A stretch of DNA of 64,000 nt from positions 42,773 through 106,772 of IMG/VR virus record IMGVR_UViG_3300048503_000032. One strand, 5' to 3'. The notes beneath the pieces are model-generated. The model had not been told where the DNA came from. It made no database searches and worked only from the letters and a program-made list of their open reading frames with translations. Source of the stretch: a virus. Its lineage: Duplodnaviria > Caudoviricetes. Below are positions 1 through 64,000 of this stretch, in pieces. A program made the position numbers and the translations under genes. Position 1 is the stretch's first letter; each line of letters begins with the position of its first letter.

Positions 1-2
1 AG

Positions 3-599
3 CGAATACCTGGACGCAGATATGTGATCGGAGCGGATACGGCTGGCGGCAAAGCGATCAGTAACAGCGATACGGATAACTGTGCGGCGGTGGTGTTGGA
101 TCTGTCGAATGGAGAAGAGGTGGCGGCGTACTGCGCGAAGGTCACGCCTGAGGACTTCGCACTTGACTTGGCCGATATCGGTCGCTACTACAACGACTGT
201 CCGATCATGGTCGAGAGAAATATGGACGGCGGAACCACGATCTTGGTGCTGGCTGGCGACTGTAAGTACGGCGCTGTGATGAAGAGTAAGGAATGGATCA
301 AGCGCGAGAAGAAGACGGTGGAGTTCGATGGCTTCCAGACCAATACGCGCACTCGTCCGATCGCGCTGAATATGCTGAATCGCTTTGTGAAGGAATCGCC
401 TGAGTTGATCTGGGATCAGTCGTTCATCGACGAGGCTCTGGTGTTCGTTCGCAGTAAGACGGGCAAGCCTGAAGCGACGCCTGGAGCCCACGATGACAGA
501 GTCATGGCGCGCGCCATCGCTCATGCGGCTCGGGCGATGCTGCTCAATTACTACCCCACCGATGGGTCTGTGCAGTACGTCGGCAGCGACCGCATGTAA
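3..599 (+). CDS. terL: Terminase large subunit, C-terminal RNase H-like nuclease domain (5' partial)
   Basis: YVIGADTAGG, VERN and HDDRVMARAIA motifs typical of TerL nuclease domains; frame open to window start. Confidence 0.9.
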   Translation, partial: RIPGRRYVIGADTAGGKAISNSDTDNCAAVVLDLSNGEEVAAYCAKVTPEDFALDLADIGRYYNDCPIMVERNMDGGTTILVLAGDCKYGAVMKSKEWIKREKKTVEFDGFQTNTRTRPIALNMLNRFVKESPELIWDQSFIDEALVFVRSKTGKPEATPGAHDDRVMARAIAHAARAMLLNYYPTDGSVQYVGSDRM

Positions 600-630
600 A
601 AGACGTCAAAAACCCTTGATATATGGCCTA

Positions 631-668
631 AAATAAAGACTTGACACGTTTCCTATATGGTGTATCAT
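631..668 (+). promoter_or_regulatory. Early-type sigma70 promoter, copy 1
   Basis: AAATAAAGAC-TTGACA(641-646)-16 nt-TATCAT; same motif at 14060 and 48918. Confidence 0.85.
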
Positions 669-692
669 AGGGTTGTGGTCAAGGAGAACGGC

Positions 693-932
693 ATGGCAAT
701 CAAATATCTGGTCAAGGGTCAGGATCTCGATAGCGGTCTGGTATCGGATCTCGAAGAGACGATGTTCTGGTTGTTCGTCGATGGGGACGCGAAAGCGGGA
801 GCCATCGATGCGCGTCTTACCAAGGCGATCAAGGCTGCGGAGTGGCCTGAGAGCTACAAGGAAGAGTTCGAGCTTGCTTATGCTGTGATCGCAGCCAACG
901 AGCATCTGGTAGAGATCGGGGCGGTGGCGTGA
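693..932 (+). CDS. Hypothetical protein
   Basis: AAGGAG RBS before ATG 693, directly behind promoter. Confidence 0.75.
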   Translation: MAIKYLVKGQDLDSGLVSDLEETMFWLFVDGDAKAGAIDARLTKAIKAAEWPESYKEEFELAYAVIAANEHLVEIGAVA

Positions 933-1093
933 TGAAACGATATTGGTCTGTGGAACTGACGAACGCCGATCGACAGTACAAAACTGTCGAAGTGAGGGAT
1001 GCGGATTTATGCCTCAAGGACGCTGTTCGTAAGGCGGTCACGGACAATCCAGGTTGGTCGTACATTAATGTGTTTCTGTCGAAGGGAGTATAA
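932..1093 (+). CDS. Small hypothetical protein (MKRYWSVEL..., 53 aa)
   Basis: Start overlaps upstream stop; fills gap; below ORF-track cutoff. Confidence 0.55.
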   Translation: MKRYWSVELTNADRQYKTVEVRDADLCLKDAVRKAVTDNPGWSYINVFLSKGV

Positions 1094-1097
1094 CGAC

Positions 1098-1508
1098 GTG
1101 TGGATTTTCACTAAATATGGTTTCTACTCAATCGCAGCAGCGGATGCTCGAGTCGGCGGCTCTGGCGATGATCTCATGGTGCGCGCTCGGATGCGGGAGC
1201 ATCTCGAGGCCATCCAGAATCGCTTCCCTACGCTGATAGGCAAGCTGAAGGTGATCGAGATCAGTGAGGCGGACTACGGCTATCGCCTGGTGGTCGGGCG
1301 CAAGGTGTGGGCAGAGGTGGTCAGTGAGTTGACGCTTGAGCAGACGTGGAGCAATTTCAAGAATCAGGTCGCGATGAATCCTGACAATATTCGCTCGGGC
1401 TACGAAGGTGCGTTGCATCGGATCTGGACAATCATGTACGGTCTGCAACCTCAGCCCGCGCTTCACACGCCGGTGGGATGCTCCGTTGCCTACGTTGCGG
1501 TTGAGTAA
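1098..1508 (+). CDS. Hypothetical phage protein
   Basis: GGGAG RBS then GTG; WIFTKYGFYS / LMVRAR / ADYGYR pattern. Confidence 0.75.
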   Translation: MWIFTKYGFYSIAAADARVGGSGDDLMVRARMREHLEAIQNRFPTLIGKLKVIEISEADYGYRLVVGRKVWAEVVSELTLEQTWSNFKNQVAMNPDNIRSGYEGALHRIWTIMYGLQPQPALHTPVGCSVAYVAVE

Positions 1509-1607
1509 GAAGGAACGCAAGCGCCGGCGCAAGGAGATGCAGGAATATCTCGATAGCATGACGGATGTGGATTGGAATGCAATCGATTGGTCAGGAGAGA
1601 TTCAGTG

Positions 1608-1808
1608 ATGGCAGATATTTCAGCTTTGGCAGTTCAGTTCTACGACGTGTTCGGTGTCAAGTTGGCGAAGTACTGGCTTGGGCCGTATCGTCTGGACATC
1701 ACCAAGTTCGACGATGAGGTTATCAAGTCGGGCGACCGTTCGATGAAGGACGTGATCCGCGAGAAGTATGGTCAGGGTGCGGTGGAGTTGATTGAGGCGC
1801 TCCTATGA
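1608..1808 (+). CDS. Hypothetical protein
   Basis: AGGAG RBS; coupled to next ORF. Confidence 0.6.
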   Translation: MADISALAVQFYDVFGVKLAKYWLGPYRLDITKFDDEVIKSGDRSMKDVIREKYGQGAVELIEALL

Positions 1809-2140
1809 GTGTCTATACGGTCGAGAAGTATATTTTGTATGGCAAGCAGTTGCGATGGCGTGTATTGCGTGACGGACAACCGCTCAGTCGCGACATTGAC
1901 TGGTGCGCTAATTCTTTGCCGACAAAGCAGTCTGCGCAGGAGAAGGCAGCGAAGATGGCAGCATGGGATGAGTGGCAGGTTTTGATGTATGCTGACGATG
2001 CTTCGGGCAAGTATCACTGGACTGAAGGGGAGCTGAAACAGATAGCGGAGTATGCGGTAGCTTTGCGCGTGAATCCTTTGCGTTGGACTTTTAAAACGGG
2101 CAGTTTCCACTTCGTAAAATTGCACGGATTCAGCATTTGA
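1805..2140 (+). CDS. Hypothetical protein
   Basis: ATGA overlap, GAGG RBS. Confidence 0.65.
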   Translation: MSVYTVEKYILYGKQLRWRVLRDGQPLSRDIDWCANSLPTKQSAQEKAAKMAAWDEWQVLMYADDASGKYHWTEGELKQIAEYAVALRVNPLRWTFKTGSFHFVKLHGFSI

Positions 2141-2279
2141 AGGATGCGGAGAAGTTGCTGAAGGATGATGGGTGTTGGACTGATGCTCGCTCGGTTCGAG
2201 CAGAGACACGACGTGTTATGGCTGCGCGCGTTAAGGCTTTCCGTGATGCCGGACTGAGATTGAAGCGTAAGGAGTCGTT

Positions 2280-2627
2280 ATGAAGAGGATGAAGGTACAG
2301 GAGCTGTCGAGTGTCGGGCTGGAGCGTGTTCGCCTTGAGCGCAAGACTACACTTGTTCAGCGTTACTTAGAGGAGAAGGTGTTCTACGGTGGCGTGATCT
2401 GGCAGCGCGGTTTCATTCTTACTCGATTGCAGAAGGATGGCCAGCCCGACATAATTCTGGCGTGCATCGACGACTTCCATGCGCGGGAGAAAGCGGCAGG
2501 GCGTGATCCTTTGGCTCAGGCTATCTTCGATGCTACTGTTTTACCGCTGCGGGATCGTGTAGTTCTGTACGATGCGATGGGCGCTGGCGATACAAAAACG
2601 ATGGACAGGTTGATGAGGAGCGTATGA
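2280..2627 (+). CDS. Hypothetical protein
   Basis: AAGGAG RBS. Confidence 0.7.
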   Translation: MKRMKVQELSSVGLERVRLERKTTLVQRYLEEKVFYGGVIWQRGFILTRLQKDGQPDIILACIDDFHAREKAAGRDPLAQAIFDATVLPLRDRVVLYDAMGAGDTKTMDRLMRSV

Positions 2628-2840
2628 AGAATCCGCCCGCGGTGTTGTCTGTGCAAGGATATCGGATCGATTCCACAGCTGGGATCGGATGGTAAGAAGA
2701 TAGGTCTGATGCCTTGTCCAGCTTGCCAGCGCGCAGGCTCAATGAAGCGGCCGGTTGTCAGGGACGGCAAAGTAGCGGCAGCAGGAGATTCTTAGACGTA
2801 GCACGTTTCATCTATAGTGTGAGAGTGAGGAGCGATCCAT

Positions 2841-3209
2841 ATGGCAGCGAAGAAAGAAAAACTAGAACCTTTAGGCGAGTCGGCTCTGAAGCGTGAGATT
2901 GAGGCTTTGCAGGATCTCAACGAGCAGTATAAGGCGCTGGATAAGAAGTACGACGCATCGGCAGCCAAGGTGTTAGCGACGTTGAAGGCGAAGGATGTTC
3001 GGCGCTACGGCCAGCTTCAGTGTGTCATCGTGCAGCAGTTGCGTCGCACGGTTGATTGGAAGGGCGAGGCATCCAGCATGGCGCGTCGGCTTTATCCTAC
3101 GGCTGCGGAGCTTCGCCAGTATTTGATTCGGCTGGCGCGGCGGTATCCTCGCAAGGCCATCAAGCCGTCCATCAGGTTGACTATGCTCAAGACGGAGGAG
3201 GAGCTATGA
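2841..3209 (+). CDS. Hypothetical basic protein
   Basis: GAGGAG RBS; TATAGT upstream. Confidence 0.7.
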   Translation: MAAKKEKLEPLGESALKREIEALQDLNEQYKALDKKYDASAAKVLATLKAKDVRRYGQLQCVIVQQLRRTVDWKGEASSMARRLYPTAAELRQYLIRLARRYPRKAIKPSIRLTMLKTEEEL

Positions 3210-3586
3210 AAGAGGTGATCTTCGTTGACGGCAGAAGGATCTTAGTGGATGCGGACACGATGATGTGCCCGGCTGGGGAGGTTCTGCTGTTGAAGCGGAA
3301 CCCTGAATCGGACGGCACTAAAAACTCCCCGCCACTCAACGATGTAGTCAGGTCATACCCGGCGATGGAAGTGAAGGATGTACGCGACGTGAAGGTCACG
3401 CCGGTAAAAGAGATGGCGATCAAGCTGTTGACGGCCTGCTCTAAGACGGAACCTCACGGATCCCGCAAGCTGGCCCAGATCGCCGGCCTCGAGTACTCAG
3501 ACATCATCGTGCCGATCCTGAAGAAGCTGAGGGAGGCTGGCAAGGTCATCTTTGCAAGCGGAAGCGGAAAGTGGACGAGGGCATAA
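3206..3586 (+). CDS. Hypothetical protein with C-terminal winged-helix-like region
   Basis: GGAGGAG RBS, ATGA overlap; SRKLAQIAGL...ILKKLREAGKV...GKW. Confidence 0.65.
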   Translation: MKEVIFVDGRRILVDADTMMCPAGEVLLLKRNPESDGTKNSPPLNDVVRSYPAMEVKDVRDVKVTPVKEMAIKLLTACSKTEPHGSRKLAQIAGLEYSDIIVPILKKLREAGKVIFASGSGKWTRA

Positions 3587-3813
3587 TGGCGAAGCTCTAT
3601 GTCATGTCGAGGATAGGTAGATCTCCTGCTCTTAATGTGTAGCGATGAAAGGCCTGGGGCGGAGCAAGTTCACTGTGTTTGAGTGGACTGTCAGAGTAGC
3701 GGCCAAGAAGAAGGCGATCCACATATGCGGCGAGGGATGTCTCTCGACGTTCATTAGTAGGGAGTTGAATAACCGGACAGCAGTAGAGCCTGCGAAGGCA
3801 GAGGAGCAGTAAC

Positions 3814-4773
3814 ATGGCTGGAATGAAGGCGAAGTCTATTAAGTCGGTGATCGTGCGCAAGATGACGGCCTGGCTGGAGTCCATCGAGGACGAGGCTCTG
3901 CGCAAGCAGGTAGCCGCCTCGATTGTGGTGACGGGGGGTTGCATCGCGTCTATGCTACAGGGCGAACCTGTGAATGACTTTGATGTCTACTTGCGTGACT
4001 ATGAGACTGCGGTCAAGGTGGCTGAGTACTACGTCGGCAAATTCGAGCCGCGTAAGGCCAGCGGTATCAAGGTTCCGCTGTTCGTGGACGCGGATGCCAG
4101 CGCCAAGCGCGTCAAGATCGTAGCGAAGTCGGCTGGGATTGCCAGCGAAGAGGGAACCTCGAAGCCATATCAATACTTTCGAGTCACATCCTGAGCAAGT
4201 CGGAGAAGAGTATGTCGCCGACGTGATGGATCGCCCCGATCAAATCATGGATGCACATGAAGAGACGGAGCAACTCGCCATTGCAGACGCATCGGATGGC
4301 AAGCCAAAGTACCGCCCCGTCTTCCTCACGAGCAACGCCATTACGCTGAGCGACAAGATACAGATCGTACTCCGCTTTCAGGGTGAGCCGGACGACATTC
4401 ACGCGAACTACGACTTCGTTCACTGCACGTCGTACTGGACAAGTTGGGATGAGAAGCTTGTGTTGAAGCCGGAGGCGATGGAGTCGATTCTGTGCGAAGG
4501 AGCTGCGCTATGTTGGGAGCAAATATCCCATCTGTTCAGTCGTCAGATTGCGCAAGTTCATCGCGCGAGGATGGCGGATAAACGCCGGTCAAATCTTGAA
4601 GATGGCGATGCAGATTTCGGCGCTAGACCTTACCGACTTGGCGGTACTTGAAGATCAGCTCACCGGAGTCGACACCGCATACTTTCTGCAACTGATCGAG
4701 AAGCTGAAGGAGAAAGATCCGGACGAAGGTGAACGCGGCATACCTGGTGGAGATCATCGACCGGATGTTCTGA
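3814..4773 (+). pseudogene. Nucleotidyltransferase-like phage protein broken by three +1 frameshifts (or sequencing errors)
   Basis: VVTGGCIAS...NDFDVY Pol-beta-type motif, NYDFVH, RLRKFIARGW; pieces join if single bases near 4179, 4496 and 4726 are removed. Confidence 0.75.
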
Positions 4774-4809
4774 CGCAGAGTAGTTTCTCTATCATGGGAG
4801 TGAGGCATT

Positions 4810-5031
4810 ATGTTGAAGACGGCAGCAGCGAAGATTTTGTTGGAGCGGGACAGGCTGACGGCCCGGTATCGTGAGCTACAGGCGGAGATGAAGTCTGTAC
4901 GCGAGCAGCTGGCGCAGCTGACGCCGGTCGGAGGATATCGGCCTCAGGCCATATTGCGGATGTGCAAGTGCGGTGCCGGCCCGTTCAGCGCTCGGGAGCT
5001 TCGTTTGCACAGATGTGGAGGCGAGTCGTGA
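4810..5031 (+). CDS. Small coiled-coil/Zn-finger protein
   Basis: GAGG RBS; CKC...HRC. Confidence 0.6.
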   Translation: MLKTAAAKILLERDRLTARYRELQAEMKSVREQLAQLTPVGGYRPQAILRMCKCGAGPFSARELRLHRCGGES

Positions 5032-5215
5032 GTGCAAGGAAGCCATCGTCGGAACATGTAGACGACCCCGTCTTACCGAGGAACTTCGGGGTTATCGACT
5101 TTAGCAAGCGTAGGCCGTCGGTGTTCGATGGAATGCCACAGCTCACAGAAGAGGATTTAATCGGGTTCTCTCAGAATGCCATCGACGAACTTACGAAGGA
5201 AGTGAGAGGCAAGTG

Positions 5216-5368
5216 ATGGCATACGATCAACGGTGCGCGGATCTGGCGCGTGTGTTTCTTATGGATCATGAGACTGGGCCACAGCCTACACCGGCCGCGG
5301 TCGAAGCTTTGGCTGAGCATATCCAGATGTGCATCGAGGAATGGATCGAGACGGAGATCAAGCAGTGA
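5216..5368 (+). CDS. Small hypothetical protein (MAYDQRCADLA...)
   Basis: GAGG RBS, coupled on both sides. Confidence 0.55.
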   Translation: MAYDQRCADLARVFLMDHETGPQPTPAAVEALAEHIQMCIEEWIETEIKQ

Positions 5369-6090
5369 ATATTGGAATCCCATCAGATGCAGAGATGTGG
5401 GAAGTGGTTGCAGCGATCCAGGTCTGTCAGTCGCAGGGGATCTTGACGATTGAGAATGACGCGATTGGTGACGCAGCCGAGTTGTATCAGATGGCTGGTC
5501 TGTTGAGTGCCAAGCCGCGAAATAGGATTGATCTGGACTTCAGCAAGGCATACCGTGCTATCGCTACGGCCAAGGAGACTTATCAGGCGGTGTTGGCTCG
5601 GGCGAGTGGGCTGGAGCCCAAGCCAATCGGCTCCCCGAAGTTCAAAGGGTTCACTCCATCGATGAATGGAGGCATCGTTGTCTGCTCACACGAGGTCACA
5701 GGGGAGTTCAAACTGCCCTGGCAGGTGTGGAGGGTCATCGTGCGTCATCTACGCTCCTACGGGCAGACGGTGCGTTTCCTGGGGCGCTCAGGAGAGCGTA
5801 TGGACTATGCCACGTTCACCGAGGGGCAGATTCTGTCGAATCTCAGTTTACAGGAGCGGATGCAGGCGCTGGCATCGGCTGGCTTGGTTGTAGGCGTTCC
5901 GAATGAATGGACTTGGATATCGACTGCGTGGAAGAAGGTTCTGGTTATGCACCCCGACGACGTTCCACAGGAGCGTTGGTTCGGGTTTGACGTAGTTCCG
6001 CAGACTCTTGGCAGGTTGCTTTATACGCGGAGTCAGCTTCAGGTTCCGGTGATCTTGGCTGGTCTGCGCAAGTTGATATCGGTGATGTGA
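5365..6090 (+). CDS. Glycosyltransferase family 9-like (GT-B fold) protein, divergent
   Basis: KLPWQVWRVIVRHL and LSLQERMQALASAGLVVG resemble GT9 C-terminal domain; the DSG motif is absent. Confidence 0.5.
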   Translation: MNIGIPSDAEMWEVVAAIQVCQSQGILTIENDAIGDAAELYQMAGLLSAKPRNRIDLDFSKAYRAIATAKETYQAVLARASGLEPKPIGSPKFKGFTPSMNGGIVVCSHEVTGEFKLPWQVWRVIVRHLRSYGQTVRFLGRSGERMDYATFTEGQILSNLSLQERMQALASAGLVVGVPNEWTWISTAWKKVLVMHPDDVPQERWFGFDVVPQTLGRLLYTRSQLQVPVILAGLRKLISVM

Positions 6091-6173
6091 TGGAACGTCA
6101 ATATAGCCCCCTGAGTGGAGGCGAGAAATGGATAGCGGTGAGGTTTGAGAACCTGCTGCTCACGTCTGTGGGC

Positions 6174-6695
6174 GGCGAGAAAAGAGGAATAGTGATGGAA
6201 GAAGAGACGAACTTTTATGATGAGGCACGCAGACTTGGAATCGACACGCAATCTGATCCTAACGAATATTGGAAGCCTGAGACTGTTCGCGTTTTTATGG
6301 TGGGCGATAGTGGACCTTATGTGGACGCCCTGGACTATCTATGGTTGCTGGATCGTTCTAAGCAGTAACCCCCGAGCGGGCGAGAGGAGTGAAATGATCG
6401 ACTTATATGGGACAGATGACTCATTCGATGAGCTGGACAGACCGCCATCAAAGTTCGGTACAGAGCAAAGTGAATCAAAGGCCAGTGTGCCGTGCCAGAG
6501 TGGCGAGAAAAGAGGAATAGTGATGGCCGAAGAGACGAACTTTTATGATGAGGCACGCAGACTTGGAATCGACACGCAATCTGATCCTAACGAATATTGG
6601 AAGCCTGAGACTGTTCGCGTTTTTATGGTGGGCGATAGTGGACCTTATGTGGACGCCCTGGACTATCTATGGTTGCTGGATCGTTCTAAGCAGTA
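6174..6695 (+). repeat. ~194-bp direct repeat (6174-6367 / 6502-6695) duplicating a 57-aa gene
   Basis: Near-identical copies, offset 328; only GAA/GCC differs after the ATG. Confidence 0.95.
6195..6368 (+). CDS. Hypothetical protein, copy 1
   Basis: AGAGGA RBS; MEEETNFYDEARRLG... Confidence 0.7.
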   Translation: MEEETNFYDEARRLGIDTQSDPNEYWKPETVRVFMVGDSGPYVDALDYLWLLDRSKQ

Positions 6696-6696
6696 G
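6523..6696 (+). CDS. Hypothetical protein, copy 2
   Basis: Duplicate of 6195-6368. Confidence 0.7.
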   Translation: MAEETNFYDEARRLGIDTQSDPNEYWKPETVRVFMVGDSGPYVDALDYLWLLDRSKQ

Positions 6697-6720
6697 CCTC
6701 CAGTGGGCGAGAGGAGCGAA

Positions 6721-7005
6721 ATGATGGCAGACGAGAAGTTTTCTACAAGTCCAGGTCTGGACTTCCACGAGTGGTATATGGAGAACTACGACCGGCTGCA
6801 CGAGTCATGCATGCAACAGACCGATGAGCCTCCATTCAAAGACGTGTACCTGTTTGCGCAAGCAGCATGGAACGCAGCGAAGAAGGCGGAAGAGTCGCAG
6901 ACGCATAGTTTTGCGCCATCCGATTGGGGAGCGACCGGAGAACATTGCCGCGTATGCTCTGAGCCATGTAATGCACCAATCCACCAGAAAGGAGTCAAAT
7001 CGTGA
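6721..7005 (+). CDS. Hypothetical protein with C-terminal H-CxxC-H motif
   Basis: GAGGAG RBS; HSF...CRVC...PIH. Confidence 0.65.
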   Translation: MMADEKFSTSPGLDFHEWYMENYDRLHESCMQQTDEPPFKDVYLFAQAAWNAAKKAEESQTHSFAPSDWGATGEHCRVCSEPCNAPIHQKGVKS

Positions 7006-7244
7006 AGAACGAATGGACTGCGGACGAATTGCTGCGAGCGAATGAACAGGTACTCGCCGCAACCGAAACGAAGCTCGCTAAATTGAAGAGGCGGCATACG
7101 GACGCGGTATACGAAGCAACTGAGGATGTTGCCATCGAGCTTGCCTGCCAGCGGAATCGCGCTCTCTGGGCATTGAATGATGTACACGACTTTCTCAAGT
7201 CACACGGGTACGACACGACGCTGATTGACTTGGCCATAAAATGA
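7002..7244 (+). CDS. Hypothetical protein
   Basis: AAGGAG RBS, GTGA overlap. Confidence 0.65.
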   Translation: MKNEWTADELLRANEQVLAATETKLAKLKRRHTDAVYEATEDVAIELACQRNRALWALNDVHDFLKSHGYDTTLIDLAIK

Positions 7245-7580
7245 TTCCGACCGCACCACAACCTGCAAGCATAAATAATATGCCCCGTGAATTTGCGCCC
7301 GGAGACTGCCCTATGTGCTTTCCTAATGTTTGTGTGGGCGGCGCACATTACATGGCTTTATATGAAGATGGCATAACAACACAAGCACAATATATTGCAA
7401 TTAATAGAAAAGGAGAACCAAATGAATCTTGGCCCTCGTTGTAATTTTATGCTCCCGAATCATTGTCAATGTCCGAATACTGCATTGGTAGATTCGGATA
7501 TGTGCGAATTACATAAGGAATTTCAAACAGAACAAGCTGTTGCGGTAGAACAAGCGAAAATTGAAAAACTGGAGAAGTAA

Positions 7581-7907
7581 ATGCCATACGAGAATATCAA
7601 CGGACTAATCGAGTTATCCTCAGAATCCCGCTATAAGATCGCCGTAGTAGGAGTTCCGAAAGCGGGTAAAAGCTGGTTTGCATACACCGCGCCTGAAAGG
7701 GCGGAGGATGAAGTTCCTTCTGTAATTTACAAAGATCATGAAATTAAGATTGTGCCAGTTGCTACACCAGGTTCACGAAGGGTATTTGCAGCATATAAGA
7801 ATGGTAAGCGAGTAACAAACTGTTTTGCGACTGTGAAGGAAGTAAAGACAGCTCTCAGCTCGCAAGCCACCGACGCCACCATTCCAAGACGCGGCGCACG
7901 GGGTTGA
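7581..7907 (+). pseudogene. Truncated/chimeric P-loop NTPase (AAA_24/Sak4-like N-terminus only)
   Basis: IAVVGVPKAGKS Walker A with no Walker B; AT-rich segment. Confidence 0.45.
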
Positions 7908-8095
7908 CTTCGGGCAGGTCTACGTTCCCGCTCCGTGCATCGCTTACGATATGGGCTGCATGGCATGGGACAAAACGAAGGAAGTCCAATCGCGTCTCGC
8001 CGACCGCTATCAGTTTCGTGGGCAGTGGCTGTTTATCAACGTACCGAGTAAGCCGTGATGATCTGCTGGGCCGGCGGCATGAGCGGCGGTGTGAG

Positions 8096-8135
8096 GGTAG
8101 TTTGCTGTTGCTGAAGATGATCGATGGGGTACTAT
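8096..8135 (+). promoter_or_regulatory. Late-type promoter motif, copy 1 (portal)
   Basis: GGTAGTTTGCTGTTG then TACTAT; ATG 6 nt after the -10. Confidence 0.75.
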
Positions 8136-8141
8136 CGATCC

Positions 8142-11100
8142 ATGTTCAGGATACTGCGCAGCTGGCATACGGCATTCAAAGCTCGGATGATTCGATACTT
8201 TCGCACCCGCGAGGTGGTGAAGGTATTCAGTGTCATGCATGCAGAAGAGTTGCGTCTGACACCGATTGAGAACTGGCCTTTGGTCAAGGCTCGGCAAAAT
8301 CAAGAAATCAGGATGTTGAGAGCAGGACAGAATCTTATCGTAGACAGGAAGTCGTGGGCGTTCCCTTACCTCCCGTCATGTTTAGACGACCAGACTGAAA
8401 TTCTTACCAAGCGGGGGTTTATCCCGGTTACAGCGATGAAGCGTAGCGATATGTTCGCTACGCGGCATCCTGTGTCTCATCGGTTTGAGTGGCAGCGGGC
8501 TGGGCGGATTGTTCGGTCTAGGTACAAAGGTGAGATGGTGGAGATGCTGGGGCAGCAGCTCGACGTTCTGGTGACTCCGAATCATCGAGTTGTTAATATC
8601 CAGAAGACTGAGGGCATTGATCGTTTATTGTGTTCGTCATCTGAGCAGATTGACTTAGCAGGCGACCTGTCTACGACCAACCGACGCAGTATTTATGCTT
8701 TGCCTCTTACGGCCAAGCCGGATAAGTCGTATAGTATGGTTCCGCAGTCGGTCGTCTTGACGCCAATCAAGAGGAATATACAAGACCGTAATTCGCTGGA
8801 GCTTGATATTCCATTCGAGGTTTGGGTACAGTTTCTTGCTCTGTATCTAGCAGAGGGATGTTGTGACGGAACGACGGAAGGGATCGAGTTTGGTACTGGT
8901 GTTTCGTTTGAAGGGTATGAGGAGAAGTGGAATAAATTGCTTGCGGACTTTGAGGCAGATCCGTTCGAGGTAGCGGAGCGGCGGCGGAATAACAAGTATC
9001 GGGTGCGGATTGCGTGCGCAGAGGGGTCGGAGATTCGCAAGGACGTAGCGGAGCTGCTTGCACAGATGCCGAATACTTGGACGCCGAATAAGTTCGGGTT
9101 TGACTGCGGATGCAAGGCTTTGTGGATGGCGTTGTTTCCTTTTGGGCATTGCTGGACGAAGTACGTTCCGGACGATGTTAAGAATCTTCCGGTCGAGCAC
9201 CTGGGGGCGTTTCTTGATTGGTTAATGAAGACGGATGGATATTCAGCGCATGGCGATGATTATCATCAAGAGTATGGGACGACGAGCAGAAGGTTCGCCG
9301 AGGACGTACAGGAGATTTTACTCAGGCTCGGGTATCAGGTAGGTGTTCGTACAAAACTGATGGATTGCGGCTCGACATTCTACAGAATATCGTTTAGTCG
9401 TGAGCAGTATTGTAACGTGAGGTCTATCCGTCGTGTGGACTATGATGGGTATGTTTACTGTCCGTCAGTTCCCAATGGGATTATTTGTGTGCGCCGGAAC
9501 GGGAAGATTCATTGGACTGGTAACAGCGTTCAGCGGCTTTCTATGCCAGTTTCCAAGTCGACGCCATTTAACCTGAGACGTTTCTCACGGACTCCGGTTG
9601 CGCGTAGGGCCATCAACCTCATCAAGAATTCAGTGACTGCTCAGGCCTGGGATGTACGTCCGATCGATGGGATTCCAGTAGACGATCCTGACGAGCAGGC
9701 ACAGCGTATCAAGATCGCCAAGGCGATCTTTAACCACCCCAACAATACCGAAAGTCATCAGTCCGAGCTGGAGATGGAGATCGAGGATCTCTGCATCATG
9801 GGAGCGTCGGCTACGGAGCTGCGCTTGACGCTTGACCCGAAGCGTCCGCTCAAGATGTGGCCAATGGACGCATCGACTGTTAGAATATTTGTCAGTTGGT
9901 CGGAGTCTACGCCCGACTTGCCGCACTACGCACAGATGACAGGCTTGCAGGGAGAGCGCGGAGCGATCTTGTTTTACGACGACGAGATCATGTACATCAA
10001 GGACAATCCGGCGACGGATAATCCGTTTGGTTTGGGCAAGCTCGAGACAGCATTCCAGGTTGTGAATGATTTGCTTGGCGTGCAGCGTATGTCAGGTATG
10101 GCAGGATCTGATCAGACTAGAAAAAACTGGCTGTGGTGGGAGCAGCCTCAGACTGACGAGGCATTTCAGATCGTGCGTCGTCATATTCAGAATGAACTTG
10201 AAGGACAGGCGAAGGTATCGCTCATCGGGGGTATGAAGAAGCCCGATGTGCTGGAGATCACGCCGGTCACTATCGATGACTTGCTACTGCCCTGGCACGA
10301 GATGTTGATTCGCATGATTGCGAATGCGTTTGATATGTCGGCGATGGCTCTGGGCATCGAGCACGACGTGAATCGCGCAGTGGGAGATGTACTCAAGGAT
10401 TCCGACTTCCGCTCGGCTGTGGTGCCGATGGCGAAGAGGATTCAGGAAGCGCGCACCAGAAAGATTCTGCACAATAAGCTGGGCTGGTACGACCTTGAGT
10501 ATGTGTTCCTGAGCTTGGATGATCCGGACTTGGAAACCAAGACGGATATGAACGCGCGCATGTACTCGGCGAATGCGCTGACTCCGAATGAATGGCGGCT
10601 GAGCGTTGGCAAGCAGCCGTTGAAGTCTTCGTTCGCAGACTTGACACAGTTCGAGGCCATGATGCTGAATCAGGAGTTGATGGCTCAGTTGACGGATCAG
10701 TCGGCGCAGAAGACTTTCGACCGTCAGCAGTCGGCGCAGCAGTCGGCCCCGGCTGGCGGAGCAGGAGGAGAAGGCCCGAAGCCTCCGTCGCAGGGATCGA
10801 TCTCACGCGGTGGACAGATTGAATCGCCGAAGCCTATGGCGCTGCCGAAGTTCCCGATTGCTGGCACCAAGTGGAATGCTCGGGAGATTGCACAGATGCC
10901 GGTTAACGATTTGGCGCAGCGTATCGACGGTGGAGAGTTGCCGCATCCGAAGAAGCTGTTGATCGACATGCAGAATCAAGATCCGAATATCCTTGAGCAG
11001 ATGTCGGATCAGGTGAAGGACTACTTCAAGCATGTACTGGACGACGAGGCATCGGAAGATCAGGACGAAGAGATCCCGCAGAAGACGCTCGATCAGATGA

Positions 11101-11282
11101 TGAAGGAATTGCGCAAGCGGACAAGCAAGCAGAATAATCGCTCGGACGATATGACGCAGTATCTTCAGGACGTCAATCAGCGGTGGAAGATGGCGACGCC
11201 CGGAAAGCCTGGAGCAAAGACGTATCGGGCAGTGAAGAATCCCGGTAAGCCGGGAACACCGCCAGCGGCAAGATCGCTGTAG
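8142..11282 (+). CDS. Portal protein with intein and C-terminal extension
   Basis: PVARRAINLIKNSV, LKMWPMDASTVR, NPFGLGKLE, IANAF, LTPNEWR portal motifs; lies before protease and capsid. Confidence 0.9.
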   Translation: MFRILRSWHTAFKARMIRYFRTREVVKVFSVMHAEELRLTPIENWPLVKARQNQEIRMLRAGQNLIVDRKSWAFPYLPSCLDDQTEILTKRGFIPVTAMKRSDMFATRHPVSHRFEWQRAGRIVRSRYKGEMVEMLGQQLDVLVTPNHRVVNIQKTEGIDRLLCSSSEQIDLAGDLSTTNRRSIYALPLTAKPDKSYSMVPQSVVLTPIKRNIQDRNSLELDIPFEVWVQFLALYLAEGCCDGTTEGIEFGTGVSFEGYEEKWNKLLADFEADPFEVAERRRNNKYRVRIACAEGSEIRKDVAELLAQMPNTWTPNKFGFDCGCKALWMALFPFGHCWTKYVPDDVKNLPVEHLGAFLDWLMKTDGYSAHGDDYHQEYGTTSRRFAEDVQEILLRLGYQVGVRTKLMDCGSTFYRISFSREQYCNVRSIRRVDYDGYVYCPSVPNGIICVRRNGKIHWTGNSVQRLSMPVSKSTPFNLRRFSRTPVARRAINLIKNSVTAQAWDVRPIDGIPVDDPDEQAQRIKIAKAIFNHPNNTESHQSELEMEIEDLCIMGASATELRLTLDPKRPLKMWPMDASTVRIFVSWSESTPDLPHYAQMTGLQGERGAILFYDDEIMYIKDNPATDNPFGLGKLETAFQVVNDLLGVQRMSGMAGSDQTRKNWLWWEQPQTDEAFQIVRRHIQNELEGQAKVSLIGGMKKPDVLEITPVTIDDLLLPWHEMLIRMIANAFDMSAMALGIEHDVNRAVGDVLKDSDFRSAVVPMAKRIQEARTRKILHNKLGWYDLEYVFLSLDDPDLETKTDMNARMYSANALTPNEWRLSVGKQPLKSSFADLTQFEAMMLNQELMAQLTDQSAQKTFDRQQSAQQSAPAGGAGGEGPKPPSQGSISRGGQIESPKPMALPKFPIAGTKWNAREIAQMPVNDLAQRIDGGELPHPKKLLIDMQNQDPNILEQMSDQVKDYFKHVLDDEASEDQDEEIPQKTLDQMMKELRKRTSKQNNRSDDMTQYLQDVNQRWKMATPGKPGAKTYRAVKNPGKPGTPPAARSL
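8379..9524 (+). mobile_element. LAGLIDADG intein (382 aa) in portal
   Basis: S|CLDDQTEILTKRGF, VTPNH block B, LYLAEG and LMKTDG endonuclease blocks, VYCPSVP...WTGN|S. Confidence 0.95.
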
Positions 11283-11294
11283 ATTTATTTAGTC

Positions 11295-11335
11295 GGTAGT
11301 TCGCTGTTGGAGAGATGCGGGGCAGAGGGCATTCT
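11295..11335 (+). promoter_or_regulatory. Late-type promoter motif, copy 2
   Basis: GGTAGTTCGCTGTTG...GGG-CATTCT; ATG 6 nt downstream. Confidence 0.8.
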
Positions 11336-11341
11336 TACGAC

Positions 11342-12805
11342 ATGAATTACGGACTTCATCTATCCGGTGTGCAGATCGAGAGTTTGGAAGCTGACTCTCA
11401 GCATCCGAATAAGATGAAGTTCAGAGGTGTGATTTGCAGGTTGGATGAGGCCAGTTCTAAGCCGCCGAACGGCGCGCAGGGGCATCGTATCTTCGTTCCG
11501 ACTGAAGTAGCCAAGCGTAGGCTGAAGACTTTGATCGGTATGGGCTTGAACTATGCGCCGGATCTTGACAGTCATTCGCAGCGGCGCAAGGTTGGGGTGA
11601 TCAATAAGGCCTGGATCGACGGTAAGGATTTACGAGTAGAAGGACACGTATGGAAGCATGACTTCCCCGAAGCTGAGAAGGATCTGAAGCAGGCGGGGTT
11701 GGGCATGAGCATGGAGCTGGGCGATGTTCGCGTAGACGATCCGAAGGCGGATGTCTGGACATTGGATGATTTCCAGTTCCTGGGGGCGACGATATTGTGG
11801 CGGGACAGTGCTGCATATAACAGAACGCAAGCAATAGCGGCGAGAGCCGAGCAAAGGGGAGGAAGCATGTCAATCACGAAGACAAAGAGGACACCGGCTC
11901 GTACCTCGCATGGCACCGATCGCTTGGTACAGATCGCCGCGGAAGCTGCTGCTGGGGCCGTCAAAAAGTCCAGCCGCCAGATTCTCGAAGTTCTCAAGAC
12001 GCAAACAGACACCCTGGGCGAGATCACTGCCCAGAATGAGGAGTTGGAGTCGCGTATTGCGGCGCTGGAGAGCGGTCACGTTGACGCGGCCGGCGACGCG
12101 GCGAGTTCCAGTTCCAGCAGTTCCAGCGATGGTGAGGTCGGCGCGAAGGCGGCTACATCGTCCAGTTCCAGTTCGGCCAGTTCCAGCGCCAGCAGCGATG
12201 AGGACGACATGGAGACTCGCGGCAAGGTGAAGGCCAAGGCCGCGCCAGCGTCCAGTTCGTCTTCGAGCAGCGAGGATGTCGATGCGGATGTCGACACTGG
12301 CGACTTGGAAGAGATCGAGAAGGCCAAGGGCAACACTGGCCACGCCAACGAGGACGCGGAGAATCGCGGAGACGACGGCGCTGGCGAGCTTGCCAAGAAG
12401 GTAGGCCCGACGGTCGCTGCCCAGCAGATTAAGGCGTTGCGCAAGAAGTTACATGCCGAGCGCGACAAGACTGCGAAGCTGCGCACATCCAACGAGCAGC
12501 TTCAGGCATCGGTCGCCAAGCTGACCAAGAAGATCGACAAGGTGTCCAAGCAGGTGACCGCGGCCAGCGAGAGTCTGGGTCGCCGTTCGGTTTCGCCGGA
12601 GATCTCTGCGATGCTGGCGAAGAGCAACATTAGCGCGTCGGACATGTACGCGGCTGGCACCAAGCTGTCGGTTGAGGAAGTGGACGGCGTCATCAAGGCC
12701 AGCGGATTGAGCCTCAGCCCGCAGGACAGCATGGCCATGAAGAACGGCTTCCTGAAGGCCGGATTGATGGAAGATGGACGGGTAGAGCGCGGTAGCAACC
12801 GCTAA
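11342..12805 (+). CDS. Prohead protease-scaffold fusion
   Basis: N-terminal globular domain (H...KVGVI, GMSME) then Ser/acidic linker and coiled coil; between portal and capsid. Confidence 0.8.
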   Translation: MNYGLHLSGVQIESLEADSQHPNKMKFRGVICRLDEASSKPPNGAQGHRIFVPTEVAKRRLKTLIGMGLNYAPDLDSHSQRRKVGVINKAWIDGKDLRVEGHVWKHDFPEAEKDLKQAGLGMSMELGDVRVDDPKADVWTLDDFQFLGATILWRDSAAYNRTQAIAARAEQRGGSMSITKTKRTPARTSHGTDRLVQIAAEAAAGAVKKSSRQILEVLKTQTDTLGEITAQNEELESRIAALESGHVDAAGDAASSSSSSSSDGEVGAKAATSSSSSSASSSASSDEDDMETRGKVKAKAAPASSSSSSSEDVDADVDTGDLEEIEKAKGNTGHANEDAENRGDDGAGELAKKVGPTVAAQQIKALRKKLHAERDKTAKLRTSNEQLQASVAKLTKKIDKVSKQVTAASESLGRRSVSPEISAMLAKSNISASDMYAAGTKLSVEEVDGVIKASGLSLSPQDSMAMKNGFLKAGLMEDGRVERGSNR

Positions 12806-12841
12806 TAACGGCGGCATCAACTTGAAGGGAGTACTACAAAA

Positions 12842-13900
12842 ATGAGAGGCCATGCAACATTCGTTGATCCGTCGTTAGATCAGGTCTTGTCTCAGATCGG
12901 TATGGCTGGCCGCGGAGCCGGTCGTCCGGCAGGAGGCACCATCTCGGCTGCGGCGGACTACTTGGCTCCCGGTGCTATCGAGATCAACCGATACGCGACC
13001 GAGATCGTGGATATGGTGCGCAGGCGCTTCGTGCTTGGCCAGCGCATCAATCAGACGCTGGCCACAGGCCAGCCTCACCGCTACTTCGAGCAGCTGGCCA
13101 TTCCGACGGCCACCGCGACCAACCCTCGCGCTCTGGTAGCGACCGCAACACAGCCGGTTCGTCAGGAGCGCGTGGTGGCGTTGAAGGCCATCGTCGCTCA
13201 GATCAACTACGGTTTGTTCGACGTGGAGATCAACCAGCAGCAGGGGCAGTTCGCATATCTGGAGGCCAAGGATCTCACCGACACCGTCGATGGCGTTCTG
13301 AAGCTGCATGACCAGAATCTGTGGAACGGCACCGACACCGACCTGTTCTTGCAGACCAGCACGCAGTACTTCGGCATCTCTGGTCAGATCTTGCAGGGCA
13401 ACGCTTCACTGGCGGGTCTGGGCATCGCGAGCATCGCAGCCACCGGCTCGTTGGTTGACGGCTACAAGCTGGCAGTGGCGAACATGGCCAATCGGCAGGA
13501 CTTCGAGGTCAGGCCGACGGCGATCTACGGCAACCCGACGCTGTGCAACCTGTTCGACCAGGAAGTGTACGACGCTGGTCGGCAGCTGTTCTACAACCAG
13601 GTCGAGGTTCTGCCTGGTGTGGTGGTCAACGGCATCCCCACTCAGGTGGGCATCCTGCCGCTGGTCAGCGATCCGGCGATCAACAACGTCGCGGCCGCTG
13701 GTGGACTGACTCAGTACACGGGCTTCATCCTGTCGGACGTGGACATGATCAAGTACGCGTATCTGACCGATCCGCTGCCTCGGGTTTTCCAGCTTGGATT
13801 GCTTGGGAGCCTCGCCAGTCAATATGTCGTGGTGAAGTTTGGCGCGCCTTATGTGGAGGGCAATTTTTACGCGCACCAAGCAATTACGGCCATCCGCTGA
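12842..13900 (+). CDS. Major capsid protein
   Basis: 352 aa, position after scaffold, strong codon bias, LWNG and YVVVKFGA HK97-like features, followed by terminator. Confidence 0.85.
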   Translation: MRGHATFVDPSLDQVLSQIGMAGRGAGRPAGGTISAAADYLAPGAIEINRYATEIVDMVRRRFVLGQRINQTLATGQPHRYFEQLAIPTATATNPRALVATATQPVRQERVVALKAIVAQINYGLFDVEINQQQGQFAYLEAKDLTDTVDGVLKLHDQNLWNGTDTDLFLQTSTQYFGISGQILQGNASLAGLGIASIAATGSLVDGYKLAVANMANRQDFEVRPTAIYGNPTLCNLFDQEVYDAGRQLFYNQVEVLPGVVVNGIPTQVGILPLVSDPAINNVAAAGGLTQYTGFILSDVDMIKYAYLTDPLPRVFQLGLLGSLASQYVVVKFGAPYVEGNFYAHQAITAIR

Positions 13901-13923
13901 CGAGACGTAGACAGGTAACAGAT

Positions 13924-13958
13924 GAGGCTCCAGAGTAAAATCTGGAGCCTCTTTTCTT
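13924..13958 (+). terminator. Intrinsic terminator after capsid gene
   Basis: GAGGCTCCAGA-gtaaaa-TCTGGAGCCTC-TTTTCTT. Confidence 0.9.
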
Positions 13959-14059
13959 GTATAATGGACACATGAGCTTGAGGCCCAAAGGCGCCAAGAT
14001 CAAAGCGGGATTGATTGATCGGACGTCTAAATGACTGATTAGACGTGACAAATTAGCCA

Positions 14060-14098
14060 AAATAAAGACTTGACACGTTCTGCGTATAGTGGCATCAT
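14060..14098 (+). promoter_or_regulatory. Early-type promoter, copy 2
   Basis: AAATAAAGACTTGACACGTT, 17-nt spacer, CATCAT. Confidence 0.8.
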
Positions 14099-14124
14099 TA
14101 GGACGTGGTACAGGAGAACGGCAT

Positions 14125-14475
14125 ATGCAAATCACGCGGGACATGGTCAAGGCGGCGGTCAAGCAGAGTATGATCTTTCCGTCGGAGCACTTCGGTCTGC
14201 GCGTCGGCGAGAACTGGCCTGAGTTTGTGACGGAGGTTCTGAGGTCGGAGACGGTGCAGGCTGCATTGCTGAGCGATTTCACGCTGGCTCAGATGGTAGC
14301 AATGCAGATGGTTACGAAGACGGACGGTAAGGTGCAGCCGTTGGATGTCGCCAAGAATCAGCAGTTCGCTGAGGCGTTCCTGCGCTGGCTCTATATCGGT
14401 GTCGAGATCGGCAAGCAGGTTGCAGAGGCTGAAAAGCTGGAGGCAATGTTTGGCGGCGATCAGGTTGCGCAGTAG
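14125..14475 (+). CDS. Hypothetical protein
   Basis: CAGGAG RBS in the same leader context as gene 693. Confidence 0.75.
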   Translation: MQITRDMVKAAVKQSMIFPSEHFGLRVGENWPEFVTEVLRSETVQAALLSDFTLAQMVAMQMVTKTDGKVQPLDVAKNQQFAEAFLRWLYIGVEIGKQVAEAEKLEAMFGGDQVAQ

Positions 14476-14657
14476 CTGTAAAAATATGTTTCGGAGGATA
14501 TCCATATGTTCGACAAGATCGTTCTCGGTGTTGTGGTAGTCATTCTCGCGGCAACTTTCTTCTTCCCGGCGATTGCTCAGGTGTACGATGAGATGTTCGG
14601 CGACGGTGGGACTGCCGGTGTAGTAACGGATGCACGCGTTTCCCGTGAGGACTGAAG

Positions 14658-14774
14658 ATGACTCCAGAATTAGCAGCACAGTGTAACGGGTTTCTGGCAT
14701 GGTTCATTCCGGCGCTGGCAGTGTTGTGGGTTGCTGGGGTGCGGTTGGTTGTTTGGTTGGAGCGCAAGGATTGA
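14658..14774 (+). CDS. Small membrane protein (38 aa)
   Basis: GAGG RBS; hydrophobic FLAWFIPALAVLWVAGV. Confidence 0.45.
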   Translation: MTPELAAQCNGFLAWFIPALAVLWVAGVRLVVWLERKD

Positions 14775-14811
14775 GTTTGCTGTTGCGCTGGGGTGGCGCA
14801 CAGGGCATTCT
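14774..14811 (+). promoter_or_regulatory. Late-type promoter motif, copy 3
   Basis: AGTTTGCTGTTG...GGG-CATTCT; GTG 6 nt downstream. Confidence 0.75.
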
Positions 14812-14817
14812 AGTAGT

Positions 14818-17800
14818 GTGAACCTCGCTCACCTGTCTACGATCTCTACCAATGCGACGTCGGGCCTCCTGTCGAAGACACAGGGGGCTTTGGCGCGTGC
14901 TATCGAGGCATATTCCGATGATGAGGATAGAGATTCGTCTGGGAAGTGGACGAGCGGGGATGATCGGCGCGCTCAGAGTGTTTTGAAGCCTCAGGTGGAA
15001 TACGAGCAAGTTGTGAAGAACTACATGGAGGATATCCGGCAAGGTAAAGATGTCGGAGCGGTGCTGGTGAGCGATAAGGATCATTCGCATATCGTCGATG
15101 GAAATCATAAGACTGAGGCGTACTTGCGTTTGGGTAAGCAGCCACCTCGCGTGTATGCTGTGGATCGGCTTAAGACACTTATCCAGATGGGACAGGAAAA
15201 TAAAACGGCTGATGAGGTAGCTGACAGTATCGGAGAATGGCTGAAGTCTGAAGACATAAAAGCCTACTCGGAGGATGAGGAGCGCGACGATCACGGCAAG
15301 TGGTCATCGGGCGGCAGTCTGAAGCCTGCGGAGGAAGATCGCACTCAGTGGCCGCAGCACATTCAGGATCTGAAGGTTCCGCCGGCGTGGAAGGACGTTC
15401 ACTACTCGGACGATCCTAAGGCGGCTCTGCTGGCGACTGGCAAGGATGCCAAGGGCCGTGATCAGCGGGTGTACTCGAAAGAGTTTCAGGACTCACAGGC
15501 GGGGCTGAAGTTCGAGCGGGTGGAAGAGCTGGGGAAGCAGATGGGATTGATCGACCAGCAGTTGATTGCCGATCGCAAGAGTGACGATGATAAAACCAAA
15601 GAGCATGCGGATGCGGCTCTGCTGGTGCGCACGATGGGAGTTCGTCCTGGCAGCGAGACGGATACCAAGGCCAAGGTACAGGCTTACGGGGCGACCACGC
15701 TCGAGGGCCGTCATGTGCGCGTTAGCACGACGGGCAATGTCAGATTGAACTTCACCGGCAAGAAGGGCGTAGGCATCAATCTGCCGGTCGAAGACAAACA
15801 GGTCGCTGCGATGCTGGTATCGAGAAAGGCCGACGCTGGCAACAGCGGACAGATATTCCCGCATGTGTCGAACAGCAGTCTGCTCGACTATGTCCACGAC
15901 AACCTGGATCATGGCGGTTTCAAGAGCAAGGACTTCAGGACGTATCTCGGCACATCGACGGCTCAGGGTCTGGTGTCATCGATGAAGGAGCCTGCTACGC
16001 CCAAGGATTATGTGAAGGCTGTTCGGTCTGTGGCGTCGGCTGTAGCGGAGAAGCTCGGGAATACTCCCGCGGTAGCGTTGTCATCCTACATAGCTCCACA
16101 GGTTTTCAGCGGATGGAAGATGCATGCTGGTGTGACAGCAGAGGCTATGGAGTTGCCTCAGGTCTACTACGGTGAGGTGTCGGATAATCAGCGCGACTTC
16201 AGGGATGTGGCTGGGCTGTTTGATAGCAGTGATACGGATGATGGCGACGACAGCGATGGCAGTGTGGAGAAGATGCTCGGTTTCGATCCTGCGAAGATGG
16301 GGATTGCAGCATCAGTTTTACGACGGTCTACTGCGAGGGAACGTACGCAGAAGAAGGCGCTGTTCGTTAAGCGTGAATGTGCGACGTTGCTGGCGGAGTT
16401 CGATGAGGAGCAGCATCCACGCGATGAGCATGGAAAGTTTACGGATGGTGGAGGCGAGACCACTACCGATCGCACCAGTTGGCACTTCGATGACTTCCAT
16501 CCAGAGGATAAAATCAACGGTATACCTCTGGCGCATATGTCGCATCCGGACTTCGAGAAATATACGAATCCTGACTTGAAGGAGACACCGCTGAAGGTCG
16601 GGCCTGGTCAGCATGCCGCGGCCGGCGTGATCATGATCGAGCCTGGGAACAAGGTGTGGATTGTCACGCCGGATAAATACTTCGGCGGGTACCGCAACAC
16701 ATTCCCTAAGGGCACACAGGAGTCTGGGGAGGCTTTGCAGACTACGGCGGTGAGGGAGACTTATGAGGAGTCGGGACTGGTGGGAAAGATTACAGGCGTG
16801 CTGGGCGACGTTGATCGCACTACGTCATCTACGCGTTACTATATCGGGGAGCGGGTCGGGGGTTCGCCTGCGATGGCGGGCGAGGAGACCTACGCGGTCA
16901 AGCTCCTAGACCTCAACGATCCGAAGACGGATGAGCGGTTGCAGGATGTAATGGGGAAGACCACCAAGGATGCGGACGTGCTCAGCATGATCAGAGAGCA
17001 TCTCGGCATCGAGCAGCCTGCTCAGCCTGAGGCTCCAGCGACGGGAAAGATGACGGCAGCCGACATCATGGACAAGAAGATCGGCGGATCGCAGGGGTCG
17101 AATGTTGGCGGGTTCTATAAGGGCACGGATGGCGTGGACAGGTATGTGAAGCTGTACAACAATCCGGAGCAGGCGCATGGCGAGGTGCTGGCGAATACTA
17201 TCTATCGGGATCTCAACATCCCGGCCCCACAGTCACAGGTGTTCAGTTTGCCGAACGGCAAGGAAGCATTCGCGTCGGATATAGTTCATGGCGGAAAGAC
17301 GCTAGAGCAGACTGGTGTGACTAAAGAGAATGCTCGGGAGGTGTTGAAGGGCTTCGCCGCGGATGTGCTGACTGCGAACTGGGATACGGTCGGATTGACT
17401 TACGACAACATTCTGCTGAAGGGCGGACAGGCGTATCGTTTGGATAATGGATCGGCATTCCTGTATCGCGCGCAGGGCGGACAGAAGCCAGATGCTCTGC
17501 TTAATAAGGTGACGGAGCTGAAGGGATTTCTTAGTCCTACGGTCAACCGAGAATATGCGAAGATGGCGAAGGTAGCGGGATACACTTCGGCGGATGAGAT
17601 ACCCGGATTTCGTTCTCAGGTGAAAGCGATTGCGGCGCTCGAGAAGGTTGCCGGTGGTTGGGGTAAGTATTTGGATGCGAAAGCACCGTATCTGAGCGCG
17701 AACGAAAGGTCTAAGATAGGGGATATGCTGACCAGTCGAACGGCCGGGTTGAAGGAAGCAGCGGGTGTGAGCGATTCATTGCATGACAAGATTAAGAATC

Positions 17801-17856
17801 TATTTTCAGAGGCGGAAGATTCTGTTCGGCGAGAGGTAGTCGCATGCAGTCGGTAA
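14818..17856 (+). CDS. Polyvalent protein 1: ParB-like + DNA topoisomerase IB + Nudix hydrolase + HipA/PI3K-like kinase
   Basis: IVDGNH; KGRDQRVYS, GVRPG, KDFRTY, TPAVALSSY; Nudix box GTQESGEALQTTAVRETYEESG; RYVK...NWD...DNILL...LDNG. Confidence 0.9.
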   Translation: MNLAHLSTISTNATSGLLSKTQGALARAIEAYSDDEDRDSSGKWTSGDDRRAQSVLKPQVEYEQVVKNYMEDIRQGKDVGAVLVSDKDHSHIVDGNHKTEAYLRLGKQPPRVYAVDRLKTLIQMGQENKTADEVADSIGEWLKSEDIKAYSEDEERDDHGKWSSGGSLKPAEEDRTQWPQHIQDLKVPPAWKDVHYSDDPKAALLATGKDAKGRDQRVYSKEFQDSQAGLKFERVEELGKQMGLIDQQLIADRKSDDDKTKEHADAALLVRTMGVRPGSETDTKAKVQAYGATTLEGRHVRVSTTGNVRLNFTGKKGVGINLPVEDKQVAAMLVSRKADAGNSGQIFPHVSNSSLLDYVHDNLDHGGFKSKDFRTYLGTSTAQGLVSSMKEPATPKDYVKAVRSVASAVAEKLGNTPAVALSSYIAPQVFSGWKMHAGVTAEAMELPQVYYGEVSDNQRDFRDVAGLFDSSDTDDGDDSDGSVEKMLGFDPAKMGIAASVLRRSTARERTQKKALFVKRECATLLAEFDEEQHPRDEHGKFTDGGGETTTDRTSWHFDDFHPEDKINGIPLAHMSHPDFEKYTNPDLKETPLKVGPGQHAAAGVIMIEPGNKVWIVTPDKYFGGYRNTFPKGTQESGEALQTTAVRETYEESGLVGKITGVLGDVDRTTSSTRYYIGERVGGSPAMAGEETYAVKLLDLNDPKTDERLQDVMGKTTKDADVLSMIREHLGIEQPAQPEAPATGKMTAADIMDKKIGGSQGSNVGGFYKGTDGVDRYVKLYNNPEQAHGEVLANTIYRDLNIPAPQSQVFSLPNGKEAFASDIVHGGKTLEQTGVTKENAREVLKGFAADVLTANWDTVGLTYDNILLKGGQAYRLDNGSAFLYRAQGGQKPDALLNKVTELKGFLSPTVNREYAKMAKVAGYTSADEIPGFRSQVKAIAALEKVAGGWGKYLDAKAPYLSANERSKIGDMLTSRTAGLKEAAGVSDSLHDKIKNLFSEAEDSVRREVVACSR

Positions 17857-20800
17857 TCGACAAGATCAACGCTTTACCTAACGCTGCCAAGCCTGACGGC
17901 ATGTGGTCGACTCTGCGCCGCCGCAAAGAGAAGCAGTATGGGAAGACGCAGTGGAAGAAGAATCCGATCAAGCTGATACCGAAGCCGGCGGATGCTTTGG
18001 CGTTTAAGCAGTTGCCGATTCCTTTGCGTGATAAGCTGGTGAATACGGCTCCCGTCAAGAGCTTCGATCCTCGTAAGCTGGTCACCAATCAGCCGATGGT
18101 ATCTCAGGCTGACTTGGCTCATTTCGCCGATCATGGCACAGACCCAGATCCGGTCATAATCCTGAAGTCGACAGACGGGTTGTATGTCCACAACGGGAAC
18201 CATCGGTCTGCGCTGGCGATGATGCGGGGGCGCAAGGTGAAGGCGCGTTACATCGATCTGTCTCAGGTGCCTCAGTTGAAGGGGAAGAAGCCGGTACCTC
18301 AGGAGCGGGCTGTGGATGCTTATAAGATGCGGGACAACGATGGGGTGTTTACCAGCGAGGAAGCGTTGGATAAAGAGGCAAGACGTGGTGCACAGCTCGT
18401 CCACACGGCGTCGTTGAGGGATTCGGCGGGGTCTGGTGCCACTGGATCTGCCCTGGGGCAACGTGCGGCTCTGTTGGCTTCTAGCATGGTGAATTTTGAT
18501 GGGCTGGTGGGGGAGGTGTTTGATGCTGGTGGGCCGGGATCAGGAAGACACAAAGAAATTCCTGGTGAAGGATGGGTTACAAAAAGCGGTAAGTTCATAC
18601 CTGTGAGTCACGAAGGAGCGCACGGAGAACATTCAGACGTAGCAAAAGCTAACGGATTAGGGAATACTGTAGATAAGGCTTTTGCTAATGGGCATGTGAG
18701 AGTAGCCGAGCTGTTAGATAATGAGTGGGGGTTGAATATAGGGAAGACTACAAGCGAAGCCTGCGAACGTTTGCAGGATGTAGTTGATCGGTTACCCGAT
18801 ACGACGCGAGGAATTTACATTGATTATAGTTCACGAGGGGGTAATAAATCCGCGTCAGCTCATTTTACAGGTGGCAGTGCTAAGGTTAAGGCTCTGGACT
18901 GGATAGCCAAGGGAGCCAAGACTTCAGTGTTTTATAGCGCCGCGGGGGGTCATCCGTTTGATGGGGAGAAGGCGGAGGACGGTTATGGCATCGGCAACTG
19001 TAAGGAGTGCGGCAAGCCTTGGAAGAATAAGGCACACTGGAGGATCGCGGCCGGCGGGCCTGGTAGCGGTCGTCATAAGGAGGTTGGAGGCGCGGGATGG
19101 GTTACAAAGGGCGGTAAGTTTATTCCGTTGGAATCTAAAGATGGCCATTTGTATTCTCATGTAGATGTCGCAAATAAAAACGGGCTAGGAAAGACTTATG
19201 AGGAGGCTTGGAAGAATGGCCATGTGAGGGTGTCGACAGCGATGGGTAATAAGCTGTTGGCGTTGGAGAGTGGCAAGAATACGGCGGAAGCTCGAGAGCG
19301 GTTGATAGACATAGTTCAGCGCTTACCAGACTCCAAGATTATTACGATAGAGCACTCGCAGGGTATGCCCGGAGTTCGTTCGGTCTATCGTACTTTTTAT
19401 GATCCAAGTAGTAAGGAAGAGGCTTCTGATTGGTTGGACAAGGGAGCCAAGACTTCAGTGTTTTATAGCGCCGCGGGGGGTCATCCGTTTGATGGGGAGA
19501 AGGCGGAGGACGGTTATGGCATCGGCAACTGTAAGGAGTGCGGCAAGCCTTGGAAGAATAAGGCACACTGGAGGATCGCGGCTGGCGGCCCAGGGTCTGG
19601 TCGTCATCCGGGTGGTGGAGTAGTAAGGCAGGGCAAGATTGTGAAGTGGGGATTGACTCCGAAGAATGAGAAGATTTTTGCAAAGTATGGACTGAAGGTC
19701 AAGCTGGTAGACGCAAAGCAGCTCCAGCCGTCAGAGCATAGTAGTTGGAGACAGGCACTGTTTACTTTCATGAAGTCTCCAAGAGACCGTAAGTATCTTG
19801 ACGGCTTGACTGATGGGATGCGCGCCGGGAAGTTGGTATATCCGCTTGAGGTGGAGAAGAATAAGTCGGGCGGCTATGACGTGATGGACGGCCATAATCG
19901 GTATGTGGCAGCTACAGAAGCAGGGGAGACAAAGATTGCTGTGTTCGAGAGTCCAGTAGAAGCAAAGCAAGACAAGTTTATGGAAGAGAATTTAGATTTG
20001 CAGAAGGTAGTGAAGGCGTCGGCCATTTCAGCTGGAGGCCCAGGCTCGGGCTGGACTACGGAGAACGGCCATGTCTCGAATCTGACTCCGCAGGACAAGG
20101 GTCAGAAGCTCCAGAAGATGGGTTTCTTTCATACGGATCAGGGTAACTACGGCGTCGGTAAGGAAGTATGGCAGCACAAGGACACCGGCACTCAGGTGCA
20201 TGTGTCGAAGTACAACGCGCCCAACCAGCCGAACCTGAGAAAGTTCGAGGTCTATAAGTCGAACGGCGACAAGATTTTCAATGGGCATCAGTTCAGCAAG
20301 GCGGTTGAGAAGATGCAGAACACTCCGATGCAGAAGTCGGAGATGAAGCCTGACACTGGGCCGAAGACTAGCCTGCCTAGCGGAGTGAAGCAGTATGATC
20401 CTACTGTGAAGCCGTCGGCGCTTGAGCAGTTGAATGTACCGAAGGGTGGTGTGAAGACGACAGAGCCATCGATTCCAGCGTCTGAGAAGAATGCTGTGTT
20501 GCAGGATGCTGGCTTCCATGTCGCATATACGAGTAAGTTGGTAGAGACTGGACAGCCGACAGATGTTTGGGTTCATTCTACGACTCAGGATGCGGTGCAT
20601 GTGATTGCGACCGATCCTACTCACAGCAGTTGGAAATATATACCGGCGAACGGATCGCCATCGACGGGCAAGATGGCTGACGACTTGAAGCAGGCCATTG
20701 CCAATGGAGGCAAGCCAGCAGCAGTTGATAAGCCGACATCGTCTACGAAGACATCGACTCCCGCAGCACCGAAGACGCCGGATATCATTCCGGTGACAAA

Positions 20801-22238
20801 GGAATGGTGGGACAAGCTGGACAAGGCTGCATCGGATAACTGGGTCAAGGGCGGATCGTCAAAAATGACTGGGTACTCGGATAAAGATAAGCCGAATGAC
20901 TATCATAAAGATGGTACGGGCTGGTATGGCAAAGTAGCATCTGCGATGGGGGTTCCGTTTAGTTCAGTAAAAGATGCAGCACACAGGATTGATAGTTTGC
21001 AGTCGTCTGGTAAGACGGCGGAGGGCGGTAACAAGATTGGAGCTTGGAGTCAGTCGGTGGTCAATAATGTAGGACAGGCTGGCAGTGTTCATCTTGGCAC
21101 GGCGATTGAGTATGCGCATGCGCAGCAGTGGATCAAAGAGAATGGGATGGCCAACAGCGGTAATATGTCTCGCGGGTACTCGGGAACTGGGAAGACGATA
21201 GATAAGGCTGTTGGTTATGTGAAGTCGCAGGATCAGATTACGCTGTTGAATACTCTGGTGCATATGCAGCCTAAGGGCTTCGAGGTCAGTCTTCCGGTGA
21301 ACGGAGTAGAGGGGTTTTCGATCAAGTCTGGCTGGTCTAAGTTTACGAACGAGAAAGGTGCGATGGTACGCCTGTCCAACGTAGATCCGAAGAATGTGAT
21401 TTCAGGTTGGGGCATGGGCGGTATGGTGGATAGTTATGACGGGGAGAAGGAATGGCTCTTGGCCTTTAAGGATTCCAGTATGCCTATCAGGACGTTCGCA
21501 GGCGGAAACGCGAAAGTAGAGATTATTAAGGGAGCAGTGATGTCGGCGAAGGACAAGATCTTCTGGGCTACGCTGGTTCAGCTGAAGAAGTCCGGTTGGA
21601 ACTGGACAGTGAAGGGCAAGAAGATCACCATCACGCCGCCGGGATGGTTCACCGACAGGAAGAATATCGTGCTTGACCCGGATCAGATGGCGGCGGCATC
21701 GGTGTCGTCTTCATCGGAGGAAGCGGCTGTGGATAATCTGTCGCCGGGTACCATTGCACGCGAGATGATTCGTTCTAAGGCTCTGGGCGTATCGTCGGCT
21801 GCTTACAAGCTGGCCGGCGTTACATCATTCCAAGGCTTGCCGATCAGCATCGAGAATAAGAAGGGCGATGTGCGCAGCGGTGTGGCGGCGGACGGTAGCA
21901 AGTGGACAATCAAGATGCCATTCGACTACGGATACATCAAGGGCACCAAGGGAGCCGACGGTCAGCCGGTGGATTGTTTCATTGGCCCTTTGAAAGACTG
22001 CAAGTTTGCATATATCGTTCATCAGACGAAGTTTGATAAGAGCGGTTATGATGAAGACAAGACGATGCTCGGATGGCCGTCGGCGGAGCGAGCTGAGAAA
22101 GCGTACAGATCTGCGTACAATAACGTCGATTTGTTCTACTCTATGAGTGTGATCCCGATGCATGAGTTCATCAAGAAAGTGCTGAGCACAAAGAACCACA
22201 AGCGGCCGGGTAAGATCCACGCAGAGGTAGCAGCATGA
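17844..22238 (+). CDS. Polyvalent protein 2: two ParB-like domains, duplicated modules, ADP-ribosyltransferase-like domain, C-terminal inorganic-pyrophosphatase-like (InPase) domain
   Basis: HNGNHR, MDGHNR; SRG...GFS...EKEW (R-S-E); ISIENKKG...DYGYIKGT.GADG..VDCFIGP...YDEDK. Confidence 0.85.
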   Translation: MQSVIDKINALPNAAKPDGMWSTLRRRKEKQYGKTQWKKNPIKLIPKPADALAFKQLPIPLRDKLVNTAPVKSFDPRKLVTNQPMVSQADLAHFADHGTDPDPVIILKSTDGLYVHNGNHRSALAMMRGRKVKARYIDLSQVPQLKGKKPVPQERAVDAYKMRDNDGVFTSEEALDKEARRGAQLVHTASLRDSAGSGATGSALGQRAALLASSMVNFDGLVGEVFDAGGPGSGRHKEIPGEGWVTKSGKFIPVSHEGAHGEHSDVAKANGLGNTVDKAFANGHVRVAELLDNEWGLNIGKTTSEACERLQDVVDRLPDTTRGIYIDYSSRGGNKSASAHFTGGSAKVKALDWIAKGAKTSVFYSAAGGHPFDGEKAEDGYGIGNCKECGKPWKNKAHWRIAAGGPGSGRHKEVGGAGWVTKGGKFIPLESKDGHLYSHVDVANKNGLGKTYEEAWKNGHVRVSTAMGNKLLALESGKNTAEARERLIDIVQRLPDSKIITIEHSQGMPGVRSVYRTFYDPSSKEEASDWLDKGAKTSVFYSAAGGHPFDGEKAEDGYGIGNCKECGKPWKNKAHWRIAAGGPGSGRHPGGGVVRQGKIVKWGLTPKNEKIFAKYGLKVKLVDAKQLQPSEHSSWRQALFTFMKSPRDRKYLDGLTDGMRAGKLVYPLEVEKNKSGGYDVMDGHNRYVAATEAGETKIAVFESPVEAKQDKFMEENLDLQKVVKASAISAGGPGSGWTTENGHVSNLTPQDKGQKLQKMGFFHTDQGNYGVGKEVWQHKDTGTQVHVSKYNAPNQPNLRKFEVYKSNGDKIFNGHQFSKAVEKMQNTPMQKSEMKPDTGPKTSLPSGVKQYDPTVKPSALEQLNVPKGGVKTTEPSIPASEKNAVLQDAGFHVAYTSKLVETGQPTDVWVHSTTQDAVHVIATDPTHSSWKYIPANGSPSTGKMADDLKQAIANGGKPAAVDKPTSSTKTSTPAAPKTPDIIPVTKEWWDKLDKAASDNWVKGGSSKMTGYSDKDKPNDYHKDGTGWYGKVASAMGVPFSSVKDAAHRIDSLQSSGKTAEGGNKIGAWSQSVVNNVGQAGSVHLGTAIEYAHAQQWIKENGMANSGNMSRGYSGTGKTIDKAVGYVKSQDQITLLNTLVHMQPKGFEVSLPVNGVEGFSIKSGWSKFTNEKGAMVRLSNVDPKNVISGWGMGGMVDSYDGEKEWLLAFKDSSMPIRTFAGGNAKVEIIKGAVMSAKDKIFWATLVQLKKSGWNWTVKGKKITITPPGWFTDRKNIVLDPDQMAAASVSSSSEEAAVDNLSPGTIAREMIRSKALGVSSAAYKLAGVTSFQGLPISIENKKGDVRSGVAADGSKWTIKMPFDYGYIKGTKGADGQPVDCFIGPLKDCKFAYIVHQTKFDKSGYDEDKTMLGWPSAERAEKAYRSAYNNVDLFYSMSVIPMHEFIKKVLSTKNHKRPGKIHAEVAA
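18908..19582 (+). repeat. ~144-bp exact direct repeat (18908-19051 / 19439-19582)
   Basis: Identical copies, offset 531, encoding HPF...CKECGKPWKNKAHWRIAA. Confidence 0.95.
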
Positions 22239-23056
22239 GTGTTCCAGGATTCACGCCGTGTTATATATTCCCCAGCGAGTTGCAGGCGTATGGGTTGCCG
22301 AGCCCTGCTGCGCAGCCTGACATCCAGAACCTTGTCTATCTGGCGTCCAGCATAATCGACGAGGCTTGCGGAAGAGTTGACGGAGATGGCAACGGATCGC
22401 TGGTGTTCACGACGTACACGCAGCGTATGCTCATGCAGACGAGGAATCGGAATTTGTGTCTGCTGCCGATGAAGCCGATCGTGCCGGTTACACAGGATCA
22501 GATCGACGCGCTGACAGCTCAGGCATCGGCCAGCGGCAGCGGAGGAAATTATTATCTGACGGGAAATCTACAGGCGAGTACGTTCATCAGCCCGATGGGG
22601 ACGCTGTCGGGTATTGTGGGGGCCAGCGGAAGGTATGGATACACGCGGCAGGATATGTCGGTTGCTTATCCTGACTTGTTTGCATTCATCAACCCACTCA
22701 ATCTTGTGACCATGTTCGGTGGGCCGGCTCCGTGGGTTGCTGTAGACATCACCAACACCGACTACGATTACAAGACAGGTGAGGTATGGGTGCCGGCGGG
22801 ACTTCAGCTTCAGCGGTACTCGGAGATTCTGATTGTATACAACTGCGGGTTCGATCCTAACAAAATGCCTCCGGGCATCAAGCTGGCGACGGCGTGCTTA
22901 GTCAAAAATGCGCTGGCAAAGGGGGATGGGACGACTGCACTGACTAGCATGAGCTTGAGTCGTAGCGGAGCTTCGTTTGGTTTCATGCCTGGATCATTGA
23001 TTGATCCTACGGTTGATGGATTGCTACTTCCGTGGAAGAAAATCATGGCGTACTAG
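22235..23056 (+). CDS. Head-tail adaptor-like protein
   Basis: ASSIIDEAC, VYNCGF...PPGIKLA, LLLPW pattern; position. Confidence 0.7.
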   Translation: MSVPGFTPCYIFPSELQAYGLPSPAAQPDIQNLVYLASSIIDEACGRVDGDGNGSLVFTTYTQRMLMQTRNRNLCLLPMKPIVPVTQDQIDALTAQASASGSGGNYYLTGNLQASTFISPMGTLSGIVGASGRYGYTRQDMSVAYPDLFAFINPLNLVTMFGGPAPWVAVDITNTDYDYKTGEVWVPAGLQLQRYSEILIVYNCGFDPNKMPPGIKLATACLVKNALAKGDGTTALTSMSLSRSGASFGFMPGSLIDPTVDGLLLPWKKIMAY

Positions 23057-23070
23057 GGAAGTTGACTGTA

Positions 23071-23550
23071 ATGGGGTACTCGGGGTTGAATATCGGCTTC
23101 GGCATTCAGCGGCTGGTGGACGCTCAGCAGCGTTACACCCAGGCTTCGCGTGTTCCGATATTCATGCGGCTGCGCAACTTCGTTCCGCCGACCAACGAGT
23201 TGTATGCTCAGCTCGGGTACACGATTACGCCGGGAGTTGGACAGACAGGAACGTCGGATATCCTGATTGCTCCGCCTCCGTCGACTCGGCTGGTATCGAT
23301 GCACAATATCGGGATGTCTTCAGGGAAGCTGAGGTTCGGGGCGAGGTATTTCATAATCTCAGGGACGTTTGTGAACGCTCAGCAGGCAGCTTTAGGAGTA
23401 TCTACGCCTGAGCATCTGTGGATGTCACCACAGTTCGTAGGCATTTATGCGTATGGGGTTTTGTGGTCGGTAGAACAATACTCTTCAGAAGAGTTGGGCG
23501 GAGTGCCGGTTTTGTGGATTTTGACTTGCAACGCGAACGAAATTAAGTAG
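23071..23550 (+). CDS. Putative head-closure/neck protein
   Basis: Position and size only. Confidence 0.55.
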   Translation: MGYSGLNIGFGIQRLVDAQQRYTQASRVPIFMRLRNFVPPTNELYAQLGYTITPGVGQTGTSDILIAPPPSTRLVSMHNIGMSSGKLRFGARYFIISGTFVNAQQAALGVSTPEHLWMSPQFVGIYAYGVLWSVEQYSSEELGGVPVLWILTCNANEIK

Positions 23551-23551
23551 G

Positions 23552-23593
23552 GGTAGTTCGCTGTTGCGATCAGGTCGGATGGGATTCTAGTAT
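23552..23593 (+). promoter_or_regulatory. Late-type promoter motif, copy 4
   Basis: GGTAGTTCGCTGTTG...TAGTAT. Confidence 0.75.
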
Positions 23594-23625
23594 AACGCGA
23601 GTGATCAAAGTACTGAGGTGAAGAG

Positions 23626-24204
23626 ATGAATCTGAGCAATGCGATGGCGCTGCGAAGTGAAGGCAGACAGATTCAGGCTGGCGCTATGCCGAAGGCGGAT
23701 GCCAAGTACACGCCTGTTCATGCTGGCGCGCACGATCATCTCACCAAGATTGGTTACATGCACACTGGCAACAAGACCCGCGGCGGGATCACGACCAGCA
23801 ATTATTTCAAGTCCAAGATGGGCAACACCAGAAACATCGCTGTTCAGAAGGATGGATCGTTCATCAAGACATCGAAGACGGCCAAGGGAACGCGCCGGTC
23901 GCGTGGTAAGCTCGACGCATGTGGTCTGAAGATGAAGGCTTCGGTGACTGTCGATGCTGGAGGCCCAGGGTCTGGTCGTCATGCTGGTGGGAGCAGTGGG
24001 CCGAAGGCGAACTATAACGGGAACCAGAAGGCTTTGGATATCATGCATAAGGGCATGGTTTCTTCAGGGTATACTTATAACAGGTCATCTCCGTCCGAGA
24101 CAGTTGAGGGTGCGCATTTTCACGACTACAAGGGCAAGGACGGTATGACCAGTGCTGGAATCCGCGAGCATTCGGACGGTAAGCTCGAGTTTTTATCGAA
24201 GTAG
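23626..24204 (+). CDS. Basic two-module protein with GGPGSG tag (putative internal head protein)
   Basis: GAGGTG RBS; VDA-GGPGSGRH shared with 17844-22238. Confidence 0.75.
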   Translation: MNLSNAMALRSEGRQIQAGAMPKADAKYTPVHAGAHDHLTKIGYMHTGNKTRGGITTSNYFKSKMGNTRNIAVQKDGSFIKTSKTAKGTRRSRGKLDACGLKMKASVTVDAGGPGSGRHAGGSSGPKANYNGNQKALDIMHKGMVSSGYTYNRSSPSETVEGAHFHDYKGKDGMTSAGIREHSDGKLEFLSK

Positions 24205-24213
24205 AGGAGACTT

Positions 24214-24483
24214 ATGGCGAACAGGACAGTGATGATCCGCAGACCGATGCTTCACGGTAATACGACGCGCATGGTGCGTGCGACTGTTCTGTCGGAGAGC
24301 GATGGCATGCTCCGTGTGGTTGAGCAGGGAAGCAATAAGCCGATCACGGTGAAGGCATCGGAGACGATGGATGCTCCCAAGACATTCGGTACGCGGCTGG
24401 CGATGCAAAGCGGCGTTGTCATCCAGAGATCGTTACCGGATAATCCCAACAGTCTCTCGCGTATCATCGAGGGCAGAGGTTAG
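24214..24483 (+). CDS. Hypothetical protein
   Basis: GAGGAG RBS. Confidence 0.75.
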   Translation: MANRTVMIRRPMLHGNTTRMVRATVLSESDGMLRVVEQGSNKPITVKASETMDAPKTFGTRLAMQSGVVIQRSLPDNPNSLSRIIEGRG

Positions 24484-24531
24484 GCTTCACCCGGTCACCC
24501 GGCCGGCAAATCTGACGAGGAGAACTACATC

Positions 24532-24795
24532 ATGGCAAGCACAACTTTGATTGCGAATCTGAAGACGGTTATCGCCAATGGCCCAAGCACGGTGACCAAG
24601 GCGAACGCCATTGCACAGGCCGGGCCGATCACGGACTATGTCGGCATGTGCAACAGCGTTCTGACCAACCTGGACGAGGCCGAGGTCAAGTTGAACGGCG
24701 TCGCTGGCGTGGCAGGATTGCTGGCGCTGACCGATCCGACCACCGACGCAGCGAACTACACGCTGCTGAGCAACGTGCTGGCATCTCTCAGCTAA
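24532..24795 (+). CDS. Hypothetical (probable virion) protein
   Basis: GAGGAG RBS; capsid-like codon bias. Confidence 0.75.
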   Translation: MASTTLIANLKTVIANGPSTVTKANAIAQAGPITDYVGMCNSVLTNLDEAEVKLNGVAGVAGLLALTDPTTDAANYTLLSNVLASLS

Positions 24796-24811
24796 TCCTG
24801 GGAGGCCGGCG

Positions 24812-25333
24812 ATGAGTGTGACGGCGACGATATCGGGGATAGACGAGCTGGTTGCGAGTCTGTCTGCGGTACCGTCGCTTGTTACGTCGGGCGTGAAGAC
24901 GACGGACGAGTTGAACTACATCAAGGCTCTGGTATGGGACATGGGTTACGTCCATCGCAAGATAAACCCTGGCCCTAAGACATTGTGGTCAGTCAACGCA
25001 CTAGGTGAGCAGAAGGTGCTGACCATCTATGCGCCGACTGGTTTCATCCGTGTGCAGCGGAACAAGTATCTGGCGATCTTGAAGGACGAGTTCATCAAGG
25101 CGAATTTTGCTGCTAGGCCGATTTCAGAGTGGGGTATGCTGGCAGACAAGATGATGCGGAACGCGGCCTCACGCTGTGCTACGGTGATCTCGGCTGGCGC
25201 TCCGGTTGACAAGGGCGATCTGAAGGACAGTATCGAGGCTGCGTTGCCGGGGGATTCTGAGTTGAGCGGCAGCGGGTACGGCCCATACGGAACGATGGAT
25301 CTAGACATGAGCAGTTTTCTGGAGGAGTCATGA
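24812..25333 (+). CDS. HK97 gp10-like tail completion protein
   Basis: ISGIDELVASL; APVDKGDLKDSI. Confidence 0.6.
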   Translation: MSVTATISGIDELVASLSAVPSLVTSGVKTTDELNYIKALVWDMGYVHRKINPGPKTLWSVNALGEQKVLTIYAPTGFIRVQRNKYLAILKDEFIKANFAARPISEWGMLADKMMRNAASRCATVISAGAPVDKGDLKDSIEAALPGDSELSGSGYGPYGTMDLDMSSFLEES

Positions 25334-25545
25334 ATCAGGGTCAGTTGATTGAGGCGGGGAAGCATGTAGTCGTGGCGAAGAGTGTGATTCCTGTCCATGC
25401 CGGTCAGCACAAGATGTTGACTGATGAGGGATTCCAGCATGTGCGCAACACCGGCGACCACAGCACTTATGTCAGTCCCAAGGGCGGTATCAAGATTCGG
25501 ACACGCGGCAACGGTTTCATGACGGCTGTACCCAACAAGAAGTAG
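25330..25545 (+). CDS. Small basic protein, paralog of the 23626 N-module
   Basis: IEAG...PVHAGQH..LT..GF.H versus IQAG...PVHAGAH..LT..GY.H. Confidence 0.7.
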   Translation: MNQGQLIEAGKHVVVAKSVIPVHAGQHKMLTDEGFQHVRNTGDHSTYVSPKGGIKIRTRGNGFMTAVPNKK

Positions 25546-25568
25546 CTATTCAGGGATGAGGAACGTAT

Positions 25569-26039
25569 ATGGAACAGTTGAAGCAGGACTATCGCAGCAA
25601 GGAATTGTCGCGGGTGAAGATTTATGATACGGACTTCAGCGGTCAGGATCTAAGCCGCTTGAAGATGCGCCAGTCAATCTTCCACCGCTGCAATTTTGAC
25701 AAAGCGGATATGACGGAAGCCGATTGCGAAGGCACCGATTTCTTCGGCAGCACATTCCGTGAGACGGTGATGTATCGCACCAACGGTAAGGATGCGAAGT
25801 TCGCGGGCACAATCTTCGAGCCCAAGGATGCATTCGGTTTGACGATTACATGCTCATGCAAGACGTTCGATGGGATGCATATCTCGAATATCTGGTGGTA
25901 CAACTTCATCATGTATGCGTTGTTGATGAAGCCGGGAACGGATGAGGACACGAAGAAGCTGCACAATGGTTTGATTCAGGTGATCGGGCCAGCGCGCTAT
26001 GTGAAGCTGAAGGCTCTTTTTTCAAAGCGAGAAATATGA
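25569..26039 (+). CDS. Pentapeptide-repeat protein
   Basis: TDFSG QDLSR ... CNFDK ADMTE ADCEG TDFFG STFRE. Confidence 0.75.
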   Translation: MEQLKQDYRSKELSRVKIYDTDFSGQDLSRLKMRQSIFHRCNFDKADMTEADCEGTDFFGSTFRETVMYRTNGKDAKFAGTIFEPKDAFGLTITCSCKTFDGMHISNIWWYNFIMYALLMKPGTDEDTKKLHNGLIQVIGPARYVKLKALFSKREI

Positions 26040-26605
26040 GTAGTGTTCCTGCCAATCCGGTTATGGTGGACGTGCTGGACACGTTCTATTTTTATATTGC
26101 GGCCAACATCGCCAAGCTGACACCGGTGACGACGGTACCGATCACATTGCAGGGGATGGTGAATACAGCGGACTGGCCTCAGATTGAGTTGGTGGATGGC
26201 GGTCTGTATCTGCTGTATCTGACGTCGGTCGAGATGCCGGAGCAGAGTACAAAATCGCAGACGTATTTTGAGCATTACTTGCAGTGGGCATGGACGTTTC
26301 TCGGATCGGATCTGGCAGCGAATCAGGTAGGGGCCAACCGCGGGGATCGCGGTAGAAACAATCTGGCGCTGGTGGAGATGCTGCGTCAGGCCCATTTTCC
26401 TGGGTTCTGCCCCAAGCAGTTTTCTCAGTGCGATCCGGATACTGGCGTGGTAACCTTCACTGCATACACTCCGGTGGAGATGATTAGCTGGGGAATGCCG
26501 AGGCTTGGTACCAAGATGGCGAACGCTCAGTCGGGCGTGTTGTACGGTACGGCTCCGTTAGAGGTTTACGGATTCTCGACTGTGAACCCGTTGATGAATC
26601 CTTAG
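26036..26605 (+). CDS. Putative tail terminator
   Basis: Position before tail tube gene; size. Confidence 0.55.
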   Translation: MSSVPANPVMVDVLDTFYFYIAANIAKLTPVTTVPITLQGMVNTADWPQIELVDGGLYLLYLTSVEMPEQSTKSQTYFEHYLQWAWTFLGSDLAANQVGANRGDRGRNNLALVEMLRQAHFPGFCPKQFSQCDPDTGVVTFTAYTPVEMISWGMPRLGTKMANAQSGVLYGTAPLEVYGFSTVNPLMNP

Positions 26606-26607
26606 TT

Positions 26608-26649
26608 GGTAGTTCGCTGTTGCAGTCATATAGCTGGGCGGGATAGCAT
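26608..26649 (+). promoter_or_regulatory. Late-type promoter motif, copy 5
   Basis: GGTAGTTCGCTGTTG...GGGA-TAGCAT. Confidence 0.75.
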
Positions 26650-26703
26650 AGGTTAGGTTTCGAGCGGTGTGACCGACGAATCTGAATTTAAAGGAGTGAC
26701 ACA

Positions 26704-27819
26704 ATGCCTCTTCCCCGTTCTTTAACCCAGACTTTGCGGCAAGGACAGCTTACGGTTGGCGCTGGTTGGCGTGCATACTTCGCCCCATTCAATCAGGCGC
26801 TGGCGGTGACGATCAGTTCCACGATATCTGGCCCGACCATCTATGACTTGCAGGTGTTCGCCAAGTTTCTTGACGCGAACTTCTCGCCGGTACCGGGATG
26901 GTATGACCTGGCGTACACCGACAACTTCAAGTTCACGCCCGGTAGCAAGATGGGGAACGTCGTTACCGGCTATCGTGGAGCCATCCGTGCGAAGTATCGC
27001 GCAGAGGTCAGCGAGAAGCTGTCGTTCGAGTTCCAAGAGGTTTCCCGTTTGACGCTGGGCATCTCGACAGGCATGCAGGTTTTCAACATGCTGGCGACCA
27101 CGGCGACGGCTTCCACTGTCGGCCCGCTGTCGGCATCCGGCACACCGGCTATCGCTATCGGTGCCAGCGGCTACAGTGCGACGGGATGGGCTGGTGCGAC
27201 GGCGGGGTTGCCGACGTTGGCAGTTCCTGCGGGCAGCGGCGCATTGTTCCCGGCGCAGACGATGATCGTTTGCGATCAGGATTACAACACATCGAGTTTC
27301 GGATTCGTGGGAGACGCTGGCGCGAATGTGTTCCAGGGCGCAGTGACGAACGTCGACTTCATCCGTATGACTTCCGACTACGTCGCTCGGGTGGTGCAGG
27401 TGATTCCGGCAGCATCAAGTGGATTGACCGGACAGGATGCGTTGGTTCTGAGCGCACCGTTCGTCGGCGGCGGCAACAACCCGCTGGGCGTTGCGAATGT
27501 GGCACCGAGCAGTGGGGCCAAGGTGCAGGCCATCACCGGGTACACGGCGCGCGAGGGCGGCAGCTACATCAGGGAGTGGAGTGCGATCTTCGCTCTGGAC
27601 ACTGTGGACGGATCGCAGATCCTGAAGTACTATCCGCGGGTTGCGCCGGACACATCGGCAGGCTTGACGAGCAAGGCTTTGGCGGGTGCGACCAGCTTGC
27701 AGCAGTCGGGTATGAGCTGTGCGCTTGACGCGATGGCGTTCGACGATCCGCTGGACGGCGAGACTGTGGTGAGCTACACGGCGTACTTCCCACACGCCAA
27801 CACCACGCCGCAGATCTAA
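26704..27819 (+). CDS. Major tail (tube) protein
   Basis: AAGGAG RBS, T/A/G/S-rich, followed by hairpin, chaperone and tape measure. Confidence 0.75.
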   Translation: MPLPRSLTQTLRQGQLTVGAGWRAYFAPFNQALAVTISSTISGPTIYDLQVFAKFLDANFSPVPGWYDLAYTDNFKFTPGSKMGNVVTGYRGAIRAKYRAEVSEKLSFEFQEVSRLTLGISTGMQVFNMLATTATASTVGPLSASGTPAIAIGASGYSATGWAGATAGLPTLAVPAGSGALFPAQTMIVCDQDYNTSSFGFVGDAGANVFQGAVTNVDFIRMTSDYVARVVQVIPAASSGLTGQDALVLSAPFVGGGNNPLGVANVAPSSGAKVQAITGYTAREGGSYIREWSAIFALDTVDGSQILKYYPRVAPDTSAGLTSKALAGATSLQQSGMSCALDAMAFDDPLDGETVVSYTAYFPHANTTPQI

Positions 27820-27843
27820 TCGGCGGCGAAGACGGATAGGTGG

Positions 27844-27873
27844 GAGGGTGCGGGGCGGAAGCCGCACCCTCTT
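27844..27873 (+). terminator. Hairpin/terminator after major tail gene
   Basis: GAGGGTGCGG...CCGCACCCTC, weak U-tract. Confidence 0.6.
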
Positions 27874-27918
27874 GCCGTATGATGTGGTACGACTTATATC
27901 TTACTGAGGAGTACGACT

Positions 27919-28635
27919 ATGGATGCGAATTGCGATGAGACCTTTACTCCGACCCCGGAGCAAATTGAGCAGGCACTCGCCGACGACCCGTCGGATGTTG
28001 AAGAGCTTGCGGTACTGACCACCCCAGAAGAAAAAGCCATCGGAGCCAAGTTGCTGCCAGCTTTGACAGCGAAGATTCGCGCACAGGCCCAGGCCGATGC
28101 TGCGAAGGAGATGGCTCTCAAGGTGACGGAACTGGTCGCCAACAACACACGGATGATGGAAGACGAGATTAAGAAGCTGCGCGAGTCCATCAAGCCGCCG
28201 AACCCGCAAGAGGTTGAGAAGCTGCTGTCTCAGGACTACGGCGAGATGATGGTTGAGATTGCCGGTCGTAAATCCAAAGAGAAGAAGACGTTCACTCTGC
28301 GCGAGCTTCCACAGTCGTCAGAGAAGCAGATGTTTGACATCATTCAGAAGCGGGTGTTGCCGCATCTGAAGGAGCTTGCTGCGGTTGAGTGGGCAGCGGC
28401 CGCGACACAGGGTGAGAAGTTGCAGAAGGTGCTGACCATCATTCCTGACGGCTTGGACATGCTGGCTGAGTGCTGTGCGATCTGCCTTGACCCGTTCAAG
28501 GAAGAGGGCATCACGGTGGACTGGGTTCAGGCGAATATGGGATCGGCGAGGATTTTGAATATCGTGGAAGCGCAGTTGGAGGTTTCCAAGATCCGGGATT
28601 TTGGCTCGGCGGTTTATCGTCTATTACCCCAGTAG
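27919..28635 (+). CDS. Tail assembly chaperone (G-like)
   Basis: Between tube and tape measure; slippery site near 3' end. Confidence 0.75.
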   Translation: MDANCDETFTPTPEQIEQALADDPSDVEELAVLTTPEEKAIGAKLLPALTAKIRAQAQADAAKEMALKVTELVANNTRMMEDEIKKLRESIKPPNPQEVEKLLSQDYGEMMVEIAGRKSKEKKTFTLRELPQSSEKQMFDIIQKRVLPHLKELAAVEWAAAATQGEKLQKVLTIIPDGLDMLAECCAICLDPFKEEGITVDWVQANMGSARILNIVEAQLEVSKIRDFGSAVYRLLPQ

Positions 28636-28655
28636 CCGACGCTGAGGATGGGGTA
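28596..28655 (+). other. Programmed -1 frameshift site G-GAT-TTT with candidate pseudoknot
   Basis: -1 frame is open from 28602 into the ORF ending 29033; CTCGGCG/CGCTGAG and TACCCCA/TGGGGTA stems. Confidence 0.7.
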
Positions 28656-29033
28656 GGCCGCAGTGCGATGCCAGCAGTGGCGGCGGCTGCATCGTGGATG
28701 GAGGCGCTTAACATGCCATCACGAGAAATCCGCCGTCGGTTTACCAGGTCGGATATGGCCATCATGGGATGGCGGTCGGCAGAGATGTCTGCGAACATGC
28801 GTGATAAAACTGTTCGTAAGGCTCCGCTCCCGTCTAGCATGGATGGTGAAACCTACGGGAACGGGATGGAGAATGTCGATCACGACGAGGTGTTGAAGAA
28901 GATTGAGGATCGGCTCGGAGGGATTGTCTATAAGATGTGCGACGAGCGTGGCGAGATTGATCTACGGAGATTGACGGGAGACGAAGCCTGCGTTTATTTG
29001 AACGCGATAGGCGTTCCCGTTATTCGCATGTGA
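28602..29033 (+). CDS. Tail assembly chaperone T-like extension (via frameshift)
   Basis: No clear RBS at ATG 28668; continuous -1 frame. Confidence 0.7.
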   Translation, partial: WLGGLSSITPVADAEDGVGRSAMPAVAAAASWMEALNMPSREIRRRFTRSDMAIMGWRSAEMSANMRDKTVRKAPLPSSMDGETYGNGMENVDHDEVLKKIEDRLGGIVYKMCDERGEIDLRRLTGDEACVYLNAIGVPVIRM

Positions 29034-29040
29034 GGGTGGG

Positions 29041-32000
29041 ATGGCAGCTGAAGGCGGAGTAACGAATCTGCTCATGTCTATGGGACTCGATCTGAGTCCT
29101 GTAAAGGCTGCTGCGGAGACAATCAAGACGACGCTGAGCGGATTGAATACTCTGGCAGCTCAGGTGCAGGCTACAGCTACGGCAGCGGCCAAGGGCCAGA
29201 GCGCGGAGATGAAGGAGCTGGAGACTCATGCTCGGGCATCTGTGCTTGCTGCCAAGGAAGCCATCTCTCAGGAGAACGTAAAAGCGGCAGCTATCAGGAC
29301 TCAGAATCTGGAGCTGACTCAGCAGGCCACTGCGCAGAAGGCGATAGCAGCGGAAGCTCAGGCTTCGGTAGTCATCGAGCGCGCGAAGACTGCTGAGATT
29401 ACGCGGCAGACGGCTGAGCTTCGGTTACAGGCTCTACAGCAACGTGCGGCTACTGCTGCGGGGGGTGGCGGGGCATCAGGTGGGGTCGCAGGGGCGCTAG
29501 GCGGGCTTGGCGGGCAGGTCAGTAAGGGTTTGCTGGGTTCTGGGCTTGCTGGCGGCGTGGCGGGCGGTCTGCTGGCCGGTGCGGGGGTCGCTGGGTTGAT
29601 CGTAGCGGCGGGATCTGCGCTCGAGGGGTTTCTAGCGAAGATGAAGGAGGTTACGCTTGAGTCGGGCAAGCTGACGATCCTTGAGGATGTGTTCCAGGGC
29701 TTGGCCCGCGGCGCTGGGGTAGACGCGACTGCGATGATGCAGAAGATGCAGACGGCTACAGAGGGACTGGTATCTAAGACGACCCTTTTGAAGGCTGCGA
29801 ACACCGAGTTGCGTTCCCCGTTGCATCTGACGACTGACCAGATCGGGCAGTTGATGACCAGCGTGACCAAGCTGTCCGAGGCCGCGGGCAATACTGCGGA
29901 GACAGGTATCACGCGTTTGAATATGGCGTTCTTGCGCGGACGTCCGATGATTCTTTCGACAGTGCTCGGGGTGCAGGGTCTGCGCGATGTGATGCGCGAC
30001 ATGCCTCCTGGACTGAGTGCGGCGGAGCGCACTACGATTCAGTGGACGCGCGCACTGAAGATTCTCAACGATCAGGCGGCGAAGCTGGGAACTTTGCCGG
30101 TGACGCTTGAGCAAGTGGAGACCCGTCTTCATGTAGCAGTGCAGAATATGGAGATGGGATTCGGGATGGAGCTTGGCCAGTCTACTGGGATGAAGTCGTT
30201 CATGAAGGTTTTGGATGACTTGTCTTTGAAGTTCGGCGGCATGGAGGGGTTGGGTAGGAAGCTAGGCGATACGTTGGGTGATGTGTTTGGCAAACTCGGA
30301 GTTGCTGTCCAGTTTGTAGAGAAGAACTTCGAGACTTTGAAGACGGTTTTGAGCGCGGTTGTAGGGCTTGGTATTACCTACATGTTTGTATCGATGGGAG
30401 CTTCTCTGCTCGCGTTGATTCCTAAGATCGGATTATTGATTGACGGACTTGACGGAATAAGAGCAGCTTTTACGGCTATAGGTTTTACTCCTATAGGACT
30501 TGCGATCACGGGCGTGACTCTCGCGGTCTACGGAGCATACAAAGGTTTCGATATGCTCAGAGAGAGCTTGTCGAAGACGGTAGGAGAGTCCGTGAGTTGG
30601 GGCGAGATGCTGACTGGCATTCTCGACAAGATCAAGCAGATCGGAACGTCGGGTAACAAATCGCTCAATCAGATCATCGCAGAGAATAAAGCGGCATCAA
30701 AGCCGGCCCCTACTGCCAGCGACAGAATCGGGGATATTGAAAAAGAGAGAGTAGCGGCTCAGGATGCGTATGACGCCAAGGATGGCAAGAGCAAGATGGC
30801 CAAAGACGCAGCTCTACTGGCAGCCAAGACAGCTATAGCGGCTAAGGAGATAGCTCTTGCCAAGACTGTATCAGGCGAAAACATAGCCGCAGCGGATGAG
30901 GCGTATCACCACAACCTGGATAATCTAAGTGCAGAGTACAACGCCAAGTATGACGCACGCCAGAAAATGTCGGCTGAGGATAAGAAGGCGGCGACGGTTA
31001 AGTATCTGGCAGATGCGAAAGCGATACAGGAAGCTCACGATACGGCAGTAAAGGCGGCTCCGGTTACGGTAGCTGATCTCTTTAAGACCATCGCTCCAAA
31101 CACCCCACCGAGCACTGGGCCGACTGCACAGCAGAAGACCAAGGACGCTCAGGCTGATTTACAGAAGCAGCTCGACGCAGTTAAGCATCAGTTGGAGGCG
31201 AAGAAGGACGCGATTGCCGAAAGTAAGGCTTTGGATGATGAGGCATATAAGTATGAGTCGGAATCGCTAGAAAAGCACTATGCCAACATGCGACAGATTG
31301 CGGATGATAGCCGCGACGCAGAAAAGGTGGCAGCCAAGAAGACGTTTGAGGCGAAGAAGGCCGACTTGGATGCGACCCGCACTTCATCGGGAATGGACGC
31401 TAAGGTTTACAACGATAAGCTGGCGACTTATGAGCAGGATTTGACGGACGCATACCGGAAGGCCAATCACACTCGGTACATGGCCGAGATTCAGGATGAG
31501 GACGCACACCAGAAGGACTTGCAGGAGATTCGCAGCAAGGCGATACAGAACACACTCAAGAATCAGGGGAAAGAAAACGCGCGCAAAGAGGACGCTCTAC
31601 AGAGTTCCTTTGGGCAGGGAGAGGTAGATCCTCAAGATTATTTACAGCAGCAGTTTGCGCTAATAGATGAGATGAAGCAGCATAAAATAGACGCCGCGAA
31701 CGCTGCGTTTGACGTAGATATGGATCATGCTACTAGATTGCAGACTAAGGAGCAGGCTATCTTCGACGCCGAGGAGGAGGCGAGGCTGAAGAAGCAGAAG
31801 GAGGAAGAGGAACAGGGACAGAGAGCATTGTCGTATGTGGATAAGAAGTTCCAGCCGCAGCAGGCGGCGATCACGGCGCAGATCTCAGGGCTTCAGCCTG
31901 GTCAGAATCCAAACGAATTGCAGCGGCAGATGGCTGACTTGCTGGCGAAGGAGCGTGTGGAGCTGGAGCAGATGCTTCAAGACCCGGCTTTACGACAGTT

Positions 32001-33927
32001 CTCCGACGGATGGAATCAGGTTTACTCGAAGATGGAGCAGGTTTATTCGCAGCAGCAGAAGTATAACGACGAGCTGCGCAAGTCGGCGGATTTGATGACG
32101 CCCCTTGCCGATGGGTTGAAGAGTGTGTCAGGATTATTGGACTCGATATGGTCATCCAAGTTTGTGAAGGGGTTGTCGGCTAGTTTGTCGGGCGGTATCG
32201 CTGCGTTGCAGGGATCGCAGAAAGCTGGCACACAGATTCGAGAAGCGCTACATCCGGGGAGTACGACAGTTCCGAAAGACCCGCAGATGCAGGCATTGGA
32301 AAATGCGGCGCGGTCGGCGGCTAACACCTTTGGAGGGGTTCAGACCAGTGCTGACAAGTTGGTAGACTCTCTTAACAGTGTGACAGCCGCGGCAACTGCT
32401 ACAGCCGCGGCTTTGAGCGCAAAAGCAGGGGACAGCTCGATTACTAACGCGACGATAGGTGGCACGCAGCAGACTCCACAGACCGCGCAGCAGACCACGC
32501 AGCATCCCCCGCAGCAGACCACGCAGCAGACTCCGCAGCAGACCACGCAGCATCCCCCGCAGCAGACCACGCAGCAGACTCCACAGACCGCGCAGCAGAC
32601 TCCGCAGCAGACCACGCAGCAGACTAAGTCGATGTCGGGATCGAGCGCAAGCGGCGATGCTTCGGGATCAGGAACACCGAGTGCGACGGATCGGTTTACT
32701 AATGGGCTGATAGCCGCGACAGGAGAGATTACAAGTTTTGCTGATGCGTTGCATCATTCGTCATCGGCCCTGGGCGGTGCTGTTGGTGGTGCTGCCGGCG
32801 GAGCCGGGATTGGTAGTACGATTTCTGGCGCGCTTGGTGCGGCAGGGCCGTTCGGCGCGATAGCCGGAGCCGTGGTTGGCGGTGTGATGGGCGCAATATC
32901 AGGTCATAAGAATGCAGAGATGTCCAGTGAGCTGAGTCAGATGAACTCTCAGTATACGTCGCTCATGGACGCTTTCCATGCCAACACCGATAATCTTCAG
33001 GTGACCATCAACGAGTTACAGAACTTGATGGCGGAGGCGGCGGAAGAGCAGGCCAATTCTAAGAAGGGCGGACAGGCGTTCGGATCTTTGATCTCGCAGT
33101 ATAGTCAGGAGCTGTCTCAGTTGCAGGATCAGCAGTCGTCGATTATCTCCAGCCTTGAGACGCAGCTGGCCATCTTCGATACGCCGACAGGGATGCAGCA
33201 GTTCCTGACCAATCTGGACACCATCATTCAGCAGTACGATAAGTTTGCCGGCGCTGCGGAGAATGCGTCGCAGTTGGCACAGGCTAATTCCTGGTTGACG
33301 GATAGTTTGTCGAGCTACACGGCGCAGATGGAGAACACGTTTGTCAATGATGAGGAAGGCGGCATCAGCGACGCATTGCAGTTGAATAGCCTACTTTCAG
33401 AGCGTTCGACAATGATCAGTCAACTTGGCAACTCTATCCAGAATGTTTTGGAGCAGGGAGTGTTAACTCGCCAGCAGACTGGAGCGCAGAAGAAGGGACA
33501 GCAGATTTATCAGTTGGAGTCGGCGGCCAGCTTGCAGATGACCAGTATCAACAACGAGATTTCACTTGAGACTTATAAGGTGGGCATCGAGACATCGCTT
33601 TATAATCTCGGCATGACTTCGATGGCGTTGCAGGGACAGTTGCTGGTATTGCAGGAGGCTCAGGCTTCGCAGTCACTGGCCAGCATCAGTGCTTTGCAGA
33701 CTCTCATGGATACGTTGAATGGCGGCGGGTATTCTGGTACGTTGTCTTCGATTCTTACCTTGCTCGGGTATGGCGCAGCGGCTGGGAATATTCCAGCCGG
33801 CACTACGACGAGTCCTTATGGGCCGATTGGTGGTACGCCTATCGGTGGATTGGATGCGCTGGTATCGGCTGCGTACCAGTCGAGAGCTACGTTGGGATAT
33901 GCAGGGTTCAGAGGTTCCAACATCTGA
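29041..33927 (+). CDS. Tape measure protein
   Basis: 1628 aa, Ala/Gly-rich helical, hydrophobic segments, canonical position. Confidence 0.9.
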   Translation: MAAEGGVTNLLMSMGLDLSPVKAAAETIKTTLSGLNTLAAQVQATATAAAKGQSAEMKELETHARASVLAAKEAISQENVKAAAIRTQNLELTQQATAQKAIAAEAQASVVIERAKTAEITRQTAELRLQALQQRAATAAGGGGASGGVAGALGGLGGQVSKGLLGSGLAGGVAGGLLAGAGVAGLIVAAGSALEGFLAKMKEVTLESGKLTILEDVFQGLARGAGVDATAMMQKMQTATEGLVSKTTLLKAANTELRSPLHLTTDQIGQLMTSVTKLSEAAGNTAETGITRLNMAFLRGRPMILSTVLGVQGLRDVMRDMPPGLSAAERTTIQWTRALKILNDQAAKLGTLPVTLEQVETRLHVAVQNMEMGFGMELGQSTGMKSFMKVLDDLSLKFGGMEGLGRKLGDTLGDVFGKLGVAVQFVEKNFETLKTVLSAVVGLGITYMFVSMGASLLALIPKIGLLIDGLDGIRAAFTAIGFTPIGLAITGVTLAVYGAYKGFDMLRESLSKTVGESVSWGEMLTGILDKIKQIGTSGNKSLNQIIAENKAASKPAPTASDRIGDIEKERVAAQDAYDAKDGKSKMAKDAALLAAKTAIAAKEIALAKTVSGENIAAADEAYHHNLDNLSAEYNAKYDARQKMSAEDKKAATVKYLADAKAIQEAHDTAVKAAPVTVADLFKTIAPNTPPSTGPTAQQKTKDAQADLQKQLDAVKHQLEAKKDAIAESKALDDEAYKYESESLEKHYANMRQIADDSRDAEKVAAKKTFEAKKADLDATRTSSGMDAKVYNDKLATYEQDLTDAYRKANHTRYMAEIQDEDAHQKDLQEIRSKAIQNTLKNQGKENARKEDALQSSFGQGEVDPQDYLQQQFALIDEMKQHKIDAANAAFDVDMDHATRLQTKEQAIFDAEEEARLKKQKEEEEQGQRALSYVDKKFQPQQAAITAQISGLQPGQNPNELQRQMADLLAKERVELEQMLQDPALRQFSDGWNQVYSKMEQVYSQQQKYNDELRKSADLMTPLADGLKSVSGLLDSIWSSKFVKGLSASLSGGIAALQGSQKAGTQIREALHPGSTTVPKDPQMQALENAARSAANTFGGVQTSADKLVDSLNSVTAAATATAAALSAKAGDSSITNATIGGTQQTPQTAQQTTQHPPQQTTQQTPQQTTQHPPQQTTQQTPQTAQQTPQQTTQQTKSMSGSSASGDASGSGTPSATDRFTNGLIAATGEITSFADALHHSSSALGGAVGGAAGGAGIGSTISGALGAAGPFGAIAGAVVGGVMGAISGHKNAEMSSELSQMNSQYTSLMDAFHANTDNLQVTINELQNLMAEAAEEQANSKKGGQAFGSLISQYSQELSQLQDQQSSIISSLETQLAIFDTPTGMQQFLTNLDTIIQQYDKFAGAAENASQLAQANSWLTDSLSSYTAQMENTFVNDEEGGISDALQLNSLLSERSTMISQLGNSIQNVLEQGVLTRQQTGAQKKGQQIYQLESAASLQMTSINNEISLETYKVGIETSLYNLGMTSMALQGQLLVLQEAQASQSLASISALQTLMDTLNGGGYSGTLSSILTLLGYGAAAGNIPAGTTTSPYGPIGGTPIGGLDALVSAAYQSRATLGYAGFRGSNI
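32464..32625 (+). repeat. Tandem Gln/Thr/Pro repeat (12-bp units, CAGCAGACyxCG) in tape measure
   Basis: QQTPQTAQQTTQHPPQQTT... Confidence 0.9.
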
Positions 33928-36900
33928 TGCTAAGACTTACATACACGCTCGGAGGGCAGGAAGTAGACATCAGTAAGTATGTCGATTGGAAGTCTGTGAG
34001 CATCACTGAGGCGATCAATGTTCCGGCGCAGTTGAGCTTTAGCGCACAGAACTTTGATCCTGGGTTTCCGACTCCGGTGCAGCGCGCATATGTGAGACTG
34101 TATTCGACGAGATTCAATCGTAGCCTGTTTACTGGGTTCATCTCCAGCCAGCCGAATGTGGTATTTCAGGCTCTGCGCGCGCCGGGAGTGCAGTTGTTTC
34201 AGTATCAGGTACTTTGCACGTCGGACGAGCATCTGCTGAATATCAAGGCTGTTCCGTTTATCCCCGCTTTTGTCAATCAGACGCAGGGACAGGTGTTGAA
34301 GGGGATAGCTGATATTCTCTGCCCTGGATTCTATGATACGACGATGGTGGCGTCTGGGGATATCGAGCCCTACTTCCAGTATGATCCGAATCAGAGTTGG
34401 TGCGAGCTTGCCAAGACATTTGGTGACGGCAGCCGCTACCGCTACAAGGTCAGGGACAAGCAGATTGTGTTTCAGCCTTACGGCGATGGGCCGCTCGGTA
34501 TTGAGTACGACGAGTCGAAGAAGGATAGTACATTCGACCCGATGAGTAGCGGGATGTCGACTCAGGTGTTGGCTGTGCCGACCGTCAATGACATCACCAT
34601 CATCGGTGCTGCGGAGGCAGGAAATAATCGCGAGGACTATTTCATCGGTGACGGGTTCACCGGCAACTTCCCATTGCGGCATAAAGTTTTCAAGGGAGCT
34701 TCAACGCTGCTGTTGACGGATGATTGGACAGAGGCACAGTTCAACACCCAGCAGTGGGTTACCAGCGATCCTGGGGAGCAGTTCAATCTAGGTGCTGGGG
34801 CGCTGAATCTTGTGAGCAGTTTTGCGTTGCCGCTAGGTCAGGCATACATCCAGATGAATAACGCTCTGGAGTTGGCAGGTGGCATCGACATTGAGCATGG
34901 TGAGTTCGGATGGAATGATTATTCGGTCGGGATTGTCGGCGGACTTTATACACAGGCACTCGATTCAGAGGCTCCGTACGCATCAGGGAATTGCCTGGCC
35001 GGGTTCTATATCTCCAGTCCGACTGGGGTTATCACCAGTGCATCGGGCGCGGCCGGCGTGTATATGCAGCCGACGTGGGAAGGACAGCCGGTTGGGGAGC
35101 CGATCGTATCGGAGGTCAATCACACTTATGTATTGCAGACTGTGGTTACGGCTCCGCAGTATGTGAGGTATAACCGCTGGTATCGTTCGCTGGGTGGCAA
35201 TGCTTACGGCGGAGTGGAGACGGCGGTCACTGGCGACGTGACATTCATAGTTCAGGATTTCAATATCGCGGCGGCTACAGGGTTTTACTATCAGCCCAAT
35301 ATCACCAAGGTATCGGTGTCTGCGGTGAACCTGCCCGCGTTTTGTGACTACGGATTCATAAATAACCAGCAGTTGAATCTGACAGTGAATTACACGACGT
35401 TGGCATTGATGCCTCTCGGATCTCTGTCGGCGTATGAAGGGCCGAGCGGTTTGTGGCAGCCGACGGGACTTATCCTGCCCATGCTTCCGCCGGGGAGTGG
35501 CGGATACATCGGGCCTGTTGCGTCGTGGCCAGCAGGAGCCAGCGGGAATATCTGGCCTCCTCCATTGATGCGGAACACGCTACCGCATCAGGAAGTGTTG
35601 GGGAACGGGTTTGAGTTGCAGACGGCACAGGTGTCGCAGGGCAACGAGGCGGACACGTTGGCATTCTATGCGCAGACGCTACCGGCGGCTGGTACTCCAA
35701 TTCGATTCCATTCGTTCGAGTCTCAGGCCGCGATCAGTCGTTTGCAGGCATCGGGGAGTATTGCTCAAGAGGCTTACATTGTCGGCGACAACGGGATTCG
35801 CTCGGCGATCATATCGAATTTGAATCCGCTTCCGCGGACGAGCGAGGACTGTGATGCGGCAGCTCAGGCTTATTTAGACGATAGAACGCAGGTGTTCTAT
35901 AACGGAACATACAACTGCACTTCATATTTCTTCAACAACTTGACTTCAGACACACAGTTCTTCCCGACCTGCGGACGTTATCTGTATGTGAATTCTCCGG
36001 CGCGCGGAATCAGTAAGCAGTGGATGCTGGTGACCCAGCTGACGATCTCCGTGTTGGATGCAGTAGGGAATGCGCAGCATGGACTGGCAGGATTAGGTCA
36101 GGTGGGAGAGGTGCTGCATTTCTCTGTCGGTTTCGGTGCCGATTTGCACTTGGAGAAGGTGCTGTATAACTTCGTGGACATTCAGCCGACGAACGTGCTG
36201 ACCAATACAGATACCGCGACTCCGCCGAACCCGATGTACGACTATCAGATTGATAATGCGTATCAGCCAGACTTGAGTAGCATTCGGGTGAATCCGATTA
36301 CTGATACTGAGGCTCAGGTGACGGTCTATGATGCGATGGTTGCACCGATCGAGATCAGGCTTGAGGATGCGAACTGGGGACAGGGAGCGACTCCGGATTA
36401 TGTGGGGACTGCTACGACGTCTAATTTCACATTGGTGCGTCAGCAGTTCGAGCAGATTTGGTATATGCGGTTTGTTGATTCGACGACGGGAACATACAGC
36501 CGTCGTTCCAAGGTGGTGAGAATATATTACCCGGTGACGCCGTTGGCACCGACGCTGCTATCGGCAGACTCGAATTTCTTGCAGTTCGATTTCAATGGCG
36601 ATATTCGCAATGTGTATGGATTTGAACTGCGCACAGTAGAGAATGTGGTCACGCAGATCGGTACTACGGATGGTAGCGAATTCGGATGGCCGTCAGGTAC
36701 CCCTATTTATGGGCCACCGACTTCGATCTATCGGAGGGCTTGGGGATTTCCGACAACTTATAATCAGGGCGATGTGGTTGTGAACGGGCCGGGATCTCCT
36801 GTTTATATTTCATTACAGTCGGGGAATCAGGGGCATTACTGTCCTAATATCGATCCTACGACTCTCGGAGTATGGTGGGCAGTTCAGTCGCAGACGCCGT

Positions 36901-38240
36901 CGGCGGGTACTCTGACTCCGATTGTGCAGAAGCCTTGCGAGTCTATCGGCGATCTGTTGATTGATCTGACTCAGACGATCAACACGTATCCGTTCAGTTC
37001 CAACCGGCAGTTCTACGCTTACTTCTTTAATCATCAGTGGTCTTATTCGCAGCCTACGATTGTGACGGTGCCTCCTCCGAATTTGACGATTGAAGAGGGG
37101 TATCGGTTTGGCCAGAGCTTGAATCTGCTTTGTGTTTTACCGACTGAGGTCGGAGTGAACCCGACTCCACGGACGGATCTTACACAGCAGGTATGGCAGA
37201 TCGCTGCGGACAGTGATTTTTCATCGACTGGTATGGTAGTTAATCAGACGAATTACACCCCTGGTAGTCAGACTTTCAATGTGCCCGCTACAGGAGACAT
37301 TTACGCTCGGTCGTTGCTGTTCGATTATATCTCTAGCGGTAGCTGGAGCCCGACGATTCATATTCCGCTGGGGAACTTGATAGCGTCGGACTATCTTGCG
37401 GCACAGGGTTCAGCACCGCCTATTCTTACGTCAGCTTCGGGGGCGTTGGCCAGCTATGTGTCCAGCACGAATGTGATTGAGGTGTCTACGGTTTCGTTCG
37501 TCGAGCAGTATCCTAACGGGCAGACTTGGACGATACCTACAACTGACCAGACGTTCACGACAACTAAGGATACTCTTGCGGCGTTGACGTTGAATACTCC
37601 GTATTACTTCTATCTGTCGATGCAGAGCGCAGCTTACACTAATCCGACTGTTTTTGTTGACGGGCCGTATCAGAATCCTTCGCAGTCGGCGTTGGCATAT
37701 ACTGTGGCTGACGGACGTGTGCAGTTGAGTGCGGGGGCGTTGGCTTTTTACACGTCTGCTACTCCGACGGGATCTGGCGGCGGTGGTGGCGGCGGCACGG
37801 GCGGCGGCGGGCAGTATTGCGGTGTGCTGTCTTCGATGATGATGATGGCCGATGGCTCCCAGAAGAAGCTCGGGGATACTGTGGTGGGAGATGTCGTGTC
37901 GGATGGACATGGTGGGATAGAGACTGTTGTTGCTCGGAAGATAATCCCGAATCAGGTGGTGCGACTGGTCTGCGCAGGGCTTCACAAGACGCGTGTAGCG
38001 GATGGTCATACGCTCAAGGTGGAGTACGGTTGGGAGTCTGTGGTGAGGATGGAGGAGGCCCATGAACGCGGCGACGTTTATCCGGTGGTCGATACCATTG
38101 ACGGAATGCACCGGATCACGGATATGCATCGTTACGGACTGGAAGACGTTTGCCATCTCCAGTTGTCCGGGCCTCGGCATACCTATGTATTGGACGGATT
38201 TGTAACACATAATATTTTGATCAAGACGGAGGCCGCATGA
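33927..38240 (+). CDS. Large tail-tip/receptor-binding protein with C-terminal Hint domain
   Basis: Follows tape measure; beta-rich; Gly linker then CGVLSS...MADG...VGD...HTYVLDGFVTHN. Confidence 0.8.
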   Translation: MLRLTYTLGGQEVDISKYVDWKSVSITEAINVPAQLSFSAQNFDPGFPTPVQRAYVRLYSTRFNRSLFTGFISSQPNVVFQALRAPGVQLFQYQVLCTSDEHLLNIKAVPFIPAFVNQTQGQVLKGIADILCPGFYDTTMVASGDIEPYFQYDPNQSWCELAKTFGDGSRYRYKVRDKQIVFQPYGDGPLGIEYDESKKDSTFDPMSSGMSTQVLAVPTVNDITIIGAAEAGNNREDYFIGDGFTGNFPLRHKVFKGASTLLLTDDWTEAQFNTQQWVTSDPGEQFNLGAGALNLVSSFALPLGQAYIQMNNALELAGGIDIEHGEFGWNDYSVGIVGGLYTQALDSEAPYASGNCLAGFYISSPTGVITSASGAAGVYMQPTWEGQPVGEPIVSEVNHTYVLQTVVTAPQYVRYNRWYRSLGGNAYGGVETAVTGDVTFIVQDFNIAAATGFYYQPNITKVSVSAVNLPAFCDYGFINNQQLNLTVNYTTLALMPLGSLSAYEGPSGLWQPTGLILPMLPPGSGGYIGPVASWPAGASGNIWPPPLMRNTLPHQEVLGNGFELQTAQVSQGNEADTLAFYAQTLPAAGTPIRFHSFESQAAISRLQASGSIAQEAYIVGDNGIRSAIISNLNPLPRTSEDCDAAAQAYLDDRTQVFYNGTYNCTSYFFNNLTSDTQFFPTCGRYLYVNSPARGISKQWMLVTQLTISVLDAVGNAQHGLAGLGQVGEVLHFSVGFGADLHLEKVLYNFVDIQPTNVLTNTDTATPPNPMYDYQIDNAYQPDLSSIRVNPITDTEAQVTVYDAMVAPIEIRLEDANWGQGATPDYVGTATTSNFTLVRQQFEQIWYMRFVDSTTGTYSRRSKVVRIYYPVTPLAPTLLSADSNFLQFDFNGDIRNVYGFELRTVENVVTQIGTTDGSEFGWPSGTPIYGPPTSIYRRAWGFPTTYNQGDVVVNGPGSPVYISLQSGNQGHYCPNIDPTTLGVWWAVQSQTPSAGTLTPIVQKPCESIGDLLIDLTQTINTYPFSSNRQFYAYFFNHQWSYSQPTIVTVPPPNLTIEEGYRFGQSLNLLCVLPTEVGVNPTPRTDLTQQVWQIAADSDFSSTGMVVNQTNYTPGSQTFNVPATGDIYARSLLFDYISSGSWSPTIHIPLGNLIASDYLAAQGSAPPILTSASGALASYVSSTNVIEVSTVSFVEQYPNGQTWTIPTTDQTFTTTKDTLAALTLNTPYYFYLSMQSAAYTNPTVFVDGPYQNPSQSALAYTVADGRVQLSAGALAFYTSATPTGSGGGGGGGTGGGGQYCGVLSSMMMMADGSQKKLGDTVVGDVVSDGHGGIETVVARKIIPNQVVRLVCAGLHKTRVADGHTLKVEYGWESVVRMEEAHERGDVYPVVDTIDGMHRITDMHRYGLEDVCHLQLSGPRHTYVLDGFVTHNILIKTEAA

Positions 38241-38578
38241 TTAGGTACATGGTTGTGCGCCATCCGAATCAGAAGCAGCAGCTGGCCATTCATCATATGC
38301 TCAGGAACTATCATTGGGAGTCCATCGATGATCAGCATGTATTGGTGTTAGCAGATTTTGATAAGGGGCATATGGATGCGCTCGACAGTCATCCCGATGT
38401 GCTGTTGGCTCCGAGTGTTTTTCACGCCAAGACGCTTCAGGCCCATGCACATGAGAAGGGCAAGCATGCGCACTACGCAGCCTTGCAGAAGCTGGGCGTG
38501 ACCGATCAGCATCAGACCGTTCACTTGGCAGGAATCTCTGCGCAGAAGTATGGGGCGAAGATGACGCTCGATCTCTAG
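38237..38578 (+). CDS. His-rich hypothetical protein
   Basis: GGAGG RBS, ATGA overlap. Confidence 0.7.
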   Translation: MIRYMVVRHPNQKQQLAIHHMLRNYHWESIDDQHVLVLADFDKGHMDALDSHPDVLLAPSVFHAKTLQAHAHEKGKHAHYAALQKLGVTDQHQTVHLAGISAQKYGAKMTLDL

Positions 38579-38613
38579 GGTGCGACGAGCCTTCGATTGT
38601 CTATAATAGCATT

Positions 38614-40218
38614 GTGATCATAGGCGTTCGGCTGACAAATCGTACAGCATACTTGCCTCCGTTGGATGCGGAGACGCATAAGAAGCTGCGCGACTGTTGG
38701 AGTTTCTCACCTAAGGGTTTGTGGATGATGCCGAAGTATCGGCCCACGAAAATCCTGCGCTCTCAGCGTGCTGTGACGATGAAGCAGATTGAGGAGTTGA
38801 AGAGTACGCCGTCTGCGCGCAGCACATTCAGAGTGGAACATCTGACTGAGTTGGTGGCCGAGTTGGATAAGAAGCTCGAGCGGATGTGGGACGGGAAGAT
38901 CAGTCTTATCGACCGGGGCGCTGTATCGGCCGGGTTGTTTCGTGCCACATGGCGGGATGTAGAAGCGGTATGTGGTGTCAAGTTTACCGTCAAGCAGGAT
39001 AGGCAGACGGTAGAATTTGTAGACGGTCTGCCTGATGCGGGAGAGCAGTATCGCCATCAGAACGCTTGTGTGCGGATGATGGTCGCGTCTATTCCGCGGG
39101 GCGGCGGCATAATCCTTGCGGCTACGTCTTCAGGTAAAACCGGGATTGCAGCGAGGTTGTTTTCCAAGACGAGGTGCGAGTGTTTGTTTGTGGTCGATCA
39201 GTTGGATCTGTTGTACCAGCAACGTCAGGAGCTGGAGGAGTGGCTGCACGAGCCGGTGGGGGTTGTGGGCGATAGTGAGTTTCGGCCGGCGCGGGTTACC
39301 GTGGCGACGATTCAGACTTTGAATCTGCATGCGCAGCGCAAGGATTTCGTGAAGTGGTACGGCGGCATCGATCTTGTGGTGGTGGATGAGCTGCATGAGG
39401 CTTTAGCGAAGCGGAACTTTAACGTGTTGCAGCGTATCAAGCCTGTAGCGATCTTTGGGTTGACAGCGACGTTGCAGTTGGGGCAGAAAGAAACGCGCTC
39501 GAAGGCTTACGCGTTCGCTGGCCCGGTCATCTTTAGGTTTCCGATTGAGGAGGGCGTGAAGCGCGGAGTGCTTGCTCAGGGATACGCGTTGCAGTTGCTG
39601 TTCGAGCCACAGTCGATGGAAGAAGAATCCGACGACTACCAGAATGAGCTGGCGATTCAGGTGACTGAGAATCCCGTTAAGCTGGACGCTTGTAAGGGAT
39701 TGGTTCGGGAGTTGCTTCGGGCAGATCGTCATGTGGTATTGCTGGTTGATCGGGTGCAGCATCTGCACGATCTTGACCGTGATCTTCAGGACTTTCCGCA
39801 TGCTTTGGCTTATGGTGCTGTGGGAGTGAAAGATCGTCAGCAGGCACGATTGCATTTCGAGGATGATGATATCAGGCTCATCATTGCGAACAAGGTTTTC
39901 CGCAAAGGCGTGAGTATAAAACGGATCGACGCGATGGTCGATATGGCGGAGGGAAAATCCAAGAACGACGCAGTGCAGAAGTTCGGCCGCGGTCTGCGGC
40001 TGCATAAGGACAAGAGCGAATTGATCTATGTTGACTTCGGAACGCAGGGAGCTGGGCGGTTTGCCAAGGCTGCTGTGTCCCGGCGCAGGGCTTTGAAGGC
40101 AGCAGGGATTAGCGTGACGATTGCTCGGGTGAATAGTGAGGCGCAAGCCATATCAGCTTTGAAGAAGTTTATGGCCACTAGGGTGAGCACATGTCACAAT
40201 CAGAAGAATCTATCCTGA
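38614..40218 (+). CDS. Superfamily 2 DNA helicase (UvsW/XPB-like)
   Basis: ATSSGKT, VVDELH, GLTAT, QKFGRGLR; TATAAT 6 nt before GTG. Confidence 0.9.
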   Translation: MIIGVRLTNRTAYLPPLDAETHKKLRDCWSFSPKGLWMMPKYRPTKILRSQRAVTMKQIEELKSTPSARSTFRVEHLTELVAELDKKLERMWDGKISLIDRGAVSAGLFRATWRDVEAVCGVKFTVKQDRQTVEFVDGLPDAGEQYRHQNACVRMMVASIPRGGGIILAATSSGKTGIAARLFSKTRCECLFVVDQLDLLYQQRQELEEWLHEPVGVVGDSEFRPARVTVATIQTLNLHAQRKDFVKWYGGIDLVVVDELHEALAKRNFNVLQRIKPVAIFGLTATLQLGQKETRSKAYAFAGPVIFRFPIEEGVKRGVLAQGYALQLLFEPQSMEEESDDYQNELAIQVTENPVKLDACKGLVRELLRADRHVVLLVDRVQHLHDLDRDLQDFPHALAYGAVGVKDRQQARLHFEDDDIRLIIANKVFRKGVSIKRIDAMVDMAEGKSKNDAVQKFGRGLRLHKDKSELIYVDFGTQGAGRFAKAAVSRRRALKAAGISVTIARVNSEAQAISALKKFMATRVSTCHNQKNLS

Positions 40219-40802
40219 CAGCATCAGTGATATTGATCAGTGAGAAGTTGGACAGGGTACGGAATTACATCATCAGGACGTATGGATCGGATGGAAGGCT
40301 TCAGCCTGAGCATCAGTACGTCATACGGATCGTCGACTCCCGCAAGCGAGAGTTGAATAGGGTACTGCTTGCCAAGACCAGACCTGTAGACGATCCAGAC
40401 AGACAGAAAGCGGAGATCGAGCTGGCGGTGAAGCGCAGGGATAATGGATCTCTGTTCCGTTGGCAGCTGTTGAGTCATTCCTACGGACGGCTTGGATGCT
40501 CGGGTTGCGCGTTCGATTATGTGCGCGATCCGATGTTCGGATTGCCGATCAAGGACATCCGGTCTAGGCTCTGCCCGGTCTGTGGTCAGGGGATTCAGCA
40601 CACCATCACAGCGGATACAGCTCAGGAGGCTCTGGAGGGCGTCGAAGCGTTCAGAGCTGTGGTATCGGTGGATTCTGCTATAACTATGCGACGTGAGGGC
40701 ACACAGGGAGACGTACAGGCTATTCTGGCATGGGATAAGGGGCCAGCCTGGGTGTACTGTTGCGATGTCTGTGGATCATGGGGGATGGAACCATGCTTGT
40801 AG
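40191..40802 (+). CDS. Zn-ribbon hypothetical protein
   Basis: CSGC, CPVC, CDVC. Confidence 0.6.
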   Translation: MSQSEESILTASVILISEKLDRVRNYIIRTYGSDGRLQPEHQYVIRIVDSRKRELNRVLLAKTRPVDDPDRQKAEIELAVKRRDNGSLFRWQLLSHSYGRLGCSGCAFDYVRDPMFGLPIKDIRSRLCPVCGQGIQHTITADTAQEALEGVEAFRAVVSVDSAITMRREGTQGDVQAILAWDKGPAWVYCCDVCGSWGMEPCL

Positions 40803-41137
40803 ACCTATTCATATTCGCTATTAGCGTATGGCTCCTGAGCAAGATATTCAGACGACGGAATCGTACCGTCGATGAGGAACAGTTGAACCGCCATGCTCTG
40901 CTCCTGATGAAAGAGAACGATCTCAGGAAGAGAGAATGGGAGCTGGATAAAAAGACGAAACTGGCACCTGTGACAGATGTCCTGAGTAGTATGACGGCCA
41001 GGGATGCCATGATGAGAGAGGCCCGTGCCAAAGCTGCATTGCGGGCTGTGTTGGCCAAGCATGGATGTGATGAAGGACAGATTTCGACAGTAATGGACTC
41101 AGTGGACGGGATTGAAGATGGAGATTTGAAGACTTGA
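40793..41137 (+). CDS. Membrane-anchored hypothetical protein
   Basis: N-terminal hydrophobic helix then RRRNR. Confidence 0.6.
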   Translation: MLVDLFIFAISVWLLSKIFRRRNRTVDEEQLNRHALLLMKENDLRKREWELDKKTKLAPVTDVLSSMTARDAMMREARAKAALRAVLAKHGCDEGQISTVMDSVDGIEDGDLKT

Positions 41138-41144
41138 TCGGGTA

Positions 41145-41171
41145 CATAGAGACTACTTCGTAGTCTCTATG
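41145..41171. repeat. Perfect 12-bp inverted repeat in AT-rich intergenic region
   Basis: CATAGAGACTAC-ttc-GTAGTCTCTATG. Confidence 0.9.
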
Positions 41172-41292
41172 ATCTCTTCACAGTAGAACTACTAGAGATA
41201 TAGAATTAGTAGCGATAGGATAATGACGTATAGGGCATTGATTACTGTGTATGGGTATAGGGTGTTTATGGTTCGAGAGGATTGCGTGACTT

Positions 41293-41526
41293 ATGTTTTC
41301 TGACATTGAAAAATGCGTAGACTTGACGGCGGATAACGCTCGGCTGAAGGACGAGAACGATACGCTGCGCGGTATTGTCGCATTCGAGAATATCGACTGC
41401 ATCTACTGCGGTTTGCCAAAGGCTGACATGGCGAAGTGCGCATCAGGATTCCCCGGATGCGGTCGCGGCGACGACATGCTTTGCGCACCGGTATGGATTC
41501 AGGAAAAGTATAAGGGGAAGGTATGA
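41293..41526 (+). CDS. Small Cys-rich protein
   Basis: GAGG RBS; CIYC...CASGFPGC. Confidence 0.65.
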   Translation: MFSDIEKCVDLTADNARLKDENDTLRGIVAFENIDCIYCGLPKADMAKCASGFPGCGRGDDMLCAPVWIQEKYKGKV

Positions 41527-41987
41527 CTTCTGACGGTATCAGCCATCGTAGTGGACGGGTCGGTTACACTCCGACTGCTGGCAATCACGGCACTCCGTTG
41601 TTTAAGGGTAAGAGGTCGGCGGATTGTAGCGAATGCGGGTTTGTTTGGACTCAACCTGAACGCGGTTATGACCTCTACAACGAGATCATGAATCACATGG
41701 TCGAGAAGCACGGCTACAAGCGTGTAGGATCGCAGGTGTTCCGGTCGACGGTCTGCGCTGGGCCTGGATGCAAGAAACCAGGACTGTACAAGGCGAACAT
41801 GAGCGGATACACGTTCTGCTCGGATCACAAGCAGTTGGCAGTAGATAGATGCTTTCTCAGGACTCTGCGATTGGATAAAGGCCGCAACGAGACGGATTTG
41901 AATCTCAATGCAGAAGATGCGCGGATGCGGTCTTTGGATAGTTCGCATAGCTTGACGAAGGCGAATAGGAAGTTGAGCGGAAGATGA
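41523..41987 (+). CDS. Zn-finger hypothetical protein
   Basis: CSEC...H....H; CAGPGC...FCSDH. Confidence 0.65.
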   Translation: MTSDGISHRSGRVGYTPTAGNHGTPLFKGKRSADCSECGFVWTQPERGYDLYNEIMNHMVEKHGYKRVGSQVFRSTVCAGPGCKKPGLYKANMSGYTFCSDHKQLAVDRCFLRTLRLDKGRNETDLNLNAEDARMRSLDSSHSLTKANRKLSGR

Positions 41988-42553
41988 ACGATGCGGCCCA
42001 TGTATGGAAGCTGTCGGGCGACATCGTCGCTGTCATCGAGACTTGGCTGCGCGAGAAAGAGGGCAAGCTGCTCTATGCCCATTTCAAGCGGGTAGACTTG
42101 CTCAGGTTGACTCGGCTTCAGGTGTGGAGCTGGCGGCATAGAGTCGATATTGACGAGATACTGTCGCTGACGCTTCCGTATCTGCGCAAGTCGTTGTCCA
42201 GCGGACAGAAGACGAAGTATGGCCTGGGCTGTAGTGTGGCGGCGTTGACTGGCGTCGGCAATGAGAAGATTTTGATCGAGGCGTTGAATCAGAAGTATCC
42301 CGGCGGGGAGAACAGGGACATCTGGCGTCAGGAAGAACGCCAGCGGCAGTTGGACAGGGAATCGGCGGAGGCTTCCGGTGGATTGAGTACTCGCAGCCGT
42401 AGATCGCCGACTGGCATTCTGGAGAGTGACTCAGTGGCCAGTTATCTACAGTCGTATCGGGCGCGTGTGTTGGGCGTTCGTCATAGGTTGTCGGCACAGT
42501 CCGGCAGCGTAAAACGCAAGCGGAAACATTACCGCGGCAACCCGTGGTTGTGA
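41984..42553 (+). CDS. Hypothetical protein
   Basis: ATGA overlap; in replication operon. Confidence 0.7.
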   Translation: MNDAAHVWKLSGDIVAVIETWLREKEGKLLYAHFKRVDLLRLTRLQVWSWRHRVDIDEILSLTLPYLRKSLSSGQKTKYGLGCSVAALTGVGNEKILIEALNQKYPGGENRDIWRQEERQRQLDRESAEASGGLSTRSRRSPTGILESDSVASYLQSYRARVLGVRHRLSAQSGSVKRKRKHYRGNPWL

Positions 42554-42568
42554 TCGGAGCGTAGTTGT

Positions 42569-42937
42569 ATGAATGACGTGCAGGCAAGAGTTCGGGATTG
42601 GGTTGTGACTCGATTAGGTTCAGCGGCTATGCATCCTCATGAGCGCGCGCTGCGTTTGCTTGAGGAGGCGACCGAGCTGGCGCAGTCTTTGTGTGTGACC
42701 CGCGACGAGGCTTTGCGGGTGGTCAACCATGTGCATGACAAGCCGGTGGGGATGCCGGTCGATGAGTTGGGCGGCGTGATTGTCACGTTGCTGGCGACGG
42801 CGGCGGGTTGTGGACTGTCTCTGGGCGCTTGCCTGGACAAGGAGTTGGGACGGATCGAGGCTATGTCGCCGGAGATCTTCCGTCAGCATCAGGCGGACAA
42901 TGTGGAGCGCGGTATCGGTGCGCCGGTGAAGTTATGA
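42569..42937 (+). CDS. MazG-like all-alpha NTP pyrophosphohydrolase
   Basis: RLLEEATELAQ...DELGG. Confidence 0.7.
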   Translation: MNDVQARVRDWVVTRLGSAAMHPHERALRLLEEATELAQSLCVTRDEALRVVNHVHDKPVGMPVDELGGVIVTLLATAAGCGLSLGACLDKELGRIEAMSPEIFRQHQADNVERGIGAPVKL

Positions 42938-43170
42938 CACCGGCAGAGCTGGTTCGGTTGAAGGCTGCGATCCGGCGCAGCCGATGGGCGCTGGAGGAGC
43001 TGACCGTTGACCAGAAGATGCAGGAGGCCAACATTCTCGTTTCGGGGCCGCATAAGGAGATGGTGCAGTATTTGGCCGGTAAGTTTGGCTCCGTAGGTTC
43101 CGTGCTGGTTCAGGTGGATACTCTGCGTAAGTTCCAAGGCGGTCGAGCCAAGACATTAAGCAAGGGATAA
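42934..43170 (+). CDS. Hypothetical protein
   Basis: ATGA overlap. Confidence 0.55.
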   Translation: MTPAELVRLKAAIRRSRWALEELTVDQKMQEANILVSGPHKEMVQYLAGKFGSVGSVLVQVDTLRKFQGGRAKTLSKG

Positions 43171-43172
43171 TC

Positions 43173-43370
43173 ATGGATGAGTTTCCGAGGTATTGGAAGG
43201 GCGCGTATAATTCGAGGCTCGGTCTTGCTGTGATGAGGCAAGATTCAGCGACCGTCAATTCAGTGATGGTCGTGGCTATCATGCTTCCCGAAGCTGAGGC
43301 GCAGATAATCGCCAACGCAGTTATTCCTACGCTTCGAGAATTACATCGCATCGCTAATGTAGGGAACTAA
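43173..43370 (+). CDS. Hypothetical protein
   Basis: Operon spacing. Confidence 0.55.
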   Translation: MDEFPRYWKGAYNSRLGLAVMRQDSATVNSVMVVAIMLPEAEAQIIANAVIPTLRELHRIANVGN

Positions 43371-44701
43371 TGGATATCCATTTCAGAAAACAGGTACTGC
43401 GGGCAGCGGTGCGCGACCGGGTATTCTTGAAGAATATCTGTCATGATTTAGTTCCGACGGACTTCACTGAAAAATCGGAGCAGATTGTAGCTGAGATTGC
43501 GCTGCGTTTCTGGGAGCAGCATAGTGAGCCTGTTGGGGGGTTGCTGCGCTCTGACGCTGATTTCGAGGCCCGTCATCGGCGGTTGAATGAGAATGATCGT
43601 AAGGCTCTGCGCACTCTGGTCGACGAGATTCAGGGTACGGCGATGGAGTTGGTTCCGGTCAAGGCTCTAGAGGACAGGGTCAAGGCCATTCGCCGGGATA
43701 CGTTCTTCGAGCGCGCGTTGGAAGAGATAATCACGGCTCAGGAGAAAGGTACTCTGTCGACGGCTGTGCTTGAGGGCGTGATGGAACGCGCGCAGCGGGA
43801 TCTGGCGGATCGCATGTTTCAGTCTACGGATTATTTGGCCGGATTGGAGCAGCGTATTTTGCGGCGTCAGATGCAGGCGGAAGAGGATAAATATCCTCTG
43901 CTGCTGATTGATCCGATCGACGAGAAAATCAGGTGCATCGGTCGCGGGCATTTTGCTATTTTCGTTGGGCCGTATTCGTCGGGCAAGTCGATGTTTTTGT
44001 TGCATGTGGCTTTGGCCTACGCGATGCAGGGGCTGAAGGTGTTGTACTTCACATTGGAAGATCCTCTGGACATCGTAGAGAATCGCATGGACAGTTGCAT
44101 GACTGGGATTCCGATGTCCAAGCTGAATCAGTTGCCGAATCGGCTGAGGAAAAGGTTCGACGAGATGCGTCAACTTGTTCGCGGACGTATTCATATTATA
44201 GACGCGACTGACGGCGGGTTGACTATCTCCAAGGTGGAGAAGGTGTGGGAGCAGGAACGGGCTGATGGGTTTACGGCGGACTCGATAATAATCGACTACG
44301 ACGAAGAGCTTGAGTGTGAGGTGAAGTTTACCGGCGAGATGGCTCGCAAGCGACAGTTCGAAGAGATCTATAAGCGGTTTCGGCGGCTCAATAAGAAGCT
44401 GGACACTATCGGCTGGACAGCAGCGCAGACCAAAGCCAATACATCCAAGAAGCGCGTCATTACCGGCGATGATATCGGCGAGGATTACTCCAAGGCGAAG
44501 AAGGCGTTTCTGGCCATCGGTATCGGTCAGGATCAGGATGTTGCCAACATGAAATTCTTGTATGTCATGCGGCATAGGTTGGACAGGAGCAGGTTCGGTG
44601 TGGAAGTGATAACGGATTTTGAATCGGGAATCGCTTATGACGCAGAAAGTACTCGCGCTATGGCGCGTAAGCCTAAGCAGGCGGCGAAGGGGGTAGCATG
44701 A
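43370..44701 (+). CDS. dnaB: DnaB-like replicative helicase
   Basis: GPYSSGKS, VLYFTLE, IIIDY, WTAAQ, MRHR. Confidence 0.9.
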   Translation: MDIHFRKQVLRAAVRDRVFLKNICHDLVPTDFTEKSEQIVAEIALRFWEQHSEPVGGLLRSDADFEARHRRLNENDRKALRTLVDEIQGTAMELVPVKALEDRVKAIRRDTFFERALEEIITAQEKGTLSTAVLEGVMERAQRDLADRMFQSTDYLAGLEQRILRRQMQAEEDKYPLLLIDPIDEKIRCIGRGHFAIFVGPYSSGKSMFLLHVALAYAMQGLKVLYFTLEDPLDIVENRMDSCMTGIPMSKLNQLPNRLRKRFDEMRQLVRGRIHIIDATDGGLTISKVEKVWEQERADGFTADSIIIDYDEELECEVKFTGEMARKRQFEEIYKRFRRLNKKLDTIGWTAAQTKANTSKKRVITGDDIGEDYSKAKKAFLAIGIGQDQDVANMKFLYVMRHRLDRSRFGVEVITDFESGIAYDAESTRAMARKPKQAAKGVA

Positions 44702-44801
44702 TGGATGCGCATGCCGTGAATTCAGTAGTTGACAATATCTTCGGATGGATTTTGGGGATTTGTGGTCTGGCATACATGTTGGGTTTCTTCGACCGTGATA
44801 G

Positions 44802-46823
44802 ATGAAGCATCTTCCCATTTTCGTCGGAGCCCCAGAGCATTTGCGGCAGCGGCAGGATCTGCGGCTGCGGTTGTCGTTGTGCGCAAACGATCTCAGGCTG
44901 CGCTACGGCAGTCAGGTGTGGCTGACTGGCTCGGGGTTGAAGATGGAGGAGCCGCCGGACTGGGATGTAAGGGTAATTGTCGATAACGATGTTTTCGACG
45001 TACATGATCATCATTACTGGGGCATGGAGTCGGTGATGCGTTCGACGTCGTTTTCTCGGACGTTGAAGTTGACTTTCGATGTTCGGATATATCCGTCCCG
45101 CTTGTGGTACATCGGCGAGGCTTTGCGCTTGACGGCTTACGAGGGTGAGCTGCATGGAATAGTGCAGAATGTTTCCAAGTCCACGGAAGAGGAGCTGGAG
45201 GCTAATCGACAGCTCATTGCCAAGCACAAGGATAATCCGGAGTTTCATGTGTTGCTGGGCGCTCTGATATACATGCGCGGCGACAAGGTGACAGCGTTGC
45301 AGGCTTTTATGCGGGCTGTGCAGCTCGATCCTAAATGCGCTCCGGCTTGGTTGAATCTGGGGAATGTGTTTTACGACGCAGGAGAGTATCGTAAGGCGGC
45401 GGTTTACTTCCAGCGTGCGATGGCATTGAAGCCCGACTATCCGCAGGCGTTTGTCAATCTGGCGAATACGCTAGTGCATCTGCGCGCGCATGCATCGGCG
45501 ATTCCGTTCTATGACAGGGCCATTGAGTTGGAGCCCACGCTGGCAGCGGCGTACCACAATAAAGCCAATTGTCTGATTCATCTTAAGAAGTTCGAGCTGG
45601 CGGAGACGGCGATGGAGACGGCTCTAGGCCTGGAGCCGTGGGATGATAAAATTCTCAACACGCTTGGCAATCTGAGAACGTCTCAGGGTGATGATTATGC
45701 GGCCGGCGCAGCTTATAGTCTTGCTCTGGCTGTGGCTCCGCGGTACGCGATGCTCTATACCAATCTAGGGAACATCTTCTCGAATATGGGCCGGTCGAAG
45801 GAAGCCATCGTCAACTACGAGCGTGGCCTGGTGATCGAGCCCAAGAATCCAGGGGTCAGGTATAATCTGGCGCTGGCATATCTGCGCAGCGGAAATTACA
45901 GACTTGGATGGAAGGCTTATGAGGGGCGGTTTGGTTTTAAGGAGTTGGACGTCAAGCCACGCAAGTTTACGCAGCCGGAGTGGAAGGGGGAAGATATAAC
46001 GGGCAAGCGAATTTTGATCTGTGCCGAACAAGGCGTCGGGGATGGTTTCCAGTTCTGTCGTTATTTATCGCTCGTAGCTCGACTAGGTGGTATTGTTTAT
46101 TTCGAGACTCAGCATCGGTCGCAGCGGGTTATGGCGACGGTGGACGGAGTCAGGTTGGTACTGACTCGCGGATTGGCACTGCCTGAGTTTGATCTGCATT
46201 GTGCTTTGATGAGCTTGCCTGCGATTTTCAAGACTGACATTCATACGGTGCCGATGAACATCCCCTATATTCGTGCCTGGGCATGGGAGGTCGAAGAGCA
46301 GCGTAAGCGGTTTCCGCAGCCAGGATTCAGAATAGGCGTTTTTTGGGCCGGTAATCCACGTTATAAAAAGGATGCAGATCGGTCGTTTTCACTGAGCGAG
46401 TTTGCGCCTCTAGCTTCTATCGATGGCGTCACATTATTCTCTCTTCAGTTCGGGCCAGCGGTTGCGCAGATCGAGAAGTATCAGGATGTAATTCATGTGA
46501 TCGATGCTTCATCTAAGGCGCGGGATTTTGCGGAGACAGCGGCTCTTATTGAGACTCTCGATCTGGTAATTTGCAGTGATTCGTCGCCTGCTCATCTAGC
46601 GGCTGCGATGGGAAAACCTGTATGGTTATTGTTATCATACTTACCTGACTGGCGGTGGATGGATGTAGGAACTACTACACCGTGGTATCCGAAGATGCGG
46701 CTATTTCGTCAGACGTCTCGCGGAGACTGGGCGGGCGTCTTTGTACGGGTTCGAGCGGCTTTGGCCGATAAACTCAGAGGAGCTACAAATGACTGTGTTG
46801 CGATTGAAGAACGGCAAACCTGA
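44802..46823 (+). CDS. Nucleotidyltransferase-like + TPR + GT9-type glycosyltransferase fusion
   Basis: VWLTGS...DWDVRV; several TPRs (AWLNLGN, YTNLGN); EQGVGD, DLVICSDSSPAHLAAAMGKP, DWRW, PWYP. Confidence 0.85.
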   Translation: MKHLPIFVGAPEHLRQRQDLRLRLSLCANDLRLRYGSQVWLTGSGLKMEEPPDWDVRVIVDNDVFDVHDHHYWGMESVMRSTSFSRTLKLTFDVRIYPSRLWYIGEALRLTAYEGELHGIVQNVSKSTEEELEANRQLIAKHKDNPEFHVLLGALIYMRGDKVTALQAFMRAVQLDPKCAPAWLNLGNVFYDAGEYRKAAVYFQRAMALKPDYPQAFVNLANTLVHLRAHASAIPFYDRAIELEPTLAAAYHNKANCLIHLKKFELAETAMETALGLEPWDDKILNTLGNLRTSQGDDYAAGAAYSLALAVAPRYAMLYTNLGNIFSNMGRSKEAIVNYERGLVIEPKNPGVRYNLALAYLRSGNYRLGWKAYEGRFGFKELDVKPRKFTQPEWKGEDITGKRILICAEQGVGDGFQFCRYLSLVARLGGIVYFETQHRSQRVMATVDGVRLVLTRGLALPEFDLHCALMSLPAIFKTDIHTVPMNIPYIRAWAWEVEEQRKRFPQPGFRIGVFWAGNPRYKKDADRSFSLSEFAPLASIDGVTLFSLQFGPAVAQIEKYQDVIHVIDASSKARDFAETAALIETLDLVICSDSSPAHLAAAMGKPVWLLLSYLPDWRWMDVGTTTPWYPKMRLFRQTSRGDWAGVFVRVRAALADKLRGATNDCVAIEERQT

Positions 46824-46937
46824 CGGCGTGATTTTGGATGGCGTTTCAGAACCTTTGGCTCGGGTGGTAGCCGACAATTTGAATCTTGAGGCCAGACAGA
46901 GTGGGTTTGTTTATAGAGTGGAGCAGGAGCCGAAGAA

Positions 46938-47918
46938 GTGATATTAGAGGACTTGTTGATTCAGTCCGGCGTTGACTACGAGCCTGTGCGCGGCAGCAAG
47001 GATGAGGTGTTGATCGCTTGTCCGTTCTGTACAGGCGCGTCGGACGTGGCTGGCGAGCGCAAGGTGTTTGGGCTGGATTTGGTCAACGGCAAGGCCCATT
47101 GCTTCCGCTGTGATTTTAAGTCTAACAGCGTGGTCTACACGGCGCGCCTGCTTTGCAGGGCGTGGGGGATCAGCTTTAATTGGCGGCTTCGCCTGAGTGC
47201 GGCTGAGGCTCAGGAAACGGTGTCTGAGCGCAAGCCTAAGCCCAAGTTGGCAGCGGAACCTGTTGGATTGCCTTCGGAGTATGAGCCATTCGGTGATCCG
47301 ACGGATGAGATCGAGCAGTTGGCGACTGCATATCTACAGGGCCGCGGAATCACACGACGGGATATCAAGGACTACCAGATCGGGTTTGCTGGGGCCGGCG
47401 ACTTCTCATGGCGCATAATGTTCCCGGTGATCGGCGAGGATGGTGTCGTTTATGGTTGTGTTGGCAGGGACTTCTCAGGCAAGAGCAAGATGCCATATCG
47501 CAACACTGAGGGTATCCGTCTGTTGTGGAACGGTCAGCATGAAGCGAAGACTGCGGTGGTGTGTGAAGGGGTCATGGATGCGATTCGCGTGAATAGGGTT
47601 CTGCGAGAAGAGTTTCCAGATCATGTAGCGATGGCGGCTCTGGGCGCAGGGCTGACTCCGGAGCAGCTGGCGCAGCTTGCCAAGTATGAGACGGTGGTTC
47701 TGTTTTCGGACTGGGATGTGGCTGGCATTAAGGAGACGGCACAGCGCGCGGCTGTCTGCGAGGAGGCAGGGTTGACGACTCGGGTGGTCGAGCCCGATTC
47801 GATGACGGGAGATGATCCAGACAGTATGCCGCGTGAGCAGATCGTAGGTTGCATCGTGTCGGCTCGGCTTTGGACGAAGAGCGAACAGTATAGATTGCGG
47901 TTACGGGCGTTGAAGTAG
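46938..47918 (+). CDS. dnaG: DNA primase (Zn finger + TOPRIM)
   Basis: CPFC...HCFRC; YLQGRGI; VVCEGVMD; DWDVAG. Confidence 0.9.
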   Translation: MILEDLLIQSGVDYEPVRGSKDEVLIACPFCTGASDVAGERKVFGLDLVNGKAHCFRCDFKSNSVVYTARLLCRAWGISFNWRLRLSAAEAQETVSERKPKPKLAAEPVGLPSEYEPFGDPTDEIEQLATAYLQGRGITRRDIKDYQIGFAGAGDFSWRIMFPVIGEDGVVYGCVGRDFSGKSKMPYRNTEGIRLLWNGQHEAKTAVVCEGVMDAIRVNRVLREEFPDHVAMAALGAGLTPEQLAQLAKYETVVLFSDWDVAGIKETAQRAAVCEEAGLTTRVVEPDSMTGDDPDSMPREQIVGCIVSARLWTKSEQYRLRLRALK

Positions 47919-47929
47919 AGGAGACTCAT

Positions 47930-48886
47930 ATGCACGTTCTGATTATCGATGGGCGCAACGCGCTCTACAGGTTCGCCTATGTAGGTAAGAATCTGAAGGC
48001 AGCGGATGGCAGAGACACAGGCGGCATCCACGGACTACTCTCAGGGATGCTGGCGATGAAGCGACGATTTCCCGATGCGAAGTTTGTAGTCGTGTGGGAT
48101 GGCGGCGACACAAACAATTCATGGCGCAACAAGTTATTCCCGGACTACAAATCCAATCGGCGGGTAGGGGTCACGGCGGAGTTGATGGCGCTGCGATCAT
48201 CGGTGAATATCCAGATCGATGTGGTCAGGAAGATTCTTGACGGCGTCGGTGTCTCGCAGTTGGAGGTTGCACAGCTTGAGGCCGACGATATGGTGGGCAT
48301 TCTGTCGGCGAAGTGTATGTCGCATCGCTGGCAGACTACGGTCTACAGTTCGGATCAGGATTATCTTCAGTTGATGCAGTATGGTGTGGGTATCTTGCCG
48401 TTGGCAACAGGGCCGCTGGCGAAGGAGTTAGATATCCGTAGCAAGTGGCGGTGTTCGAGCGACAATTTATTGAAGCTGCGCGCGATCCTGGGCGACCATT
48501 CGGATGGGATACCACGCGCTGTCTCAGGGGTTGGGCCGGTGGCGGCGGCTCGGTACATCGACGCTGGCATCGATTCATCGCTGCCCAGGTTCGCGGATCT
48601 ACCACAGAGCGCACGTCTCGATAGTGAGCGGCTGAAGTCGTACTGGCCGGTGATTCATATGAACTGGCGGCTCATGCGGATTCTGCGCAGTTGCAACGAC
48701 CACGAGCTGGAGCGGGATGTCGCTCTGGCAGCGGTGGCGGAGGTGCGGCGGGTGGTCGCGGAGCTGGATAATCCGGTGCAGCGGGTTCGGGCGGCTTACG
48801 ATGAAATGCTGGCAATCTTCGCGGATCTCGACTTATCGGTCGCAATCGAGAATCGTCAGGCCATCTGGCGACTTCAGGTTGTTTAG
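47930..48886 (+). CDS. 5'-3' exonuclease (FEN/PolI N-terminal-like)
   Basis: IIDG, VVWDGG, PDYKSNR, EADD, SSDQD, GDHSDGI..V.GVGP. Confidence 0.92.
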   Translation: MHVLIIDGRNALYRFAYVGKNLKAADGRDTGGIHGLLSGMLAMKRRFPDAKFVVVWDGGDTNNSWRNKLFPDYKSNRRVGVTAELMALRSSVNIQIDVVRKILDGVGVSQLEVAQLEADDMVGILSAKCMSHRWQTTVYSSDQDYLQLMQYGVGILPLATGPLAKELDIRSKWRCSSDNLLKLRAILGDHSDGIPRAVSGVGPVAAARYIDAGIDSSLPRFADLPQSARLDSERLKSYWPVIHMNWRLMRILRSCNDHELERDVALAAVAEVRRVVAELDNPVQRVRAAYDEMLAIFADLDLSVAIENRQAIWRLQVV

Positions 48887-48917
48887 CCTATTGGACTTAG
48901 ACGCCGAAAATAAATCG

Positions 48918-48955
48918 AAATAAAGACTTGACACGTTCTGGATATGGTGTAATCT
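48918..48955 (+). promoter_or_regulatory. Early-type promoter, copy 3
   Basis: AAATAAAGACTTGACACGTT, 16-nt spacer, TAATCT. Confidence 0.85.
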
Positions 48956-48981
48956 ATATCTGTGGTCAAGGAGATCAAGAC

Positions 48982-49311
48982 ATGCGACGATTCGCTACTG
49001 AGCAGCTCATCAAGAACCTCAAGGTCGAGGACGTGGTTGACGTTTACTCTGGTAAGGATAACAAGTGCTGCTGCGGTTGCTCGGGCAAGTACTCGTATGC
49101 GTCGGCTCATCGTGCATTGGCTGCTGTGATGGCGGCGCACAGTTTAGTCCATGAATGTCGCCAGTATCGGCGCGTCTTCAAAAATGGCATGTGGCGTTCA
49201 GAACTGCGCCAGAATAAGCCTTTAGAGCATGTTCTGGCCTATCTTGACGCGCGGGCAAACGTACTGCGCGGTGGATTTTACACGAAGTATCGGGGCACAA
49301 TCGCAGCCTAA
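48982..49311 (+). CDS. Hypothetical protein (YSGK..CCCGCSGKY motif)
   Basis: AAGGAG RBS. Confidence 0.7.
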   Translation: MRRFATEQLIKNLKVEDVVDVYSGKDNKCCCGCSGKYSYASAHRALAAVMAAHSLVHECRQYRRVFKNGMWRSELRQNKPLEHVLAYLDARANVLRGGFYTKYRGTIAA

Positions 49312-49336
49312 CGGTTTTGTTGCATGAGGTGAAGAG

Positions 49337-49567
49337 ATGACAACCGCAGATGTGCAAGAGTTGATTTCGAGGGGAGATTTTCACCACGCTACGCACCGGC
49401 CACAGCAGTTTGACAGCTTGTTCATCTACCGGAGAGACGATGACGGATTCCGTGGATACACCCTATTTGGCGGAGTTTCCAATCGCACAGACCCTACGAC
49501 GTTCGCTCAAGTATCAGAGATTGTGCGCCACACTGGGATTAGCGTGGGCGCATTCGGCAACGGGTAG
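49337..49567 (+). CDS. Hypothetical protein
   Basis: GAGGTG RBS. Confidence 0.65.
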   Translation: MTTADVQELISRGDFHHATHRPQQFDSLFIYRRDDDGFRGYTLFGGVSNRTDPTTFAQVSEIVRHTGISVGAFGNG

Positions 49568-49637
49568 CAGCCTAACAGAGTAGCACAGGAGGCAAATAAA
49601 TGACCGACATAGCAGCGATCAGGATGGGGAGGAAGTA

Positions 49638-50408
49638 ATGGAAATCAAGAATATCTACGGCGCGGTAATTTATACGTCGCAAGCGGCAACAGTGAAGGAT
49701 GCGGTTGTCGAGGCGGTAGCGAAGAAGTCCAACCTCTGGGGTGCCAACCTCAGGGGTGCCAACCTCTGGGATGCCGACCTCAGGGGTGCCAACCTCAGGG
49801 GTGCCAACCTCAGGGATGCCGACCTCAGGGGTGCCAACCTCAGGGATGCCGACCTCAGGGATGCCAACCTCTGGGGTGCCAACCTCAGGGGTGCCAACCT
49901 CAGGGATGCCGACCTCAGGGGTGCCAACCTCAGGGATGCCAACCTCTGGGATGCCAACCTCTGGGGTGCCAACCTCAGGGGTGCCGACCTCAGGGATGCC
50001 AACCTCTGGGGTGCCAACCTCAGGGATGCCGACCTCAGGGGTGCCAACCTCAGGGATGCCGACCTCAGGGGTGCCAACCTCTGGGATGCCGACCTCAGGG
50101 ATGCCAACCTCTGGGGTGCCAACCTCAGGGATGCCAACCTCAGGGATGCCAACGGTGAGAAGAAAAAGATCGTCACAATGCGCGCCTTTACCGGCCTCTA
50201 CGAATATCAGGTGTGGGCCGTGCTGTTTGAGGACGGTTCGCGTTGGGTGCGAATGGGGTGCCTCTGGAAATCGCTGGACGAGTGGAAGAAGGTTGGCATT
50301 CGCAAGAGCAACCTGTCGCAATATCCAGACGACGGCTCGTACAAGAGCGAGGAACGCGTGGCGGCGTTCGAGTTCGCAAAGGCTGCGGCACTAAGGATGA
50401 AGCCATGA
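49638..50408 (+). CDS. Pentapeptide-repeat protein
   Basis: About 28 A(N/D)L(R/W)(G/D) repeats. Confidence 0.92.
   Translation: MEIKNIYGAVIYTSQAATVKDAVVEAVAKKSNLWGANLRGANLWDADLRGANLRGANLRDADLRGANLRDADLRDANLWGANLRGANLRDADLRGANLRDANLWDANLWGANLRGADLRDANLWGANLRDADLRGANLRDADLRGANLWDADLRDANLWGANLRDANLRDANGEKKKIVTMRAFTGLYEYQVWAVLFEDGSRWVRMGCLWKSLDEWKKVGIRKSNLSQYPDDGSYKSEERVAAFEFAKAAALRMKP
49729..50153 (+). repeat. 15-bp tandem repeat GCCRACCTCWGGGRT
   Basis: Directly visible; three binary variable positions. Confidence 0.95.
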
Positions 50409-50995
50409 CTGACATATCCACGCAGGAGCGGGAAGCGCAGTTGAGGAAGATGGAGCGCACGGTGATGGAGAAGACATTCACGGTCAGGAATGTAGTGCAG
50501 AAGGCTCTGTTCGAGAAGGAGATTCTCGGACAGCTCTCTGACGGCATGTGGGAGACTTCACGGCCGTTGTATCATTGGAAGGTATGGAGCGGTTATCCGG
50601 TGGTTGTCGCAGCTGGGGGTGGTGTTGTCGGTCGCACCTTTGGTGCCTGCAAGGACAATTACAATTTACTCAGGTTGGCGGAGAACAACATCGTGCGGGA
50701 TCGCATGATCTTGATTGCCAAGCTGACGCTGACGTTCGGCGAGGTCATGTATCCTCTGGTGTCCAAGCTGTTCGACTGGCAGGGGAACTGGCGCGGCATG
50801 CCCAAGTGCAGCGGCAGGAGTGGATCGACGGATGCTGAGGACAAGTTGAATCTGCGGTTGCTCGAGTTGTTCCCCACGCCTGAGCGTTTGGAGACGGTCA
50901 GGACTCTGACGGAGATGCAGCGGTACACCAAGAACGATCTGCTGGCGGATCTCAGGGATCTCAAGGCGGAGATGAAGACGTATCTGAAGGCGTAG
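50405..50995 (+). CDS. Hypothetical protein
   Basis: ATGA overlap; EILGQLSDGMWE. Confidence 0.7.
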   Translation: MTDISTQEREAQLRKMERTVMEKTFTVRNVVQKALFEKEILGQLSDGMWETSRPLYHWKVWSGYPVVVAAGGGVVGRTFGACKDNYNLLRLAENNIVRDRMILIAKLTLTFGEVMYPLVSKLFDWQGNWRGMPKCSGRSGSTDAEDKLNLRLLELFPTPERLETVRTLTEMQRYTKNDLLADLRDLKAEMKTYLKA

Positions 50996-51217
50996 TACAA
51001 ATCTGAAGTGAAGGGGTAATTCACATGCGTTATGTAAAGGTGCTGGTGCATCTATCTGCTTTAGAGATGGAACTTTGCGACGGGGATTGTGTGGTAGCGC
51101 GCGCCATGTTGTCTGGGCGGTATACTAACTCTGACGATGCGTTCGCGGAGATGCTTGCTTGGATTGAGCGCGGTGTTTTGCTATCGGATACTGCTTTGCA
51201 GTTGACACTGTAGTCGA

Positions 51218-52840
51218 GTGGTGTTCTACTTCGTCGGTATCCTATTTCGATTTCGAGGTTCGTCAATGAGCGTGACTGGCATCTCCCGTATGGTGGATTC
51301 GTGCAGCGACATGGTTCACAAGAAGGCAATCAAAACTTACCAGCATATTGCTCCGGAGAATAAGCGTTGGATCGACCTCGAAGACGTGATCCAAGAGGGT
51401 TTGATTAAGGCGTGGGAAACCGAGCAGTCTTACACGCAGCACTGGGCAGAGTCTGACGCACCGACTCATTTCAAGAGCAAGTTTTCGACCTACCTATTCC
51501 GTGGACTCGACATGCTGTTCTCTGGCCGGTACTCGATTCCGTTGAGCGCGCGTAAGCGGGTTACCAAGTTGGTCGAGTTGGATGCGCCGATCGGTGGCGA
51601 GGACGGCGCTTCCCACATCGATATCCCATCGCATAATGTATCGCCAGAGAGAATGTTTCAGGCTATCTCGGGTGTGGTGCAGGTCTGCTACGCTATTCCG
51701 CCGGCGGCGCTGTCGTTTCTGCTGGGCGTGATTGTCTCGGATGCGGGCAGGATTAGACGACGGACAGCGAATGACATAGCATGTATTCCAGATGCATGTT
51801 CCAGGTTTGGGGTCACTCGGTACGACTTAGAGTTGATCATGGGCGATCTGGAGTCGAAGAGCAGAGTGCTGGAGAGCGTGATGGCGGCAGATGCGAAGTT
51901 GGGCGAGGACGATGTCAAGGTGCTGGAGTGTGTGACGTGCCGGGGGATGTTCTCTCTGGGCGATGTCAGGACGGGCAATTACTCGGTGACCAGTCTTACC
52001 TGCCATGCATGTTTGAAGAAATTGTACGAAGAATCGGACAGCAGCTCTTGCTTTGGACGCATGAAAGTGGTATACAATAACAAGACGGCGACAGAGGGTT
52101 ACTCTGAAGCCGATACAGAATGCAGACTTCATTGTAGGGATCGTGCAGCATGTAGGAAATTCATCAAGGAAGGTAGGACGAATATGACACCTGAGAAAGT
52201 TGCCAATATGGAATTCGATCTGGAAGATGTAGACCTGAGCAACATCGAGGCTGCGGAACCCGTGGCCACCACAACCAAACCTGCGAAGAGCAGCAGCAAG
52301 AAGGCCGCAGCCAAGGCACCGGCGAAGACCGTAACCAAGGCAGTGAAGAAGGCGGAGCCGGTCAAGGCAGCGAAGAAAGCGGAAGCTCCCAAGGCCGATA
52401 AGACAGCAGTCAAGGCACCGGCGAAGGTGGCGACGAAGAAAGCGGCCAAGCCCGAGGGCGAGAAGCATGTGCGGACTGCCAAGTCCACGGCCAAGATCGA
52501 TCCGAAGGTGGCCAAGGCGCAGGGACTCATCAAGCTCGACGACCAGGGCCGCGACCTGCCGTTCAAGCAGGGATCAACGATGCGGTATTGTCTGGAGCAG
52601 GCGCTGGCTCCGGGCGGCGTGAAGGAGAAGGATCTGGAGAGGGAGCTGACCAAGCTCGGGTATTCGTATCCGTTGCAGCGGTCTGTCCTGATGTCCGGCA
52701 AGAGCGGCGACAGTTCGTTCAGACCCTACCCCAGCACGCATGTGTGGAAGGCTGAAGTGAAGGGCGACCGAATCATCGTGTCGGACGTTAAACGGATCGC
52801 TTTTTATCACAAGATGGCGCGCATTCAGTCTGCGAAGTAA
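51218..52840 (+). CDS. Sigma-factor region 2-like domain + Cys-rich domain + Lys/Ala-rich histone H1-like region (start uncertain; internal start likely at 52184)
   Basis: DLEDVIQEGLIKAW...KFSTY; CVTC, CHAC, CFG, CRLHC; KKAAAKAPAK repeats. Confidence 0.7.
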   Translation: MVFYFVGILFRFRGSSMSVTGISRMVDSCSDMVHKKAIKTYQHIAPENKRWIDLEDVIQEGLIKAWETEQSYTQHWAESDAPTHFKSKFSTYLFRGLDMLFSGRYSIPLSARKRVTKLVELDAPIGGEDGASHIDIPSHNVSPERMFQAISGVVQVCYAIPPAALSFLLGVIVSDAGRIRRRTANDIACIPDACSRFGVTRYDLELIMGDLESKSRVLESVMAADAKLGEDDVKVLECVTCRGMFSLGDVRTGNYSVTSLTCHACLKKLYEESDSSSCFGRMKVVYNNKTATEGYSEADTECRLHCRDRAACRKFIKEGRTNMTPEKVANMEFDLEDVDLSNIEAAEPVATTTKPAKSSSKKAAAKAPAKTVTKAVKKAEPVKAAKKAEAPKADKTAVKAPAKVATKKAAKPEGEKHVRTAKSTAKIDPKVAKAQGLIKLDDQGRDLPFKQGSTMRYCLEQALAPGGVKEKDLERELTKLGYSYPLQRSVLMSGKSGDSSFRPYPSTHVWKAEVKGDRIIVSDVKRIAFYHKMARIQSAK

Positions 52841-52866
52841 TCGGCCGGCAAGCTGGTTAGGTTGGC

Positions 52867-52901
52867 GAGGTCATCCTAGAGATGGGATGGCCTCACTTTT
52901 T
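52867..52901 (+). terminator. Intrinsic terminator insulating the tRNA array
   Basis: GAGGTCATCCT-agagat-GGGATGGCCTC-ACTTTTT. Confidence 0.85.
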
Positions 52902-52938
52902 ACTTGCAGGAATATCGAGTCTGTGGTGTACTCAATAA

Positions 52939-53014
52939 AGCGGCCGAGTGATGATGGCTTCACGCCAGTCTCATAAGCTGGAAATCGGCAGTTCGACTCT
53001 GCTGGCCGCTACCA
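52939..53014 (+). tRNA. tRNA-Met/Ile2 (CAT), upstream of attenuator 1
   Basis: AGCGGCC/GGCCGCT, CCAGT-CTCATAA-GCTGG, TTCGA, CCA. Confidence 0.88.
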
Positions 53015-53028
53015 TTAGGAGTACGGAA

Positions 53029-53112
53029 ATGAAGATGCAGTTATCCAGTTCGCGCTATCTCTCGTCACTCGATTGCCTGAGTGCGAGTCGGCGTGTTCTG
53101 GATCAGACTTAG
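53029..53112 (+). CDS. Leader peptide 1 MKMQLSSSRYLSSLDCLSASRRVLDQT
   Basis: AGGAG RBS; L/S/Y/D/C codons match block 1 tRNAs. Confidence 0.85.
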   Translation: MKMQLSSSRYLSSLDCLSASRRVLDQT

Positions 53113-53164
53113 CAAGAGATGATCTGAAGCACACCGACCCGCCAGATGGCGGGTTTTGTTGTTT
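53083..53164 (+). terminator. Attenuator 1: antiterminator 53083-53142 versus terminator 53136-53164
   Basis: GTCGGCGTGTTCTGGATCA pairs with TGATCTGAAGCACACCGAC; ACCCGCC-agat-GGCGGGT-TTTGTTGTTT. Confidence 0.85.
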
Positions 53165-53241
53165 GCGGGGATACGCAAATCGGCAAAGCGGGGATTCCTA
53201 AAAAGTCCTGTCTGCGGGTTCGAGGCCCGCTCCCCGTACCA
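53165..53241 (+). tRNA. tRNA-Leu (TAA), C33
   Basis: GGATT-CCTAAAA-AGTCC; CCA end. Confidence 0.8.
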
Positions 53242-53243
53242 GG

Positions 53244-53318
53244 GCACGACAAGACAATCGGATAGTCGGCAGACTGCAAATCTGCTCTTGTCCCGTTCGA
53301 CTCGGGAGTCGTGCTCCA
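53244..53318 (+). tRNA. tRNA-Cys (GCA)
   Basis: GCAGA-CTGCAAA-TCTGC; U73; CCA. Confidence 0.9.
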
Positions 53319-53336
53319 GTTCTTTGACAATTGATT

Positions 53337-53414
53337 GCGCTGGTGACGGGAATAGGAATACCTATCAGGTCGAGAGCCTGGTGATTGTGGGTTCGAGGCC
53401 CACCCAGCGCACCA
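53337..53414 (+). tRNA. tRNA-Leu (GAG), C33
   Basis: TCAGG-TCGAGAG-CCTGG; CCA. Confidence 0.85.
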
Positions 53415-53417
53415 TGT

Positions 53418-53494
53418 GCCGGTGTATGCAAATAGGCAAAGCAGCTTCGCTTAGAACGAAGTGTTTGGGGGTTCGATTCCCTTCACCGGTACCA
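53418..53494 (+). tRNA. tRNA-Leu (TAG)
   Basis: CTTCG-CTTAGAA-CGAAG; CCA. Confidence 0.9.
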
Positions 53495-53500
53495 AGTTTG

Positions 53501-53581
53501 GCCGATGTACGCAAACAGGCAAAGCGGCGAAGCTCAAAACTTCGTGATTGACTGTCGGTTCGATTCCGACCATCGGCACCA
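53501..53581 (+). tRNA. tRNA-Leu (CAA)
   Basis: CGAAG-CTCAAAA-CTTCG; CCA. Confidence 0.9.
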
Positions 53582-53586
53582 AGTAT

Positions 53587-53680
53587 GATGGGATGGCTGA
53601 GCGGCTGAAGGCTCTGGTTTGCTAAACCAGCGCACCTCTTTATCGGGGTGTCGTGAGTTCGAATCTCACTCTCATCGCCA
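53587..53680 (+). tRNA. tRNA-Ser (GCT)
   Basis: CTGGT-TTGCTAA-ACCAG; long variable arm; CCA. Confidence 0.93.
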
Positions 53681-53684
53681 GTTT

Positions 53685-53773
53685 GGAGGGTTGGCCGAGT
53701 GGCTGAAGGCACTAGTCCTGAAAACTAGAATACCGAGAGGTATCGCGGGTTCAAATCCACGCACCCTCCTCCA
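53685..53773 (+). tRNA. tRNA-Ser (TGA), C33
   Basis: CTAGT-CCTGAAA-ACTAG; long variable arm; CCA. Confidence 0.88.
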
Positions 53774-53777
53774 TTTC

Positions 53778-53869
53778 GCAAGCGAGGACAGATACGGTTG
53801 GCTGCACCTGACTGTAAATCAGGATCCTCTTCGAGGACATTGGGAGTTCGAATCTCTCCGCTTGCACCA
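53778..53869 (+). tRNA. tRNA-Tyr (GTA)
   Basis: CCTGA-CTGTAAA-TCAGG; long variable arm; CCA. Confidence 0.93.
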
Positions 53870-53873
53870 GTTT

Positions 53874-53947
53874 GGTTTCGTCGTTCAATGTAGGATGCTC
53901 CCTTGTCAGGGGATAAGATGCGGGTTCAAGTCCCGTCGAAACCGCCA
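53874..53947 (+). tRNA. tRNA-Asp (GTC)
   Basis: TCCC-TTGTCAG-GGGA; G73; CCA. Confidence 0.88.
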
Positions 53948-53959
53948 TAAAATTAGTTG

Positions 53960-53988
53960 TTGCATTTCAAGGGAACGTATGGGAAGCT
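53960..53988 (+). promoter_or_regulatory. Candidate promoter for tRNA block 2
   Basis: TTGCAT-17 nt-GAAGCT with TGn extension; weak -10. Confidence 0.45.
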
Positions 53989-53998
53989 AGGAATCGAT

Positions 53999-54070
53999 AT
54001 GAAGCATCTGGCGACAACGCGCGCGTTCCCAACCCAGGCACAACAGCCGGGTGGTAATCGTATGCGCTAG
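53999..54070 (+). CDS. Leader peptide 2 MKHLATTRAFPTQAQQPGGNRMR
   Basis: Codons match all 13 block 2 tRNAs; stop abuts antiterminator. Confidence 0.85.
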   Translation: MKHLATTRAFPTQAQQPGGNRMR

Positions 54071-54072
54071 TC

Positions 54073-54140
54073 GCTGGGGTTTTATGCGCGAGGATTCTCG
54101 CAGAACATACACCCTGGCCAACCAGCCAGGGATTTTTATT
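54073..54140 (+). terminator. Attenuator 2: antiterminator 54073-54118 versus terminator 54112-54140
   Basis: GCTGGGGT/ACCCTGGC outer stem, TATG/CATA, GCGAG/CTCGC; CCCTGGC-caacca-GCCAGGG-ATTTTTATT. Confidence 0.88.
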
Positions 54141-54163
54141 GCTCGGTATCTCAATTGATTTGA

Positions 54164-54250
54164 TGGGGTGTGCCCGGAACGGTATCGGCCTCGGCTGTTA
54201 ACCGAAGTGCTCAAAAGAGGATGGGGGTTCGACTCCCTCCGCCCCAGCCA
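54164..54250 (+). tRNA. tRNA-Asn (GTT), enlarged variable region
   Basis: TCGG-CTGTTAA-CCGA; G73; CCA. Confidence 0.85.
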
Positions 54251-54263
54251 GTATAATGGGAGG

Positions 54264-54854
54264 ATGAGAAAAGATATCCAAGCAGCGGGTACTAAGGCTT
54301 CGGCGGCGTTATCAAGACAGAAAGCTATTGATCTGTATTCCGAGAGTCCGAATCGATGCTTACAGTGTTTAGCTGTGATTGAGTTGCGTGGACGTAGGTC
54401 TTCTATTGTTAGGCGACAGAAGTTTTGCTCACATGGATGTGCTGGCAGTTACAACAACAGTCGCTTTCCGAAGCGTAAGCCGGAAGGTCAGTGTGAAGGA
54501 TGTGGGACACCGATAAGGGCGTGCTTGAAGTATTGCAGTCATAAGTGCAGGGCAAAATATCGTAGGCATAGAACGCGAGAAGAAGTGGCGGCTGGGAACG
54601 TGCAGGCTGTGATCGGTTGGAGGACGCGAACTAAGGATAAGGCGGTTGCATACAAGGGAGGAAAATGTTGCCGATGCGGTTACGACAGATGTGTCAGGGC
54701 ATTGGATTTTCACCATGTAGATCCTTCCAAGAAAGATTTTGCGGTAAGCAGGGTTTCAAAGTCGTGGGCGGTAATTAAGGCGGAGTTGGATAAGTGTATT
54801 TTGCTGTGCTCCAACTGTCACCGAGAGTTTCACGACGGGATGTGGAAGATGTAA
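54264..54854 (+). CDS. HNH endonuclease with Zn-finger repeats (free-standing homing type)
   Basis: CCRCG...ALDFHH...CILLCSNCHREFH; TATAAT 6 nt before ATG. Confidence 0.9.
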   Translation: MRKDIQAAGTKASAALSRQKAIDLYSESPNRCLQCLAVIELRGRRSSIVRRQKFCSHGCAGSYNNSRFPKRKPEGQCEGCGTPIRACLKYCSHKCRAKYRRHRTREEVAAGNVQAVIGWRTRTKDKAVAYKGGKCCRCGYDRCVRALDFHHVDPSKKDFAVSRVSKSWAVIKAELDKCILLCSNCHREFHDGMWKM

Positions 54855-54862
54855 GAGATTGT

Positions 54863-54937
54863 TCCCCGTTCGTTCAAATGGGAGGACGCAATCCTCTGAA
54901 GATTGTCATGGTGGTTCGAGTCCATCGCGGGGAACCA
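54863..54937 (+). tRNA. tRNA-Gln (CTG)
   Basis: CAATC-CTCTGAA-GATTG; CCA. Confidence 0.9.
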
Positions 54938-54944
54938 GAATTAT

Positions 54945-55054
54945 CGGGAGCTAGTGTAAACGGCCTGAGCCAGAGCCCTACGGGACGGAATGCTCAAAGC
55001 ACGGAGCGCATGGGGCGCTCTAGTGCGAGACTGGCAGCCTCGCAATCCCGACCA
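54945..55054 (+). ncRNA. Aberrant tRNA-like RNA (Pro-like acceptor, expanded D region, no TTC loop)
   Basis: CGGGA/TCCCG-A-CCA; GAGCG-CATGGGG-CGCTC; TGCGAG/CTCGCA stem. Confidence 0.6.
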
Positions 55055-55061
55055 AGTTTGA

Positions 55062-55135
55062 TCGCTAGTCGTTCAACGGTAGGACGGATGGTGTTGACCC
55101 ATCAGATCAGGGTTCGATCCCTTGCTGGCGATCCA
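55062..55135 (+). tRNA. tRNA-Gln (TTG), G33
   Basis: GATGG-TGTTGAC-CCATC; CCA. Confidence 0.82.
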
Positions 55136-55146
55136 GAAGTTGTAGT

Positions 55147-55220
55147 GCGGAATCGGTGTGACGGTCGCATGGAATCTTGCCGAGATTCGGGCGAGGGTTC
55201 GACTCCCTCATTCCGCTCCA
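55147..55220 (+). tRNA. tRNA-Gly (GCC)
   Basis: GAATC-TTGCCGA-GATTC; U73; CCA. Confidence 0.9.
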
Positions 55221-55226
55221 GTTTGT

Positions 55227-55301
55227 GCCGGTGTAGCTTAGATGATAGAGCGTCGCACTCGTAACGCGATGACCCCGGTTTGATTCCGGGCACTGGCTCC
55301 A
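55227..55301 (+). tRNA. tRNA-Thr (CGT)
   Basis: TCGCA-CTCGTAA-CGCGA; CCA. Confidence 0.88.
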
Positions 55302-55312
55302 GAAAGGTAAGG

Positions 55313-55870
55313 ATGATGAGAAATGTGATGCGCAGTCCGGTGCTGGTGCTGAATGCGTCATACGAGCCGTTGCACATCTGTGCTGCGCGTCGTGCTCTTA
55401 CGTTGATCGTGAAGGACTGCGCTGTCATTCAGCATGACACTGGTCGGCAGGTTCATGTCGGCATAATGTTTCCTTCAGTGATTCGGCTGAAGCGTTACGC
55501 GAGGGTTCCGCATCGCGCTCAGGAGATGACGAGAAAGAACATCCTCATGCGCGACGACTATCGGTGCCAGTATTGCGGAGAGGTGTTCTCAGGTGCGGAG
55601 TTGACGCTTGATCACATACTTCCGCGGGCACAGGGCGGTTTATCGACGTGGGAGAATCTGGTGGCTGCGTGCGGTGAGTGTAACCGGCGCAAGGGCAACC
55701 AGACTCCCGAAGAGGCGGGTATGCCTTTACTGAGGCGTCCCAGGCCGGTCACGCTGCACACCGCTCGCGGGATCTTGCGGGCACAGGCCAGTGACGAGAA
55801 GGTGTGGCAGAAGTATCTGTTTTATGACAACGCAGGTTGCCAGGAAGGAGTCACGTTTGGGCCGTCGTAG
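55313..55870 (+). CDS. HNH endonuclease (McrA-like, VLVLNASYEPL family)
   Basis: RDDYRCQYCG...TLDHILP...GG..TWENLVAACGECNRRK. Confidence 0.92.
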   Translation: MMRNVMRSPVLVLNASYEPLHICAARRALTLIVKDCAVIQHDTGRQVHVGIMFPSVIRLKRYARVPHRAQEMTRKNILMRDDYRCQYCGEVFSGAELTLDHILPRAQGGLSTWENLVAACGECNRRKGNQTPEEAGMPLLRRPRPVTLHTARGILRAQASDEKVWQKYLFYDNAGCQEGVTFGPS

Positions 55871-55936
55871 CTCGTATGGAAGAGCACTCGCTTGGTAAGC
55901 GAGAGGTAGCGAGTTCGACTCTCGCAGGCGGCTCCA
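55861..55936 (+). tRNA. tRNA-Thr (GGT)
   Basis: CTCGC-TTGGTAA-GCGAG; CCA. Confidence 0.9.
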
Positions 55937-55940
55937 GTTT

Positions 55941-56012
55941 GCCGGTATCGCATGGTGCTGAGTCTCATTTGTAACGAGACTCTTACGGGTTCGATTCCTG
56001 TTGCCGGCCCCA
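55941..56012 (+). tRNA. tRNA-Thr (TGT), reduced D arm
   Basis: TCTCA-TTTGTAA-CGAGA; CCA. Confidence 0.78.
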
Positions 56013-56019
56013 AAGATGT

Positions 56020-56095
56020 GGAGAGGCTGGCAGAGTGATTATGCGCCGGTCTGTGGAGCCGGTTTACATCGGTTTGATCCCGATGCCTCTCCCCA
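56020..56095 (+). tRNA. tRNA-His (GTG)
   Basis: G-1:C73; CCGGT-CTGTGGA-GCCGG; CCA. Confidence 0.9.
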
Positions 56096-56100
56096 ACAAG

Positions 56101-56170
56101 TCCGGAGACGTAGGGTTCGATGCCTACTCGTCATAGAAATGTGGCGGTCGTCTAGTGGCAGGATACCGGG
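56101..56170 (+). ncRNA. Circularly permuted tRNA-like element (3' half precedes 5' half)
   Basis: TCCGG-agac-T arm-TCGTCAT, 6-nt linker, GTGGCGG-D arm-CCGGG; halves pair in acceptor and anticodon stems. Confidence 0.6.
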
Positions 56171-56186
56171 GCTATGAATACAATTC

Positions 56187-56266
56187 GGGGCGTAGGACTA
56201 CATGCGGTGGTCGCTTCTCTTGCAAAGAAGATATTCAGGTGGGTTGGATTCCCGCACGCTCCACCA
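56187..56266 (+). tRNA. tRNA-Ala (TGC)
   Basis: G3:U70; CTTCT-CTTGCAA-AGAAG; CCA. Confidence 0.88.
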
Positions 56267-56272
56267 AGTTTT

Positions 56273-56348
56273 GCTGCTTGCGTAGGTCTGGTGATTACGC
56301 TGGTCTGAAAATCCAGAGAACGCAGTTCGATTCTGCGAGGCGGCACCA
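56273..56348 (+). tRNA. tRNA-Phe (GAA)
   Basis: CTGGT-CTGAAAA-TCCAG; CCA. Confidence 0.88.
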
Positions 56349-56353
56349 AGTAT

Positions 56354-56427
56354 CGGGGTAGGGTGTGACGACCGCATCCTAGTTTTGGGAACTAGTGGAT
56401 CGGGTTTGACTCCCGGTGCCCCGACCA
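56354..56427 (+). tRNA. tRNA-Pro (TGG)
   Basis: CTAGT-TTTGGGA-ACTAG; C1:G72, A73. Confidence 0.88.
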
Positions 56428-56431
56428 TTTA

Positions 56432-56507
56432 CGGAGAGTGGCCAAGAGGAAAGGCTCCAGTTTCGGGAACTGGGAATTCGTGAGTTCGAGTCTCACCTCT
56501 CCGACCA
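56432..56507 (+). tRNA. tRNA-Pro (CGG)
   Basis: CCAGT-TTCGGGA-ACTGG; CCA. Confidence 0.92.
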
Positions 56508-56513
56508 GAGTTT

Positions 56514-56589
56514 GTCCCTTTGGTGAAATGGAATATCACACGAAGCTACGAACTTCGAGTTGCGGGTCTGAGTCCCGCGGGGGGCACCA
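56514..56589 (+). tRNA. tRNA-Arg (ACG)
   Basis: CGAAG-CTACGAA-CTTCG; CCA. Confidence 0.88.
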
Positions 56590-56598
56590 TTTTAGAAG

Positions 56599-56628
56599 TT
56601 GCATCCCACGCTGGAGAGATGGTATGGT
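56599..56628 (+). promoter_or_regulatory. Candidate promoter for tRNA block 3
   Basis: TTGCAT-18 nt-TATGGT with TGn; embedded in an inverted repeat. Confidence 0.55.
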
Positions 56629-56694
56629 TTCTCCAGTGCAACAAAAGCATGAATGCTCCGGCCCGGAGGGTAAGTTGGGCACGAATTGAAATCC

Positions 56695-56769
56695 ATGAGA
56701 CAGACCTTCAAACACGAGATAACCATTAGGCGCGCTGAAAAGCGGGTCATGTGGGGGATCGTGTTTTAA
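56695..56769 (+). CDS. Leader peptide 3 MRQTFKHEITIRRAEKRVMWGIVF (may start at TTG 56686)
   Basis: Codons match all 13 block 3 tRNAs; TAA overlaps first base of antiterminator. Confidence 0.85.
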   Translation: MRQTFKHEITIRRAEKRVMWGIVF

Positions 56770-56825
56770 GGGGTCTGCGCTGTGGTACCACCAGACCCCT
56801 CGCTCAGTGCGAGGGGCTTTTTATT
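56769..56825 (+). terminator. Attenuator 3: antiterminator 56769-56800 versus terminator 56796-56825
   Basis: AGGGGTCTG/CAGACCCCT perfect 9 bp; CCCCTCGC-tcagt-GCGAGGGG-CTTTTTATT. Confidence 0.9.
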
Positions 56826-56845
56826 GTTCTTTGAGATGATGATGT

Positions 56846-56915
56846 GCCGGGTGATCTGAGATCAGGTGAGCCTCCAAATCTCGCCAGCTAGGTTCGATTC
56901 CTAGACCTGGTGCCA
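56846..56915 (+). tRNA. tRNA-Trp (CCA), reduced D arm
   Basis: loop CTCCAAA; CTAGG-TTCGATT-CCTAG; G73; CCA. Confidence 0.8.
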
Positions 56916-56916
56916 C

Positions 56917-56988
56917 GGCTCGTACCTCTGGCGAGGACGCAGGACTCATAACCCTGTTCACTGAATTCGATTTTCAGGCGAGCCACCA
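56917..56988 (+). tRNA. tRNA-Met/Ile2 (CAT)
   Basis: CAGGA-CTCATAA-CCCTG; CCA. Confidence 0.8.
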
Positions 56989-56989
56989 T

Positions 56990-57084
56990 AGAGGACAGCA
57001 CCGACGTGCGGCGGAGTCTTATAAACTCTGGAAAGGCTGCGGACTGCGGCTAACGGGAGGGATTGACACCCTCGTCCTCTACCA
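56990..57084 (+). tRNA. tRNA-Ile (TAT) with long variable arm
   Basis: AGAGGAC/GTCCTCT; GGAGT-CTTATAA-ACTCT; atypical T loop; CCA. Confidence 0.75.
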
Positions 57085-57085
57085 T

Positions 57086-57162
57086 GCCTCGATAACTCAA
57101 TCGGTTTAGAGTCCTGCCTCTTAAGCAGCGAGACCCAGGTTCGATTCCTGGTCGGGGCACCA
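57086..57162 (+). tRNA. tRNA-Lys (CTT)
   Basis: CTGC-CTCTTAA-GCAG; CCA. Confidence 0.92.
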
Positions 57163-57168
57163 AGTTTC

Positions 57169-57245
57169 GGAAGCGTAACTCAACGGGTTCAGAGTCTCGC
57201 CTTTTAAGCGATGAGACGGGGGTTCGAGTCCTCCCGCTTCCACCA
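57169..57245 (+). tRNA. tRNA-Lys (TTT)
   Basis: TCGC-CTTTTAA-GCGA; CCA. Confidence 0.92.
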
Positions 57246-57246
57246 T

Positions 57247-57321
57247 GCAGCCGTCGTCCAACGTATAGGGCATCGATCTTCTAAATCGAGGACGTGAGTT
57301 AGACTCTCACCGGCTGCTCCA
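57247..57321 (+). tRNA. tRNA-Arg (TCT)
   Basis: TCGAT-CTTCTAA-ATCGA; CCA. Confidence 0.88.
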
Positions 57322-57327
57322 TTTTAT

Positions 57328-57401
57328 GGCGCGTTCGTTCAACGGCAGGACATCGGTTTTTCACATCGAGAACAAGAGTTCGACCCTCTTACGCGCTACC
57401 A
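57328..57401 (+). tRNA. tRNA-Glu (TTC)
   Basis: TCGGT-TTTTCAC-ATCGA; CCA. Confidence 0.9.
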
Positions 57402-57407
57402 AGTTTT

Positions 57408-57483
57408 GCCGTGATCCGCCAAGCGGCTAGGCGACTGGATTCTCACTCCAGCAATCCGAGTTCAAGCCTCGGTCACGGTACCA
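57408..57483 (+). tRNA. tRNA-Glu (CTC)
   Basis: CTGGA-TTCTCAC-TCCAG; CCA. Confidence 0.9.
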
Positions 57484-57485
57484 GT

Positions 57486-57561
57486 CACTCTGCGGTGAAA
57501 TTGGATATCACGGTGCTCTCCGAAGGCGCAGTTTCGAGTTCGAGTCTCGACGGGGTGACCA
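57486..57561 (+). tRNA. tRNA-Arg (CCG)
   Basis: GTGCT-CTCCGAA-GGCGC; CCA. Confidence 0.88.
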
Positions 57562-57570
57562 TCAAGTTTC

Positions 57571-57645
57571 GCTCCCTTCGTTCAGTGGACAGGACGATGA
57601 CCTCCTAAGTCGTAGACGGCAGTTCGACTCTGCCAGGGAGTACCA
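57571..57645 (+). tRNA. tRNA-Arg (CCT)
   Basis: ATGAC-CTCCTAA-GTCGT; CCA. Confidence 0.92.
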
Positions 57646-57649
57646 GATT

Positions 57650-57727
57650 GCAAGCGTGGGCCAGCGGCGACGCCGCCTCTCCTACAAAGAGGAATTACCG
57701 GAGGTTCGAGTCCTCCCGCTTGCACCA
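57650..57727 (+). tRNA. tRNA-Val (TAC), C33
   Basis: CCTCT-CCTACAA-AGAGG; CCA. Confidence 0.85.
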
Positions 57728-57790
57728 GTTCGTTCCCGTCATCCAGCGGCTAGGATGATCGCCCGATTAGCTTATGGTATATTCGAGTTT

Positions 57791-58267
57791 ATGAAGAGGA
57801 AGCCTTGTTGCCGCTGTGGGTCTACTAAGAATGTGATGGTCAAGGGGCATGCTTACTGCCGTGTGTGCAATAACGCATACAGTAAGAAATATTACTATGC
57901 TGATCGTGAGGGACGCCTCGCAAAGATTGCGGAGTATGTGCGGAAGTTGCGTCTTCGTAGGAAAGCGTTGATTAACGACTTGAAGAGTCGTCCGTGTGTT
58001 GATTGCGGTAGGACTTTCCCGGCTGTTTGTATGGATTTTGATCATCTAGACGGTACGAATAAGCAGGGTTGTGTCAGTTCTATGGTGAACAATACTGGAG
58101 CTTCTCTAAAGCGTGTGATGGCAGAGATAGCCAAATGCGATTTGGTTTGTGCGAATTGCCATCGTATTCGAACGCATCATCGTACGGTAGCTCAACAGGT
58201 AGAGCATGCGCTTGATAAGCGCAAGGTAGTTGGTTCAAGACCAACCCGTACGACCAAGATTAGATGA
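57791..58267 (+). CDS. HNH endonuclease (free-standing homing type)
   Basis: CVDCG...MDFDH...CDLVCANCHRIRT; 3' end runs through tRNA-Ile. Confidence 0.88.
   Translation: MKRKPCCRCGSTKNVMVKGHAYCRVCNNAYSKKYYYADREGRLAKIAEYVRKLRLRRKALINDLKSRPCVDCGRTFPAVCMDFDHLDGTNKQGCVSSMVNNTGASLKRVMAEIAKCDLVCANCHRIRTHHRTVAQQVEHALDKRKVVGSRPTRTTKIR
58181..58256 (+). tRNA. tRNA-Ile (GAT)
   Basis: TGCGC-TTGATAA-GCGCA; CCA. Confidence 0.92.
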
Positions 58268-58299
58268 GGGAGTTCGAGTCTGAGCGGGAACACCAATAT

Positions 58300-58374
58300 G
58301 CGGGCATAGCCAAGTGGAAAGGCATGAGGTTTCCACCCTCACATGCGCCGGTTCAATCCCGGCTGCTCGCTCCA
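58300..58374 (+). tRNA. tRNA-Gly (TCC)
   Basis: TGAGG-TTTCCAC-CCTCA; U73; CCA. Confidence 0.92.
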
Positions 58375-58429
58375 TATTCCCTCTTGACGGCCATCAGGTC
58401 GTCTATAGTGGTGTCAGGAGGGTAAAACG

Positions 58430-58978
58430 ATGCGCTACGTTCGTCTACACGGGGTTGTTGGGGCTGTGGTGGTGGGTTTCCTTGCCGGCGGGCTGGCGCT
58501 GGCTCAGCAGGCGGTCTACGGGCATTCTCAGGGTAAGTTTCTACCAGATCCGAAGGTCACCCCTGGGGCGGTCGACCCGAGCCTGGTGGCGGATCTGACG
58601 AAGGCTCCACACATGGTGGCCGGCGTCGAGCATAATATCTGTGCCGCGGACTTCAGGACTCCGCCGTTTCGGGTGGCCACCAAGAGCCAGAAAATCAAGA
58701 CGGCGGTCTGTAAGGCTTACGGCATCCTGAATGGATGCCCTGGGTCACAATGGGAGTTGGATGACATCATCCCGATTGAGGTTGGCGGGCAGAATATACA
58801 GATCAATCTTTGGCCGCAGAACATAGGCGAGGCTCGGGTCAAGGATCATCAGGTGGAGGACTTGCTTGGAGGCCCGAAGGGTTTGGTCTGCCGCGGGAAG
58901 ATCAGTCTGTCGGATGCGCAGTCGTGCATCGTGAATGATTGGACGGCTTGCGCTGTTCGGATCGCCGCGCTGAAGTAA
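58430..58978 (+). CDS. Signal-peptide-bearing HNH-like protein
   Basis: Hydrophobic N-terminus ending ALA; LPDPKVTPGA, ELDDIIPIEVGG..NLWPQ (first His replaced by Asp). Confidence 0.7.
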   Translation: MRYVRLHGVVGAVVVGFLAGGLALAQQAVYGHSQGKFLPDPKVTPGAVDPSLVADLTKAPHMVAGVEHNICAADFRTPPFRVATKSQKIKTAVCKAYGILNGCPGSQWELDDIIPIEVGGQNIQINLWPQNIGEARVKDHQVEDLLGGPKGLVCRGKISLSDAQSCIVNDWTACAVRIAALK

Positions 58979-59009
58979 GGACGTAGCGGAGATCATCTAT
59001 AATCACGTT

Positions 59010-60077
59010 ATGGCTACTCAACAGGCAAAAGTACCAGCGAAGAATTTTAAGAGTCTTATCGGTGCGATCCTGAAGTTTCCGCCGTCGGCATCGGTGTCGG
59101 CGAGTGAGGTCGTGCATTTCGCCGTCAACAACGGACGCGCTCGAGCATCGATCTCAGGTGTCGTAGTCAGTACGGCCACAGTGATCGGGATGCATGAGGT
59201 GGAGGCGTTCACGGCGGACTACCGATCGCTTCGAGGTTTCGCGGCGACTATCCCAGCGGATGGTTCAGTCGATATTATGGTCAGCGCGAAAGACAAGCAG
59301 GTGCGCTTGGTGTGCGGAGAGCAGAAACTGAATCTGTCATACACGCTGGGATCTGTGTTGGCGAAGCCGAAGGTCGCTGAGCCATTTTTCACGGTGACTG
59401 CGGAGACGGCTGTTGCGATCAGGTGGTTGGCTGGTGTCGCAGAGAAAGACGAGAGCAAGCTCGACATGTGCTGCGTTTATCTCAGTGGCGGCAGGGCGAT
59501 GGCCGGCAACCAGAAGTGTATCGGTGTAGCACATACTGCGGGTCTGCCGCAGGAGTCGATTCCGTTGCCGTTGAATCTCTGCGCGGTGCTGGAGTCTGGG
59601 GACAAGCTGTCGAAGGCCGAGGGTGGTTTGATCTTGACCAGCGGCTGCGGTGTCTCGCAGGTTCCTTACCTGGTGTCTTCGATCAAGTTCCCGGTGGCTG
59701 TGGTGGAGCGGATGGAGGCGTCGGCTGGGGCTACCTATGCTAGATGCAAGGCGCGTGACATGGTGTCGGTATTCACGGAGTCGGCGGATTGTGTGGCGAG
59801 GATTCCTAAGGCTCAGGCGTTCCTGGTGGTGACATTCAAAGACGGCAAGATAGGAGTCAGGGCGCAGAGTCAGACGGCTGTCTTCCGTACTGTATTGGAC
59901 GGTGAGGTCAAGAAGGACGGCGACCTTTGGCTTGAGCTGCCGGAAGCAGAAGAGGCTCTGAAGGCGTTCGGTGACGGGGATGTGAGTTGCAGGAAGCTCT
60001 CACCGAAGGGCGAAGCTGCGCTTGAGGGTTCGGAGGCGAAGGTATTTTTTGCGCCTGTAAGACAGGCGGGGGCATAG
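59010..60077 (+). CDS. Putative DNA sliding clamp (beta-like)
   Basis: 355 aa with repeating alpha/beta pattern resembling DnaN; weak. Confidence 0.55.
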   Translation: MATQQAKVPAKNFKSLIGAILKFPPSASVSASEVVHFAVNNGRARASISGVVVSTATVIGMHEVEAFTADYRSLRGFAATIPADGSVDIMVSAKDKQVRLVCGEQKLNLSYTLGSVLAKPKVAEPFFTVTAETAVAIRWLAGVAEKDESKLDMCCVYLSGGRAMAGNQKCIGVAHTAGLPQESIPLPLNLCAVLESGDKLSKAEGGLILTSGCGVSQVPYLVSSIKFPVAVVERMEASAGATYARCKARDMVSVFTESADCVARIPKAQAFLVVTFKDGKIGVRAQSQTAVFRTVLDGEVKKDGDLWLELPEAEEALKAFGDGDVSCRKLSPKGEAALEGSEAKVFFAPVRQAGA

Positions 60078-60079
60078 GC

Positions 60080-61075
60080 ATGAAGAGGATTCTGATAACA
60101 GGCGGCGCTGGCTTTGTGGGACATCATTTGGTCGAACATCTGCTTAAGAATACGGACTGGCAGGTTGTGGTGATCGACCGCCTGAACTACGCGTCAGGCG
60201 GATTTGATCGTCTGCGCGACATCAATGCGTTCGATGACAAGCGGGTGACGACTTTGTCGGCTCCGGTGGATCGGCCAATCGCTGAGGGCTTGGAGCAGGA
60301 GATCGGTCAGGTGGACTATATCGTACATCTGGCGGCTGAGTCGCATGTGGACAGGTCGATTGTGAATCCGCTTCCGTTTGTCGAGTCGAATGTGCTTGGT
60401 ACATTCTATGTGCTGGAGTTTGCACGTAGACAGAAAGCGCTCGACAAGATGATCATGTTTTCGACGGACGAGGTGTACGGGCCGGCTCCGGATGGGGTGT
60501 TTTATACTGAGCTGGATCGTCACTCTCCAGCGAACCCGTACGCTGCCAGCAAGAGCGCATCCGAGATGCTGTGCTTGGCGTGGGCCAACACTTACAAGTT
60601 GCAGGTGATCATTACCAATACCATGAATGTGTACGGTGAACGGCAACACCCTGAGAAGTTCGTTCCTTCGACTGTCAGGAAGCTGGTGGATGGAGAACGT
60701 GTGATAATCCACGGGACTCAGGATCTCCGGCGTGCGGGGAGTCGTTTCTATATCCATGCGCGCAACGTGGCGGATGCTGTGGTGTTCCTGCTGCTCAGGG
60801 ACACGCCAGCGCGTGAAGCATGGAATATCGTAGGCGAGCGCGAGGTGGATAATCTGACGCTTGCTCAGACGATTGCGGACATTCTCGGTCGCAAGCTGCA
60901 TTATGAGATTGTGGATTTTCATTCGCAGCGGCCTGGACATGACTTACGGTACGCTCTTGACGGTACGAAGATGGCCCAGGCTGGTTGGAAACCACCAGTG
61001 AATTTTGAGGAGAGCTTGTGTCGGACTGTGACTTGGATGGTCACGAATCAGCACAAGAAGTGGCTTTGGTTCTAG
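60080..61075 (+). CDS. rfbB: dTDP-glucose 4,6-dehydratase-like NAD-dependent enzyme
   Basis: ITGGAGFVG, HLAAESHVDRSI, STDEVYG, PYAASK, RPGHDLRYA. Confidence 0.92.
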   Translation: MKRILITGGAGFVGHHLVEHLLKNTDWQVVVIDRLNYASGGFDRLRDINAFDDKRVTTLSAPVDRPIAEGLEQEIGQVDYIVHLAAESHVDRSIVNPLPFVESNVLGTFYVLEFARRQKALDKMIMFSTDEVYGPAPDGVFYTELDRHSPANPYAASKSASEMLCLAWANTYKLQVIITNTMNVYGERQHPEKFVPSTVRKLVDGERVIIHGTQDLRRAGSRFYIHARNVADAVVFLLLRDTPAREAWNIVGEREVDNLTLAQTIADILGRKLHYEIVDFHSQRPGHDLRYALDGTKMAQAGWKPPVNFEESLCRTVTWMVTNQHKKWLWF

Positions 61076-61196
61076 GATTTCTTCGGAGCAGGCTTTGGGC
61101 GCACGGCTGCGGAGGCGCTAAGGTTCTTGATAATCCGTCGCTGGCTCCAGAAGCTCATGATCTAGACATAACATGATGCGACGCTGATCGCAAGGG

Positions 61197-62006
61197 TTGT
61201 ATGTGAATATTTGGATCGTTTGCACGAGCAGCATGAATTGGAGGCCAGCCCTGTGGGGTATCTTTGGCGGCAAGTACAAAATCCGGTATCAGCTGGCTGA
61301 GTACATCAACAGTCTCTCGCCGCGGGTGTACCTCGAGGCATTCTGTGGGTACGCATGGGTGGGGGAGCGGGTGCGATGTCCACAGCGTCATTTCTCGGAC
61401 TTGAATGAGAATGTAGTGATGATGTGGCAGGCTCTACTGAAGGGGTGGCAACCTCCGACCGCAGTCTCAGAGGAAGAGTATGTCGTGTTGAAGAATGAGA
61501 CCAAGGCATCGGCTCTGCGCGGCTTTGTAGGCACGACTTGTGCGTTCGGCGGCGGTTTCTTCAACACATATGCTCGGGATAAAAAGGACAAGGATAAAAA
61601 CTTCGCAGCGGCGGGAGCCAGACAGATGTTGCGCCGGGTACATGGTCTGCGCGGATCTATCTTCACGTTCAGGGACTATCGGACTGCGCTGGATTCGGTG
61701 GATGCGGATGTGGTGTACCTCGATCCGCCGTATAGGGGTACAAGTGAGTATGTGGGGGTAGAGGCTTTCGATAGTGATTTGTTTTGGAACGAAATTAGGA
61801 AGCGGTCGGACGGCAGCAGGCGCATTCTCGTTTCAGAATATCAGGCTCCGTCAGACTTCACGGTTGTGATGACGACGTATTCGCGTATGGGGCTGAGTAC
61901 CAAGGCTGAGGTTGGATTACAGAAGGAACTGCGCGAGGAGCGGGTATTCGAGTATCAGCCGCCGAAGGGCCGACGGATGGTCAGCTTCGCGTCGCTGTTG
62001 GATTGA
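61197..62006 (+). CDS. D12-class DNA adenine methyltransferase (start uncertain)
   Basis: GGKY, YLEAFCG, VYLDPPY. Confidence 0.88.
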   Translation: MYVNIWIVCTSSMNWRPALWGIFGGKYKIRYQLAEYINSLSPRVYLEAFCGYAWVGERVRCPQRHFSDLNENVVMMWQALLKGWQPPTAVSEEEYVVLKNETKASALRGFVGTTCAFGGGFFNTYARDKKDKDKNFAAAGARQMLRRVHGLRGSIFTFRDYRTALDSVDADVVYLDPPYRGTSEYVGVEAFDSDLFWNEIRKRSDGSRRILVSEYQAPSDFTVVMTTYSRMGLSTKAEVGLQKELREERVFEYQPPKGRRMVSFASLLD

Positions 62007-62208
62007 GGTTATCGATGGGCTGGTGGAAGAGACGGTATGAGCGAGTGTCGGATGAGAAGCACGATCAGATCGAGGTCGCGTCATCGTGCGTTATATTCAT
62101 GGCGTATTATCTGCTGTACTTGGCTATGTTCGGGGCGATGACGATTTCAGTGGAGATTACAAATCAAGACGGCAGTAAGCACACGGCTCGTTTCAATGGG
62201 TGGATGTG

Positions 62209-63312
62209 ATGGCTGGTGCTTATTACAACGAATTCGATCCGTTTGCTGCTGAGTGGATACGCCAGCTCATTAAGAAAAAGTTGATTGCGGATGGAGACGT
62301 AGATGACAGAAGCATTAAGGAAGTCTCGGCAGCGGATCTCAGAGGATACCGACAGTGTCACTTTTTCGCCGGTATCGGGGTTTGGCAGTTCGCACTTCGC
62401 GGAGCTGGATGGAGCGACACTAGAGAAGTCTGGACAGGCAGTTGTCCCTGTCAAAGTTTTTCACACGCAGGCCAGCGTAAAGGCTTCGAAGACTCAAGGA
62501 ACCTCTGGCCGGAGTGGATACGACTCATCAGAGAGTGTGCGCCTCCAGTCCTCTTTGGAGAGCAGGTTAGTGCAGCGGTTAAGCACGGCTGGCTCGACAT
62601 TGTTCAGACTGATTTGGAAACAGAGGGCTACGCCGTCGGGAAGGCGGTACTTGGAGCGTGCAGCGTTGGAGCCCCTCACATCAGACAGCGGCTTTACTTC
62701 GTGGCCAAGTCCGAGAGCGCAGGAACCCGGCAAGACGAGCGAAGGGTACGGACTGGGGTTGAATCCAGCGGCGCAGTTGACGGCTTGGCCTACTCCAAAA
62801 ACCAGCGATTGTTCGGGCGGCGGACAGGCGAAGCGTTCGATGGAACGAAGCAATCTAAACGACTACGCGATGCTGGCGAGCTGGCCAACACCACGCGCTC
62901 AGAACAACAGAAAAACTCAGCTGAGAAAGGACGTAGTCGGAGGGCACAAGTCCAATCTGGAGGAGGTCGTGTGCCTGGTCGGATGGACAACGCCAACGGC
63001 TCGGGATTGGAAGGACACGCCGGGGATGGCGACGACAGGAATCAATCCGGATGGTTCGGTGAGGAATCGGTTGGATCGCTTGGCTCCGCAGGCTCTGCTC
63101 ACCAGAACAGATTTCCCGGCCCGACTAACGGCTTCTGGAGAGATGTTGACTGGCTCAGCTGCACGGATGGAAAGTGGAGGCCAGTTGAACCCGGCACATT
63201 CCCGTTGGTTGCAAGGGCTACCTCCAGAATGGGACGTTTGCGCGGGTTTGGTAATGCTCTCAACGCGGAAACAGCCAAAGCATTCATAGCAGCTTGCATG
63301 GAGATTCTCTGA
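62209..63312 (+). CDS. C5 cytosine methyltransferase, alpha polypeptide
   Basis: FFAGIG, GSCPCQSFS, GEQV, PHIRQR, motif X RLRGFGNA. Confidence 0.9.
   Translation: MAGAYYNEFDPFAAEWIRQLIKKKLIADGDVDDRSIKEVSAADLRGYRQCHFFAGIGVWQFALRGAGWSDTREVWTGSCPCQSFSHAGQRKGFEDSRNLWPEWIRLIRECAPPVLFGEQVSAAVKHGWLDIVQTDLETEGYAVGKAVLGACSVGAPHIRQRLYFVAKSESAGTRQDERRVRTGVESSGAVDGLAYSKNQRLFGRRTGEAFDGTKQSKRLRDAGELANTTRSEQQKNSAEKGRSRRAQVQSGGGRVPGRMDNANGSGLEGHAGDGDDRNQSGWFGEESVGSLGSAGSAHQNRFPGPTNGFWRDVDWLSCTDGKWRPVEPGTFPLVARATSRMGRLRGFGNALNAETAKAFIAACMEIL
62303..63289 (+). CDS. Overlapping alternative-frame ORF: methyltransferase beta polypeptide (start uncertain)
   Basis: SWPSP/AWPTP/SWPTP/GWTTP repeats and motif IX-like QLNPAHSRWLQGLP. 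Confidence 0.75.
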   Translation: MTEALRKSRQRISEDTDSVTFSPVSGFGSSHFAELDGATLEKSGQAVVPVKVFHTQASVKASKTQGTSGRSGYDSSESVRLQSSLESRLVQRLSTAGSTLFRLIWKQRATPSGRRYLERAALEPLTSDSGFTSWPSPRAQEPGKTSEGYGLGLNPAAQLTAWPTPKTSDCSGGGQAKRSMERSNLNDYAMLASWPTPRAQNNRKTQLRKDVVGGHKSNLEEVVCLVGWTTPTARDWKDTPGMATTGINPDGSVRNRLDRLAPQALLTRTDFPARLTASGEMLTGSAARMESGGQLNPAHSRWLQGLPPEWDVCAGLVMLSTRKQPKHS

Positions 63313-64000
63313 TGGCGTTCGATGAGCTGGCGCAGGTTAGGACGACGAAAAAGAACGCCAAGCTCGGGGAGCGTGGATGCGATGCATGCCCGTTGAATAA
63401 GGTGAAGGGCGTTCACAAGATTATGGGCGAGCTGGCGGGTAAGGATATTCTCGTTATCGGTCAGTCGCCGGGGTTTGAAGAGAACGATGCGCAGGAAGCG
63501 TTCGTCGGCAAGTCGGGGAAGTTTCTCTGGCAGGAGTTGCGGGCGGTAGGCATACGCCGCAGCGATTGCGATGGGTTCAATGTTGTGCAGTGCTTCCCGT
63601 CAGATCTACAGGAGAGTTCGTATCGGTCGTTTCTGAAGATGCGAAATCCGACAGCGAAGGAAATTCATTGTTGCTCAGTTCACACTGAGATTGAGATGGG
63701 ACAGTCGAAGGCAAAGCACATCCTGGTGCTTGGTCAGGTTGCGCAGAAGGCTTTCCTTGAGACGCGGTCGGTGCCGGCCCAGAAGATATTCTGGAGTGAG
63801 AAGCATCAAGCGAAAATCTATCTTGCAGATCACCCGTCGTATTTCGCTAGTGGCTATGGCACTGGCGCGCGTCTTGAATCGTTCAAGGGTCTGCTGAAGC
63901 AGCTTGCCGTGGATTGGAAGAACGAAGACGTAGAAGCGGCAGATAATTTTGCGTATCTGCGCAGGATGGACTATCGCCTTGTGTCGACGAAGAAGCAGGC
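63312..64000 (+). CDS. Uracil-DNA glycosylase family 4-like domain, probably the N-terminus of a family A DNA polymerase (3' partial)
   Basis: CDACPL, VIGQSPG..E....AFVGKSG, NVVQCFP, HPS; reads on past the domain to window end. Confidence 0.8.
   Translation, partial: MAFDELAQVRTTKKNAKLGERGCDACPLNKVKGVHKIMGELAGKDILVIGQSPGFEENDAQEAFVGKSGKFLWQELRAVGIRRSDCDGFNVVQCFPSDLQESSYRSFLKMRNPTAKEIHCCSVHTEIEMGQSKAKHILVLGQVAQKAFLETRSVPAQKIFWSEKHQAKIYLADHPSYFASGYGTGARLESFKGLLKQLAVDWKNEDVEAADNFAYLRRMDYRLVSTKKQ

Follow-up and report, generated by a model that had tools for sequence, protein, structure and literature searches.

A putative leader-peptide attenuator ahead of the third tRNA block in an uncultured phage

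The third tRNA block of an uncultured phage (107-kb record) is preceded by a short unit, here termed unit 3, which is likely, at a rough probability of 0.68, to be a transcription attenuator of the multivalent, ribosome-mediated leader-peptide type, which would sense decoding speed and gate the block. In this reading, the phage probably transcribes block 3 only when ribosomes decode the codons of leader 3 slowly, in the manner of the control known from the trp operon. The proposal rests on computation, namely on sequence features, codon/anticodon statistics, competing helices and their geometry, and the recurrence of the design in two sister units and in the Caulobacter phage phiCbK. The function itself is untested, and leader translation, termination efficiency and the response to stalling are all inferred from sequence alone. 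The initial annotation had proposed an attenuator for an Arg/Lys/Glu/Ile/Val/Met/Trp/Gly block, and, the translation start of the leader apart, every in-silico test run supported this reading, its function remaining an inference.

Codon content of the leaders and their blocks

The phage array contains 36 tRNA genes serving all 20 amino acids, a near-complete set split into three blocks. Block 3, the putatively regulated one (56846-58374; defined by ARAGORN, Rfam and cloverleaf folds), consists of the last 13 of these genes. Positions refer throughout to the window, i.e. the whole 64-kb stretch of DNA that was analysed, and all features lie on its + strand. The block begins with three tRNA-like genes (anticodons CCA, CAU and UAU; 56846-57085) and continues with Lys(CUU), Lys(UUU), Arg(UCU), Glu(UUC), Glu(CUC), Arg(CCG), Arg(CCU), Val(UAC), an HNH-like ORF, Ile(GAU) and Gly(UCC). 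The three tRNA-like genes were missed by ARAGORN and lie below the Rfam threshold; the minimum-energy fold of each is a cloverleaf with CCA at the end. HNH homing-endonuclease-like ORFs interrupt tRNA blocks of the array.

Leader ORF 3 (56686-56769 in the ORF list) has 27 codons when counted from TTG 56686 and 24 when counted from ATG 56695, and closes with TAA at 56767-56769; from the ATG, its predicted peptide is MRQTFKHEITIRRAEKRVMWGIVF. The tRNAs of block 3 read 14 of the 23 codons that follow the start, and all 13 of them are covered, by AGA, AGG, CGG, AAA, AAG, GAA, GAG, ATA, ATT/ATC, GTG, ATG, TGG and GGG. For random codons drawn from the phage's own usage, the chance of at least 14 hits in 23 is 2.4e-3, that of complete coverage 2e-4, and the joint probability 3e-5. 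With canonical tRNAs only, 11/23 codons are matched and 10/10 tRNAs covered (joint P = 8e-4); that three of the 13 tRNAs are non-canonical counts against the attenuator reading. Of the 13 tRNAs, 11 find their Watson-Crick cognate codon in the leader (P = 5e-6, or P = 0.022 given the peptide). The codon-level signal beyond the peptide itself is thus modest (P = 0.02), and this too weakens the reading. Besides leader 3, just two of the 1813 short ORFs in the window cover the whole of block 3; both are far from the array and show no enrichment of block-3 codons, which leaves leader 3 as the sole enriched ORF with full coverage.

The initial annotation had claimed coverage of 13/13 tRNAs, which held with the caveat of the three non-canonical genes, and a codon list including ATA, which held except for GTC, since GTG and not GTC is the standard match for Val(UAC). 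Its claim that eight non-matching codons are all of block-2 types failed: leader 3 has nine non-matching codons, of which seven are of block-2 types. This proportion is not unusual (P = 0.11), so that the accompanying hint of cross-wiring or past reshuffling is not supported, and a cross-wiring of leader 3 to block 2 was rejected. RNA structure better explains the non-matching codons, because CAG, ACC, TTC, AAA and CAC, together with a following GA, form an RNA arm (arm 1, below) that pairs with the end of the ORF.

Two sister units stand upstream in the same array. In sister unit 1 (53029-53164), a 27-codon leader with AGGAG as its Shine-Dalgarno sequence is followed by an antiterminator and by a terminator adjoining tRNA-Leu(UAA). 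Its leader is rich in Leu, Ser, Tyr, Asp and Cys, and matches block 1 in 15/26 codons and 8/9 tRNAs (P = 2e-4). In sister unit 2 (53999-54141), the antiterminator begins 3 nt beyond the TAG of a 23-codon leader, and the terminator stops 22 nt short of tRNA-Asn; here 19/22 codons and 13/13 tRNAs of block 2 are matched (P = 4e-6). When the 1813 short ORFs were tested against the three blocks, leader 2 ranked first and leader 1 second. In the 3x3 table of leaders and blocks, the match of each leader to its own block dominates, the off-diagonal values being 0-7 codons. Both sister units share the four-arm layout of unit 3, and the complementarity of the antiterminator compared with shuffles gave P = 0.001, 0.057 and 0.045 for units 1, 2 and 3, respectively. 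No sequence similarity was detected among the three units beyond chance 9-12-mers; they are therefore not recent copies of one another, and an origin of the leaders as recent duplicates or as decayed tRNAs was rejected on the same ground. Each of the three strong terminators within the array ends 0-22 nt (U-tracts included) ahead of a block's first tRNA, and the whole transcription of each block must thus cross its terminator.

The codon data also bear on a first alternative, in which the leader-peptide switch works but reports general translation status (ribosome supply, amino-acid starvation, charged-tRNA levels or infection timing) rather than the shortage of specific tRNAs, such that all blocks respond together. 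No tRNA is represented by more than one to three codons, mostly non-tandem, for which reason sensitivity may be low; seven codons of leader 3 are of block-2 types, and nine of those in leader 1 belong to blocks 2 and 3. A related locus (L005, discussed below) keeps leader 1 though most of the matching tRNAs are absent, and the three units may sit in series on one transcript, as no clear promoters were found. This alternative leaves unexplained, however, that the codon sets are block-specific, block-1 codons amounting to 0/23 in leader 3 and 1/22 in leader 2. It also leaves unexplained that each isoacceptor is represented by a cognate codon of its own, seen in leader 3 as AGA, AGG, CGG, AAA, AAG, GAA, GAG and ATA, and in leader 2 as ACA, ACG, ACC, CCA, CCG, CAA and CAG. 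A general-status sensor is thus considered unlikely.

The putative RNA switch and the start of the leader

The sequence between leader and tRNAs can be folded into competing helices. Arm 1 (56701-56717, CAGACCUU.AAACACGA; taken from the helices of the minimum-energy fold) spans leader codons 3-8; its sequence nearly repeats that of arm 3, and its pairing partner is arm 2. Arm 2 (56759-56777) comprises the last leader codons, the stop codon and AGGGGUCUG, and can pair with either arm 1 or arm 3. The 1:2 helices (56701-56717 with 56759-56777) are present in the full-length minimum-energy fold. At 56769-56777 stands AGGGGTCTG, whose first A is the final base of the leader 3 TAA, and its perfect complement CAGACCCCT lies at 56792-56800. 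The resulting antiterminator hairpin (2:3; 56769-56800) has 9 perfect bp and an inner 3-bp stem, at about -17.6 kcal/mol, and its complementarity is greater than that obtained when the upstream sequence is dinucleotide-shuffled (P = 0.045).

The intrinsic terminator (56796-56832), top hit of the terminator scan, consists of a stem of 8 bp, 7 of them GC, a loop of 5 nt and a U-tract, at -17.7 kcal/mol. Its stem, CCCCTCGC/GCGAGGGG, joins 56796-56803 with 56809-56816 and is followed by CTTTTTATTGTTCTTT. The 5 nt at 56796-56800 belong both to the antiterminator and to the 5' arm of the terminator, which makes the two structures mutually exclusive. Only 13 nt separate the U-tract from the first tRNA gene of block 3, which starts at 56846, and this leaves no room for a promoter. 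The ORF, the 9-bp antiterminator overlapping the TAA and its overlap with the terminator stem had all been claimed in the initial annotation, and all of them held, coordinates included.

The placement of the stop codon would allow a terminating ribosome to mask the 5' arm of the antiterminator. When transcripts extending as far as the terminator loop were folded with the ribosomal footprint masked, an A site at any of codons 1-23 allowed the antiterminator to form, and only an A site on codon 24 or on the stop codon, where arm 2 is masked, abolished it; such folds test geometry only and not kinetics. In the full-length RNA at equilibrium, the terminator always forms, and the switch must hence be kinetic. 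Equilibrium folding was accordingly rejected as a test of the switch, the terminator winning in full-length RNA as it does in classical attenuators. The truncated RNA already favours the antiterminator when free of ribosomes; this counts against the model and clouds the default state expected without translation.

For leader 3, ATG 56695 is not supported as a translation start, there being no Shine-Dalgarno sequence ahead of it (anti-SD duplex -2.4 kcal/mol). A strong GGAGGG at 56665 is spaced to serve a 4-codon mini-ORF (TTG 56675 to TGA 56687-56689; motif and mini-ORF together 56665-56689) and not the ATG of the leader. The corresponding duplex energies are -10.0 kcal/mol for TTG 56675 and -6.1 kcal/mol for TTG 56686, the latter being in frame and 16 nt 3' of GGAGG. 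The stop of the mini-ORF overlaps this leader TTG (as TTGA) and lies 5 nt upstream of ATG 56695, an arrangement that could possibly permit coupled re-initiation. Since the ATG lacks a Shine-Dalgarno sequence, leader 3 would need such coupling, the far-spaced TTG 56686, or SD-independent initiation. The sister leaders do carry Shine-Dalgarno sequences (-6.8 and -4.2 kcal/mol); the motif is also absent from about a quarter of this phage's long ORFs.

A promoter-like stretch (56599-56628; TTGCAT, an 18-nt spacer and TGgTATGGT), read from the sequence, weak and inferred only, sits between tRNA-Arg(ACG) and leader 3. The pattern TTGCA-N(10-20)-GTATGG has only two matches in the 64 kb, 5' of leaders 2 and 3; it was picked post hoc, and two matches were reached in 3/100 shuffles. 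A consensus promoter scan did not flag 56599-56628. Extra hairpins are present at 56598-56680, their role being unexplained.

These features permit two further alternatives. Under the first, the hairpin merely acts as an intrinsic terminator, or partly insulates one tRNA sub-operon from the next, and the ORF is a chance frame. The missing Shine-Dalgarno sequence of the ATG speaks for it, as do the failure to retrieve relatives that would show conservation of the frame and the ease with which GC-rich arms find partial complements, the shuffle test of unit 3 reaching only P = 0.045. Such a terminator would nevertheless require a triple coincidence, each leader matching its own block (P = 3e-5, 4e-6 and 2e-4 for leaders 3, 2 and 1), and would leave unexplained that the stop codon adjoins the antiterminator arm in units 2 and 3. 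Moreover, a constitutive terminator placed 0-22 nt (U-tract included) before a block of 13 tRNAs would merely silence it. This explanation is regarded as very unlikely.

The second is an element acting independently of translation, in RNA processing or stability, as an sRNA situated between tRNA blocks or as a riboswitch that binds protein or tRNA (e.g. a T-box), or else a gene for a small protein. In its favour, the 241-nt spacer is unusually structured (z = -4.2), and the extra hairpins have no explained role. Against it, cmscan of 50000-64000 at E <= 1 returned no Rfam family of this kind: neither a T-box (RF00230) nor a Trp, His, Leu, Thr or Phe leader family was found, and an identity with a T-box or a known Rfam leader was rejected. 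Translation-independent readings also leave unexplained the block-specific codons of three unrelated ORFs, and are likewise held to be very improbable.

Proposed mechanism and its meaning

In the attenuator reading, RNA polymerase would enter leader 3 from the upstream tRNA genes or from the weak promoter-like site at 56599-56628, and a ribosome would translate the 24-27 codon ORF right behind it. The polymerase used by the phage is of the host type, which favours this reading; a sigma-70-like gene, whose homologues carry PF04542, is found just upstream. With fast decoding, the ribosome at the TAA would cover AGGGGUCUG (56769-56777) and block the antiterminator; the hairpin at 56796-56816 would then fold and transcription would end in the U-tract, before the first tRNA. 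A stall at any codon whose tRNA is scarce would leave arm 2 free, the codons sensed being AGA, AGG and CGG (Arg), AAA and AAG (Lys), GAA and GAG (Glu), ATA, ATT and ATC (Ile), ATG, TGG, GTG and GGG. The free arm 2 would pair with the emerging arm 3, the terminator would be blocked, and the polymerase would read into the tRNA genes for those very codons. The new tRNAs would relieve the stall and thereby close a negative feedback loop. The shortage itself may stem from a mismatch with the host tRNA pool, from decay of host tRNAs during infection, or from tRNA-cleaving defence nucleases; all three causes are inferred.

A bolder version holds that the three leaders form a codon-indexed, three-channel sensor which makes tRNA supply an inducible counter-defence; it is judged more likely to be wrong than right. 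An anticodon nuclease or host tRNA decay would remove, for example, Lys, Arg or Glu tRNAs, leader 3 would stall, and only the block with nuclease-resistant replacement tRNAs would then be transcribed.

Phage tRNA genes are usually treated as constitutive codon-usage helpers or as decoys against tRNA-cleaving defences. If the attenuator reading is true, the phage measures decoding speed codon by codon and activates just the tRNA block it requires, and the classic logic of attenuation is used with tRNAs as both signal and product. This would explain terminator-split tRNA arrays, add a regulatory layer to the tRNA arms race, and provide compact natural sensors of individual tRNA availability. Should the bolder version hold as well, the regulation of tRNA genes through decoding speed would constitute a general and so far undescribed layer of phage-host conflict. 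The present phage is one of the cleanest instances of the design, its 36 tRNAs for 20 amino acids being divided into three blocks that are each indexed by a separate leader. As the source phage is uncultured, it is in the analogous units of phiCbK that the idea can be tested.

Known systems and relatives

The ilvGMEDA, thr and trp/his/leu/phe leaders attenuate amino-acid operons of enterobacteria by means of leader peptides, those of ilvGMEDA and thr being multivalent (Rfam RF00506, RF00512-RF00514 and RF01859). Unit 3 resembles them in its short, predictedly translated ORF with the sensed codons, in its four arms with competing 1:2, 2:3 and 3:4 helices, and in an intrinsic terminator that precedes the regulated genes, with the stop codon positioned such that a ribosome terminating there would block the antiterminator. 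As in the ilv and thr leaders, several amino acids are represented in one leader. Unlike these attenuators, unit 3 would control tRNA genes and not biosynthetic enzymes, so that its output would replenish the very thing that is sensed. Leader 3 also samples 13 isoacceptors of 8 amino acids, mostly by single codons instead of tandem runs, and the unit is phage-encoded and shows no sequence or covariance-model similarity to the enterobacterial elements.

T-box riboswitches (RF00230) regulate translation-related genes; they bind one uncharged tRNA through a specifier codon and the T-box sequence, without translation. The inferred sensing of tRNA status and the intrinsic terminator controlled by an antiterminator are shared with unit 3, yet the latter is too short for a T-box and carries its signal in an ORF covering many tRNAs.

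A parallel in design comes from phiCbK (JX100813), where gp083 (45 aa) precedes an annotated rho-independent terminator and covers 10/10 of the tRNAs behind it. Its codons match their own block at 23/44 (P = 2e-4) and the next block at 1/44, and in a second ORF the coverage of its own block is 9/9 tRNAs. These units show the same codon-matched leader/terminator design as unit 3, antiterminators being left out of the comparison, and in the absence of sequence homology they are either analogous or highly diverged. What distinguishes the present phage from phiCbK is the division of a near-complete set of 36 tRNAs into three indexed blocks.

In Anabaena, a cryptic long tRNA array is induced under translational stress (PMC8421152). 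Like block 3 under the attenuator reading, it is normally silent and comes on when translation is impaired; it is, however, cellular and not of phage origin, and no leader ORF, attenuator or terminator is mentioned in the text of that study. Phage tRNAs replace host tRNAs cut by anticodon nucleases, e.g. PrrC and PARIS AriB (PMC10264068; PMC11464382). These studies supply a rationale for unit 3, while their titles and abstracts concern the tRNAs themselves and not codon-sensed, inducible transcription. In the literature searched, no account of phage tRNA genes being controlled by a leader peptide was found.

A comparison with related arrays, which the initial annotation had named as a check, was informative for unit 1 only, leader 1 being kept in L005 and no homologue of unit 3 being retrieved. 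A blastn search of 56500-57100 against 50,697 phage records gave no match, and that of 56840-57730 against phage records gave single generic tRNA matches only. Searching IMG/VR with DNA patterns, exact or gapped, for the switch and for leader 1 gave 0 hits, and neighbouring proteins used as single queries found no match there. Since no homologue of unit 3 is retrievable, there is no comparative support for its frame or its helices. A profile of the sigma-like protein retrieved 3 IMG/VR loci and 10 metagenome loci, with tRNAs only in L005, and a complete relative of 118.9 kb has no tRNAs.

In L005, the leader and switch of unit 1 are about 97% identical to those of the present phage, vs about 80% for the flanking genes. 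The one indel is a whole codon, and changes in the RNA arms and loop keep the pairing, a conservation that speaks for the attenuator. The contig of the present phage and L005 were obtained from peat and soil samples. Only Leu, Ile and Gly tRNAs follow leader 1 there, and the leader does not list these tRNAs. This may be the relic of a recent deletion, and it does not support the attenuator model.

A last alternative is that the units evolved in a donor array, arrived together with the tRNA module, and regulate nothing in this phage at present. Such a relic would agree with the array being a lineage-specific insertion, as distant relatives, including the complete 118.9-kb genome, are without tRNAs. 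It would also agree with the retention of leader 1 in L005 without its tRNAs, and with the HNH-like ORFs within the blocks, which suggest ongoing rearrangement. Against it, each of the three leaders remains matched to the tRNAs that its block now holds, with 13/13 coverage in two cases, the ORFs, stop codons and helices are intact, and leader 1 is far better conserved than the neighbouring genes. A mere relic is accordingly thought very unlikely, and the attenuator remains the preferred reading.

Downstream of the array lies a 182-aa ORF, for which a profile search retrieved 26 IMG/VR loci, 0 of them with a tRNA array. A 95%-identical copy of this ORF, seen only as protein, occurs on a 2.5-kb contig.

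Unit 3 and its position in the tRNA array

Unit 3, which comprises leader ORF 3, an antiterminator and a terminator at 56686-56832, ahead of tRNA block 3 (56846-58374), is likely to be a multivalent leader-peptide attenuator (probability about 0.68); the evidence is in silico and the function is inferred. The leader runs on the + strand from TTG 56686 or ATG 56695 to TAA 56767-56769. The last base of its stop codon is the first base of AGGGGTCTG (56769-56777), of which CAGACCCCT (56792-56800) is the perfect complement, and the terminator CCCCTCGC-TCAGT-GCGAGGGG (56796-56816), followed by a U-tract, has the top score of all terminator-like sites from 51 to 61 kb. The initial annotation had described a codon-matched leader with an overlapping antiterminator; these features were all found where it had placed them, and its interpretation, a codon-sensing attenuator, is supported in silico.

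The tRNA array (52939-58374) lies immediately downstream of a sigma-70-like gene (51218-52840), whose homologues carry PF04542. ARAGORN reports 30 tRNAs at default settings, and Thr(UGU), Ala(UGC) and Pro(UGG) appear as well once the settings are relaxed. With three further cloverleaves at 56846-57085 (anticodons CCA, CAU and UAU), each being the minimum-energy fold and carrying a terminal CCA, the total reaches 36 tRNA genes, with all 20 amino acids represented. Within the array, strong terminators occur only at 53136, 54112 and 56796, dividing it, after an initial lone tRNA(CAU), into three blocks of 9, 13 and 13 tRNAs. The gap from each terminator, U-tract included, to the first tRNA of the next block is 0-22 nt. 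No promoter fits between them, and every block transcript must therefore read through the terminator of its block.

Correspondence between leader codons and tRNA blocks

Under standard wobble rules, and counting leader 3 from its ATG, the block-3 tRNAs read 14 of its 23 codons and all 13 of them are touched, compared to 0/23 codons for block 1 and 7/23 for block 2. Leader 2 (53999-54070) matches block 2 at 19/22 codons and 13/13 tRNAs, and has codons for the three Thr tRNAs (ACA, ACG and ACC), the two Pro tRNAs (CCA and CCG) and the two Gln tRNAs (CAA and CAG). Leader 1 (53029-53112) matches block 1 at 15/26 codons and 8/9 tRNAs, and off-diagonal matches between leaders and blocks amount to 0-7 codons. 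Against random codons sampled from the phage's own usage, the P values for leaders 1, 2 and 3 are 2e-4, 4e-6 and 2.4e-3 for hits and 2e-2, 3e-4 and 2e-4 for coverage; the joint value for leader 3 is 3e-5. Leaders 2 and 1 take the top two places, in that order, among all 1813 start-stop combinations of 15-45 codons in the window, and leader 3 is the sole enriched ORF with full block-3 coverage. Sequence similarity was not found among the three leaders, nor between the leaders and the tRNAs. A chance ORF ahead of a plain terminator is a very unlikely explanation in view of this three-fold replication, and a non-functional relic is unlikely, since all three leaders match present block content. 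A switch that reports general translation status is also unlikely, as it would leave the block-specific codon sets unexplained.

Eleven of the 13 block-3 tRNAs have a Watson-Crick cognate codon in leader 3 (P = 5e-6 against random codons). Given the peptide, the P value is 0.022, and part of the signal therefore resides at the codon level (AGA, AGG, CGG, AAA, AAG, GAA, GAG and ATA). When the three non-canonical tRNAs are left out, leader 3 still scores 11/23 codons and 10/10 tRNAs (joint P = 8e-4). The suggestion in the initial annotation that the non-matching codons reflect cross-wiring to block 2 is not supported and not needed: block-2 types account for 7 of the 9, which is at chance level (P = 0.11). 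Arm 1 of the RNA is built of CAG ACC TTC (AAA) CAC GA, and the final TTT of the leader lies inside arm 2; in the predicted fold, pairing constrains these arm positions. The complete absence of block-1 codons from leader 3 is mildly unusual (P = 0.002).

Four tRNA-like genes, at 56846-57085 and 55941-56012, are missed at default detection. The 31-39 pair is mismatched in the CCA, CAU and Thr(UGU) tRNAs, giving 9-nt anticodon loops, while the UAU gene combines a long variable arm with an odd T-loop. Anticodon-loop changes have been proposed as a means of phage tRNA escape from anticodon nucleases (PMC10264068).

Predicted RNA switch, translation start and proposed mechanism

Structure in the 241-nt spacer is unusually strong (z = -4.2). 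Folding the full-length RNA gives a helix between arm 1 (56701-56717, codons 3-8) and arm 2 (56759-56777, comprising the final leader codons, the stop and AGGGGUCUG), together with the terminator; in RNA folded only to the terminator loop, arm 2 pairs instead with arm 3. The resulting 2:3 hairpin (9 perfect pairs and an inner stem, -17.6 kcal/mol) ties up 5 nt of the 5' arm of the terminator (-17.7 kcal/mol). Units 1 and 2 share the four-arm layout, with antiterminators of -23.3 and -20.4 kcal/mol and terminators of -15.2 and -14.2 kcal/mol. Upstream complementarity to the terminator arm exceeds that of dinucleotide shuffles with P = 0.001, 0.057 and 0.045 for units 1, 2 and 3. When a ribosome footprint was masked at each leader 3 codon in turn before folding, the antiterminator formed with the A site at any of codons 1-23; only codon 24 and the stop codon abolished it. 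The model thus predicts the classical geometry, whereby a ribosome finishing the leader blocks the antiterminator and one delayed earlier does not. Equilibrium folding of the full-length RNA yields the terminator in every case, as it does for trp, which means that the switch has to operate kinetically. Truncated RNA without any ribosome already favours 2:3, and it is therefore not predictable which state is the default without translation. A translation-independent RNA element is very unlikely, having no Rfam support and leaving the codons unexplained.

The translation start is the weak point of the leader 3 case. Shine-Dalgarno energies are -6.8 and -4.2 kcal/mol for leaders 1 and 2, and ATG 56695 has no such site (-2.4 kcal/mol). 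The spacing of a strong GGAGGG site at 56665-56670 suits TTG 56675, which starts a 4-codon mini-ORF (TTG GGC ACG AAT TGA; 56665-56689 region). The TGA of this mini-ORF shares bases with the in-frame TTG 56686, and its end is 5 nt short of ATG 56695. A Shine-Dalgarno site is also missing from about a quarter of the phage's long ORFs; initiation independent of one, or coupled re-initiation from the mini-ORF, is therefore plausible, yet unproven.

According to the attenuator reading, slow decoding of any block-3 codon would let the polymerase continue into the block-3 tRNA genes, and the tRNAs produced would exert negative feedback. Unit 3 is predicted to work like the multivalent ilv and thr attenuators, and like trp, his and leu, though it was found to belong to no Rfam leader family or T-box family. 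New here are tRNA genes as the regulated product and the indexing of one codon per isoacceptor; unit 3 is a very clean instance of this kind. No description of leader-peptide control of phage tRNA genes was found in the literature searched, and a paper on a stress-induced Anabaena tRNA array (PMC8421152) does not mention an attenuator, leader or terminator.

Relatives, phiCbK and genomic context

Searches of phage records, IMG/VR and metagenome loci did not retrieve a homologue of unit 3. As a lineage-specific insertion, the array separates the sigma-like gene from a conserved gene downstream; tRNAs are missing from more distant relatives, among them one with a complete 118.9-kb genome. A closer relative, metagenome contig Ga0182018_10007760 (L005; about 80-87% nucleotide identity), carries a mini-array of four tRNAs (L005:3633-4100): tRNA(CAU), leader 1 with its switch, Leu(UAA), Ile(GAU) and Gly(UCC). 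The Leu(UAA) tRNA most resembles the Leu(UAG) of this phage, with a one-base anticodon change. The stretch from the U-tract of the sigma-gene terminator to the terminator of leader 1, with tRNA(CAU) and leader 1 in between, is about 96-97% identical. The stem of the sigma-gene terminator (52867-52894 vs L005:3560-3590) differs at many positions, with the hairpin kept, and high conservation thus begins exactly where the tRNA module does. Leader 1 in L005 is about 97% conserved, with two substitutions and one whole-codon insertion (TTG), and the changes downstream of it lie in loops or convert an A-U pair to G-U. This pattern, itself only sequence evidence, is consistent with a constrained, translated leader 1. 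Most tRNAs listed by leader 1 are absent from L005, where the leader no longer lists its tRNAs; recent deletion is the simplest account, but the mismatch remains a real complication.

In Caulobacter phage phiCbK (JX100813), annotated rho-independent terminators stand directly ahead of tRNA blocks. An annotated 45-aa hypothetical protein, gp083, matches the block behind its terminator at 10/10 tRNAs and 23/44 codons (P = 2e-4), against 1/44 for the next block. An unannotated 32-codon ORF ahead of the next terminator matches 9/9 block tRNAs and 11/31 codons (P = 0.035); the regions given for the two ORFs are 49540-49769 and 51341-51502 of JX100813.1. An unrelated phage thus repeats the design, and because it is in culture the attenuator idea can be put to the test there.

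The window makes up the right-hand 64 kb of an IMG/VR virus record that is 106.8 kb long and an estimated 91% complete; nearly all genes lie on the + strand, and among the PHROG matches are a portal, helicases, a primase and an exonuclease. The tRNA blocks are broken up by three ORFs (54168-54854, 55280-55870 and 57656-58267). One of these has matches to the HNH endonuclease families PF14279 and PF01844, and the other two are Cys-rich, with predicted frames overlapping adjacent tRNA genes; going by sequence features, all three resemble homing endonucleases resident in the array. The motif TTGCAT...GTATGG, a pattern picked post hoc, has only two copies in the 64 kb (53960-53982 and 56599-56627), each a short way upstream of a leader (2 and 3), and might be a promoter or processing signal. 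A circularly permuted tmRNA gene lies about 27 kb before the window start (G000:C1:15503-15875; Rfam RF04321, 84.5 bits), for which ARAGORN gives a 27-residue tag ending in AA. Together with the near-complete tRNA set it suggests heavy investment in keeping translation going, and its permuted form hints at an alphaproteobacterial, betaproteobacterial or cyanobacterial host. A 256-aa ORF at 49638-50408 consists almost wholly of pentapeptide-like repeats (A/D-N-L-R/W-G/D), and all three forward frames, as well as the reverse frames, are open throughout.
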